A DNA stretch of 46,151 bases from an uncultured Actinomycetes bacterium (GCA_963704885.1 CAVPIB010000006.1:1-46151), one strand, 5' to 3'; numbered from the stretch's first letter, positions 1-46,151 are shown. The notes: a model not told the origin generated them from the sequence alone. Numbers and translations are program-made.

Positions 1-861
1 TCGCCTTATCCCGGCTGAAATGGATGACGTCACCGGCCGCGCGGGCCAGGTCCAGGACCCGTTGCTCGTCCACCCCTTCGTCCAACTCCAGCACCACGCC
101 GTCCCCGGCAGAGTCGTCCACCAGCCGCACGCCGGGGATCGCGTCGAACCAGTCGGGCTCGGCTGCCGTGACCCCGACCCGGAGACGCCTGCGTTCGCGT
201 GGTGAGCGGAGCTCCTCGATCGTGCCGGCGGCCACGATCCGGCCGTGGTCGATGAGCACCACGCGGTCGCAGAGACGTTCGACCAGTTCGAGCTGATGAC
301 TGGAGAACACGACCGGCACGCCGCGCGTCGCCGTCTCCGCGCGCAACACGCCGGTCAACGCGTCCACCCCCACGGGATCCAGACCGGAGAAGGGCTCGTC
401 CAGGACGAGGACGTCCGGGCGATGCGCCAACGCGGCTGCCAGCTGCACGCGTTGCTGGTTGCCGAGCGACAGGCTCTCGACGCGATCGTTCGCGCGCTCC
501 GCGACGCCTAGGACCTCGATGGTCTCGGCGGCCCGACGCGAAGCGTCGGGCCGAGACAGCCCGTGGAGCCGGGCCGAGATAGACGAAGCTGTTCGAGCAC
601 GCGCATCTTCGGATACAGGCCGCGCTCCTCCGGCATGTATCCGAATCGCCGTCGGGCTTCGGCATCGACCCGTCGCCCCTGCCACCGCACCTCGCCGGCG
701 TCGGCCTCCAACACGCCGAGGGCGATACGCATGGCGGTGGTCTTCCCAGCGCCGTTCGGTCCGACGAAGCCGACGATCTCGCCCTGCGGCACCGTGAACG
801 AAACACAGTCAAGGGCCAGGACGTCGCCGAACCGCCGCGAGAGGTCGAGCAGCTCGAGCAC
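1..861 (-). CDS. ABC-2 type transporter ATP-binding protein (runs off left edge; frameshifted near 570-590)
   Basis: Walker A GPNGAGKTT and Q-loop region GYMPEERGLYP in ORF 508..861. After two apparent 1-nt insertions near 575-585 another frame continues with LSLGNQQRVQLAAAL..PDVLVLDEPFSGLDP..VVFSSHQLELVERLCD. Confidence 0.9.
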
Positions 862-864
862 GGG

Positions 865-1287
865 CTACAGGATGCGGAACCTGGTCGGCGTCACGCGCAC
901 GGCCACCGAGTAGTCCGCAGCGAAGCTCGCCGGCGTCCACCCGAACCCGTCGATCAAGCGGAGGTACTTGGTTATGTAGGCGGGGATCCGATCGGCGGAG
1001 TGCGCCGAGGGATCGAGCGATGCCGTCCCTTCGATGGTCATGGCGTCCTCGGCGTCTTCGGCACCGACGGGGTGCAGCGAGACGAGGCTATGGGTGGCTA
1101 TGTTCGCGAGCTTCGGTCGGCCCGGTTGGCTGAAGAACAGGAACGTGTCGCCGTCCCACTGGTACCAGATAGGTGTCGTCTGCGGTTGCCCCGACGGGCT
1201 CACCGTCGTCAACCAGACCACGAGGCCAGACCGGAGCCGTCTGTCGACCTCCGCGTGTCCCGGGTCGTTCAGGTCAAGCGCGTCCAT
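865..1287 (-). CDS. PPOX-class putative F420-dependent oxidoreductase
   Basis: 140 aa; VWLTTVSPSGQPQTTPIWYQWDG, PGRPKLANIA and VRVTPTRFR are typical of split beta-barrel PPOX/F420 enzymes. Confidence 0.85.
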   Translation of the reverse strand: MDALDLNDPGHAEVDRRLRSGLVVWLTTVSPSGQPQTTPIWYQWDGDTFLFFSQPGRPKLANIATHSLVSLHPVGAEDAEDAMTIEGTASLDPSAHSADRIPAYITKYLRLIDGFGWTPASFAADYSVAVRVTPTRFRIL

Positions 1288-1294
1288 AGGATGC

Positions 1295-1300
1295 AGCCTA
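1295..1300 (-). promoter_or_regulatory. -10 box TAGGCT, probable leaderless transcript
   Basis: TAGGCT-7 nt-ATG(1287), with no SD. Confidence 0.6.
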
Positions 1301-1356
1301 TCGCCGGCGGCTGCACCTCACCGCGGCGACGCCGAGCTTCCCCATGAGGGCGAGCC

Positions 1357-1965
1357 CTACTGGGAGTCATCCGATGGAGGGTTCGCGACTCCGACCGCGT
1401 GACCGACCCAGTCATCGCGCGCGAGCGCATCCAGGAGCGCAGCCGCGTAGTCGGCCCGGGAGATGGCTCGACCCGGCGCACGCCCGTCGATGACGGCGTC
1501 GTAGGCGGACCCCGGATCGTCGTTGAGGATCGGCGCCGCCACCACCGTCCACGCGAGCGCGCTGCCCCTCAGGATCGCCATGTCGCGCCGGTGCTCCGCG
1601 ACCACGTTCGCGTAGTCGCCCGTGACCTCCCGCTCGGAGAACACCATGGAGTTGGCGGCGATCGCCAACCGATGCGGACCGGTGCGCTCCATGACCCCGA
1701 CGATCGTCCGTGTAGCGTCGGATATCTCGTTGGTGGTCACGCCGGCGATCGGCCCGAGCGCGGAGATCACGGCATCGGCGCCTGTGAGCGCGGCCCAGAT
1801 AGCCTCGGCATCGGAGGGATCGCCTTGATGGACCGAGACCGCGTCCGGGAACCACTGTTGCGACGCGTCGCGCACGAACGCGACCACCTCGAGGCCCCGT
1901 CTCACGGCCTGCGCAACGATTTGGCGGCCAGTCCTGCCGCTCGCGCCGAACACGACTATCCGCAC
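1357..1965 (-). CDS. NAD(P)-binding Rossmann protein (flavin reductase/BVR-B-like, atypical SDR)
   Basis: From GTG 1965: VRIVVFGASGRTG, DAVISALG, WTVV, ISRADYAAALLDAL. Start supported by a -10 box 7 nt upstream. Confidence 0.85.
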   Translation of the reverse strand: MRIVVFGASGRTGRQIVAQAVRRGLEVVAFVRDASQQWFPDAVSVHQGDPSDAEAIWAALTGADAVISALGPIAGVTTNEISDATRTIVGVMERTGPHRLAIAANSMVFSEREVTGDYANVVAEHRRDMAILRGSALAWTVVAAPILNDDPGSAYDAVIDGRAPGRAISRADYAAALLDALARDDWVGHAVGVANPPSDDSQ

Positions 1966-1972
1966 GATCGCG

Positions 1973-1978
1973 AGCGTA
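1973..1978 (-). promoter_or_regulatory. -10 box TACGCT, probable leaderless transcript
   Basis: TACGCT-7 nt-GTG(1965). Confidence 0.55.
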
Positions 1979-2062
1979 CAGCCCCTCCCGCCGCCGCACC
2001 TCGACGCCTCGATGAGCCACCGAGGAGCAGGGAACCGAAACCCCACAGGGATCTCCCCGGCC

Positions 2063-2068
2063 TATCCT
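2063..2068 (+). promoter_or_regulatory. -10 box TATCCT, probable leaderless transcript of moxR operon
   Basis: TATCCT-7 nt-ATG(2076). Confidence 0.6.
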
Positions 2069-2075
2069 TCTGCGC

Positions 2076-3032
2076 ATGACGGACCCGCAGGCGGCGCGCA
2101 CGTTGGCGATGCAGCTCGGCGAACGCGTCGACGAGCGTCTCTTCGGCATGCAGACGGCGCTCCGACAGGTGATGATCGGCATCGTCACCGGATCGCACGT
2201 GCTGATCGACGACGTTCCCGGCGTTGGCAAGACCACGTTGGTGCGCTTGCTGGCCAACCTCCTCGGGTTGTCGTTCCAGCGGGTGCAGTTCACGCCGGAT
2301 CTCATGCCCACGGACATCACCGGCACGTCTGTGCTCGATCTCCGATCGAACGAGTTCGCGTTCCGCGCAGGGCCGATCTTCACCCAGGTCCTGCTGGCGG
2401 ACGAGATCAACCGCGCCACGCCGAAGACCCAGGCGGCGCTGCTCGAGGCCATGCAGGAGCATCAGGTGACGGTGGACGGCGTGAGCCACCCGCTCCCCGA
2501 ACCGTTCTTCGTGCTCGCCACGCAGAACCCGGTGGAGTTGGAGGGCACGTTCCCGCTCCCCGAGGCGCAGCTGGACCGGTTCCTCCTGCGGGTGCGGATC
2601 GGATACCCGAACGAGGAGCAGGAGGAGCGGATCCTCACCGCCTCGCGGGCGGATCGCGTCTTGCCGACCGAGCCGCTGGCGGGTGTCCCCGCGGTCCGGG
2701 ACCTGCAGGAGCTGGTCGGCGGCGTGGCGCTCGAGCACCCGGTCCGCCGGTACATCGTCTCGCTGGCCCGAGCGACCCGCGATCATCCCGAGCTGGCCGT
2801 GGGCGCGAGCCCTCGCGCGGTGGAGCAGATGGGCGACGCCGCGCGCGCGTGGGCTCTGTTGGACGGCCGGGACTACGTGCTGCCCGACGACGTGAAGGCG
2901 CTCGCCGAACCGGTCTTCGGACACAGGATGGTGCCAACGACCGACGCGCGGATCCGCGATCGCACGTCCGACGAGATCCTCCGCGAGGTCCTGCGCTCGG
3001 TCGCCGTTCCCACGGAGTTCCGAGGAGACTAG
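2076..3032 (+). CDS. moxR: MoxR family AAA+ ATPase
   Basis: PGVGKT, RVQFTPDLMPTDITG, LLADEINRATPKTQAALLEAM, ATQNPVELEGTFPLPEAQLDRF, GASPRA. Confidence 0.95.
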   Translation: MTDPQAARTLAMQLGERVDERLFGMQTALRQVMIGIVTGSHVLIDDVPGVGKTTLVRLLANLLGLSFQRVQFTPDLMPTDITGTSVLDLRSNEFAFRAGPIFTQVLLADEINRATPKTQAALLEAMQEHQVTVDGVSHPLPEPFFVLATQNPVELEGTFPLPEAQLDRFLLRVRIGYPNEEQEERILTASRADRVLPTEPLAGVPAVRDLQELVGGVALEHPVRRYIVSLARATRDHPELAVGASPRAVEQMGDAARAWALLDGRDYVLPDDVKALAEPVFGHRMVPTTDARIRDRTSDEILREVLRSVAVPTEFRGD

Positions 3033-3033
3033 G

Positions 3034-4194
3034 ACGGACACGCCGGAACGCCGTCGAGCCGCGCTCGGCGTCGCAGCGTTGGCGGCGCTGCTGGCCACCG
3101 CCTGGGGGCGCACCGCCGTGCTGCTCTGGGCAGCGGCGGTGGTCGCGATCGCCGGTGGGGCGGCGTGGTGGGCCTCCTCGGCCTGGCATCAGGTGAGCGT
3201 GGAAGCTCGGTTCGAACCGCCACGTGCGTTCATCGACGAGCCCACCTTCTTGGTGATCCGGATCGCCAACGCGAAGCGACGTGGACTCCCGATCGTCCGC
3301 GTGACGATCCGCTTGCCCGAGGGATTGGATCCCGAGCCGGACCCATCGCCGACCGAGTTCTACGGACACCGCCGGCGCGTGCGCGTCGACGGCGAAGCCG
3401 AGAGCGTGCTGCGTTTCCCGGTCTACCCCACACGTCGCGGGGAGTTCTGGCTGGATCAGGTGACCGTGGAGCTCGCAGACGCGTTCGAGCTGGCACCGGT
3501 TCGTCGCCAGATCGACGTCGAACGCCCGCTGCTGGTGATGCCGGGTCCGCGCGGAGGCGTTCCGCTCCGGATGCGGCGGTGGCTGCCGTTCGGATCGCCG
3601 GTGCCGGCCGCACGGCTATACGAGGACCGCGAGCATTTCGCCGGCGTGCGCGACTACGAGCCGGGCGACCCCATGCACCACGTTCACTGGCGCCTGTCCG
3701 CCCACGCAGGCCGATTGCAGACCAAGACCTACGAGCCCACTCGCTCCGCCGAGGTCCTCTTCGCGCTCGATCTGTCCGACGGGGAACCGTTCTGGGAGGC
3801 GGCGGACGCCGAGCTCGCCGAGGAGACGATCGGCCTGGCGAGCTATCTGGCGCGCCAGGCGATCCACGCCGGCTGGCGCGCGGGCCTGGTCGCGAACACG
3901 CACCTGCGGCGCGGGCGCGGACCGCTCCGCGTCCCGGCCGCCTCGTCGGCCGGGCAGGAGTCCGTTCTGTTCACGGCTCTCGCGCGGATGCCGAACCAAC
4001 CCACGAACGACCTGGCTCCGGTGCTCCGCGAGGTGGGTCGGCGGCTGACGCGACGAACCACGATCGTGGTGCTGTCGCCCCGTCCCGGACCCGGACTCCG
4101 TCATGAGATGGAGCGACTGCGCCGCAAGGGCTCCGACGTAATCGAGCTCGCGGGCTACCCGGAACAGCCCTACGAGGCCGGGCAGGCCCTGTGA
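3034..4194 (+). CDS. DUF58 domain protein
   Basis: RRGEF, GVRDYEPGDPMHHVHWRLSA and LQTKTYE motifs; follows moxR. ORF track starts at TTG 3079, but SD GAGGAG precedes an in-frame ACG at 3034. Confidence 0.9.
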   Translation, partial: TDTPERRRAALGVAALAALLATAWGRTAVLLWAAAVVAIAGGAAWWASSAWHQVSVEARFEPPRAFIDEPTFLVIRIANAKRRGLPIVRVTIRLPEGLDPEPDPSPTEFYGHRRRVRVDGEAESVLRFPVYPTRRGEFWLDQVTVELADAFELAPVRRQIDVERPLLVMPGPRGGVPLRMRRWLPFGSPVPAARLYEDREHFAGVRDYEPGDPMHHVHWRLSAHAGRLQTKTYEPTRSAEVLFALDLSDGEPFWEAADAELAEETIGLASYLARQAIHAGWRAGLVANTHLRRGRGPLRVPAASSAGQESVLFTALARMPNQPTNDLAPVLREVGRRLTRRTTIVVLSPRPGPGLRHEMERLRRKGSDVIELAGYPEQPYEAGQAL

Positions 4195-5513
4195 TCCGTA
4201 TGCCGGGGACGGGGTCGAGGAACGACGTGGCGGCCGCGGCGCTCGCCGGTGTGGGCGAGGGCGCGGTCCTGTGTCTGCCCGTGCACACGGCGATCACGGG
4301 GGGAGGCAGCCACGCGGCATCCTTCGTGGTGTTCGTGCCGGTGTTCCTGATGGTGTACGCGACCGCGGTCGCGTTGATGAGCAGACATCGCGACGCTCCG
4401 CTCACCGGCGTGTTGATAGCGGGGATCGCGATCGGCGCCGGCGCACTGTTGGAGGGGAACGGGCTGCGGATCGACGGCTTCTCGGTCGTGACCCTCCTCT
4501 TGCTCGGGATGCGCGCGATGTCGCTCGCATATCGCGACTGGAGCGAACCGATCGGAACGGCGTTCCTGGTGGGCGGCCTCGCGATGGGGGCGGAGGCCAT
4601 GATCGGCTCGTCACCGTCGTGGACGTGGGGTCCGCCGCTCGTCGCGCTGGTCCCGATCTTCTTCATGGCGTCGCTCGGGAGCCGGGCGGTCACGGTGTGG
4701 ACGACAGGAGATGCCGGCGAAACCCCCACCGAGGAGCGGACCGCATCGCTCAGAGGCGCGCTCGTAGCCACCGGCTGGATCCCGGTCGCCATGGTCGCGG
4801 CCGTCGGCCTGGGCGTTCGCGATGGCGCACTCGACCTGGTGGGGTCCCTCCTGGCCCCCATCGGCAACGCGCTCGCATCCGCGCTCGTGTTCGCCTTCTC
4901 CCACCTCGCCAGACCGGTCTTCTGGCTGGTCGACCAGCTCGGCATCGACCCGGAGGGCGTTCGCCGCCTGTTCGCACGCCTGCAAACCGGAGCCAACCGC
5001 GCCGGCGAGGAGGCGCAGCAACGGATCGGCCAGCCGTCGCTACTGGGGCGGCTGATCGGGCTGGCGCTGTTCGTGACGATCGTTTGGGCCGCGATCCGGG
5101 TGATGCGCGGGCTGCGTTCGCGATCGACGGCCTCCCCCGCGCTGGGCCAGGCGCGATCGACGGCTGAGGTCGCATCCGCCCCCCTCGTCGAACCGGCGGC
5201 TCCACCGACACGGCGGTCCAGCCGGGAGCCGCCGGCCGACCGCGTGCGTCGCTGGTACGCGGAGACCCTGGGGGCGTTGGAGCGGCGCGGCCTGCCCAAG
5301 GAACCGTCGCTCACGCCGGCGGAGTTCGTGCCCGAGGTGATCTCGGCCTACCCCGATTCGGCCACCTCCTTCCGTGCGCTCACGCGCGCGTACGAGGACG
5401 TGCGATACGGGCGCTTGAACCTCGATCGCTCGGCGCTCCGACGGCTGGACGGCGATCACCGCTCGCTGATGTCGGCCATCCGCCGGCAGCCGCCCCGGGC
5501 AACGGAGCCCTAG
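4191..5513 (+). CDS. Multi-TM membrane protein with C-terminal DUF4129
   Basis: Several hydrophobic segments; C-terminal VRRWY..LERRGLPKEPSLTPAEF..LTRAYEDVRYG; GTGA overlap with the DUF58 gene. Confidence 0.8.
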   Translation: MIRMPGTGSRNDVAAAALAGVGEGAVLCLPVHTAITGGGSHAASFVVFVPVFLMVYATAVALMSRHRDAPLTGVLIAGIAIGAGALLEGNGLRIDGFSVVTLLLLGMRAMSLAYRDWSEPIGTAFLVGGLAMGAEAMIGSSPSWTWGPPLVALVPIFFMASLGSRAVTVWTTGDAGETPTEERTASLRGALVATGWIPVAMVAAVGLGVRDGALDLVGSLLAPIGNALASALVFAFSHLARPVFWLVDQLGIDPEGVRRLFARLQTGANRAGEEAQQRIGQPSLLGRLIGLALFVTIVWAAIRVMRGLRSRSTASPALGQARSTAEVASAPLVEPAAPPTRRSSREPPADRVRRWYAETLGALERRGLPKEPSLTPAEFVPEVISAYPDSATSFRALTRAYEDVRYGRLNLDRSALRRLDGDHRSLMSAIRRQPPRATEP

Positions 5514-5546
5514 CGTGCCGGACCGGTCGTCGTCGGCGGAGCCCGC

Positions 5547-5552
5547 TAGGAT
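5547..5552 (+). promoter_or_regulatory. -10 box TAGGAT (near-leaderless)
   Basis: TAGGAT-9 nt-ATG(5562), with no SD. Confidence 0.45.
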
Positions 5553-5561
5553 TCCTCGCTT

Positions 5562-6584
5562 ATGGGCGACGCGATCATCCGTACGGAGGGACTCTTCAAG
5601 ACCTTCGGGACCGTCGAAGCGCTGAAGGGTGTCGACCTCGAGGTCGACAAGGGGGCGGTGTTCGGTCTTCTCGGTCCCAACGGGGCGGGTAAGACCACTG
5701 CCGTTCGCATCCTTACCACCCTGCTGCAACCGACCAGCGGTCGCGCCGAGGTCGACGGCCTCGACTCGGTGCGTGACGCCGAGGAGCTTCGGTTCCGCAT
5801 CGGCCTCGCTGGCCAGAGCGCAGCCGTGGACGAGAACCTCACTGGCCTGGAGAACCTGCAGCTCGTGGGTCGGCTGTATCACCTGCCCAAGGCGGAGGCG
5901 AGGCGCCGCTCCGTCGAGGTCCTCGAGCGGTTCGACCTGGCGGACGCCGCCGATCGTCCCGCCAAGACCTACTCGGGTGGGATGCGGCGCCGGCTCGATC
6001 TAGCTGCGAGCCTCGTCGGCCGCCCAGACGTGTTGTTCTTGGACGAGCCGACCACGGGGCTCGACCCTCGGAGCCGGCTCGATGTGTGGGCGTTCATCCG
6101 CGAACTCCAGAGCGAGGGGACCACGCTGCTGCTGACGACCCAGTACCTCGAGGAGGCCGACCAGCTGGCCGATCGGATCGCGGTGATGGACGTCGGCACG
6201 ATCATCGCCGAGGGAACGTCCAAGGAGCTGAAGGACCGGATCGGCGGCGAAGTTCTGGAACTGCACGTCGAGAACCGGGCCGATACCGCTAGGGTCGTCG
6301 AGGCGCTGCGGAACATCGGCGCGGGGGAGCCCGTCGTCGATGAAGACCAAGGGCAGATCCGCATCCCGGTCCATCGGGACGGCGCATCGGTCCTGCTCGA
6401 CAGCGTGCGCCGCCTGGACGAAGCCCAGGTCCCGCTCGCCGACATCGCGCTGCACCGCCCGACGCTCGACGACGTGTTCCTCTCGCTGACCGGAAGAGGC
6501 GCCGAGCATGAGCCCGACCCCGAGCTCACGCCGGCCGGGAAGTCGAAGGGCCGGCGCGGGCGACGGGGAGAGGACGCCGCGTGA
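5562..6584 (+). CDS. DrrA-family ABC transporter ATP-binding subunit
   Basis: GPNGAGKTT, YSGGMRRRLDLAASL, LFLDEPTTGLDPRSR, LLTTQYLEEADQLAD, PTLDDVFLSLTG. Confidence 0.95.
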   Translation: MGDAIIRTEGLFKTFGTVEALKGVDLEVDKGAVFGLLGPNGAGKTTAVRILTTLLQPTSGRAEVDGLDSVRDAEELRFRIGLAGQSAAVDENLTGLENLQLVGRLYHLPKAEARRRSVEVLERFDLADAADRPAKTYSGGMRRRLDLAASLVGRPDVLFLDEPTTGLDPRSRLDVWAFIRELQSEGTTLLLTTQYLEEADQLADRIAVMDVGTIIAEGTSKELKDRIGGEVLELHVENRADTARVVEALRNIGAGEPVVDEDQGQIRIPVHRDGASVLLDSVRRLDEAQVPLADIALHRPTLDDVFLSLTGRGAEHEPDPELTPAGKSKGRRGRRGEDAA

Positions 6585-7444
6585 GCGCCACCGCCCAACG
6601 CAGCACCGAGCGACGCGCACCGTCCGGGTTGTCGGCCCGGGTCTCGCTCGCGGTGGTCGACGGGCTGTTGGTCGCCCGGCGGAACCTCCTCACCCTGACC
6701 CGGGTGCCAACGGTGTTCATCTTCGAGTTGGTCCAGCCGATCATGTTCGTGCTGCTGTTCCGGTTCATCTACGCGAACCAGTTCTCACAGCTGCCCCCAG
6801 GCGTGAAGTACGTCCAGTTCCTGATGCCGGGGATCTTCATCCAGAACGCGCTCTTCGGGTCGACCTCGACAGCCATCGGGCTCGCCGACGACATGAAGGC
6901 GGGCATCATCGACCGGTTCCGGTCTTTGCCCATGGCGCGCTCTGCGGTCCTGGCGGGAAGGACCACCTCCGACCTGATGAAGAACTTCGTCCTGCTCGTG
7001 ATCGTGATCGCGATCGGGTACCTCGTGGGCTTCAAGTTCGAGAACGGGCTGATCAACGCGCTCGGCGTCGTCGTCTTGGTGCTGACGGTCGGGTTCACGT
7101 TCTCCTGGATCTCCGCTTGCATCGCCCTCTCGCTGAAGAAGGTGGAGGCCGTCCAGGCCGCGTCGTTCACGTGGATCTTCCCGGTGGTGTTCGTCAGCTC
7201 CGCCTTCGTGCCCGTCACGGGGATGTCCCCCTTGCTGCAGACGATCGCCCGGCACAACCCGGTCACGATCTGGTGCAACCTGGCGCGCTACCTGTCGAAC
7301 GGGCCCATCGGCATCGTCGACTTCGAGACCCGCCTGCCGGTCGACACGTTCGAGGGCCTGCTGATCAAGTCGGTGGTGTGGATCGTGGTGCTGCTCGCGA
7401 TCTTCGTTCCGCTGGCGATCCGCCTCTACCGCAAGCTCACGTAG
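6581..7444 (+). CDS. DrrB-family ABC-2 permease
   Basis: QPIMFVLLF, YVQFLMPGI, DRFRSLPMARSAVLAGR, NPVT; coupled to the ATPase gene. Confidence 0.93.
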   Translation: MSATAQRSTERRAPSGLSARVSLAVVDGLLVARRNLLTLTRVPTVFIFELVQPIMFVLLFRFIYANQFSQLPPGVKYVQFLMPGIFIQNALFGSTSTAIGLADDMKAGIIDRFRSLPMARSAVLAGRTTSDLMKNFVLLVIVIAIGYLVGFKFENGLINALGVVVLVLTVGFTFSWISACIALSLKKVEAVQAASFTWIFPVVFVSSAFVPVTGMSPLLQTIARHNPVTIWCNLARYLSNGPIGIVDFETRLPVDTFEGLLIKSVVWIVVLLAIFVPLAIRLYRKLT

Positions 7445-7494
7445 GGCGAACCGACGGCCTCAGTCCGGCCGCCCGACGTGCCGACATTTCCTGT

Positions 7495-7633
7495 ATGGCC
7501 ATGCAGGAGCGGGTCTGCCCGGAGTGCGGCGCGATCAACCAGGCGAGCGCCGACGTCCTGCTGGCGCTGCCTGGAGGGTCTCCACGAGACCCAGCCCGAG
7601 CCTCAACCCGTGCCGGACCCCCTCACCGGATAG
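7495..7633 (+). CDS. Small zinc-ribbon protein (~45 aa, one apparent extra C near 7557)
   Basis: Removing one C gives MAMQERVCPECGAINQASADVCWRCLEGLHETQPEPQPVPDPLTG* with CxxC-x10-CxxC. Confidence 0.55.
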
Positions 7634-7724
7634 GCCTTTTCGGGAAGAGATGTCTCGTACGCTGGGTTGCATCTGACTGCGCCCGCAGCGGTGCAGCGCG
7701 TCCGGGATCGAGAAGGGAACCAGG

Positions 7725-9308
7725 TTGGGTCTGTTCGGTTTCGAGGGAGACAACGCACGCGAGAAGGTCATCGTGCTGCTGACCATGTGTTTCGCGTTGG
7801 CCATGGCCATGCTCGACAACACGGTCGTGAACGTGGCCCTGCCGAACATCAGCGAGACGCTAGGCACCGGAGTCTCAGGCCTGCAATGGATCGTGGACGG
7901 TTACGTGCTGGCGTTCGCATCCCTGCTGCTGACGGGCGGCATCCTGGGCGACCGCTACGGGCGCAAGAAGATGTTCCTGACGGGACTGTCCATCTTCACC
8001 CTGGCATCCCTTGGTTGCGGCCTCTCCTCGAGCACCGGCATGTTGATCGCGTTCCGCGCGCTCCAGGGTGTGGGCGCGGCGCTCCTGATGCCCGGAACGC
8101 TCTCGATCATCACGGTGACGTTCCCACCTCACGAGCGCGCGAAGGCGATCGGGTTGTGGGCCGGGATGTCCGGGCTGGCGCTTGCGCTCGGACCGACCGT
8201 CGGGGGGCTGATGGTCGAGCGCCTGGGTTGGCAGTCGATCTTCTTCCTGAACGTGCCGATCGGGATCATGGCGTTCCTGGTCGCCACCCGGACCGTGCGC
8301 GAGTCGGTCTCCGAAGAGGAACGGCAGCTCGACATCCCTGGGTTGGTCCTGGGAACGTCCGCGCTGTTCAGCCTCACCTATGCCTTGATCGAGGCGAACC
8401 AGAAGGGGTGGACCGATCCGCTGATCGTCTCGACGCTCGTGGGCGGCGCGTTGCTGGTCGCGGCGCTCCTCTTCTGGGAGTTCCGCAGCCCACACGCGAT
8501 GATGCCGCTCCGCTTCTTCAAGATCCCGGCCTTCTCGGCCGGCAACACGGTGGCCTTCGCAGTCTCGCTCGGCATGTTCGCGACTTTCTTCTTCCTGTCG
8601 CTATACATGCAGCTGATCCGCGGCTACACGCCGTTCCAGGCGGGCGCGAGGTTCCTGCCGATGACGCTGATGATCATCGTGACGGCTCCCCTGGCGGGGA
8701 AGTACGCATCGAAACACGGCTCGCGGGCACCCATGACCTACGGCCTGCTCCTCGGGGGCGGTGGGCTGCTGTTCTTCGGGACCCAACTCCAGGTCGACAC
8801 CCCGTACTGGATGATGATGCCGGTCTTCATCATCATGGGACACGGCATGGCGTCGGTGATGGCGCCGATGACGGCCGCAGTGATGAACTCGGTCGGGCCG
8901 CAACGCGCCGGCTTGGGCTCGGCCATGACGAACACCAGCCGGGAGGTGGGCGGCGTCTTCGGCATCGCGCTGCTCGGGACCGTGCTCACGACCAAGCTCA
9001 AGGCGACGCTGACGCCCACGCTCGCGGGCCTGGGACTGTCCAACGCCCAGCAGAGCGCTATCGCGGCCGCGGGCAGCCACGGCACGCTCGACCCGTCGGT
9101 CCTGCAAGGCCTGACTACCGCGCAGATCGGTCAGGTCACGGCGGCGTTCGATCAGGCGTTCATGGACGGGTTCCACGTGGCTCTGTTCATCGGAGGGATG
9201 GTGCTCGTGATCGCCGCGATCGTCGCGTACCGGTTCATCCCGGGACGGCACACCGAGCACGTCTTGGCGCCGGGCGAGCATCCGGCGGCGGTCTCGGTCG
9301 AGGCCTAG
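7725..9308 (+). CDS. MFS transporter, DHA2 (EmrB/QacA) family
   Basis: LDNTVVNVALP, LQWIVDGYVLAFASLLL, GDRYGRKK, WQSIFFLNVPIG; about 14 TM. Confidence 0.93.
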   Translation: MGLFGFEGDNAREKVIVLLTMCFALAMAMLDNTVVNVALPNISETLGTGVSGLQWIVDGYVLAFASLLLTGGILGDRYGRKKMFLTGLSIFTLASLGCGLSSSTGMLIAFRALQGVGAALLMPGTLSIITVTFPPHERAKAIGLWAGMSGLALALGPTVGGLMVERLGWQSIFFLNVPIGIMAFLVATRTVRESVSEEERQLDIPGLVLGTSALFSLTYALIEANQKGWTDPLIVSTLVGGALLVAALLFWEFRSPHAMMPLRFFKIPAFSAGNTVAFAVSLGMFATFFFLSLYMQLIRGYTPFQAGARFLPMTLMIIVTAPLAGKYASKHGSRAPMTYGLLLGGGGLLFFGTQLQVDTPYWMMMPVFIIMGHGMASVMAPMTAAVMNSVGPQRAGLGSAMTNTSREVGGVFGIALLGTVLTTKLKATLTPTLAGLGLSNAQQSAIAAAGSHGTLDPSVLQGLTTAQIGQVTAAFDQAFMDGFHVALFIGGMVLVIAAIVAYRFIPGRHTEHVLAPGEHPAAVSVEA

Positions 9309-10252
9309 CTCGCTATCGGCACCGCGTGGTCGCGGAACCAGTCGACCGTCCGCCGTAGGCCGTCCGTGATGCCGACGTCGGGCTCGAAGCCGAACGATCG
9401 TCGCGCGAAGCCGATGTCTGCCTCGCTCCAGCGGATGTCGCCGGTCCGTGCAGGCTCGTAGACGGGATCGGGCTCCGCGCCGCACGCAGCGGCGATCAGT
9501 TCCAGGAGCCGGTTCACCGATGTGGGCTCCGCTCCTCCGCCGATGTTGAAGACCTGACCGCAGGCGATGTCCGGGGCGCGCGCCGCCAGCAGGTTCGCCT
9601 CGACCACGTCGTCGATGAACGTGAAGTCGCGTGCCTGCTCGCCGTCCCCGTACACCACCGGCCGTGTTCCGGTGAGGCATGCCATCGTGAACCGCGGGAC
9701 GACCGCCGCGTACTCGCTGGCCGGGTCCTGCCCCGGTCCGAACACGTTGAAGTAGCGCAGCGCGACCGTCCGGACGCCGTAGCTCTCCCACCAGGCGCGG
9801 CCGTACGCCTCCACGGTCAGCTTCGTGGCCGCGTACGGCGACCGGGGACGCGGCGCCATGTACTCGGTCAGCGGGAACCGCGCCTGATCGCCGTAGACCG
9901 ACGACGACGAGGCGAGGACGACCGAGGCTCCCTGCTCGCGAGCCGCTTGCAACACGTGCAGCGTGCCGAGCACGTTCACCTGGGTGAAGCGCTCGGGCTC
10001 CTCGACCGAGCGCGGCACGGACTTCATGGCCGCCTGATGCAGGATCGCTCCGCATCCGGCCGCCGCCGCCAGCACCGCCTCCCCGTCCCGTAGGTCCGCG
10101 TGCTCGAACCGAACCTCAGGGACGTCTGCCAGGTTCTCCAGCCGGCCCTCGGAAAGGTCGTCGAACCCGACCACCTCGTGACCCTCGGCCACCAAGCGAC
10201 CGCAGAGGTGCGAGCCGATGAACCCGGCGGCTCCGGTGACCAGGACCCTCAA
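9305..10252 (-). CDS. NDP-sugar 4-epimerase (WbpP/TviC-like extended SDR)
   Basis: TGAAGFIGSH, HQAAMKSVPRSV, ASSSSVYG, SPYAATK, LRYFNVFGPGQD, RDFTFIDDVVEAN. Confidence 0.88.
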   Translation of the reverse strand: MRVLVTGAAGFIGSHLCGRLVAEGHEVVGFDDLSEGRLENLADVPEVRFEHADLRDGEAVLAAAAGCGAILHQAAMKSVPRSVEEPERFTQVNVLGTLHVLQAAREQGASVVLASSSSVYGDQARFPLTEYMAPRPRSPYAATKLTVEAYGRAWWESYGVRTVALRYFNVFGPGQDPASEYAAVVPRFTMACLTGTRPVVYGDGEQARDFTFIDDVVEANLLAARAPDIACGQVFNIGGGAEPTSVNRLLELIAAACGAEPDPVYEPARTGDIRWSEADIGFARRSFGFEPDVGITDGLRRTVDWFRDHAVPIAS

Positions 10253-10500
10253 CTGCGGGCGCCCGCCTCGGTCATCAGCTGTCGGAGTGCGGCCTCTGCC
10301 TCCTCGAGCCGACCGAGCAGCTCTCCGAGCTCCGGGGCCGGCAGGTCCGGCTGGGCGTCCAGGCGGCCGATGATCGCCAGGACGAGCTCAAGGGAGCTCC
10401 GTGCCGTCCCCAGGCCGCGACGACACCGGAAGAGCTCGGTGAGGGCCCGCTCGTAGGTGAACGGGATCGGGCGCTCGCCGGTTTCGCTTCGGATGGCCAC
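10249..10500 (-). CDS. Small hypothetical helical protein
   Basis: About 83 aa from GTG 10500, leucine-rich. Its TGA overlaps the TTG start of the epimerase (translational coupling). Start uncertain (ORF track 10566). Confidence 0.5.
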   Translation of the reverse strand: MAIRSETGERPIPFTYERALTELFRCRRGLGTARSSLELVLAIIGRLDAQPDLPAPELGELLGRLEEAEAALRQLMTEAGARS

Positions 10501-10664
10501 GCTCACCCGTGCATCGTGACGGTCCGGCAGCCCCGGGCCCACCCTCGGCGAGCGTAGGAAAAGCACGCCGTTCGACGCATCTCCGCGCCCGCCGACCCGC
10601 GTACGGTGGTCACAACGCCCGGAGAAGGCGGGGTTCTGCCTACCGACGAACGAGAGGATCGAAC

Positions 10665-11114
10665 GTGAAGGTCGCGAAATGCCTGTTCCTCTCGCTGATC
10701 CTCTTACTGATGGTGCCGGGTATCGCTGAAGCCCTAACGGTGGTCAACACCCATACGTCCCTCAGGGCCAGCAAGACGCTGGTGCGGGCCGGCACTTCCG
10801 TGAAGTTCTCCGGCAAACTCAGCGCTTCCCATCGCGATTGCTACAAGCACCAGTCCTTGAAGCTCTATCGGAACGGGGCGCCGGTCGGGACACTCTCGAG
10901 CGGTTGGACCGGCTACTTCTCGTTCACGAAGACGATCTCTGCGAACACCACCTACACCGTGAAGTTCTGGGGGAACATCGTCGGGATGCACCCCAATCAG
11001 AAGCTCTGCACCGCGAGCGGAGCGAGCGCGACCGTGAAGATCTGCGTGCCGCATCATCTGTACCCGCACGCGCTTCCGTTCGATGTCCGAGCAACCCGAA
11101 CCGGCTGCCGGTGA
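10665..11114 (+). CDS. Secreted hypothetical protein (beta-rich, Ser/Thr/Lys-rich)
   Basis: SD GAGAGG before GTG 10665; signal peptide MKVAKCLFLSLILLLMVPGIAEA; alternating beta-strand pattern. Confidence 0.7.
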   Translation: MKVAKCLFLSLILLLMVPGIAEALTVVNTHTSLRASKTLVRAGTSVKFSGKLSASHRDCYKHQSLKLYRNGAPVGTLSSGWTGYFSFTKTISANTTYTVKFWGNIVGMHPNQKLCTASGASATVKICVPHHLYPHALPFDVRATRTGCR

Positions 11115-11137
11115 CCCGGCCTCTCTAAGGCAGTCCG

Positions 11138-12880
11138 TTGGCTCGGTCGACGACGGATCCGAGGAGCGCCGCCGACGCTTCCGAGTTCTGGGAGGCCGCC
11201 CGGAACGCCCGTCCGACCGCTCGCCGGAGACGGCCTCACCTGCTCCGTTGGATCCTGCTGGGTCTGCTCTCACTGCTGTTGCTGTTCATCGCCGACCTGG
11301 CCTGGTCGGGCTGGACCGCGTATGAAGGGTTGCGGACCGCCAAGGTCGAGCTGCAGACCGGCGGCGATCGCCTGGTGGCGGGCAACCTGGGGCAGGCAGA
11401 CGCTGCGTTCCAGCGCGCGGCCGACGCGGGTGATGCGGCTTCCGCGGCCTTCCTGCACCCGGCCGTCCAACTCCTGAGCGTCCTCCCGGGGATCGGTGAC
11501 GACGTCAGCGCCGGCCGGGCACTGTCGGATGCAGCGGCCATGGCGGGACACGGCGGCCTCTCGTTGGTGGATGCCGCGCAGGTCGCAGGGTGGGACGGAG
11601 AACACATACCCGGGTTCGGCGCAGGAGGTCGGATCGACCCCGGCGTCATCCAACGGGCAGCGCCCGCCGTCGCCGAGGCGTCCCAGCTGCTCACCGGTGC
11701 CGCGAACCGTTTGGGGTCGATCGACGTCCGGAGTCTCTACCTACCTGTCGCCGACGCGGTCACCCAAGCGCGGGACGCGTTAGCACCACGGGCGCACCTG
11801 GCGCAGCGCGCAGCGTTGGCTGCGGGACTCCTCCCGGGGTTCCTGGGCGCCGACGGACCGCGCACCTACCTCTTGGTGATGCTCCAGCCGTCGGACCCGC
11901 GCGGCGCGGGCGGCTACCCGGGGATGTACGCGTTGGTCGACGTGGACGGCCGTCGGATCCGGCTCCAGGACCTCCAGCCGACGGGGAGCATCCCGCTGGT
12001 CGACCCGGTCGCGGCGCCACTCGAGGTGCGGCGACGCTACGACGCCCGCGGCTCGCGCATCGCGTTCTGGGACACGACCTACTCCCCCGACTTCCCGACC
12101 GACGCCCGGTTGATGCTCGGTATCTGGGAGGCGGCGGGACACCCACCGGTCGACGGCGTGATCGCCGGCGACGCGAACCTCCTCTCCGGCGTCCTGGAGG
12201 CCACCGGCCCCGTCTCCACCCCGGAGTGGCCCGAGCCGATCACTCCCGGGAACGTCGCGCAGGTCCTGGGCCGGGACACCTACCTCACGACGTCACAGCC
12301 GAAGTCGAACCGGATTCAGACGGCGGTGGGAACCGCGCTCTGGCGATCGGTGTTCACCCGGTCCTGGTCGCCCCAACCGATGCTCTCGGCGATCGGCAAG
12401 GCGACCGGCACACGACACCTGCAGATCTACTCGACCTCGGCAGAGGAGCAACGACTCCTATCGGATCTGGACGTGGACGGCGCGGTGACCTTCTCGGACG
12501 AACAGCCGCCGCTCGTGGTGTTCCAGGGGCTGTCGGCCAGCCGGGCCGGCTACTTCGCGACGTTCCACACGACCACGTCCGAGCGAGCCACCGCGGACGG
12601 GACCGAGGTGACGGTGACGGTGCGCATGCGCAACGAGGCGCCCGACGGGCCGCCCAGCCAGCTGCTCGGACTCCCGGGTGACGCACCGATCGGGCAGTTC
12701 GGGGTCGAGATGGACCTGTACCTGCCGCCGGGTGCGAAGGTGTTGGAGAGCAGCGTCGACGGCGAACTAGGACTCCAACTGGTGGAGCGCGAGTTCGGCC
12801 GGCCGGTCGTCATCCAGTACCTACTCGCCGACGCCGGGGAGACATCGGCGGCGGTCATCCGCTACCTGATCCCTACCTGA
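11138..12880 (+). CDS. DUF4012 domain membrane-anchored protein
   Basis: N-terminal TM, then LPGFLGADGPRTYLLVMLQPSDPRGAGGYPG, SPDFPTDAR and VDGVIA; this family is commonly found beside actinobacterial EPS loci. Confidence 0.85.
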   Translation: MARSTTDPRSAADASEFWEAARNARPTARRRRPHLLRWILLGLLSLLLLFIADLAWSGWTAYEGLRTAKVELQTGGDRLVAGNLGQADAAFQRAADAGDAASAAFLHPAVQLLSVLPGIGDDVSAGRALSDAAAMAGHGGLSLVDAAQVAGWDGEHIPGFGAGGRIDPGVIQRAAPAVAEASQLLTGAANRLGSIDVRSLYLPVADAVTQARDALAPRAHLAQRAALAAGLLPGFLGADGPRTYLLVMLQPSDPRGAGGYPGMYALVDVDGRRIRLQDLQPTGSIPLVDPVAAPLEVRRRYDARGSRIAFWDTTYSPDFPTDARLMLGIWEAAGHPPVDGVIAGDANLLSGVLEATGPVSTPEWPEPITPGNVAQVLGRDTYLTTSQPKSNRIQTAVGTALWRSVFTRSWSPQPMLSAIGKATGTRHLQIYSTSAEEQRLLSDLDVDGAVTFSDEQPPLVVFQGLSASRAGYFATFHTTTSERATADGTEVTVTVRMRNEAPDGPPSQLLGLPGDAPIGQFGVEMDLYLPPGAKVLESSVDGELGLQLVEREFGRPVVIQYLLADAGETSAAVIRYLIPT

Positions 12881-12901
12881 TAGCGGCAGCAGAGACGCGA
12901 A

Positions 12902-12929
12902 GAAGGGGACGCCGAGAGGCGTCCCCTTC
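12902..12929. terminator. Probable bidirectional terminator hairpin
   Basis: GAAGGGGACGCC-GAGA-GGCGTCCCCTTC: perfect 12-bp stem with GNRA loop between convergent genes. Confidence 0.8.
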
Positions 12930-12978
12930 AAGCTCCTCGTGAACCGATTGTCGACCAGTCAGATCCGCGTCGGATCCG

Positions 12979-14679
12979 CTATTTCGTCACACGAACGTTG
13001 CCGAGGTATAGCGCGTCGAGCCCGCATGTGAAGAACGTGCGGATGGCGTCGTCCGGAGAACACACGATGGGCTCCCCGTTCAGATTGAAGCTGGTGTTCA
13101 GCACGATGGGTACCCCTGTGAGCTCCTCGAAGTGACGGATCAGCCCGTAGTAGCGCGGGTTGTCATGAGGAGCGACGGTCTCGAGCCTGCCGCTTCCATC
13201 CACATGCACGACCGAGGGAACCTCCGAACGCTTCTCCGGTCGGAACATATAGACACGCTCCATGAACGGCACCCGAGCGTCCTTTGAACACTCGAAGTAG
13301 TCGCTCACGCGCTCCTCGAGGATCGCCGGTGCAAAGGGGCGGAACGCCTCTCGGAACTTCACGGCCTGGTTCAGCACATCGCGTCCGTCCTCGCGCCGCG
13401 GGTCGAGCAGGATCGAGCGGTTCCCCAGGGCCCGCTGTCCGAACTCCATCCGCCCCTGGAACCACCCGATAATCTTCCCCCCAGCTAGGTCCTCGGCAGC
13501 CCGTCGGGAGGGGTCCTCGACGACCTCTGCGTTCCCCAGCTTGTACCTGCGAGCGGTGTCCAGGCACTCGGCGTCGGTGTACGCAGGACCCCAGTAGTTA
13601 TGACTGGCCATCGGGGGCCGACCACCGGTCCGCATCGTGTGGAGGAACAACGCTGCTCCGACCGAGGTCCCGGAATCGTCGGGCGTCCCGGACACATAGG
13701 ACCGAGCGAACGGAGTCAGCTCCGCGACCTTCCCGTTGAACACGCTGTTCATGAAGCAACCGCCCGAGAGGATCACGCTTTCCAAGCCGGTGCGTTCGTG
13801 GAGCGCCGTTGCCACCTTGCTGACCGTCTCCTCGAACAGACGCTGCATCGCGGCCGCTAGGGCTTCATGGCTCGCCGTGATGGGTTCAGCCCGCAGCCGT
13901 GGCGGTCCGAACTCCTCGACGAACAGGTCGGAGTACATGCGCCGATCGAAGAAGTTGTAGTGCTCGAAGTACTCGAGCGACAGCCGGAACGTGCCGTCCG
14001 CTTCGACGGTGATCAGCTTGTTGAGCCGGTCGTAGACGTCGCCCTCCGGTTCCGCGTAGGACGCGAGCGCCATCACCTTCCATTCGTCCGAATCGGGCTT
14101 GAAGCCCAGGAACTGCGTGACGGCGCCGTAGAACAGACCCAGCGAGTGCGGGTAGTGGATCTCTGACACCACGTCCACTCGAGCGCCGGCGAGCACGCCG
14201 GTCTGCGTGGTGAGGGTCTCCCCGCGCCCGTCCATGACCAGGAACGCGACCGGGTCGTCCGGGCAGACGGTGAGCGCGTTCCCCAGATGGGCGTGGTAGT
14301 GATCCACGAACGTGACGGGCGGCGCTCCTTCCGCGAGGTTGGATAGCGTCATCTCGCCGTTCGGGCTGGTCCCCAGGAGTCCGGCGAGCCGCGCGGGCAC
14401 CTGCGCGAGGTGCTCCGTCCTCCAGCGGCGGGCATCCAGGTAGCCTGCCGGAGTTGACTGCACCTCGATCGCCGGGTTCCACGCGACCGCGATCTCATCG
14501 ATGTCCGTCAGCGCCAGTCCAGCCTCAGCGAGACAACGGCTGATCGCGAGCGTTGGGAACACCCGGCTCTGCTTCTTGCGATCCAGCCGCTCTTCCGGGA
14601 TCGCCGACACGACCTCTCCGTCGACGATCACGGCTGCTGAACAGATGTAGACGTCATGAGCGATGCCGAGGATCTTCAA
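12979..14679 (-). CDS. Carbamoyltransferase, NodU/CmcH/TobZ family
   Basis: EERLDRKK, HYHAH, MDGRGE, HSLGLFY, DEWKVMALASY, GGCFMN, EFGQRALGNRSIL, KFREAFRPFAP, LNTSFNLNGEPIV. Confidence 0.95.
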   Translation of the reverse strand: MKILGIAHDVYICSAAVIVDGEVVSAIPEERLDRKKQSRVFPTLAISRCLAEAGLALTDIDEIAVAWNPAIEVQSTPAGYLDARRWRTEHLAQVPARLAGLLGTSPNGEMTLSNLAEGAPPVTFVDHYHAHLGNALTVCPDDPVAFLVMDGRGETLTTQTGVLAGARVDVVSEIHYPHSLGLFYGAVTQFLGFKPDSDEWKVMALASYAEPEGDVYDRLNKLITVEADGTFRLSLEYFEHYNFFDRRMYSDLFVEEFGPPRLRAEPITASHEALAAAMQRLFEETVSKVATALHERTGLESVILSGGCFMNSVFNGKVAELTPFARSYVSGTPDDSGTSVGAALFLHTMRTGGRPPMASHNYWGPAYTDAECLDTARRYKLGNAEVVEDPSRRAAEDLAGGKIIGWFQGRMEFGQRALGNRSILLDPRREDGRDVLNQAVKFREAFRPFAPAILEERVSDYFECSKDARVPFMERVYMFRPEKRSEVPSVVHVDGSGRLETVAPHDNPRYYGLIRHFEELTGVPIVLNTSFNLNGEPIVCSPDDAIRTFFTCGLDALYLGNVRVTK

Positions 14680-15863
14680 CGTGATCTCCTTCCGACTCCG
14701 AGGTGTATCCGATCCACCGCCGTAGCTACGCGCTCGACCTGTTCATCTGTGAGACCGACCCAGAGGGGCAGAGACAGTGCCTGGTGCGACGCTCGCTCCG
14801 TCACCGGCAACCCTCCGTTGCCCACGGCGATCGAGCGGTATGCCCGCATCGCATGCACCGGTGGGGAGTAGTAGCGACGGGTGTCGATGCCCTCGGCTGT
14901 GAGGGCCATCTGGAGCGTGTCCGCGTCCATCCCGAACCGTTTCTCGTCCACCAGGACCGTCAGATCCTTGTAGGTGCTTCGGTCGCCTTCCAGTACGGTC
15001 GGGAACGCGATCCCAGCTACCTGCGACAACGCCCCTCTGTAGACCGTCGCGAGTTCGTTGCGCATCTCGATCCGCTGTTCCAGATCCTCGAACGACGCGA
15101 GGGCCACCGCTGCATGGAGCTCGGACATCCGTGCGTTGAGCCCGACGAAGCGGCAATCGTAATCCCCCGGATTCGCGTAGTCGCGACCGATGCGGCAACG
15201 CTCGGCAAGCACCTGGTCGTTCGTGGCGATGATGCCGCCCTCTGCCGCGATCAGGAGCTTCGTCGGCGAGAGGCTGAACACCTCGGCGTCCCCGAAGCCC
15301 CCGACATTGTTGCCATCGTGGACCGACCCGAACGCATGAGCCGCGTCGAAGAAGAGGCGGATGCCGTTGCGATGAGCAACCGCAGCCAGGCCCTCGACGT
15401 CGCACGGCGTGCCGTAGATGTGGGTCGCGAGGACCGCCGATGTCCGAACCCCGATCGCATGCGCCACCGCCTCCGGAGAGAGTGTGAGGGTCGCCGGATC
15501 GATATCGGCGAAGCGCGGCACCAAGCCGTTCCAGGCGACGGCGTGCGCTGTTGCCGCGAACGTGAAGGACGGCAGGATCACGTCGCCGGTCAGCTCGGCA
15601 GCCTTGAGCACGAGCATGAGCCCCGATGTGCACGACGAGACGGCGACGCACCGCGCGACACCCAGGTACTCAGCGGCTCGGTCCTCCAGCTTGCGGACGG
15701 CCGCACCATTGGTCATGGCTCCGCCGCGGAGGATCTGCGCCACCATTCGGCCTACAGCGTCGGGATCCGGCACGCGGGGTCGAGCGAGCGGTAGCACGTC
15801 GGGGAACAAGGGCTCCCCGCCGAGGATGGCGGGGAGCAGGGGATGATTCAGCGCAGCATCCAT
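14676..15863 (-). CDS. DegT/DnrJ/EryC1/StrS PLP-dependent sugar aminotransferase
   Basis: VSSCTSGL, PSFTFAATAHA, FDAAHAFGS, FSLSPTK..AEGG, GLNARMSELHAA. Confidence 0.95.
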   Translation of the reverse strand: MDAALNHPLLPAILGGEPLFPDVLPLARPRVPDPDAVGRMVAQILRGGAMTNGAAVRKLEDRAAEYLGVARCVAVSSCTSGLMLVLKAAELTGDVILPSFTFAATAHAVAWNGLVPRFADIDPATLTLSPEAVAHAIGVRTSAVLATHIYGTPCDVEGLAAVAHRNGIRLFFDAAHAFGSVHDGNNVGGFGDAEVFSLSPTKLLIAAEGGIIATNDQVLAERCRIGRDYANPGDYDCRFVGLNARMSELHAAVALASFEDLEQRIEMRNELATVYRGALSQVAGIAFPTVLEGDRSTYKDLTVLVDEKRFGMDADTLQMALTAEGIDTRRYYSPPVHAMRAYRSIAVGNGGLPVTERASHQALSLPLWVGLTDEQVERVATAVDRIHLGVGRRSR

Positions 15864-15923
15864 GCAGCCTCCGGTTCGAGGGATCGCGGTTCGACTGATT
15901 GAGGTCGGGTCAGAAGCGGGGCT

Positions 15924-16547
15924 TCAGGGCGTCCCGGTGAAGTCCTCGACGGTGGCCGAGCCCGGTTGCCTGATCCCCACCCTGCGGAGAACCAACCCGA
16001 CCGTCTTCAGGAGGATCTCGAGATCGAGCGCGAAGGATCGGTGGTCGACGTACCAGACATCCAGCGCGAACTTCTGATCCCAATCGAGGGCGTTCCGCCC
16101 GTGGACCTGCGCCCACCCCGTCATCCCAGGGCGTACATCGTGGCGCCGAGCCTGTTCCGCCGTGTACCGGTCGAGATACTGCATCAGCAGTGGCCGTGGG
16201 CCCACCAGGCTCATGTCGCCACGCACGACGTTCCAGAGTTCAGGGAGTTCATCCAGACTCGCCGCGCGGAGGACGCGACCGAGAGGCATCAGGCGATCCC
16301 CATCGGAGAGGACCTCTCCGCTGGGATCGCGCAGATCCCGCATGGTCCGGAACTTGAAGATCATGAACGGCTGGCCATGCAGCCCGGGTCGTACCTGCCG
16401 GAACAGCACCGGCTTCCCGAGCCCGAGCCGGACGCCGATCGCAACCGCCCCCATGACCGGCGCCAAGACGATCAACGCCGACCCTGCGACCACGACGTCG
16501 AAGGCTCGTTTCAGGTCGTCGTAGCCCGTCGCACGTGCGGTTCTCAT
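15924..16547 (-). CDS. Initiating polyprenyl-phosphate phosphoglycosyltransferase (PglC/EpsL-like)
   Basis: KRAFDV, FRQVRPG, KFRTM, SLDELPELWNV..GDMSLVGPRP, RPGMTGWAQVHGRN, DVWYV. Confidence 0.95.
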   Translation of the reverse strand: MRTARATGYDDLKRAFDVVVAGSALIVLAPVMGAVAIGVRLGLGKPVLFRQVRPGLHGQPFMIFKFRTMRDLRDPSGEVLSDGDRLMPLGRVLRAASLDELPELWNVVRGDMSLVGPRPLLMQYLDRYTAEQARRHDVRPGMTGWAQVHGRNALDWDQKFALDVWYVDHRSFALDLEILLKTVGLVLRRVGIRQPGSATVEDFTGTP

Positions 16548-17698
16548 CGCGGTCGAGCGAGCAGCGATTCGCTCGCTCCGACCACGGTCCGCGTCACACG
16601 CCGTTCATCGAACAGCTCTTCTGCACGCACGCGGGCCGCACGGCCCAGCGCGCCACGAGCTGCTGGATCCTCGAGTAGCGCGACGATCGCGTTCGCCAAC
16701 GCTGGAGCGTCCTTCACGGGAACAAGCGCTCCTTCAACGCCGTCGCGCGCCACTTCACGACAACCACGGATGTCGGTTAGCACGAGCGGCAGCCCACTGG
16801 CCGCTGCCTCGATCGCTGAACGAGGCAGCCCCTCACGCCACGAAGGCAACACGAACACATCCATCAGTGCCATCAGATCCGCGATGTCCTCGCGCCACCC
16901 TGTGAAGACCACCTCTCGACCGGCCGTCGCGAAGACAGCGCTCGACACCGCGTCGCTCTTGTCTCCGTCGCGCTCCCCCACAGCCAGGAAACGGACGTTG
17001 GGGACCCGCGCGGCGACGGCGCGCGAGGCTTCGAAGAACTCGCCCCAACCCTTCTCCATCACCATCCGGCCGACCGCACCCACCACGAGCTCGTCCTCGG
17101 AGATGCCGAGCTCGGCGCGGAGCTTCCGCACACGCTCCTCGGAGCCGCGATCGGGCGTGAACTCGGTGATGTCGATGCCGTTTCCCAGATAGAGGGAACG
17201 CCCTCGGCGGACGATGTGCAGTCTTCTCGCCCACGCGAGGTCCTCGCTCGACTGATAGAGCTCCAGGTCGCTGAACCGCGCCGCGATCCACTCAGCGACC
17301 AGCACCGGCACCCGTCGGCGGGGTCGATCCTCGGGCGTCGCGTAGAAGCCGTGGACGGTGTTGGCGATAGAGGGGACCCCGGTGAGCCGCGCGGCGATCC
17401 GGCCCAGCACGCCGGGCTTCGGGTTGTGCGTGTGGACCATGTCGAATCGCTCCCGTCGCAGGATGGCGAGGAGCTGGAAGAAGGCCCTCACGTCGGCCCT
17501 CGGGTTCCACGCCCGCGTCGCACCGGCCCACGGGATGTGCCGGATGCCGTGAGCCTCGAGCTCCGTTACCCACGGCCCTGGAGCGCTGATGCCGGTCACA
17601 TCGAATCCCGCGTCGCGCAGAGCCACGAGCTGCGGTAGCAACAGGGATCGGAGGCTGAGATCGACGGTCGTGATGTGAGCAACCCGGGGCCTGGTCAC
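16544..17698 (-). CDS. Glycosyltransferase family 4 (PglA/CapM-like)
   Basis: VHTHNPKPGVLGRIAA, GNGID, VGRMVMEKG, FVLPSWREGLPRSAIEAAASG, TDIRGCREV. Confidence 0.93.
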   Translation of the reverse strand: MTRPRVAHITTVDLSLRSLLLPQLVALRDAGFDVTGISAPGPWVTELEAHGIRHIPWAGATRAWNPRADVRAFFQLLAILRRERFDMVHTHNPKPGVLGRIAARLTGVPSIANTVHGFYATPEDRPRRRVPVLVAEWIAARFSDLELYQSSEDLAWARRLHIVRRGRSLYLGNGIDITEFTPDRGSEERVRKLRAELGISEDELVVGAVGRMVMEKGWGEFFEASRAVAARVPNVRFLAVGERDGDKSDAVSSAVFATAGREVVFTGWREDIADLMALMDVFVLPSWREGLPRSAIEAAASGLPLVLTDIRGCREVARDGVEGALVPVKDAPALANAIVALLEDPAARGALGRAARVRAEELFDERRVTRTVVGASESLLARPR

Positions 17699-18483
17699 AA
17701 CTTCCCCCAAGGGCCCCGTCTGAGAGCGCGATACAGGAACCGCTCGCTGTCGAGCTCGCCGCGGACCTTCCGCCGGAAGAAGAACCGACCGTCACTCCGA
17801 AGGACAGGCACGCGGCCGAGCCGATACGGGTCGATGCGTCCGGCACGGTTGGTCTTCCAGGCGTCGAGGGCGGCCGATCGGAACAGACGCCGCGCCGCAC
17901 GCTCTGCATGCGGCGATGCCACGCACCACGGATACGCGAAGTGTCGGCAGGCGGTCCCGAGCTGATCCTCGATCAGCTCTTTGCTCCGACGCATCTCGTC
18001 CTCGGCCTCCACCTCGGTCGCCCTCGACAGGTTGATATGGCTGTCCGTGTGGGAACCGACGGAGACGAGCCCCGTTCCGACGGCCGCCCGCAACTGAGGC
18101 CACGTAAGGGCATCGGCCTCAGGAGGCGTGGTGCCATCCGCGACCAGACCGGTGGCGAGATAAAGGTGCGCCGGGATCCGATGTTTCACCAGCAGCGGGA
18201 GGACCACGTCGTGGAAGTCCCGATACCCGTCGTCGAACGTCACCACGACTCCGCCCGCGTGCTCGTTGTCGAGAGCCTCGTCCAACGTGAGGACGTGCTG
18301 GGTGGCGCCGAGCTCTACCAGCTGATGTTCGAAGATATCTGCCGGTAGTTCGATCTCAGACCGACCCTCTCCTACCCGGTGGTACAAGAGCACGACGACG
18401 TCGCCTTGCCGTCGCCGCGCCGGCATCCCCAGTGGGGTGACGACCGCCTTCGATGCCTTCCGGGCCACGCTCAGCACGGTCAC
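17695..18483 (-). CDS. Polysaccharide deacetylase (NodB/IcaB-like)
   Basis: LLYHRV, VVTFDDGYRD, GSHTDSH, FAYPW; GTG start at 18483 overlaps the upstream TGA. Confidence 0.9.
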   Translation of the reverse strand: MTVLSVARKASKAVVTPLGMPARRRQGDVVVLLYHRVGEGRSEIELPADIFEHQLVELGATQHVLTLDEALDNEHAGGVVVTFDDGYRDFHDVVLPLLVKHRIPAHLYLATGLVADGTTPPEADALTWPQLRAAVGTGLVSVGSHTDSHINLSRATEVEAEDEMRRSKELIEDQLGTACRHFAYPWCVASPHAERAARRLFRSAALDAWKTNRAGRIDPYRLGRVPVLRSDGRFFFRRKVRGELDSERFLYRALRRGPWGKL

Positions 18484-19883
18484 GACCGAACCTCCAGCTC
18501 GGGACTTCCCTGCGGGTCGAAGCGGCGCTGGGCTGTGCCGATGAACGTTCGGGTCGACGACGAGCGTCGAGAGATCGAGGGAGGTATCGAGATCAAGACG
18601 AGGAACAACGGATACAGCTGCACCCGTTCGCGGGTCAGCAGGCCGAAGTTGGCGAAGCTCGAGAACGCGATGATGAACAGGACGGTGAACACGGCGCAGA
18701 ACACGACGTACGGCTGACGTCGCATGGAGCGGATCGCAGCCGCGATCCACCGACGTCGCCAGAGGACGAGCACCATCAGCACGGTGCCCTCGATGGCGGC
18801 GAGCAGCGACTGGAGATTGTGGGCTTCAAAGACGAACGGTCGGAACAGCACGGTGACGGCGGCCAGCGGCGCCCGGATCGGGGAATCGACGATGGACGGA
18901 GCGAACTCGGCCCCTCCCTGCGATGTTCTGTCCTGAACATCGATCAGGGCACCGCCAACACCACCACTCGTGTCGATCCCCGAGTTGCCCAGGAACTGAT
19001 CCGTTCGCACGACCATCACGGCCGCGAGCACCACGACGGCGACGATCGAGCCCACCTTCACGATCGGCGCGAGCTCTCTCAGGCCCTTCCGGCCCTTCCG
19101 CGTCACGATCGCGGCCGCGAGCGAGACGGCGACCAGTCCTGCCATCGGAGGCCGCAGCATCCCCGCCAGCCAGAGGCCGATGCCACCCACGATCAGGCCA
19201 CGCAAGACCGAGCCGCCCAGGATCCTGGCCACGCCGAACGCCGCCAGACCGAGGCTGAACATCATCAACGCTTCCTTCCCGGTGCTCGACGGCCAGAAGA
19301 CGAGCGATGGGAGGAAGAACAGCAAGTATGCGTACGACCGAGGCCGGCCCGTCGGCACCGCGATCGTGAATGCGCGGTAGAAGAGGAATAGTCCCCAGAA
19401 CCCCAACCACGAGAAGAAGAGGAACCCACCCATCTTCGACGGTCCGATCAAGGCGTAAACCAAGCCCGTCACGTTCTCGACGAACGGGGTTCCGGTTGTC
19501 AGGTGGATGCTGCTGAAGTCGAGGTGTCGGAACGGGTCCGCGAGGGCAGCCCCGGCTGTGTGGTAGCGCGTCGCGTCGGCGACCCCTCCGTAGACGGTGA
19601 ACGCCACGTAGTACCTGGCGACCGCGCCTGCGAGCTTCACCACCAACGCCACGAACAGCAACCGGAACGTCCCGGCTTCTGACTCGCGCGCCGCTTGGCG
19701 GCGTAGCGCAGGCACACTCAGGATCAACAGGGCGGGAGCGATGAGCACTCCGCCCCAGACGTCGAAGGACGTCCTTTCCACGATGAGCAGCACGGCCGAC
19801 ACGTATCCAGCGATCAGCACCAGCCCGAAGAGGGCGAAGAGCGCAGGCGATGAGATGGAGGCATGCGTCTGACGAGCCTGCAT
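18480..19883 (-). CDS. Polytopic membrane protein, candidate Wzy-type polymerase (GT-C-like)
   Basis: About 11 TM with a large extracytoplasmic loop; DATRYH, FWPSSTGKE, LFRPF, NFGLLTRERVQ; sits inside the EPS operon. Function is inferred. Confidence 0.65.
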   Translation of the reverse strand: MQARQTHASISSPALFALFGLVLIAGYVSAVLLIVERTSFDVWGGVLIAPALLILSVPALRRQAARESEAGTFRLLFVALVVKLAGAVARYYVAFTVYGGVADATRYHTAGAALADPFRHLDFSSIHLTTGTPFVENVTGLVYALIGPSKMGGFLFFSWLGFWGLFLFYRAFTIAVPTGRPRSYAYLLFFLPSLVFWPSSTGKEALMMFSLGLAAFGVARILGGSVLRGLIVGGIGLWLAGMLRPPMAGLVAVSLAAAIVTRKGRKGLRELAPIVKVGSIVAVVVLAAVMVVRTDQFLGNSGIDTSGGVGGALIDVQDRTSQGGAEFAPSIVDSPIRAPLAAVTVLFRPFVFEAHNLQSLLAAIEGTVLMVLVLWRRRWIAAAIRSMRRQPYVVFCAVFTVLFIIAFSSFANFGLLTRERVQLYPLFLVLISIPPSISRRSSSTRTFIGTAQRRFDPQGSPELEVRS

Positions 19884-20914
19884 CAGAAGACCTCCAGGTC
19901 GCCCACCGAGACAGCCCAGGACCTCAGGTCGAGCGGGTCAGGGTCGAGGCGATGACCGAGGGTGTTCACCACAAGGGTCATGCCCCGTGGAACACGTACG
20001 GATCCGGCCCGCAGGGCCGCTCTCCCGGCCGCTGTGCCGGCCGGGAAGCTGTACGTCAAGTGATCGATCGCTGCCGACGAGCCGGCGTGTCTGAGCACGC
20101 GGGCTCCCGCGCGCACGTTCTCCGCCCGCACGATCGTCTCGGCGACCGTGCATTCGACGAGCTCTCCCCGCGGCCGTATGCGGAAGATCGAGAGCGCCTC
20201 GAGCTGACCTTCTTCGCGTGCCTCTACCGCGCGGTAGCCCAGCAACGGAGCACGTCCGTAGCGCCACCGCAGGTACGCCATGTCGCGAGGCGTCGAGATG
20301 CGATCCGAGCGCCCACCCTGATCCTGGAGCAATCCTTCGACCTCGTCCGTGAGCAGGGCCGATGCGAGCGGGGCGGTGCACGTCGGGATCGCCACCGGGT
20401 CCGCGGTCGGCTTCCAGGATCGGGCTCGCACCGCGAAGTGGATCGGTCGTCGAACCCTGACGCGGATGGGGACCTGGCCGACCACGCGCCAACCCATCTT
20501 GAGGTACCCGGGCAAACTCTTCTCGTTGGGGGTGTTGAAGACGAAGTCGGCCTCGTGCGGAAGAGCGTCGAGCGCCTCCAGCGTGAGTTGCGAGAAGATG
20601 CCCCGGCCCTGGTAGTCAGGATGCGTTGCCGTGTCGACGGCGCGCACGGCACGGAAGCGCCTGCCACCCGCCACGAACTCCCAACGCATGAAGGCGCGGA
20701 GACCAACGATCCGGTCGTCGGCCTCCGCCACCAACCCGAAAGAGCGACCGAACGGGTTCTCCTGGTGTTTCCACCGGAAGAACTTCGCCGAGTGGGAGCC
20801 AGCAGGTCCCCCGCCTAGCGCAGCGTCGAAGGACAATGCTAAGACCGCTGGCTGATCGTTCTCGGCGTGATGCTTTAGCTCGATGCCGGCAAGATTACCG
20901 CGTTTTCCTGTCAC
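19883..20914 (-). CDS. GNAT family N-acyltransferase
   Basis: FFRWKHQENPFG, AVDTATHPDYQGRGIFSQL (acyl-CoA motif A), FNTPNEKSLPGYLKMGW. Confidence 0.88.
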   Translation of the reverse strand: MTGKRGNLAGIELKHHAENDQPAVLALSFDAALGGGPAGSHSAKFFRWKHQENPFGRSFGLVAEADDRIVGLRAFMRWEFVAGGRRFRAVRAVDTATHPDYQGRGIFSQLTLEALDALPHEADFVFNTPNEKSLPGYLKMGWRVVGQVPIRVRVRRPIHFAVRARSWKPTADPVAIPTCTAPLASALLTDEVEGLLQDQGGRSDRISTPRDMAYLRWRYGRAPLLGYRAVEAREEGQLEALSIFRIRPRGELVECTVAETIVRAENVRAGARVLRHAGSSAAIDHLTYSFPAGTAAGRAALRAGSVRVPRGMTLVVNTLGHRLDPDPLDLRSWAVSVGDLEVF

Positions 20915-20916
20915 GG

Positions 20917-21798
20917 TTAGTCACCCGAGGCTTCCAATTCATTGATGGACCCGAGCAACTCCTCGAGCTTCCTAACGTCGGGCTCGAGGTCGTTTCGTAA
21001 CCGGCAACCCACCTCGCACGGAACCAACGTGGGGGCTCCGCGTTGCCGACGTAGCTGTGATTCACAAACGCCCCCGGTTGCCATGATCGTATTGACAGGA
21101 ATCCCTCCACTGCACGCAAGGAACTCCCGGGGTCCTGGAAGAGGTCCTCGCTGCGCAAGATCAAGAACCGCGATCGATCAGAAGCACGTCGAACCAGCGC
21201 TCCAACTGTTCTGAGTAGCGCCCGCGGTACATCATCGAGAAACGAAGCGACTCCCCGCGGTTTGTGCTCAGGATCAACCTCGAGGGCAGCGAGCATCAGC
21301 TGCGATCCGCTCCGACTCACGCCCGATCGCTTCGGCGAAATCCAGCTTCTCGAAGCCGAGCCGCTCCATGTGCCGGAAATGCGAGTACGCGCGCACGACC
21401 GGGTCCGAAAACACGACGATGAAACGCGCGTCCGGAAGACGCTCGGCGACCCGTGCGGGGTCGGGGGGTAAAAGAGATAGTCAGGCGTGGCCTCGAATGC
21501 GAGTCGGTCGCGTCGGAGGCCGGTAGAATAGAGAAGTGCGCTCGGTACCAAGATCACCCTCGCCGAAGCGTGCCGAGAAGTACTCCGTCTCCTTGCGAAT
21601 GGACGCCGAGAGATCGGGGTGTCCCTCCAGGTACTTGTAGAGCGACGATGTGCCTCCTCTATGGGTGCCGATGATCAGGAAGGAAGGCATCGGTCTCGCG
21701 AAGCTCGTTCCGCGGCGGAGGCGCACACGCATGAAGGCGATGCGTCTCCGGCTGCGTGGAGAGACCCATCGCTTGGCGAGCGCTTCAACGCGGTTCAC
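20917..21798 (-). CDS. PAPS-dependent sulfotransferase (heparan-sulfate ST-like), frameshifted
   Basis: FLIIGTHRGGTSSLYKYLEGHP (5'-PSB loop), KETEYF, FEATPDY, DPVVRAYSHF (3'-PB), EPDVRKLEELLG, spread across several frames. Confidence 0.85.
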
Positions 21799-22905
21799 GA
21801 TGAGGGCTTCCTGCGTAGACGTGCTCCATACCGCCGAACCGACTCACGTATGTCGAACGCCGAAGCGCGATCGCGGCCTTCTTCGCCCAAACGTGAGCGG
21901 AGCGATGGATCGTCCCGAGCAATTGGGTGATCCGTTCGGCCAATACCGCCACATCCCGGCGTGACACCAGGTACCCCTGACGTCCGTCCTCGATGACTTC
22001 CGGTATGTGCCCGACACGGGTGAGCCCAACAGGCTTCCCGAGCGCGAGAACCTCGAGAACCGAGATCGGCAATCCTTCGTGATCAGACGTAAGTGCGAAC
22101 ACGTCGAAGCTCGTCGCGATGCGAGTAGCGTCTTCGCGGAACCCTGTGAAGACGACCACATCCTCCAGCCCAAGTGATCGAGCCATCTCTTGTATCTCCG
22201 GCTCGAGAGCTCCCTGCCACGAGGATGAACCGCACGTCGGGCAGTTCGCGTCGCACCCGGTCAGCGACGAGGAGCAGCACGTCAAGTCGCTTGTGTGCCT
22301 TGAAGCTGGCGATCGTGCCAACTATCGGACGTCCGCGGGGATCCCCGAGCTCCTCTCGCACGCCGCCGCGCTCCGTCCACGCGTCGACGGAAGCCGGGTC
22401 GATGCCGTGGTAGAGGGTCTCCACGGGCGGCATAGGTCGCCATGACATCACACGTGGGTAGCGCATGCCGGCACGGACCTCATCGGAGACCGCGAAGACG
22501 TGATCGTTCCGCGGGAAGGTGAGCACGTTGCCCCATCGGGTCAACGGGTGATAGCGCTCCCACACGTTGTGCTCCGTGTAGACGATACGGACACGCTTCC
22601 TTGAGAGCGCGAGGCGCGCACCGGACGCGGCCACAGGAGAGTGCGCGTGGAGCGAGTGTGGAAGCGTCCGGGCCCGATGCAGCGCGGACCCGGCCAACCC
22701 ATGCGGTGCCTCGCGCGCCATAGAGGCAATGACTGGGCACCCCTGCATCCTCGAGGTCCTTCACCAGTGCGTCCTTCCAAGGCAACACGTAAGCGACCTC
22801 GTAGTCGAACCCGGGTCGCGGTGTGCAGGTCGGCGCAGCCGGAGGCGAGGATCTGCTCGGCGCCGCCGCGACCAACCCTCCGATGAGGAGGAGAACGCGA
22901 TTCAC
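21795..22905 (-). CDS. Glycosyltransferase family 4, frameshifted
   Basis: RVLLLIGGL..GGAEQ, HAHSP, VYTEHN, YHGID, ASFKAHKR, TSDHEGLPISVLE, across 3 or more frames. Confidence 0.85.
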
Positions 22906-22919
22906 CCGGCCAACACATC

Positions 22920-23240
22920 CTAATGGATCCGCAGGTACTGTGGCGCCACATTCTCGATCGCGAATTCCGCGAGGACACCGCTGACGGGCCGCAGCGCCCA
23001 TGGCGTCTCGGGTGGCGGCGTTCTTTGGTACGTCGAGCATCGCGATGGTTCCTCTCCCGTCATGCGCCGATCGTGGCTCGATCCCGGCTCGGTCGAGTTC
23101 CGGGCGTTATCCCAGGGCTGACCGGCGGCATTGTCGGCCGACCGGCCTAGAACACGGTCGTGCAAAACCGATCCCGAACGTGAACGCGCGCAAGCCGCTT
23201 GGCCGACACTTGCCGCGACGATCCGCCCAGGCATTTCAGC
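22920..23240 (-). pseudogene. Orphan C-terminal GT4 fragment paralogous to the upstream GT4
   Basis: EMPGRIVAAS, PWDN, RDAMGAAARQRC, FAIENVAPQYLRIH mirror EGMPASLIEAG, PWAD, REAMGKAARGRC, FSIDVIAPRYLDLY of 23334-23650. Confidence 0.55.
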
Positions 23241-23333
23241 TGTGTCACGGAGGCAGCGCGCCCTAGCGCGTAGACCGATCATCCTGGTTCTCGATGAAGC
23301 CGAAGATCCCGCACACGCGTCTAGCTCGTCTCC

Positions 23334-24475
23334 CTATCGGACATCAGTTGCAGGCACTCGTTGGCGTCCAACGAGACCCTCGTAGAGGTCGAGGTACCGG
23401 GGAGCGATCACGTCGATGCTAAACATCGAGCGGCAACGACCTCGCGCTGCCTTCCCCATCGCCTCTCGGAGATCAGGATCAGCGAGAAGTTGGTGTAGGC
23501 GCCGCTCGAGGCCGGTGGTGTCCGCCCACGGAACCAGGAATCCGGTCTCACCGTCCACAACCACCTCCGACGCACCCGCAACGTGAACCCGACCACCGGG
23601 GTGCCGCTCATCCCCGCTTCGATGAGACTCGCGGGCATCCCCTCCATACCGTCGGGACGGGTTGCGGATACCGAGGACGTCGCTGGCCGCGAACAGATCC
23701 GCCGCGTCGTTGCGGCTGCCCAGGATGAGAACCCGATCGCCTATGCCCCGCTGACTCACTGCCCGCTGCACATCGGATCGCATCGGGCCATCGCCGGCGA
23801 AGATGTGAAACGTGTTCTCCTGTTGTTCGAGCGCCGCAGTCGACAGATCCAACTGCACCAGGGGATCCTTCTCCCACGTTAGGGCCCCGGCGAGGATGAC
23901 GGTGGCACCACCCGGCAGCCCTAGTGCGCGTCGCGTCTCCCTCCGCCCCAACGAGAGGGTTCCATCCGGCGCGCATCGACACCGTTCGGGATCATCGCCA
24001 ACTTGCTGCGCGGCACTCTGAAGAGCTCGATAGCTTCCGAGCAGAGCGCCCCTGGCAACGACCACCGTCTTGTCAGCTCGGCATCAGAGCGCCGTAGGCG
24101 AGGCGCCGGTGTCTGCAGTTTGAAGGCGGGAGGTGCACCGCCTATGCGCCGATAGACAACGACGGACCTGCCCGAGATCCTAGCGGCAGCTGCGTACTCG
24201 AGGGTCTCGCCTCCGTGGAGCTGAACGACGTCCGGGCGCCACGTGTCGATGACGCGTCGCAGACGACGCGCGAGCTGCACATCCAACGGTCGCCGTCGCC
24301 GCGAGCTGGAGCTGAGGATCGTTTGCGGACCCCATAGGTGAATCCGCGGCCGTCATCTCGAAGGATCGCCACACGTTGATCCACCCACTCACTTCGAGTG
24401 CGTGGATCAGCCCCAAGGCAAAGATTTCGGCACCGCATCTCGTTGCCCCGAAGCCACCACATGAAGAACTCTCAC
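23334..24475 (-). CDS. Glycosyltransferase family 4, frameshifted
   Basis: MRVLHVVASGQR, PDVVQLHGG, IPNGVD, GALTWEKDP, AGDGPMR, EGMPASLIEAG, DGETGFLVP. Confidence 0.85.
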
Positions 24476-24482
24476 CCTGGAC

Positions 24483-25445
24483 TCACTCCAGATCGGACGG
24501 TCGACTGACGAACCGACTATAAGCGTCCGCTTGAGCCCCTCCGAGATGGGGACGATGGGATTCCATCCCGAGCACTTGACTCGCTGAGAGATGTCGGGTT
24601 TGCGACGACTTGGATCGTCGATCGGCGACCGGGTCGAGCGGATAGGCGATTTCGAACCCGATCGCTGGATCACGAGACGAGCCAGCTCCAGCATCGACAG
24701 TTCTTCGGGGTTTCCGATGTTCATCGGGCCGGTCCAGTCCGAGTCGAGGAGCGCCAAGATGCCATCGACTTCGTCGCTCACGAAGCAGAGGATCGCGTCT
24801 GACTGCCGTCGCCGAACACCGTGAGAGGGAGATGATTCAGAGCCTGATGCACCGGAATTGGGGAATGGCCCGACCGTCCGCGGGATGCATCCCTGGGCCA
24901 TAGGTATTGAAGATGCGAGCGATCTTGACATCAAGGCCATGCGTCCGGTGGTAGGCCATCGCAAACGCCTCTGAGAACCGCTTCGCCTCGTCGTACACGG
25001 ACCTCGGCCAACCGGGTCTAGCGTTTGCCCCAATACGTCTGCTGGTCCAGGATGGAGCCGATGGGGTCACCGTCAGTCTCGCTGCCGTTGAGCGCCAGGA
25101 GGAACCGAGCGTTCTTGCCCAGCGCCAATTCGAGGGCCGAAGTTGTCCCGATGGAACCGACCTTCAGCGTCTGCAGAGCATGCGTGAGGTAGTCGCCCGG
25201 ACTGGCTGGACTGGCGAAGTGCAGGACCGCATCTATCTTGGCGGCGATGTCGATCCCGTCACACACGTCTGCGACCACCTGAGTGAAGCGCCCACTGTCC
25301 AACAGATCCCGAGTATTGTCCGCGTCTCCCGTCGAGAGGTTGTCGACGGCGCGGACCAGGTCCACCCGCGAGCCACTAAGGCGCGGCAGAGGTGAGAACC
25401 GAGGAATCCGAGCCCCCCGGTAACGACAGCCGGAGTGCTCGGCAT
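24483..25445 (-). CDS. UDP-glucuronate decarboxylase (UXS)-like SDR, frameshifted
   Basis: [71 protein letters not shown]. Confidence 0.88.
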
Positions 25446-25515
25446 GAGTGCCTCCCTACCTCTCGTTGAGTGCAGTTGCAAGAACAGTAACGAGTCGCCT
25501 GCAACAGCCGGAGCC

Positions 25516-26832
25516 TCAACTCGCGGTGGGTAGCGGATCTGCTGACCGGTTCCTACGTAGATGAAGGCCGGCGTCCACCGCAGCGCCTGGGTCGAACAGG
25601 TTCCGTCCATCGAACATGACCTTCTGCTCCATCAGGTGGCCGGTCCTCTCGAGATCGACCGAGCGAAGCCGCCCACTCCGTGCATAGGACAACGGCGTGG
25701 GCTCCGGAGGCGGCCTCGTACGGATCGGTCGCGGCCGCCGCACCGGTCGCGGTGATCTCGTCATCCGAGACAACCGGGTCGTAGACGACGACTTCGCACC
25801 CAGCCTCCCGCAGCCCCTTGATCAGGCGGGAGGGATGGAGCATCCCGGAGATCATCGGTGTCCGGTTTGAACGAGAGTCCCCAGACGGCGATCCTCTTGC
25901 CCTCGAGGTTCCACAACACCGCACGCATCCTCGCGATCAACCGGTCCTTCGCGTTGTTCACGCGAGCCACTTCCGATAGGAGCGAAAGATCAACTCCGAG
26001 CTCGGAGGCCCGATACTGGAACGCGGCGAGATCCTTGGGCAACAGAATCCCCCGTAGCCGATACCAGCCTCGAGGAAAGCTCGACCAATCCGGGGGTCCA
26101 ATCCCATGGCCTCGGCCACAGCTCTCACATCGGCGCCCGCCGCCTCGCAGACGTCGGCCACCGAGTTGATGAAGGAGATCTTGGTGGCCAGGAATGCGTT
26201 GGAAGCGAGCTTGATGAGTTCGGCCGTCGCGATGTCTGTTTCGATATACGCGCAGTCAGCCGTGTCAAGGATCGGTTGAATACACAGCTTCTTCAGCGCG
26301 ACCAGCGCCCGGTCGGTCTGTGCACCCACCACGATTCGGGATGGCGCCAGCGTGTCCTCCACAGCCTTGCCCTCACGAAGGAACTCCGGGTTCGACGCGA
26401 CGTCCAGGTCGGCTGACGGGTAGACGAGCTCAGCCGTCCGACGGATCCGAATCCCCCGTTCCAACCGGAACGGTCGACTTCTCAGTGAGCACCGTGTAGC
26501 CGCTATGAGATGAGGCGATCCTCCTGGCCTCGGTCTCGACCGAGGTCAGATTCGCCTCCCCCGTCTCGCGTATGGGTGTCCCCACACAGATGCAGCGACA
26601 CCTCGGAGGTGAAGGAGGCGTTGAGTGGGTCGGCCAGAGTGAGACGACCGGACCGCAGTGATTCCCTTATCAGCTCGGGAAGTCCAGGTTCGAAGAAGGG
26701 ACTGTCCCCTCTTCGGATCACGGCGAGCTTGTCAGCGTCGTCGTCCACTCCGAGAACGTCGTGACCGAGGTGGGCGAAGCACGCGGCACTCGTGAGCCCG
26801 ACGTGCCCGAGTCCAACGACGGTGACAAGCAT
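25516..26832 (-). CDS. ugd: UDP-glucose 6-dehydrogenase, frameshifted
   Basis: VVGLGHVGL, FFEPGL, SNPEFLREG, AELIKLASNAFLATKISFIN, GIGYGG..PKD, WGLSFKPDTDDLRD, FDGRN. Confidence 0.9.
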
Positions 26833-26949
26833 GAACCAGCCCCTTTCGATCGATCGCATCGCGGATCCACTGACCGGGCGGCAGCGGTGAGGTTGGCCGA
26901 GCGCGGCGGAAGCGCTACTGGGACTGCTCGCGGGAGCGGGACCGCGCGA

Positions 26950-28152
26950 TCAGAGCAACCCTCGATCCTCCAGAGAGGAGAGGAGTTTCTCGGCTCGAGT
27001 CCTCCAGGAGCCGCCGCCCTCTGCCACCTGTCGGGCCTCCAGGGCCATCCGTCTTCTGAGGGCGGTGTCACGCGCGAGGCGCACGATGGCGTCGGCCGTC
27101 GCGGCCGCGTCACCGGGCGAAACCAGGAGACCCCCTCGTTCCTGTGGATCACCTGAGCGATCTCACCCACCTGGGCCGCGACCACTGGACATCCGCTGGC
27201 GAGGTACTCGTAGAGCTTCAACGGCGAATAGTGGAACGCTCCTTCATCGGCAAGCAGGAACGCCATGTCGAAGCATCGGATCCACCTCGGCACTTCCTCA
27301 TGGGAAACGGACCCGACCAGGTAGACGTTGCTTCTACCCTGGACGGCGGCAGCCACGGTCTGGAAGAGCGGACCATCACCAACAAGGCACAGCACTACGT
27401 CAGGCGCGTCCCTCTCAAGGCGTCGCGCGATATCTGGAAGCAGATGAAGCCCATGGAAGGGTTGGAAAAAGCTGCCCACCCGCCAACCACGATGCGCGAT
27501 CCGAGCTCTCGTGGCCGAGGCTCCTCACTATTCCCAGCTGGCGCGAACAACTCGAGATCGACCGCATTGTCGATAACGAGCCGCTTGTTGTCGGGCACAC
27601 CGATCGAGGAGAGCGATGCGTCCAACTCGGCTGACACAGGCACCACAACGTCGGCCTGCCTGATGATCCTGAACTCTCCGACACGTTCAACCACGGAACC
27701 CCATGGGCGATGGATGCCCCACCCCTCTTGTTCCGGCCTTTTTCAAGGGCGACCATCTTGAGGACGAACGGGGTACCGCTTTCTCTCGCCGCATGCTGCC
27801 CGGCCGTGTGAAAGCGGCGGTGGACCTGGATGACGAGTTGATAAGAAGCCGCCCTGGCCGCGGTGACCGCCTGCTTCTTGAGTTGCTGCGCTCGCCACCA
27901 GCTGCGACCGTCGCCGAGCAAGACGCGGATCATCTGGGGGAGGCGGTGGAGGCTCCGGCGGAGTGTGCCCGGAGGCGCCGCACGCTGCAGCGCGAAGCCC
28001 TTTAACTGAGAGGGAGCGAACACACCGTACGGAGTGAGGACGTCACAGCGTTCGACGAGCGACCCAAGCGCCTGAGCCAGGCCGGCGGTCTCGAGCCAGA
28101 AGGGATCCACCCCCGGCTTGGTGCTCAGATATGCGGGGAGGATGAATAGCAC
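26950..28152 (-). CDS. Glycosyltransferase family 4, frameshifted
   Basis: ADVVVPVS, NAVD, GSFFQPFHG, LVGDGP, FHYSPLKLYEYLASGCPVVA; start approximate. Confidence 0.82.
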
Positions 28153-28293
28153 ATGAATCCTCCGACGCGAGCCGTGAGCAACTGCTTTTTGAGCCTGGTA
28201 CTCCGAATCCTATGATCATGATTGCGACCGGTGTCGCCTAGACCTACTCGACCCAAGGCCTGAGAGGATTGCGATGGATAGGGGTGTAGAGAT

Positions 28294-29282
28294 TCATCTG
28301 TGCGCGCCTTTTTCGCTCAGCTTCCCGACGTAACCCGTCCGAATCGTCCGTCTGGTTCCCGCCTCGAGACGCCGGCGCATTCGAATTCGCGGATACATGG
28401 GCTCGTATCCAAACTCGAGCAACAACAGCACGGCTACCGCCTCGACCATCTCTACATCGCTCGTCTCCATGCTGAGACGCCAATCCCGCATGCCTTCGGT
28501 GGGCGGCGGCGGTATTCGCATGGAATCTCGCGAACTCCGGCGCTGCTCGAGCCTTGACAAGCTCGCGAATGAGACTCCAGCATCACAGATTGCATGTCGA
28601 GACCGCAATCGAGTGTGCTCCTCAACCCCAAGCGTTCTCACCGTGTCGGCGACCAAGTCCTCATACCGGATCTCTACATACCGTGCCCCAAACTCTTTAC
28701 CCCAGAACGCACGCCTGCGCCGACCCATCTTCGCCAGCGGTCGAGCCGCCTGAAATACAGTAGTTGGCACGCCTGGATAGCGTAGCTCCCTCGCGACGTC
28801 CAGATACGACAGCGTCGCGTTCCAGAGGGTCCCGCACCAGGTGCACGAATGAGCAGTAGGAAACAGGCTAGCCAACAGGGGCAGAGCTTGGACGTACATG
28901 AGTATCTTGTTCACCACGCACCTTGCCCTGCGTCGTTGCATAGACCGAGTAGATTGCGTCTATAACGCTTGACAATGTATGCCCTGCCAGTCGGCCTATC
29001 CGTTCGCGAACGAGGTCTTCCAGCAGATTCCAACGCCTAACGCTCTCGTCGTTGAGTATGCGCGGCAGGAGAGATTACCGAGATCAAGTTGATCACCTCG
29101 GACATACAGGCCTCTCTCCCGCCAAACATATCAGGATGAAATTGGATTCTACGGAAATAGCCAAGATCGGGATGCGCATCCAGGCATACGGCAGACGTCG
29201 TGCCGGAACGTCCACAGCCGACGATGAATATGGGCGCCTTCGCCGACTGAACCTCTGACATCGAGCGCTCGTGCTCCTTCAA
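28294..29282 (-). CDS. PAPS-dependent sulfotransferase (Sulfotransfer_3-like), heavily frameshifted
   Basis: PIFIVGCGRSGTT..LDAHPDL, VNK..YV..LPLLASLFP, YVEIRYEDLV, LLLEFGY; both ends approximate. Confidence 0.75.
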
Positions 29283-29397
29283 TCCTGGCCGCTCACTTGA
29301 ACGCTATCGACCCATGGCGGTGGGGCTCGGACGATGCGCGGAGGGGTCTTTCAGCTCCAATGAAAGTGGCGTTGCTCCTATTTCCGATCCATGCCAC

Positions 29398-31177
29398 CTA
29401 CAACGGCCTTGCGGCATCGGCAAGATGGACAGCCTCCCGGTAGAAGACGTTCGACGTATACAGGTTGCTTGCCGGCTCGAACGCCTCGAGCTGGCCGTCA
29501 CGTCACCCATCACGCGGTCACATAGGCTCAGCGTCGTAAGGCGGTGAGCTTCGACGACCAGTGTCAAGGCGCCACGGAGCCCTTCAGTGACTCCTGGATG
29601 TATCGCTCCGACTGGACATCAAGCGAGCTGGTGGGCTCGTCGAGGATCAGGACCTCCAGGCGCGCCGGCGAGCACCCAGGCCGGACAGGAGCCGGCTGGC
29701 GTTGACCTCCCGATACGGCATCAGCGCGCTGCCCGACGACCGTCTGATAGCCGTTGGACCATGACGTGATGTCGGCGTGGATGTGAGCGAGCCGGGCAGC
29801 CGCTCGATGGCGTCATCGTCCACCCAGTCGCGGTAGAAACGGATGTCTCGAAGACCGTCGCGCCGAGAAGATGGGGCTCCTGGGGGAGGTAGACGATCTT
29901 GCCGGTGCCCGGCCTCATCGTCGATCTCTCCAACCGGGATACCGTTGGTTCAACGTCTCCCCACTAGACGGCTCGCGAAGACGGAGGAGCACCTGCAGAA
30001 CCGTTGACTTTCCGGCCCCCAACCGGCCAACCACTCCGATGGCTTCACCTGCTTCCACAGCAAAGCTGAGGTTGCTGAGGACTGGACTGCCGGGCCTGTA
30101 CGCGAAAGATATCAACTGGGAGACCATCGGATCGAATCGATGGGCTGATGACCGGGGTGTTGTGCGTTGGCGCGGAACTGCCCTATCGCAATGGTCAGTG
30201 GATCAAAGTATGGAACCGCCTCCCCGACATTCTGGTACGCGGTCTGGAGCTGCTGGCCGTAGGTGGAGGCTCGGACGAGCAGGAGGACGACCGCCCGAGC
30301 GCCGCCAGGCGGCTTGTGCCGACGGCGTACAGAACCAGCGCCAGACCGGCTACGATCAGCAGGATCACTGCACTCTGGTAGACGACCGGCATGGTCGAGA
30401 TCAGCGTGCGCAGACGGAGCGAGATCGCTCCTGGAGTGGACTCGACTAGCGAACTGATCCGAGCTCGTTCAGACTCGGCGGCACCCAGAACCTCAACTTC
30501 CTCGGCCGTCCGGACGGACTCCGCGACACCGGCGGCCTGCGGAGAACCGAGGAAGCGGAAGTGGCAGCAGAGTTGCGCCGCACCCTGCGCGAGAGACGGC
30601 GCGCAAGGCCTGCGAAGAGCCCATTGCCGTCGCCATGACCACCGCGGCCACTCCGGGCTAAGCAAGAATGCGGATGCGGCGAGCACCAGAAACATCAACG
30701 CCGCGGCGAAACCGTTGGCTAGTTGGATGACGGCGAACCCCGCATGCATCACCTGTCCACCCATCAGTTCTTGGAGGTGACCCTCCTTCTCATCCGCCTT
30801 CGTAGACCATGAGGCGGCCAAGAACGAACCGAAGAGTTGGGTCCGGAGTTCGGTCTGCACCTCTCCGCTGAGGCGGGCGGGCAGCCGGCCGACAACGATC
30901 TGAAGGAGCAAACGGACGTGACCGCCAGGCTCCCGGCGATACATCAGGAGCACGGGGATGGACCCATCAATGACGATAGGCCCGAGGGTCAGCGTCGGAG
31001 CCTCTGCGGTCGTTGACATCATCGTTGCGATGTAGGCAACCAGGGCCGAGCACACCGGCCTCGGCAAGACCTGCTCCGGCGGAGGCGCACTGCGATCGCA
31101 ACAACGGTCCAGCGGCGCGAACCGACGAGCGGGGTCAGCCGAGCGACTGACGTGCGGACGTCAGCCCAGTCCCCCAC
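29398..31177 (-). CDS. ABC transporter with fused TMD-NBD (MsbA/PglK-like glycan flippase), heavily frameshifted
   Basis: N-terminal TM helices; [59 protein letters not shown]. Confidence 0.75.
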
Positions 31178-31205
31178 GCACACCGCGAGGAGATCGGCTG
31201 GGGCC

Positions 31206-32511
31206 TCACAACCGCACCACGTTCAGCCGGCGGGCGGCGCCGAAGGCGTTCCGCGCATCGAAGACGAGCTTGGCGTGCTCGGCCATCCAGTCCAGGTCGT
31301 ACGCGCTGTGCGGCGTGAGGACGGCCACTAGATCGGCGCGCGACACCACGTGGTTGTGAGCTCGGTTCGATGAATCGTTTGCCGTTCAGCGTGACATCGC
31401 CGACGTACGGATCGTGGAACGCCACCCGTGCACCACGCCTGTGCAGCAGCTCCATGATCTTCACCGCGGGCGACTCGCGAACGTCGCCGACGTCCGGCTT
31501 GTAGGCGACGCCCAGCACGAGGATCTGCGCGTCCTTCACCGCCGCCACGGTCGTTCAGCACCTCGCCGATCCGCGCCGCCGTCCAGGCGGGCATCTGTGC
31601 GTTGATGTCCTCGGCCGTCTCCCACGACGCGGAACTGATGGCCGGCGTCGCGCTTCATCTGCCACGACAGGTACGTCGGGTCGAGCGGGATGCAGTGCCC
31701 GCCGACACCCGGGCCCGGGTAGAACGGCATGAAGCCGAACGGCTTGGTCGCGGCGGCGTCGATGACCTCCCAGACGTCGAGATCGACCTCGTGGCACAGC
31801 ATGGCCATCTCGTTCGCGAGCGCGATGTTCACGTGGCGGAAGGTGTTCTCCAGCAGCTTCGCGAGCTCGGCCGCCCGGCACGACGAGACCGCCATGACCT
31901 TGTCCACCAGTTGCTCGTAGAAGAGCACGGCGACGCCCGTGGACTCGGCGTTAAGTCCGCCGACCACTCGCGGTACGTCGCGGAACGTGAACTCCGCGTT
32001 GCCCGGGTCGATCCGCTCGGGAGAGTAGGCCAACAGGAAGTCGCGTCCCGCGGCCATCCCCGACGTCTCGAGGGCGGGTCTGACGCGCTGCTCGGTGGTT
32101 CCCGGATACGAGGTCGACTCGAGCACGACGAGCGAACCTGAGGCTAGGTGGGATGAGACGTCTCCGACAGGCCCCGTCGATGTGCGACAGGTCAGGGGTG
32201 CCGTCGCGAAGCGGGGTCGGGACGCAGACGAAGACGAGGTGGCTCTCAGCCACGGCTGTTGCCGACGTGCTGAAGGTCACCCGATCCGTGAGCAGCGCCG
32301 CGCGCATCACCTGCTCGTCGACACCCGCCACGACGGGTTGGCCGTCGGCAAGCTCCTTCACGCGCACCGCATCCGTATCGATGCCAGTCACGGAGAATCC
32401 GGCATCAGCTGCGGCACAGGCCAGCGAGAGACCGACGTAGCCCTGTCCGATCACCGCGATCCGTGCAGTCCGGTTCAGGATGCGTCGACGAAGATCCGCG
32501 GTCCCCCGCAA
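31206..32511 (-). CDS. UDP-N-acetylhexosamine 6-dehydrogenase (WecC/WbpA/TviB family), frameshifted
   Basis: VIGQGYVGL, CVPTPL, LESTSYPGTT, AYSPERIDPGN, KLLENTFRHVNIALANE, GPGVGGHCIPLDP, GVAYKPDVGDVRESP. Confidence 0.92.
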
Positions 32512-32575
32512 GTGGTCTCCTCTCCCCGAAGGGGTGGTGGATGGATCAGGCGGAAGCGGCCTTGGGACCTTCGGC
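32179..32575 (-). repeat. Diverged direct repeat, copy 2 (dehydrogenase 5' end + upstream intergenic + regulator 3' tail)
   Basis: Aligns by eye with ~37684-38080. About 34 substitutions and one 3-nt indel over ~330 coding nt (~90%), mostly at third codon positions. Confidence 0.9.
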
Positions 32576-32673
32576 GGCCGCGCATGCGATCGACCATCCC
32601 ATGTAGGACTCCCCCGGGACGGCGATAGGAAGCCGCCTCGAAGGAATCCGATCGCGAAGACGCGCAGTATGCC

Positions 32674-32925
32674 TCACGACGCCCGCGTCATCTTCGACTT
32701 CAGGAGCAGGGCCATACCGGAGATCGTGCCGAAGTTCTGAGATACGAGCTCCTCATCGCGGATCTCCACCCCGAACTCGCTCTCCATGAACGACACGATG
32801 CTCAGGATCCCCATCGAGTCCACGACACCCTTCTCGATCAGCGGGTAGTCATCAGCGATGCGTTCCCGACTATCCCATCGCAGTTCATCAGCGATGAACG
32901 CACGGAGCCGATCCTCGGCCGTCAT
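32674..32925 (-). CDS. Stand-alone acyl/peptidyl carrier protein (PltL/RedO-like role)
   Basis: 83 aa, acidic; GVVDSMG phosphopantetheine site; ESEFGVEI; SD GAGGAGG. Confidence 0.92.
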   Translation of the reverse strand: MTAEDRLRAFIADELRWDSRERIADDYPLIEKGVVDSMGILSIVSFMESEFGVEIRDEELVSQNFGTISGMALLLKSKMTRAS

Positions 32926-32946
32926 GAAACCCCCTCCTCGATGAGC

Positions 32947-34521
32947 TCAGTTTGTCGCCAGCATCCGTCGGTCGATCTTTCCGGTGGACGTCCTCGGGAG
33001 CTCGGTCCTGAAAACGAACCTCTCCGGAATCATGTAGTGCGGGATCCGTTCAGAGCAGAACCGAACAAGATCGCGGGCCCCGACGTCATCTCGAACGACG
33101 ACGTAAGCCCTGATGCGGTTCGTGATCAACTCGTTCGGAACCGCCGTTACCGCGCACTCAAGAACGCTTGGATGGGCGTAGATGGCCGCCTCGATGTCGC
33201 CGAGATCGATGCGGTAGCCGCGGCTCTTGACCTGATTGTCCCGCCGCCCGAGAAGCAGATAGTTCCCTTCGTCATCCTGCCGCACGAGATCCCCAGTTCG
33301 ATAGATAGGATCCTGCGATCCGAGTGCACGTGGATCGCGGATGAGCCCCCCTTGTGTTAGTGGCTTGTCTCCCCAGTAGCCCTTCATGACGCTCGATCCG
33401 CGAACACAGAGCTCGCCCAAGCCGCCATGGACCGTCGGTGTGCCGTCTTCGTTGAGGGCGAACACTTCGACGTTGTTGATTGCGGCGCCGATGGGGATCG
33501 GATCGTTCGAATCGGGTTCGATAGGTCGCACTCGGTAATACGTGCATACGTTCGTCTCGGTCGGGCCATAGAGGTTGAGGAACTCCGCGCGGGGAAGCAG
33601 CGACATCAGCTGACGAAGGTACTTCGTGGGAAACACCTCACCGGCGAACAGGACGCATCTGAGGTGAGGCAAGGCCGCACTCTGGAGCCCGCCGCGCTGC
33701 ACAAGCATAGTGAGTGCCGACGGGACCGAGTACCAGATCGTGATGGCGCTCCGGTCCAGGAAGCGGACAGTCTCGATCGGAAACACGAGCGCTTCGGGGG
33801 GCACGAGGACGACACGAGCGCCTCCTTGTGCAGCGGCGAAGACGTCGAAGATCGAGAGGTCGAAGTGCAAGGGCGCATGACTGGACAACCGGTCGTCTCG
33901 GCGCACGCCGCAGAGCTCGGTCGCCCAATCGACGAACGTGAGCCCGTTCAGATGCGAGAGCATCACGCCCTTGGGATCGCCCGTCGACCCAGATGTGTAC
34001 AGGACGTACGCGAGGTCAAGGTCGATCGTGTCGATCGACGGAGGTGTTGCCGGTTGATCCTGCAGAGCAGCGGCGGTGACGATGCGGGCGGGGGTCGCCT
34101 CGTGGTCGAGCCCATCATCGTCGGGCGCGTTCAGGACAACGAGCGCACGCATAGGTGCCCCATGTTCCGCGAGAGCGCCCCAAGCTTCCGCCTTCTCGAT
34201 GCCCGTCACTATCAGGTTAACGTCACAATCTCGGACGATGTATGCGAGACGGGCCGCAGGAGCCTGAGGATCGAGCGGGACGTACGCCGCCCCCGCCTTC
34301 AGGGTCCCGAAGATGCCTACGAGCGACTCGAGGGACTTATCGAGGAAGAGGCCGACGCGATCACCGCGCTCCACACCCGACTCGATCAGCAGGTGTGCGA
34401 GTCGATTGGATCGAGTCTCCAACTCTCCGAACGTGACGCTTCGTGGACCGTCCACGACGGCAACGTCTTCGGGCTGCCTATCCGCAGAATGCTGCAGAAG
34501 GTGGTGCAGCAGATGATCCAT
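32947..34521 (-). CDS. Stand-alone amino-acid adenylation enzyme, probable L-proline:PCP ligase (PltF/RedM/AnaC type)
   Basis: LAYVLYTSGSTGDPKG, HFDLS, NLYGPTETNVC, YRTGDL, GRRDNQVKSRGYRI, LPRTSTGKIDR; manually read specificity code DLFYLALVCK. Confidence 0.88.
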   Translation of the reverse strand: MDHLLHHLLQHSADRQPEDVAVVDGPRSVTFGELETRSNRLAHLLIESGVERGDRVGLFLDKSLESLVGIFGTLKAGAAYVPLDPQAPAARLAYIVRDCDVNLIVTGIEKAEAWGALAEHGAPMRALVVLNAPDDDGLDHEATPARIVTAAALQDQPATPPSIDTIDLDLAYVLYTSGSTGDPKGVMLSHLNGLTFVDWATELCGVRRDDRLSSHAPLHFDLSIFDVFAAAQGGARVVLVPPEALVFPIETVRFLDRSAITIWYSVPSALTMLVQRGGLQSAALPHLRCVLFAGEVFPTKYLRQLMSLLPRAEFLNLYGPTETNVCTYYRVRPIEPDSNDPIPIGAAINNVEVFALNEDGTPTVHGGLGELCVRGSSVMKGYWGDKPLTQGGLIRDPRALGSQDPIYRTGDLVRQDDEGNYLLLGRRDNQVKSRGYRIDLGDIEAAIYAHPSVLECAVTAVPNELITNRIRAYVVVRDDVGARDLVRFCSERIPHYMIPERFVFRTELPRTSTGKIDRRMLATN

Positions 34522-34536
34522 CCTCGCCTCACCCCC

Positions 34537-35682
34537 CTACAAGCCGAGCAGTCCCGCGATCAGGTTGCGCTGCATGTCCGATGTCCCCGAGTAGATGCGA
34601 CTTCCGATCGCGTCGCGCACTTCCCTCTCAAGCTCGTACTCCGCCATGAACCCGTACCCGCCGTGGATCTGAAGAGCATCGAGACTCGACTGCACGAACG
34701 ACTCGCTCACGTGTAGCTTCACCATGGCCGCGTCGAGCGCAGATGGTCGCTCAGCGCTCATGAGCCACCCTTGTCGGTAGAGGAGCAGGCGGGAGGTTTC
34801 CAGGCGCATCTTCATCTCCACGATCCGGTGTGAAACAGCCTGGAACCGCGCAATGGGTTGACCGAACTGGTGCCGCTCTCGCGCATATTCGACGCACCGC
34901 TCGACCTGCCGTTGCATGGTTCCGATCGCACTGGCAAGGATGCAGCTGCGCTCCCAAACCATCGAGTGGTTGAAGATGGCCATGCCCACGCCGGGCGTCC
35001 CCAGGACGTTCTCCTCCGGGACGTAACAGTCGTCGAAAGCGACCTCTGCCATCGGCGATGTTCGCAGTCCCATCTTCTGTAGCGATCTACCCACGGTCAG
35101 ACCTGGGGCATCGCGCCGTACGAGGAACGAGGAAATCCCGATGAAGCCGGCTGCCGGATCCGTGTTCGCGAACACCACGAACACGTCTGCGATGGGGGCG
35201 TTCGTGATGAAAGTCTTTCGACCGGACAAGAGGAACCCGTTGTTCTTCCTTTCGGCCGTTGTCCGGAGGCCGAATGCATCGGATCCGAAGCCTGGCTCCG
35301 TCATCGCCTGAACGCCGATCAGGGAACCGTCGTTCAGGCCCGGGAGGTACTTCCGCTTCTGCTCCTCGGTCCCGAACCGCACGATCGGCGTTACGCAGGA
35401 CCACAGTTGTGCATTGATAGAGAAGATCAGACCGTTGTCCCTGCATCCGTATCCAAGCGCTTCCATGGCCAGCATGATCGTCAGTGGATCGGCGCCGCTG
35501 CCTCCGAACTCCTGCGGGATGGGCAATCCCTGGATACCCACGGCAGCGCACTTCTTCCACCCCTCTGTCGAGAACTCCTGTTCCTCGTCGCGGAGGACGA
35601 TGTCACCGTTCAACTCGCTTTCGGCGAACCTGATGATCTCCTTGCGAAGGTGCGCTTGTTCCGCGGTCAGTGAGAAGTCCAT
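34537..35682 (-). CDS. Acyl-CoA dehydrogenase-fold, probable L-prolyl-PCP dehydrogenase (PltE/RedW/AnaB type)
   Basis: LGYGCRDNGLIFSINAQ, MTEP..GSD, KTFITNAP, KMGLRTSP; Glu in WERSC and IYSGT instead of IYEGT. Confidence 0.85.
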   Translation of the reverse strand: MDFSLTAEQAHLRKEIIRFAESELNGDIVLRDEEQEFSTEGWKKCAAVGIQGLPIPQEFGGSGADPLTIMLAMEALGYGCRDNGLIFSINAQLWSCVTPIVRFGTEEQKRKYLPGLNDGSLIGVQAMTEPGFGSDAFGLRTTAERKNNGFLLSGRKTFITNAPIADVFVVFANTDPAAGFIGISSFLVRRDAPGLTVGRSLQKMGLRTSPMAEVAFDDCYVPEENVLGTPGVGMAIFNHSMVWERSCILASAIGTMQRQVERCVEYARERHQFGQPIARFQAVSHRIVEMKMRLETSRLLLYRQGWLMSAERPSALDAAMVKLHVSESFVQSSLDALQIHGGYGFMAEYELEREVRDAIGSRIYSGTSDMQRNLIAGLLGL

Positions 35683-35693
35683 CCCGCCGCCCC

Positions 35694-36622
35694 CTAGCTC
35701 GCCGCGATTCTCAGCCTCGAAGCGAGGCGATCAACCCAGTCAACGACGTCCTCCAAGACCGAGTCCTGGGTGATGATGCTCGTGAGGCCATGCACCTGGC
35801 CGGGCAACGTCCTTATCTCCGTCGTCTCCGCCCCGATCGCGAGCAAATCACCGAGGTACCCGGCTCGGGCTTGCTCGAAGACACGCCACAGATCCTCGTC
35901 AGAGCCGTACATGAGAAGCAGCGGTATCGCCTTCTGCACAATCGCAGCAAGGGGTGACGTGAAGTTGCGGCTTGCTCCCGCCTGATCGTGTTCATCGCCG
36001 GTCCGACGATCGTCGACGAGTTGGCGCCATTTGGCCCTTATGACACGGAGGTAGGTTTGCCGATGGACGGGGTTGCGAATGTTCCGAATCACATGTGGTT
36101 GGATGGCCCGCCGCGCACACTCACTGAGGGTCAGCCTCGCCGCCAGATCCGTGGCGATCCAGTTTCCCATCTGAAAATCGCGCACGGGGGTCGCGATGAG
36201 GACGACCCCTTCAAGCCCAGTGACGTGCGGAGCACATGTGAGGGCAGTTCGCCCCCGAAACAGGAACCGATCAACACGACCCGCTCAAGCCCGACGTTAT
36301 GAGCCCAATGGACCGCGCCCATCAGGTCATCCGTGAAGGGATTGGCGAGTTCGAACGGTGCGACCTGCCCTTCGCTCTCGCCGATGCCGTGGTAGTCGAA
36401 GCGCAGAGCGTGGAAGCCGAGACGCGCGACCTCACGGCACAAGCGCACGGAAAACCGGTTGCGATTGGTGGACAACGGCGTCCCGCCCCCCGACAGAGGG
36501 ATCACGACTGTTCCGAGAGGATCGCCCGTCGGCTCCGTCAAGATGCCGAACAGCTGATGGTTCGCGGCCTTGAAGAAGACCGGTGACTCTTCACCGGCCC
36601 CTGCGTGGACCTGACCGGTCAT
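35694..36622 (-). CDS. Alpha/beta-hydrolase-fold putative acyltransferase with Cys nucleophile (one frameshift near 36250)
   Basis: NRNRFSVRLCR, LRFDYHGIGESEG, nucleophile elbow GSCFG, LLMYGSDED, QVHG; ATGA overlap with the upstream gene. Confidence 0.8.
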
Positions 36623-37548
36623 CGTGGAACGACCGGCAGCTGTTTCGAGAACCAGTCGACTGTCAGTTCCACCATGACTTTGCTGCGTTCCTTCGCTGAC
36701 TCCTCTTGCCATCGACTCCCCGGGAACCACCAAGCCTCCTCCCCCACGATCGACTGGACATCGACCGCGATTCCTCGCTCGTTCAGGCGATCGACGAGCT
36801 CCGCATACTCGGCTCTCAGGTCCCGTCTGCGATCGACCTGAAGAAGGAGGACCTGTCGCGGCAGGGCACCAATCGCCTGAGACAGTTGGCGCTCCGACGA
36901 ACTCTCGAAGATCGCGCGGTCGATCGGGAAGCCGGAGACATCGGCGAATCCGACCCGCTGCATCTCCTCGAATGGATCCGTATGTGTCTCCGAACCGCCG
37001 CTGAGCTGGGCCATCGCCCGAAACCGGAAGACCTCTCGGAAGTACCTTCGCCCGTCGAGCGCTGGCTCCCAGAGAGCAAGTGGTGCCTTCGGAGTGCCGG
37101 CGGCCATCTGGGCTGCGACGAGCGCTCCCCAACGGGTCCCGATGAACCCGACAGCCTCCGACTGCGCGCGCTCAGACAACCACTTCATGGCTTCTGCGGC
37201 GTCGTCCCGCGCGGTGTCGAACGTGACTTCTGAGCTTTCGCCGTCACTATGGCCGGTACCCCGATAGTGAAACCGACCGACCGCCACACCGCGAGCAGCC
37301 AGGGCGTCAGCTAGCAGGACTTCCCGACGGTAGTTCGCGAGGAACTCGCATTGGAAGGGCGAACACACCAGCACGGCGGCTCGGATGGGCTCGTTCGGTA
37401 GATGGACGCAGCCGAACATCTTGGACCGCTCGCTGCCGAAGAACTCGATCTCTACCCGTGTTCGGGAGCTTCGATCACGCGGATCGCTTGCGACACGGCG
37501 TGTCCCTCCTGAGCGTTCGATGGATGGCGGCTTGTCGTCGATCAGCAA
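36619..37548 (-). CDS. Alpha/beta-hydrolase-fold protein with Arg at the nucleophile position
   Basis: VLVCSPFQCE, RFHYRGTGHSDG, elbow GTRWGALVA, LWEPALDG; resembles exosortase-system-associated hydrolase 2. Confidence 0.8.
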   Translation of the reverse strand: MLIDDKPPSIERSGGTRRVASDPRDRSSRTRVEIEFFGSERSKMFGCVHLPNEPIRAAVLVCSPFQCEFLANYRREVLLADALAARGVAVGRFHYRGTGHSDGESSEVTFDTARDDAAEAMKWLSERAQSEAVGFIGTRWGALVAAQMAAGTPKAPLALWEPALDGRRYFREVFRFRAMAQLSGGSETHTDPFEEMQRVGFADVSGFPIDRAIFESSSERQLSQAIGALPRQVLLLQVDRRRDLRAEYAELVDRLNERGIAVDVQSIVGEEAWWFPGSRWQEESAKERSKVMVELTVDWFSKQLPVVPR

Positions 37549-37563
37549 CGATGGTTTCGGACG

Positions 37564-38013
37564 TCAGGCGACGGACTGTTCGCCCAGCTCCACGATCGTC
37601 CTGATCGCCGCTGCGCGCCGACGGAAGCAGTGACGCCGGCTGATACGCAGCTCGCGGGCGATCTCGTGCGCGTCGAGCTGCTTGATGTGCGACAGGTCGG
37701 GGGTCCCGTCGCGGAGCGGAGTGGGGACGCAGATGAAGACGAGGTGACTCTGGGCCACGGCTTCCGCCGACGTGCTGAAGGTCACCCGGTCCGTGAGCAG
37801 CGCCGCGCGCATCACCTGTTCGTCGACTCCCGCCACGGGTTGGCCCTCGGCGAGCTCCTTCACGCGTACCGCATCCGTGTCGATGCCGGTCACAGCGAAT
37901 CCGGCCTCAGCCGCGGCGCAGGTCAGTGAGAGACCGACGTAGCCCTGTCCGATCACGGCGATCCGTGCGGTCCGGTTGAGGATGCGTCGACGAAGGTCGG
38001 CGGTTCCCCGCAT
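37564..38013 (-). pseudogene. In-frame chimera: 5' ~110 codons of the NDP-sugar dehydrogenase fused to the 3' ~39 codons of the sigma-region-4-like gene
   Basis: MRGTADLRRRILNRTARIAVIGQGY...PDLSHI|KQLDAHEIARELRISRRHCFRRRAAAIRTIVELGEQSVA*; junction at about 37683. Confidence 0.88.
37577..37680 (-). repeat. Diverged copy of the 3' end of the 38052..38414 gene
   Basis: AHEIARELRISRRHCFRRRAAAIRTIVELGE versus AHEIARELHISRRQCFRRRAAAIRAIVELGE (about 38082-38183). Confidence 0.9.
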
Positions 38014-38051
38014 GTGGGTCCCCATTCCTGGAAGGAGAGGCGGTTGATGGG

Positions 38052-38414
38052 TCAGGCGGAGACGGCGATCGGGCCGGCCGGCTCGCCCAGCTCCACGATC
38101 GCCCTGATCGCGGCGGCTCGCCGGCGGAAGCACTGGCGCCGGCTGATATGCAGCTCCCGCGCGATCTCGTGCGCCGGGAGCTGTCCCAGGTACCACAGGT
38201 AGAGCAGGCGACGGTCCTGCTCGGCGATCTGGCTCATCCGCCAGCAGAGCTCGTCACGCTCGCCGAGCTTCTCGAGCAAGCCGGGCCGCATGCCGTCACC
38301 GGCTGTGCGGTCGCGGCGCGCGGCACCCACCTTGTAGAACGACGAGGTCGTCGGCTGCCACCAGTCGGTGTAGGTGATCAGCGCCCACACGACCAGGTTA
38401 GGCGAGGAGAGCAT
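38052..38414 (-). CDS. Small protein with sigma-70 region-4-like HTH and no region 2
   Basis: IAEQDRRLLYLWYLGQLPAHEIARELHISRRQCFRRRAAAIRAI; SD GGGAGAGG before ATG. Confidence 0.75.
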   Translation of the reverse strand: MLSSPNLVVWALITYTDWWQPTTSSFYKVGAARRDRTAGDGMRPGLLEKLGERDELCWRMSQIAEQDRRLLYLWYLGQLPAHEIARELHISRRQCFRRRAAAIRAIVELGEPAGPIAVSA

Positions 38415-38442
38415 GCACCTCTCCCGAAGTTAGACCGTAGTC

Positions 38443-38465
38443 GTCTTCGCGGTGACGCGGAAGAC
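38443..38465. other. Intergenic stem-loop between wzc-like and sigma4-like genes
   Basis: GTCTTCGCG-GTGA-CGCGGAAGAC: 9-bp stem with one bulged base and no U-tract. Confidence 0.4.
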
Positions 38466-38480
38466 CGGGAATACCCCTAC

Positions 38481-40160
38481 TCATCGGCCCGCCCACATAT
38501 CCAGCGCCTCGTCGCGCGCGGCCTGCCCCTCGGGGGCGTCGTCGATCCGCACCACCTGCTCCTCACGCTTCGGCGCCCGGTAGTAGTTGTAGTAGCGGTG
38601 CCGCCCCAGCGACTTCGAACGCTCGGTCGCGTCGTTCAGGACCACGCCGACCACCTTGCCGCCCAGGCGCGTCAGCAGCTCGGTCGTGCGGGTCGCCAGC
38701 TCGGCGTGGGTCTTCCCCGCGCGCGCGACCACGACGACCGCGTCGGCGTGTGCCAGCAGGGGCACCACGTCGCTCGCGACCAACAGCGGCGCGCAGTCCA
38801 GGATCACGACGTCGGCGATCGCCCGGGCTCGCTCCAGCAGCTGTTCCATCTGCGCGGAGCCCAGGAGCTCCACGTAGCGATCGGATGCGGCGCCACTGGG
38901 CATGACCGCCAGCATCACGATGGTCGGCAGACCGATGTACGGGAGCAGGTCGAAGCGAGCGTCTGGGTCGTCCAGCTTCCCGATGGCCGACAGCGCCTCC
39001 GCCAACCCTGGCCGATCGGGAACTCCGAAGAGCCGGTCGATGTCGGGGCGCCGCAGGTCGCATGAGAGCACCAGGACGCGCCTGCCCACCTCCGCGTACG
39101 CGGCAGCCAGGTTCGCGGCCACCGTGGTCTTCCCGTCACGCGCCTCCGGACTGGTGACCACGATCATCTTGGGCGGGCGGCCGTCGGACGCAGTCGATCC
39201 GTTCCCTCCGGTGCGGCCGTTGCCGTTGGAACCTCCATCCCCGACCGCCGATGTTCGCGAGATCGCGAGACCCAAGAGCCGGAACGCGTCGGCCGGGCGC
39301 GACATAGGGTGGATGGCCGTAACCACCTGCTTCCTCCATCGCCGCGAGATGTCGGGAATCTCCGCCAGCACTGGAAGCGCGAACCCCGCCTCGGCCTGCG
39401 CTCGGGTGCGGATCCGCGTGTCGTAGCGCTCCAGGACGAGTGCGAGCGCGATCCCGGCGAGCAGGCCGAGGATCGCCGCCAGGAGCGCCCTGGCGCCGCG
39501 GCTCTCGGGCGGCCTGAAGCCCTGGCCGGTGGCCGGCTCGGCCTTCGCTTGCTGGATGATCGTGAGCGAGATCGGAGCCGTCCGCTCCAGGGCCAACTGC
39601 GACAAGCCGGCTCGGAGGGGCGCGAGTTCGGCGCGGCCCGCGCCTGCGGCCTGCAGCGCTTCGAGCTGCGCCTGGAGCTGCGCCAGTTGCTGGTCGGCGC
39701 GACGGGCTTTGATCTGCTCCAGGTACTGCCGGAGCGCATGGGAGAACGCGGTCGACACTTCTTCGGCCCTCGACGGCATGGTCCCGTAGCCAGTGATGTC
39801 CAGGAATCCGCTCGTTTCGTCCGCCGCCGCCTGCACCTGGTTGCGGAGCGCGAGGGAACTGCCTTGGTAGTCCATGAGCTGCGATGCGAGCGCTACCACG
39901 TCGGGGAGCGTCACTACCTGAGCGAGCGCCTCCATGCCGGTGATGGACCCCGCCGTGTCGGTCGTCTGGACCCCTCGCCCAGGTGACCCCGGATCCCAGA
40001 GCACGGTCGTGGCCGAGTACTCGGCGGTAGAGCTGGTCACCGGAGCGTCATGCGAGGTCGGCGTGGTGAAAGATGCGGTGGCCACCGCGACCACGACGGC
40101 GGCAACGATCACCCACCACCGACGCCTCAGGATCGTCAGGTACTGGACCGGCTGCTCCAC
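38481..40160 (-). CDS. Polysaccharide co-polymerase / BY-kinase (Wzc-like fusion)
   Basis: YLTILRRRWW plus TM, a second TM, ERYDTRIRT, LPVLAEIP, Walker A SPEARDGKTT, DLRRP, VILDCAP, C-terminal Tyr cluster RYYNYY. Confidence 0.92.
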   Translation of the reverse strand: MEQPVQYLTILRRRWWVIVAAVVVAVATASFTTPTSHDAPVTSSTAEYSATTVLWDPGSPGRGVQTTDTAGSITGMEALAQVVTLPDVVALASQLMDYQGSSLALRNQVQAAADETSGFLDITGYGTMPSRAEEVSTAFSHALRQYLEQIKARRADQQLAQLQAQLEALQAAGAGRAELAPLRAGLSQLALERTAPISLTIIQQAKAEPATGQGFRPPESRGARALLAAILGLLAGIALALVLERYDTRIRTRAQAEAGFALPVLAEIPDISRRWRKQVVTAIHPMSRPADAFRLLGLAISRTSAVGDGGSNGNGRTGGNGSTASDGRPPKMIVVTSPEARDGKTTVAANLAAAYAEVGRRVLVLSCDLRRPDIDRLFGVPDRPGLAEALSAIGKLDDPDARFDLLPYIGLPTIVMLAVMPSGAASDRYVELLGSAQMEQLLERARAIADVVILDCAPLLVASDVVPLLAHADAVVVVARAGKTHAELATRTTELLTRLGGKVVGVVLNDATERSKSLGRHRYYNYYRAPKREEQVVRIDDAPEGQAARDEALDMWAGR

Positions 40161-40699
40161 GCCGCCTCCCCTCCCCCCACCAACAACGCGACCGCCGCGG
40201 CTTGGTTAGGGACGCCGAGGCGCTTGTAGGCGCGGGTCTTGTGCTGCTCCACGGTCTTAGGACTGATCCCCAGCGCGCGGGCGATCTGCTTGCCCACGAG
40301 ACCCTTCGACGCCAGCCGCAGCACCTGCTCCTCGCGACGACTGAGAGGCGACCGCGGCGTGGTGCGCGGCCGAACGCCCGGAGCGAGCGCCCAGGCCAGC
40401 TGCGCGACCGGTGCATCCATGGCGACCACGATGCTGCCCTCGTCGTCTTCGCCGGAGGCCGCGTCGCCGATGATCACGACGCGCAGACCGCGCTTGAGCA
40501 TGCGCGCGACCGCAGCCGTAGCGCCGGGGAGGCGAGCGTCGATCGCGACCGCGTCGGCTTGGCGGGCGAGGTGCTCTGTCTCCTTGGAGCTGGTCGCGAC
40601 GCCCACCGGCACGAGCGCCGGGTAACGCGCCAACGCCGCCGCGATGCCCTCGGCGGCGAGCGCCTCGCGGTGCGCGACGACCACGGCGCGGACGCTCAC
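40136..40699 (-). CDS. LuxR-family regulator with degenerate receiver domain
   Basis: LSRREEQVLRLASKG..KQIARALGISPKTVEQHK..KRLGV; shortened receiver without the acidic pocket (VVVAHRE). Confidence 0.85.
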   Translation of the reverse strand: MSVRAVVVAHREALAAEGIAAALARYPALVPVGVATSSKETEHLARQADAVAIDARLPGATAAVARMLKRGLRVVIIGDAASGEDDEGSIVVAMDAPVAQLAWALAPGVRPRTTPRSPLSRREEQVLRLASKGLVGKQIARALGISPKTVEQHKTRAYKRLGVPNQAAAVALLVGGGEAAWSSRSST

Positions 40700-42582
40700 G
40701 ACGCCTCCCCCACGCTGACCGGCTCCTCGACGCGCACGACGTCGGTGCCTCGCATCCGGTCTGCCAGCTCGTGGCGGCGGCCCTCGCGGGCGAGCGTCTC
40801 CAGGTCGCGAAGACGCCGACGCAGGACCGCCGGATCGGGGGGCGGCGGCTGGGCCACGACGATGCCCGGGTACCCGGAGGGCACCGGCGCCTCGTCGTCG
40901 TCCACGAGTTCCTCGTGCTGCTTCTCTCCCGGCCGTGCGCCGACCACCTGCACGGCGATGTCGCGACCGGGCACGCGGCCCGAGAGCCGGATCAGCTTCT
41001 GCGCCAGCTCCAGGATGTTGACCGGCTCGCCCATCTCGAGCGTGAACACCTCGCCGCCCTCGGCGAGCGTGGACGCCTGCAGTACCAGCTGCACCGCCTC
41101 CTCCACGCTCATGAAGTAGCGGGTCATGGCCGGGTCGGTGACCGTCACCGGGCCGCCCGCGGCGATCTGGCTGAGGAACGTGGGCACAACAGAGCCGCGA
41201 CTGCCGAGCACGTTGCCGAAGCGCACCGCGCAGAACACGGTGTCGCGTCCGGCCAGCCCGCGGACGATCTCCTCCGCCATCCGTTTGGATCCGCCCATGA
41301 CGCTCGCGGGGCGAACGGCCTTGTCGGTCGAGATCATCACGAACCGTTCGGTCCCCACGAGCGATGCGGCCTCGACCACGTTCGCCGTGCCGAGCACGTT
41401 GGTGAGGAGCGCCTCCTGCGGGTGCTCCTCCAGGATGGGCACGTGCTTGTGGGCGGCAGCGTGGAAGACCACCTCGGGACGATGCTCCAGGAAGACGTCG
41501 ACCATCCGTCCGCGGTCGCGGATGTCGGCGAGCACCGACGTCGGCCGCGTCCCGTCGAGCGTCATCAGCAGGTCGTGCAGGTGCGTCTCGTCGTTGTCGA
41601 GTAGCGCCAGGTGCATGGGCTCGAAGCCCCAGACCTGCCGCGCGATCTCGGAGCCGATCGAGCCGCCGGCCCCGGTGATCAGCACCCGCTTGCCGCGCAG
41701 CAGATGCCGCACGGCGGCCAGGTCGGTCTCCACCTGCCGGCGCCCCAGCAGGTCCTCGATGCGCAGGTCGCGCAGGTCGCGTGCCGTGACGCGGCCGTCG
41801 ACCAACTCACGGACCGACGGCAGCACCCGGAGCGACACGTCGGCCTCCTCGCACAGCATGGCGACCTCACGGATCAGCTCGCTCGTGGCCGTGGGGATGG
41901 CCAGCAGCACCTGGTCCACGGCGAACGTCCGCACCAGCGTGGGGATCGCGGATCTATCGCCCATCACGGTCACCCCGTGGAGCGATCGGCCGAACGTGCG
42001 CGGGTCGTCGTCGACGAGCGCCACGATCTGGAAGCCGGCCTCCTCGGGATGACGCGAGACGTCGGTCAGTACCTGCGCGCCGGCGTCGCCGACACCCATC
42101 AGGAGCACCCGGTTCAGCTCGGCCTGCGCGACACGGCGCCGGTACCCGAAGAGACGGCTCTGGAAGCGGATCGCGCCGAAGGCCATCACGGCCGCCGCGC
42201 TCCCGAACGCGACCACCGACAGCGGGATCGGACGGTGCGCGGCATCGATCACCAGGTCGAGCGCGACCACCGCGGCGAAGCCGCAGAGGCCTGCCAGCAG
42301 CACACGCCTGGCTTCCTGCACGCTCGCATGGCGCCACATCTGTCCATAGAGCCCCCACCGGTAGTTGGAGAAGAGATGGATCGCCGCGATGACGGCCAGC
42401 AGTTCCCAGAAACGCTTCCAACTCTCCGAGGGCACCCGGCCGTGGAACCGGATGACGAGCGAGATCAGGTAAGCGGCGATCACGAGCAGCGCATCGAGCG
42501 CCGCGAGCGGGACGTCGCGCCGGATGCGGCCGACGACGCGGCCGGGGAGGTTGGAGTCGGCGTCCACGTGCGCGTCCCTCAT
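40696..42582 (-). CDS. Membrane-bound UDP-GlcNAc 4,6-dehydratase (PglF/CapD/WbpM family)
   Basis: About 4 TM, then IEDLLGR, TGAGGSIGSEI, FHAAAHKHVP, ISTDKAVRP.SVMGGSK, VRFGNVLGSRGSV, MTRYFM, RPGEK.HEEL. Confidence 0.95.
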   Translation of the reverse strand: MRDAHVDADSNLPGRVVGRIRRDVPLAALDALLVIAAYLISLVIRFHGRVPSESWKRFWELLAVIAAIHLFSNYRWGLYGQMWRHASVQEARRVLLAGLCGFAAVVALDLVIDAAHRPIPLSVVAFGSAAAVMAFGAIRFQSRLFGYRRRVAQAELNRVLLMGVGDAGAQVLTDVSRHPEEAGFQIVALVDDDPRTFGRSLHGVTVMGDRSAIPTLVRTFAVDQVLLAIPTATSELIREVAMLCEEADVSLRVLPSVRELVDGRVTARDLRDLRIEDLLGRRQVETDLAAVRHLLRGKRVLITGAGGSIGSEIARQVWGFEPMHLALLDNDETHLHDLLMTLDGTRPTSVLADIRDRGRMVDVFLEHRPEVVFHAAAHKHVPILEEHPQEALLTNVLGTANVVEAASLVGTERFVMISTDKAVRPASVMGGSKRMAEEIVRGLAGRDTVFCAVRFGNVLGSRGSVVPTFLSQIAAGGPVTVTDPAMTRYFMSVEEAVQLVLQASTLAEGGEVFTLEMGEPVNILELAQKLIRLSGRVPGRDIAVQVVGARPGEKQHEELVDDDEAPVPSGYPGIVVAQPPPPDPAVLRRRLRDLETLAREGRRHELADRMRGTDVVRVEEPVSVGEAS

Positions 42583-43265
42583 CGGCCCACGCCCACCAGG
42601 TCGTCCAGGATCCCGTTCTGCGTCACGAACGCCGCCGCCTCCAGGCGCGAGTGCACGCCGAGCTTGCCAAGCACGTTCTGGATGTGCGTGCGGGCGGTAT
42701 CGGGACTGATGACCAGCCGTTGCGCCATGCCGTCGTTGTCCGCACCCTGCGCGAGCAGCACTAGCACCTCGCGCTCGCGGCGCGTGAGCACGGCCATGCG
42801 GCGGAGCGCGTCGTCGCGCGATTCACGGTGGTAGATCAGCTGCCGGAGCAGCCCGCCGAGCATGGCCGGGGGGACGAGCGCGTCGCCGCGATGCACCGCG
42901 CGCGTCGCGTGGATCAGGTCCTCCATGGGCGCGCCCTTCGACAGGTAGCCGCTGGCGCCGGCCTCCAGCGCACTGATCAGGATCTGTTCGTCCTCCTGCG
43001 CGCTGAACACGATCACGCGGCAATCGGGAACCCGGGCGCGGATCTGCTCCGTCGCGCAGATGCCGTCGCAGTTGGGCAGATCCGCGTCGAGCAGGGCGAC
43101 GTCGGGACGGAGCCGCTCAGCCTCGGCGACGGCCTGGAGACCGTCTGCGGCCTCACCGACGACCGTCAGGTCGTCCTCGCGGGAGAGCACCACCTTGACG
43201 GCCTCACGGAAGAGCGCCTGCTCGTCGGAGAGCAGCACGCGGATCACGTCGGTGCGTTCGTCCAT
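42579..43265 (-). CDS. NarL/FixJ family response regulator
   Basis: RVLLSDEQ, PDVALLD, GASGYLSK, LTRREREVL, HIQNVLGKLGVHSRLEAA; ATG 43265 after GGGGAAG. Confidence 0.93.
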   Translation of the reverse strand: MDERTDVIRVLLSDEQALFREAVKVVLSREDDLTVVGEAADGLQAVAEAERLRPDVALLDADLPNCDGICATEQIRARVPDCRVIVFSAQEDEQILISALEAGASGYLSKGAPMEDLIHATRAVHRGDALVPPAMLGGLLRQLIYHRESRDDALRRMAVLTRREREVLVLLAQGADNDGMAQRLVISPDTARTHIQNVLGKLGVHSRLEAAAFVTQNGILDDLVGVGR

Positions 43266-43327
43266 CTTCCCCCGTCCGTCGTGATGGACGACGCTACCGA
43301 CGGGAGCTGCGCCGAACACCCGCCGCG

Positions 43328-43348
43328 TGACGTACCCGAGGTACGTCA
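43328..43348. promoter_or_regulatory. Perfect palindrome, candidate response-regulator binding site
   Basis: TGACGTACC-CGA-GGTACGTCA, upstream of a minus-strand -10 TAGCGT (43291-43296). Confidence 0.6.
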
Positions 43349-43379
43349 ACCGGATGAGGGACCGGAGGGCGGGCGGAGG

Positions 43380-44018
43380 CTAGGTGCGGGCCTTCACCAG
43401 GTCATGGCGGACGGCGAACGCCGCCGCCTCGAGGCGGGAGTGGACCTGGAGCTTCGAGAGGATGCCCTGCACGTGCGTGCGCACGGTGTTGGGCGACACC
43501 CGCAGGCGCGCGGCGATCTGCTGGCTCGAGCAACCCTCCGCGAGTAGCTGCAGCACCTGGCGCTCCCGCGTCGTGAGCTGGGCGGCCATGAGTTCCATGT
43601 CGCGCTGCTCGTCGTCTACCTGGATGGTTCGCCGTGCGAGCCCGTGTGGAAAGACCGACTGCCCGTCGATCACGCTCACCAGGGACCGCTTGAACCGTTC
43701 GGCTTCCGTGTGCTTCGTCAGGTAGCCGTGGAACCCCAGCCGCAGAGCTTCATGAACCGCGCGTTCGTCCTCGAGGGCCGTCAGGGCGACCACCTTGGCG
43801 GCGGGGAGGGCCGCCAGGATGTCGGCCCCTAGGACGAGCCCGTCACGGTCCGGCAGACCCAGGTCGAGCAGTACCAGGTCTGGACGATGATCCACCGCGG
43901 CGGCCAAGCCCTCGTCGGCGGTGGTGACGATGCCCACGACCGTCAGCCCCATGTCCGCCAGGGTGACGCGGATCGCCTCCGCGAAGAGGAGGTGGTCGTC
44001 GATGATCAGGACGCGGAT
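43380..44018 (-). CDS. NarL/FixJ family response regulator (start codon non-canonical or miscalled)
   Basis: RVLIIDDH, PDLVLLDLGLP, VVALT, GYLTK, LTTRERQVL, HVQGILSKLQVHSRLEAA; SD GGAGG 5 nt before ATC 44018. Confidence 0.9.
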   Translation of the reverse strand: MRVLIIDDHLLFAEAIRVTLADMGLTVVGIVTTADEGLAAAVDHRPDLVLLDLGLPDRDGLVLGADILAALPAAKVVALTALEDERAVHEALRLGFHGYLTKHTEAERFKRSLVSVIDGQSVFPHGLARRTIQVDDEQRDMELMAAQLTTRERQVLQLLAEGCSSQQIAARLRVSPNTVRTHVQGILSKLQVHSRLEAAAFAVRHDLVKART

Positions 44019-45277
44019 AGGAGCCTCCCTCCCGCCGCGAGCGGCAGCTCGATGCGGAACTCGGTCCCCGGGCGGGCGGAGCGCAGGCCGATGGATCCTC
44101 CGTGCGCCTCTACGATCCGTCGAGCGATGAACAGTCCCAGCCCCTTGCCGCAGCGGGTCTCGCTCGCGAGGTGGCCACGAGCGAACGGATCGAAGATCAG
44201 ATGCCGTTCGGCGGCAGGCACGCCGGGCCCGCGATCGCGCACGCGGACCCGCGCGTTCTCGCCATCGGTCTCCACATCGATACGCACCGCCGTCGCGGGC
44301 GGAGCGTAGGAGAGCGCGTTGCGGACCACGTTCCCGATGGCCCCTCGCAACTGACGGGCGTCTGCCCGGATCGGAAGCGTTTGGGGCGCACGCACCACCA
44401 GGTCCGCGTGTTCGAACTCGAGGCGGCACGACATGACCACCTCGCCCACCACCTGGACCAGGTCGACCTGCCGCCTGCGCAACGAGCTGGAGCCGGCCGA
44501 CCACCGCAGCAGCGGGCCCACCAGGTTCGCCAACTGCTCGAGCTCGTCCCGGGACTGTTGCAGCAGCTCCCCGCTCTTCGGACCCTTGTCGTCGATACGG
44601 ACGTGCCCGAGGGCAGCCCGCGCACCCACCAGAGGACCGCGGAGCTCGTGCGCGGTCCAGGCGAGTGCCAGGTCGAGGTTGTCGGTCCGGAGCTGCGCCC
44701 ACCCCACCGCACCGAGGTGCGCGAGGGCCTCGGATAGGAGCGACCCCGCGGTCCGCAGGAACGCTCGGTGGTCGGCGCGCACGTCCATCGCCAGGAGCAC
44801 CGAGCTCCCGGCCGCGATCGACTCCGCTCGCTCGCGGCGGGCCACCTGCGCGACCCGAACGGCGAGGCGGTTCCGCGTCGACCGACCGACCTGGAGCGCG
44901 CTCACACCTTCGATGGAGCGCACGATGTCTCCGCGCTTGGCACCGACCCCGCGCGCGGCCGCCACGAACCAGCCGGTGCCCGCTCGATCAGGAAGCAGGC
45001 CCACGAGTGGTATGCGCAGATGCGTGAAGCAGCCTTGGACGACGCCGCGGACGGCAGCCGCCGGGGTCTCGGCCCGAAGGAGCGCCGCCGACAGCTCAAG
45101 CATGGCCGACATCTCGCGGATCGTTCGATCGCTCTCGGGAAGCTTCCGGGCGCTCCGTACCCAGCCGCTCATGGAGGAGGCAGCCGTCGACGAACCCGCC
45201 GGCGAGCCGACCGGGCGGTGGCTCGCGGGGAGGGGGCTTGGTGGGTATGCCTCGGATCGTGTCCGGGTCTTTCCCAT
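44006..45277 (-). CDS. Soluble sensor histidine kinase
   Basis: H-box AHELRGPL, N-box NVVRNALSY, DRGPG, IFDPF, GKGLGLFI..HGG; no obvious TM helix. Confidence 0.9.
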   Translation of the reverse strand: MGKTRTRSEAYPPSPLPASHRPVGSPAGSSTAASSMSGWVRSARKLPESDRTIREMSAMLELSAALLRAETPAAAVRGVVQGCFTHLRIPLVGLLPDRAGTGWFVAAARGVGAKRGDIVRSIEGVSALQVGRSTRNRLAVRVAQVARRERAESIAAGSSVLLAMDVRADHRAFLRTAGSLLSEALAHLGAVGWAQLRTDNLDLALAWTAHELRGPLVGARAALGHVRIDDKGPKSGELLQQSRDELEQLANLVGPLLRWSAGSSSLRRRQVDLVQVVGEVVMSCRLEFEHADLVVRAPQTLPIRADARQLRGAIGNVVRNALSYAPPATAVRIDVETDGENARVRVRDRGPGVPAAERHLIFDPFARGHLASETRCGKGLGLFIARRIVEAHGGSIGLRSARPGTEFRIELPLAAGGRLLSAS

Positions 45278-45300
45278 GGGGCCTCCCCGATGTAACCGGC

Positions 45301-45330
45301 AGTGTTGAACGCGGAGCGCGTTCTTGTCAA
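45301..45330 (-). promoter_or_regulatory. Candidate sigma-70 promoter of the HK/EPS operon with a palindrome in the spacer
   Basis: TTGACA (45330-45325), 18 nt, AACACT (45306-45301); the spacer contains GAACGCG-N3-CGCGTTC (45307-45323). Confidence 0.5.
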
Positions 45331-45358
45331 TCCGCCTTAGGGCGAACGATCGATATCT

Positions 45359-45375
45359 ACGTACGGAACGTACGG
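45359..45375. promoter_or_regulatory. ACGTACGG direct repeat / ACGTAC-N5-GTACG site
   Basis: ACGTACGG-A-ACGTACGG; same GTAC-N5-GTAC core as 43328-43348. Confidence 0.5.
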
Positions 45376-45480
45376 TGGGCGGGGGGTGCCGACCTACCTA
45401 GGGGCGTTCTATGGTCGCGTGGTCGGACATGCCGTAACCCCCCGGCGGCTCGGCTCGAACGGAGCGCAGTGGGGACGTCC

Positions 45481-45771
45481 ATGGCCGAAGACGCGGGACG
45501 CGCGCTCCGCCGCGCCCGCCTTGCCCGAGATCTCACTCTCAGACAGGTCGGCGAGCGATCCGGCGGTGCCTTCAAGCCCACGGCGGTGGCATGCTACGAA
45601 CGCGCCGAGCGCAGCATCTCGCTCGAACGGTTCTGCGAGCTGTGCGAGTTCTACGGTGTGGCGCCCGCGCAGCTGCTCGCCGAGATCATGGAGGCGGCGC
45701 GACGGCCGAGCCTCATCGTCGATCTGACCCGATTCGAGGAGCCGGCACCGTCGCCGTCCACCGACGGTTGA
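45481..45771 (+). CDS. XRE-family HTH regulator resembling the BldD N-terminal DNA-binding domain
   Basis: GRALRRAR..LTLRQVGERSGGAFKPTAVACYERAERSISLERFCELCEFYGV..LL..LIVDLTR parallels BldD GAKLRAIR..LSLHGVEEKSQGRWKAVVVGSYERGDRAVTVQRLAELADFYGV..LL..LVLDLER (BldD sequence recalled from memory). Confidence 0.8.
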   Translation: MAEDAGRALRRARLARDLTLRQVGERSGGAFKPTAVACYERAERSISLERFCELCEFYGVAPAQLLAEIMEAARRPSLIVDLTRFEEPAPSPSTDG

Positions 45772-46117
45772 CCCACGCCCACACCGACCAACCGATCGCG
45801 GCCCCCACGCCGTCGGCGACCCAATCGAGCGGTTCCGTGTCGCGTCCGGTGAAGTGCTGCAGCAGCTCCAACACCCCTCCGGCGACGACCGCCAGGACAA
45901 CCAGCCAGGCGGCCGAGCCCGGGAACGAGCCGGCACCTCGGCCGGGACGCCGATCCGCCGCCAACGCGAGAAGGAGCACCATCACGGCGTAGGCCAGCGC
46001 GTGAAGCACCTTGTCCGCCTGAGGGAAAGAGTCGGCCTCAGGTGGCGTCGGCCCGAGCGTCCACACGACGGTCGCCGTCGCCCATATGACGGCCGCGCCC
46101 CAGAGCAGCACATCCAC
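45713..46117 (-). CDS. VanZ-like family membrane protein
   Basis: DKVLHALAY, ELLQHFTGR, DWVADGVG; start may lie further upstream. Confidence 0.8.
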   Translation of the reverse strand: MDVLLWGAAVIWATATVVWTLGPTPPEADSFPQADKVLHALAYAVMVLLLALAADRRPGRGAGSFPGSAAWLVVLAVVAGGVLELLQHFTGRDTEPLDWVADGVGAAIGWSVWAWVNRRWTATVPAPRIGSDRR

Positions 46118-46151
46118 GAGGCTGGACGAGCGCCGCGTCAGATCAGGCTCA

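Follow-up and report, generated by a model that had tools for sequence, protein, structure and literature searches.

A predicted proline-activating and proline-oxidising gene cassette in a polysaccharide locus of an uncultured Actinomycetes bacterium: a candidate carrier-protein-dependent acylation module

The stretch of DNA analysed here (the window; 46,151 nucleotides, GCA_963704885.1 CAVPIB010000006.1:1-46151) comes from an uncultured Actinomycetes bacterium and contains a cassette of five genes on the minus strand, at 32674-37548. Beginning at the upstream end, these encode an alpha/beta-hydrolase-fold protein of 309 aa with a Hydrolase_4 match (hyd1; 36619..37548); a second alpha/beta-hydrolase-fold protein, frameshifted in this genome (hyd2; 35694..36622); a 381-aa ACAD-family flavoprotein (34537..35682); a 524-aa stand-alone adenylation (A) domain (32947..34521); and an 83-aa stand-alone carrier protein (32674..32925). 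In the sequence ATGA, the hyd2 start overlaps the stop of hyd1; the remaining intergenic gaps are 11, 15 and 21 nt, with a G-rich, ribosome-binding-like stretch ahead in each case.

On one side of the cassette are a gene for a Wzc-like chain-length/P-loop protein (38481..40160, minus strand; AAA_31, ParA and CbiA matches on residues 331-515) and a gene for a CapD/WbpM-like NDP-sugar 4,6-dehydratase (40696..42582, minus strand; Polysacc_synt_2, 345.7 bits). On the other side is a broken UDP-glucose/GDP-mannose-dehydrogenase-like (ugd-like) gene (31135..32511, minus strand). The sequence-only reading of this DNA had described five co-directional, closely spaced genes between the wzc region and NDP-sugar genes, and this layout is confirmed. 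A small sigma-70 region-4-like HTH protein (38052..38414, minus strand; Sigma70_r4_2, 21 bits, under the Pfam cut-off) is a conserved neighbour of the cassette. Wzc-like homologs occur in 7 of 16 related loci (L106-L111 and L117); in these seven, homologs of the HTH protein adjoin wzc. The window also encodes a DegT-type sugar aminotransferase (14676..15863, minus strand; DegT_DnrJ_EryC1, 330 bits) and a priming sugar-phosphate transferase of the Bac_transf type (15924..16547, minus strand; PF02397, 207.2 bits).

The A domain clears the cut-off of the amino-acid adenylation profile TIGR01733 (376.9 against 317.4 bits). Residue-by-residue alignment to a solved L-proline--carrier-protein ligase gives the pocket code DLFYLALVCK, which reproduces the code read earlier by hand at positions that we take to follow the GrsA numbering. 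This code is identical at nine of ten positions to that of chain 6o6e (DLLYLALVCK) and at eight of ten to that of chain 7thn (DLFYIAWVCK), both deposited as L-proline--[L-prolyl-carrier protein] ligase. Among solved structures, 6o6e matches the pocket stretch best (143 bits, E 8e-41), well ahead of 7thn (89 bits) and DltA (74.5 bits). The same code is found in 14 of 23 ACAD-adjacent A domains and seven more differ at one or two positions; the patterns DLFY[LVI]A[LW]VCK or DLLYLALVCK cover 21 of the 23, in which overall identity is only 40-60%. The A domain is predicted from its pocket to activate L-proline, in line with the prolyl type assigned to it before. It is highly improbable that the A domain and carrier form a Dlt-like D-alanylation system, or that the A domain is a fatty-acid or aryl-acid ligase, rather than part of a proline system. 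DltA models match the A domain at 263-277 bits and acyl-CoA ligase models match also, but both remain far under their cut-offs while the amino-acid adenylation model clears its own; the pocket differs from that of DltA (3fcc) at five of ten positions and shares eight or nine with the prolyl ligases, and the neighbouring ACAD falls in the prolyl-carrier dehydrogenase clade.

The carrier protein matches PF00550 (PP-binding; 26.4 bits, cut-off 20.8), with weak ACP-family matches besides, and its putative phosphopantetheine site is Ser37 in the motif DSM. Only one phosphopantetheinyl transferase was found in the genome, a 127-aa open frame that is read as AcpS type; having this single enzyme is counted against the glycan acylation proposed below.

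The ACAD has its catalytic Glu in WERSC, and IYSGT instead of IYEGT. Both motifs, picked out in the sequence-only reading, recur at the aligned positions of two solved prolyl-carrier-protein dehydrogenases. PMC10849742 describes the same Glu as essential in AnaB and Bmp3 and a four-electron oxidation to pyrrole by RedW, PltE and Bmp3. Among solved structures, the ACAD's four closest distinct relatives are prolyl-carrier-protein dehydrogenases without exception (4irn, 424.7 bits; 5zw0, 349.4; 6af6, 347; 6cxt, 323.4). Its score on the PigA model NF053553 is just below the equivalog cut-off (478.7 against 500 bits); on the RedW model NF045652 it misses the cut-off (438.1 against 650 bits). In a quick tree, 31 trio-linked ACADs form one clade with SH-aLRT 100. 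Judged by these relatives, scores and tree, the assignment of the ACAD to the prolyl-carrier-protein dehydrogenase clade holds, and the prolyl-PCP-oxidase type proposed for it is borne out. The closest solved relative, 4irn, is presumably AnaB, halting at the two-electron stage; this is counted against the glycan acylation proposed below. A Trp_halogenase-family gene directly adjoins the ACAD gene in locus L112 (G238), a glycan locus that also has hyd2 and hyd1, and another lies beside the ACAD gene in L062; a halogenase in this position fits a pyrrole product.

No NRPS or PKS partner turned up in the genome. Profile searches of the whole genome (97% complete) found no Condensation domain, no Trp_halogenase and one ketoacyl-synt domain, which extends to the genome the earlier observation that the window has no PKS, condensation domain or halogenase. 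No Condensation domain was found in five other cassette genomes.

Among 401 genomes of the phylum, an ACAD ortholog (E<=1e-120) is present in 17, hyd1 (E<=1e-15) in 16 and both in 15; these counts overstate the support from co-occurrence because kin genomes are not independent. Gene order is reshuffled between genomes while the set itself is retained. Of the 16 loci fetched from the phylum, 11 have next to the cassette homologs of genes in the window, namely those for the regulator, CapD, Wzc, the HTH protein, ugd or glycosyltransferases. The top Pfam families among 104 neighbour ORFs are GT1/GT4 (10-11), GerE (9), sulfotransferases (7) and Polysacc_synt_2 (6). The trio of Acidobacteriaceae is flanked by Poly_export/Wzz genes on one side and by a Bac_transf gene on the other. 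That of Anaerolinea has GT2, GT1 and Epimerase_2 genes as neighbours, together with a gene for an Acyl_transf_3 membrane acyltransferase. The set is found in polysaccharide loci in most of the phylum's fetched loci and in two further phyla, but not everywhere. The trio of L105 (G343) lies outside a glycan locus, next to genes for 4HBT thioesterases, FtsH and an aromatic amino acid lyase, and the 20-kb stretches fetched for L148-L150, from large actinomycete genomes, contain no homologs of the window's glycan-locus genes. A PKS is seen among the neighbours of non-actinobacterial loci, probably the long ORF of L012. The trios outside glycan loci (L105, L148-L150 and the PKS-neighboured one, probably L012) are counted against the glycan reading.

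We consider it slightly more probable than not that the cassette serves as an acylation module, dependent on its carrier protein, for the cell-surface polysaccharide built by the surrounding locus. The two alpha/beta-fold proteins would belong to such a module. Two hydrolases had been proposed; the alpha/beta folds are present, but hyd2 is split over two frames, and by their motifs neither protein is an ordinary serine hydrolase. In hyd1 the nucleophile elbow reads GTRWG, with Arg at the nucleophile position; across 95 aligned relatives this residue (R139) shows conservation of at least 90%, and a conserved His is lacking at the C-terminal triad position. Since Arg replaces the nucleophile and a conserved triad His is lacking, hyd1 is probably a non-catalytic partner subunit. 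It scores 105.7 bits on TIGR03101 hydr2_PEP (cut-off 202.75), and its Atlas neighbour cluster is the 'Exosortase A-associated hydrolase 2 family' (0.98). The N part of hyd2 scores 48.3 bits on TIGR03100 hydr1_PEP (cut-off 168.45). Its elbow is GSCFGG, with Cys as the predicted nucleophile; among 69 relatives C117 is invariant and H272 nearly so. Orthologs of hyd2 are single ORFs of about 300-320 aa.

Three natural hyd1-hyd2 fusions occur among the 150 best hyd1 relatives. Complex prediction for the pair gives 0.90, against 0.60 for the best of three controls, with at least 61% of contacts in common between runs and partner pLDDT of at least 78. For calibration, 58 of 80 solved complexes reach the mark used, as do 2 of 110 mismatched pairs; these figures are only a rough guide here, since custom alignments were used. 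On this modelling, hyd1 and hyd2 are predicted to form a heterodimer.

The predicted structures themselves are less specific. The hyd1 AF2 model (pLDDT 91.6) matches generic alpha/beta hydrolases, and the model of the G387 ortholog of hyd2 (pLDDT 88.6) is equally generic, with a feruloyl esterase as best match (Z 25.6) and dienelactone hydrolases and the thioesterases DcsB and 1tht also among its neighbours. For the two proteins together, the thioesterase neighbours include DcsB at Z 23.7 and 1tht at Z 19.2. Because these folds match only generic esterases, lipases and thioesterases, plain hydrolytic release is conceivable: the pair would be a thioesterase freeing pyrrole-2-carboxylate or pyrroline carboxylate as a small molecule, and the position in a glycan locus would be regulatory or accidental. 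The L105 trio, beside two 4HBT thioesterase genes and without homologs of the window's glycan genes, agrees with such a role. We consider this unlikely, given the recurrence of the cassette in polysaccharide loci of the phylum and of two others. Simple hydrolysis would hardly call for a conserved pair of subunits, one of them dead, that also occurs as natural fusions; in Anaerolineae the membrane acyltransferase, and no hydrolase, occupies the position beside the trio; and the closest named relatives of hyd1 and hyd2 belong to exopolysaccharide gene sets.

The cassette is best read as acylating a glycan with a pyrrole or pyrroline acid derived from proline. The A domain, with a pocket nearly identical to those of solved prolyl ligases, would activate L-proline and load the carrier protein. 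The ACAD would oxidise prolyl-S-carrier to pyrrolyl-2-carboxyl-S-carrier, or only to a pyrroline/dehydroprolyl thioester. In the hyd1/hyd2 heterodimer, a pairing backed by the fusions and the complex prediction, the invariant Cys of hyd2 may take the acyl group as a thioester, with hyd1 non-catalytic. From gene context, the acyl group would then pass in the cytoplasm to a hydroxyl or amino group of an NDP-sugar or of the lipid-linked repeat unit. The locus's CapD-like and DegT enzymes would yield an amino sugar, the free amine of which is a candidate acceptor. The polysaccharide acceptor put forward in the sequence-only reading gains comparative support (no NRPS/PKS partner, a recurring locus type, two other phyla), but the acceptor is, like every functional step of the glycan-acylation reading, one that we infer, and this is counted against the reading. 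All curated equivalog cut-offs are also missed (PigA, RedW, hydr2_PEP, hydr1_PEP and ligase_PEP_1).

The same chemistry might serve another acceptor: a lipid, another cell-wall polymer, or a protein made or exported by the locus. The G238 locus includes an SLH-domain beta-helix protein, and exosortase-type sets are tied to protein sorting as well as exopolysaccharide, by their NCBIfam names and presumably by their family descriptions. This is distinctly improbable, since neighbouring genes are mostly those of glycosyltransferases, NDP-sugar enzymes, sulfotransferases and ABC-2 or Wzc export, and the genome is without an exosortase.

Several known systems resemble the proposed module in part. 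One group is the type II NRPS proline-to-pyrrole trios (PltF/PltL/PltE, RedM/RedO/RedW, PigI/PigG/PigA and Bmp4/Bmp1/Bmp3), with AnaC/AnaD/AnaB as the pyrroline variant; their established chemistry is described in PMC10849742. Like them, the cassette joins an A domain and a carrier, both stand-alone, to an ACAD; the pocket type of the A domain and the catalytic Glu of the ACAD are the same, and members of these trios are among the best solved or curated matches of its proteins. In contrast to them, its scores fall just below the curated equivalog cut-offs, a Cys/Arg pair of alpha/beta-fold proteins accompanies it, its position is within a polysaccharide locus, and its genome has a single ketosynthase and lacks condensation domains and halogenases.

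The exosortase A system-associated set (TIGR03098 ligase, TIGR03099 decarboxylase, TIGR03100 hydrolase 1 and TIGR03101 hydrolase 2), for which a literature search found no characterisation, similarly places an AMP-forming ligase, a carrier and two mutually unrelated alpha/beta-fold proteins together in a polysaccharide locus. In this comparison hyd1 corresponds to hydrolase 2, hyd2 to hydrolase 1 and the A domain to the ligase model, although all scores are under the cut-offs (A domain on ligase_PEP_1, 322 against 592 bits). Where that set has a PLP decarboxylase, the cassette has an ACAD; the genome's best TIGR03099 match lies elsewhere (169 against a cut-off of 478 bits), and a search of the genome found no exosortase. 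The exosortase A set is proteobacterial, whereas the cassette host is probably an actinobacterium.

CouN7/CloN7 of the aminocoumarins transfers pyrrolyl-2-carboxyl from a carrier protein to the sugar noviose. The proposed logic is the same, carrier-bound pyrrole acid onto sugar, but the CouN7/CloN7 acceptor is a small-molecule glycoside rather than a polymer. CouN7 is presumably a Ser alpha/beta hydrolase, whereas hyd2 has Cys and a probably dead partner in hyd1. In DltABCD, which D-alanylates teichoic acids, a stand-alone A domain and a small carrier likewise supply an acyl group to a cell-envelope glycopolymer; the cassette differs in the five pocket positions noted above and in its added oxidation step, and the scanned ORFs of the window showed neither an MBOAT nor a DltD-like gene.

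This copy of the cassette shows signs of damage. The N part of hyd2 is in the frame of 36622 and the C part in the frame of 36185. Three-frame translation places the change in a C5 homopolymer (36252..36256; G5 on the coding strand), directly after the SCFGG codons of the nucleophile elbow; the downstream frame reads RTALT...PVRDFQMG, as in orthologs. The break may be a real mutation, phase variation or an assembly error. With the L111 ortholog as tblastn query, the ugd-like gene is found in pieces in frames -3, -1, -2, -3 and -1, at least five frame segments. Glycosyltransferase genes at 21.0-24.3 kb switch frame, and partial-domain Pfam matches occur throughout 22-28 kb. Direct repeats of families D1 and D2, 89-90% identical, lie either side of the cassette: one in the 5' part of the ugd-like gene (32179..32515) and one as an orphan 5' ugd-like fragment (37684..38017). 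Joined to the latter is a second copy of the HTH gene's 3' end (37572-37697 against 38075-38200, 82% identity), and the resulting chimeric ORF, 37564-38196, holds UDPG_MGDP_dh_N residues 78-181.

Because hyd2 is frameshifted and several glycosyltransferase genes and the adjoining ugd-like gene are broken, the acylation module is probably impaired in this genome, and this damage too is counted against the glycan-acylation reading. That this copy is a decaying remnant, acquired by recombination and inactive along with the neighbouring glycan genes, is a real possibility, somewhat short of even. These breaks, the partial domains and the scar-like repeats favour it, as does the close relative G287 (L110), in which the A domain and hydrolase genes are fragmented and the ACAD match starts at query residue 37. 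On the other hand, four of the five genes (those for hyd1, the ACAD, the A domain and the carrier protein) are intact and have ribosome-binding-like sites, and just one base within a homopolymer accounts for the hyd2 break, where assembly error or reversible slippage is conceivable. Decay of this copy is compatible with glycan acylation by the system as a whole. The location of the cassette in polysaccharide loci, here and in relatives, points to an undescribed glycan decoration.

The cassette at 32674-37548, on the minus strand of the window, joins a known proline-to-pyrrole trio (an ACAD flavoprotein, an A domain and a carrier protein) to an uncharacterised pair of alpha/beta-fold hydrolases typical of exopolysaccharide loci; it probably serves glycan tailoring. 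The window is the entire contig C6 (46,151 bases) of a genome of 3.0 Mb, 67% G+C and 20 contigs that is 97% complete, and it has no match to any RNA family in Rfam. The genes, all on the minus strand, are hyd1 (36619-37548; 309 aa), hyd2 (35694-36622), ACAD (34537-35682; 381 aa), the A domain (32947-34521; 524 aa) and the carrier protein (32674-32925; 83 aa). At the junction of hyd1 and hyd2, stop and start codon overlap as ATGA; the remaining intergenic gaps are 11, 15 and 21 nt long, and each contains a G-rich stretch resembling a ribosome-binding site. The five genes look like one operon. The sequence-only reading had placed five head-to-tail genes here, and all are found at those coordinates, with one correction: hyd2 has a broken reading frame. 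The shift falls within a run of five C (36252-36256 on the plus strand), immediately past the codons of the SCFGG nucleophile elbow. After it the frame reads RTALT...PVRDFQMG, an identical course to that of the orthologs, which are single ORFs of about 300-320 aa. Mutation, slippage or assembly error may be the cause.

The A domain scores above the cut-off of the amino-acid-adenylation model (376.9 against 317.4 bits) and below the cut-offs of every ligase and DltA model. The search against solved structures used only the pocket stretch (residues 190-350). Its best match by far is 6o6e (143 bits), deposited as L-proline--[L-prolyl-carrier protein] ligase, which we take to be PltF; 7thn, with the same molecule name, follows at 89 bits and DltA at 74.5 bits. 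At the ten pocket positions, which we assume to be correctly located by GrsA numbering, the code is DLFYLALVCK in the window, DLLYLALVCK in 6o6e, DLFYIAWVCK in 7thn and DLMTLCTVAK in DltA (3fcc); the window code is identical to that of 6o6e at nine of ten positions and to that of 7thn at eight. The code had previously been read by hand. That reading is right, because the same ten residues are read from the printed alignments with both solved prolyl ligases, and the domain is of the stand-alone prolyl type. Two other readings were rejected: Dlt-like D-alanylation on the DltA models (277.5 against a cut-off of 476 and 263.7 against 559.85) and on a pocket that differs from 3fcc at five of ten positions, and a fatty-acyl ligase on pocket code and model scores.

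The pocket columns were read in 29 A domains of the fetched loci, using matches aligned over more than 400 residues; the A domain of L110, which is in fragments, was left aside, and the fetched stretches of L107 and L108 yielded none. Among the 23 that adjoin a homologous ACAD, 14 carry DLFYLALVCK and five DLFYVALVCK, while DLLYLALVCK, DLFYIAWVCK and DLLYNALVCK occur once each; one, from the locus L012, reads DLINMAVSSK. Overall identity among these ACAD-adjacent A domains is merely 40-60%. The carrier protein matches the PP-binding model (26.4 bits, cut-off 20.8), with Ser37 in a DSM motif as the phosphopantetheine serine. The genome has one phosphopantetheinyl transferase match (G000:C1:817785-818057, in an open frame of 127 aa), apparently of the AcpS type, and this sole enzyme would have to serve the carrier protein of the cassette.

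The closest solved relative of the ACAD is 4irn ('Prolyl-ACP dehydrogenase'; 424.7 bits), followed by 5zw0 and 6af6 (both 'L-prolyl-[peptidyl-carrier protein] dehydrogenase'; 349 and 347 bits) and by 6cxt (323 bits). A figure legend in PMC10849742 identifies 6cxt as Bmp3, and a passage of that article describes a conserved Glu as the catalytic base in AnaB and Bmp3. The same article gives the reaction of RedW, PltE and Bmp3 as a four-electron oxidation to pyrrole. The motifs previously picked out in the ACAD are confirmed by alignment: WERSC, with the catalytic Glu, lines up with WERGF in 4irn and with WEKGC in 5zw0, and IYSGT matches the corresponding motif of both. The protein scores below the cut-offs of the NCBIfam equivalog models for PigA (NF053553; 478.7 against 500) and RedW (NF045652; 438.1 against 650). 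By these sequence comparisons it is a member of the prolyl-carrier dehydrogenase clade and an equivalog of neither PigA nor RedW.

None of the 401 genomes in a sample of the phylum reaches the RedW cut-off, and for this reason the ACAD tree contains no biochemically characterised sequence. In this quick maximum-likelihood tree of 51 ACADs, with SH-aLRT as the only support measure, all 31 trio-linked ACADs form a single clade (support 100) separate from generic acyl-CoA dehydrogenases. The window ACAD is placed in a 12-row clade of phylum sequences (support 97). A total of 7762 metagenomic relatives are found at E<=1e-40, and the best 119 of these, the window's own protein aside, are 66-76% identical.

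The hydrolases resemble proteins annotated as exosortase A-associated. hyd1 reaches 105.7 bits against 'hydrolase 2, exosortase A system-associated' (TIGR03101; cut-off 202.75), the N-terminal part of hyd2 48.3 bits against 'hydrolase 1' (TIGR03100; 168.45) and the A domain 322.4 bits against the exosortase A system-associated ligase (TIGR03098; 592.35). The protein Atlas neighbour of hyd1 is an 'Exosortase A-associated hydrolase 2 family' cluster (0.98), and 389 hyd1 cluster representatives are found at E<=1e-30. In 69 relatives of hyd2, the Cys of GSCFGAR is invariant and the C-terminal His nearly so. An alignment of 95 hyd1 relatives shows Arg at the nucleophile site in at least 90% of them; a conserved His is absent from the usual triad position, and the Cys C62, near strand 3, is nearly invariant. 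Structural models of hyd2 (pLDDT 88.6) and hyd1 (91.6) match only generic esterases, lipases, dienelactone hydrolases and thioesterases (Foldseek for both, VIA-align wide for hyd2); no transferase family is prominent in these searches.

Two lines of evidence bear on the pairing of hyd1 with hyd2. Among the best 150 hyd1 relatives, three (the metagenomic proteins P0360, P0362 and P0377) are natural fusions about 615 aa long, with hyd1 N-terminal and hyd2, carrying GxCFG, C-terminal; the GTRxG elbow is present in P0362 and P0377, and the pattern was not found in the hyd1 part of P0360. Complex prediction for the pair from the genome G387 scores 0.90, whereas the best of three controls reaches 0.60; at least 61% of contacts are common to the runs, and partner pLDDT is at least 78. 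Of 80 solved complexes, 58 pass the mark used, as do 2 of 110 mismatched pairs; with the own alignments used here, these counts apply only approximately. The predicted interface is built from the most conserved loops of both partners. Together, fusions and model support a putative hyd1-hyd2 heterodimer. In two further metagenomic proteins, P0248 (625 aa) and P0278 (516 aa), hyd1 stands behind a different N-terminal part.

The cassette can be compared with two known systems. It shares with the type II NRPS prolyl/pyrrolyl trio a stand-alone A domain with a proline pocket, a carrier with a phosphopantetheine Ser and an ACAD bearing the Glu. It differs from that trio in scoring below the PigA and RedW equivalog cut-offs, and no NRPS, PKS or tailoring halogenase was found in the genome to receive the group. 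With the exosortase A set, the window shares two unrelated alpha/beta-fold proteins adjoining a ligase and a carrier in a polysaccharide locus. However, its proteins miss the cut-offs of TIGR03098, TIGR03100 and TIGR03101, and an ACAD occupies the position which in that set belongs to a PLP-dependent decarboxylase (TIGR03099). The genome contains two TIGR03099 matches, on contig C4 (169 and 107 bits; cut-off 478), and no match to exosortase (EpsH, PF09721) at E<=0.001.

The surroundings of the cassette are those of a glycan locus. Elsewhere in the window are genes for a Wzc-like protein and a CapD-like dehydratase, for a response regulator with its paired kinase, and for a DegT aminotransferase and the priming transferase Bac_transf; GT4, carbamoyltransferase, polysaccharide deacetylase, GNAT and ABC-2 transporter genes are also present in the window. 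A DUF4012 protein of 580 aa is encoded inside the locus at 11138-12880. An ORF of 467 aa at 18480-19883 has no Pfam match; its homologs (37-40% identical) lie in the glycan loci L112 and L113. The lack of a condensation domain and of a halogenase in the window, noted from its sequence, is borne out genome-wide: the 97% complete genome contains no Condensation domain, no Trp_halogenase and one ketoacyl-synt match. The Condensation domain is likewise absent from all five further cassette-bearing genomes (94-98% complete).

The phylum sample comprises 401 genomes from 248 genera. At thresholds of E<=1e-120 for ACAD and E<=1e-15 for hyd1, an ACAD ortholog is present in 17 genomes (15 genera), hyd1 in 16 and both in 15. 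Genomes G170 and G017 have the ACAD without hyd1, and G178 has a weak hyd1-like match without the ACAD. This co-occurrence is a pattern rather than a statistic, because kin genomes are not independent. Sixteen loci were fetched (L105-L120). The ACAD stands with both hydrolases in ten of them (L106-L113, L116 and L118), the copies in L110 being fragments only, and the order of the cassette genes is shuffled among loci. L119 ends after 6.5 kb with hyd1 alone visible. No hydrolase lies within the fetched stretches of L105, L114, L115, L117 and L120; in the genome of L117 (G299), two hyd1-like genes are found about 19-21 kb away from the ACAD on the same contig. Unpublished genomes supplied L111, which has the window's gene order (G174), L109 and L115 (G148), L105 (G343) and L119 (G088); the main pattern rests on G387, G140, G112, G287, G238, G161, G017, G098, G299, G130 and G170.

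Clear homologs of the window's regulator, CapD, Wzc, HTH, ugd or glycosyltransferase genes are present in 11 of the 16 loci (L106-L114, L117 and L120). Neighbours were scanned in 12 of the 16 (L108, L110, L115 and L119 aside), giving 104 ORFs after a crude codon-position G+C filter. Within the top 25 of 109 families, the commonest are GT1/GT4 (10-11), GerE (9), Response_reg (7) and sulfotransferases (7), with Polysacc_synt_2 (6), ABC_tran (4) and UDPG_MGDP_dh (3) further down. The seven sulfotransferases include L107 3509-4573 and L112 7641-8558, and a weak sulfotransferase-like ORF is found in the window at 28294-28941; the polymer decorated by the cassette may also be sulfated. In L112 (G238), whose ACAD belongs to the window's 12-row clade, a Trp_halogenase-family gene immediately adjoins the ACAD, and beyond it lie genes for a sulfotransferase, a polysaccharide deacetylase, an SLH protein, a GT4, hyd2 and hyd1.

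Trios are also found in public species genomes of other phyla, with ACADs 50-61% identical. In L008, from an Acidobacteriaceae MAG, Poly_export, Wzz, an AAA protein and a hexapeptide transferase are on one side of the trio and Bac_transf is on the other. In L014, from an Anaerolinea MAG, GT2, GT1 and UDP-GlcNAc 2-epimerase genes precede the trio and an Acyl_transf_3 membrane acyltransferase (13177-14289) follows it. In L062 (12840-18642), from another Anaerolineae MAG, ACAD and A domain come first, then a Trp_halogenase-family gene, the carrier protein gene, Acyl_transf_3 and a C-PCP-TE protein. Acyl_transf_3 stands in both Anaerolineae loci where the hydrolase pair would be. The halogenase genes beside homologous ACADs in L112 and L062 are an indirect hint at four-electron oxidation and favour, by inference, a pyrrole product in the window's ACAD clade, since halogenases of this type can use pyrrolyl-S-carrier proteins as substrates.

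The Acidobacteriaceae loci have a further feature. After the trio, L008 (14766-20581) encodes an A-PCP protein and a P450-A-PCP-TE protein, as do L007, L009 and L010. The pocket code of the A-PCP protein is DAWFLGNVVK, presumably the classical Leu code, and a scan of ten L008 ORFs showed no condensation domain. This set may represent another way of tailoring glycans through a carrier protein.

Not all relatives are found in glycan loci. One neighbour in the non-actinobacterial loci is a PKS, probably the long ORF of L012, and the neighbours of L105 are thioesterases, FtsH and an aromatic amino acid lyase. In the large actinomycete genomes of L148-L150, ACAD-A pairs are 43-47% identical and the fetched stretches contain no homologs of the window's glycan-locus genes; L149 has a halogenase-like match. 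These cases count against an exclusive link to glycans; the ACAD clade thus serves glycan and non-glycan contexts alike.

Many genes are broken between about 21 and 32.5 kb of the window. The ugd-like gene (31135-32511) falls into five or more frame segments, the reading frame changes within glycosyltransferase genes at 21.0-24.3 kb, a second UDP-sugar dehydrogenase fragment is located at 25958-26545 and ABC-transporter fragments at 29915-31067. Window genes beyond about 21000-32600 are intact. Long homopolymers are absent at most of the frame junctions, so the breakage may be real decay rather than read error. In L110, the closest syntenic relative (G287, same family), the cassette itself is in pieces (7500-12500): the A domain has broken up into about five fragments, the ACAD match starts at query residue 37, and the hydrolase genes are fragmented, with one TGA within hyd1. 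This suggests repeated module loss in the family, or error-prone assemblies.

Two pairs of direct repeats lie around the cassette. One, at 32179-32515 and 37684-38017 (89-90% identity), consists of the 5' part of ugd, and the other, at 37572-37697 and 38075-38200 (82%), of the 3' end of the HTH gene. Upstream of the cassette, a chimeric ORF (37564-38196) consists of an orphan ugd-like 5' fragment fused to the HTH 3'-end copy. This layout is the scar that would be left by single-crossover (Campbell-type) insertion of a circle made up of HTH 3' end, cassette and ugd 5' part. G+C falls from about 0.70 to 0.60-0.65 over 20-37 kb, and the ACAD tree is discordant with taxonomy. The cassette therefore looks laterally mobile among related loci.

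The proposed mechanism has four steps. L-Pro would be adenylated and loaded onto the carrier protein, and the ACAD would oxidise the prolyl-carrier, with pyrrolyl-2-carboxyl, or as a minimum a dehydro form, as the product; tested family membership makes these two steps, taken alone, very probable. The acyl group would then be taken by the Cys of hyd2, in a predicted heterodimer with hyd1 as dead partner, a pairing suggested by natural fusions and complex prediction. Finally, it would pass to a sugar precursor of the polymer, for which the amino sugar expected from CapD-like protein and DegT is one candidate; this putative acyl transfer and its acceptor are inferred from gene context. The complete four-step scheme is somewhat more probable than not.

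A TIGR03100 gene has been listed in a Burkholderia exopolysaccharide cluster, where it was guessed to be a quality-control hydrolase. In the literature outside subscription journals and supplementary files, no polysaccharide with a pyrrole or prolyl-derived acyl group, no function for the paired exosortase A-associated hydrolases and no copy of the pocket-code strings was found. A broader picture is put forward tentatively, as rather less probable than the mechanism itself. At least three phyla (probably Actinomycetota here, Acidobacteriota and Chloroflexota) may place a carrier-made, proline-derived pyrrole-2-carbonyl, sometimes halogenated, on surface polysaccharides. The actinobacterial installer would be a new heterodimeric acyltransferase with a Cys-nucleophile subunit and a dead Arg partner, and the proteobacterial exosortase A-associated ligase/hydrolase sets would follow the same principle with another acyl group.

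If this is true, a textbook natural-product module, the conversion of proline to pyrrole on a carrier, would have a second, unrecognised role in tailoring surface glycans, and bacterial polysaccharide chemistry would gain an aromatic N-heterocyclic acyl group, possibly halogenated. It would also offer a first way into the function of the paired 'exosortase A-associated hydrolases', for which family databases so far give none, and would define an acyltransferase pair of alpha/beta fold consisting of a Cys enzyme and a pseudo-enzyme. The labelling of each such trio as a secondary-metabolite cluster by genome-mining tools would call for caution; the ACAD family is large, with thousands of metagenomic relatives.
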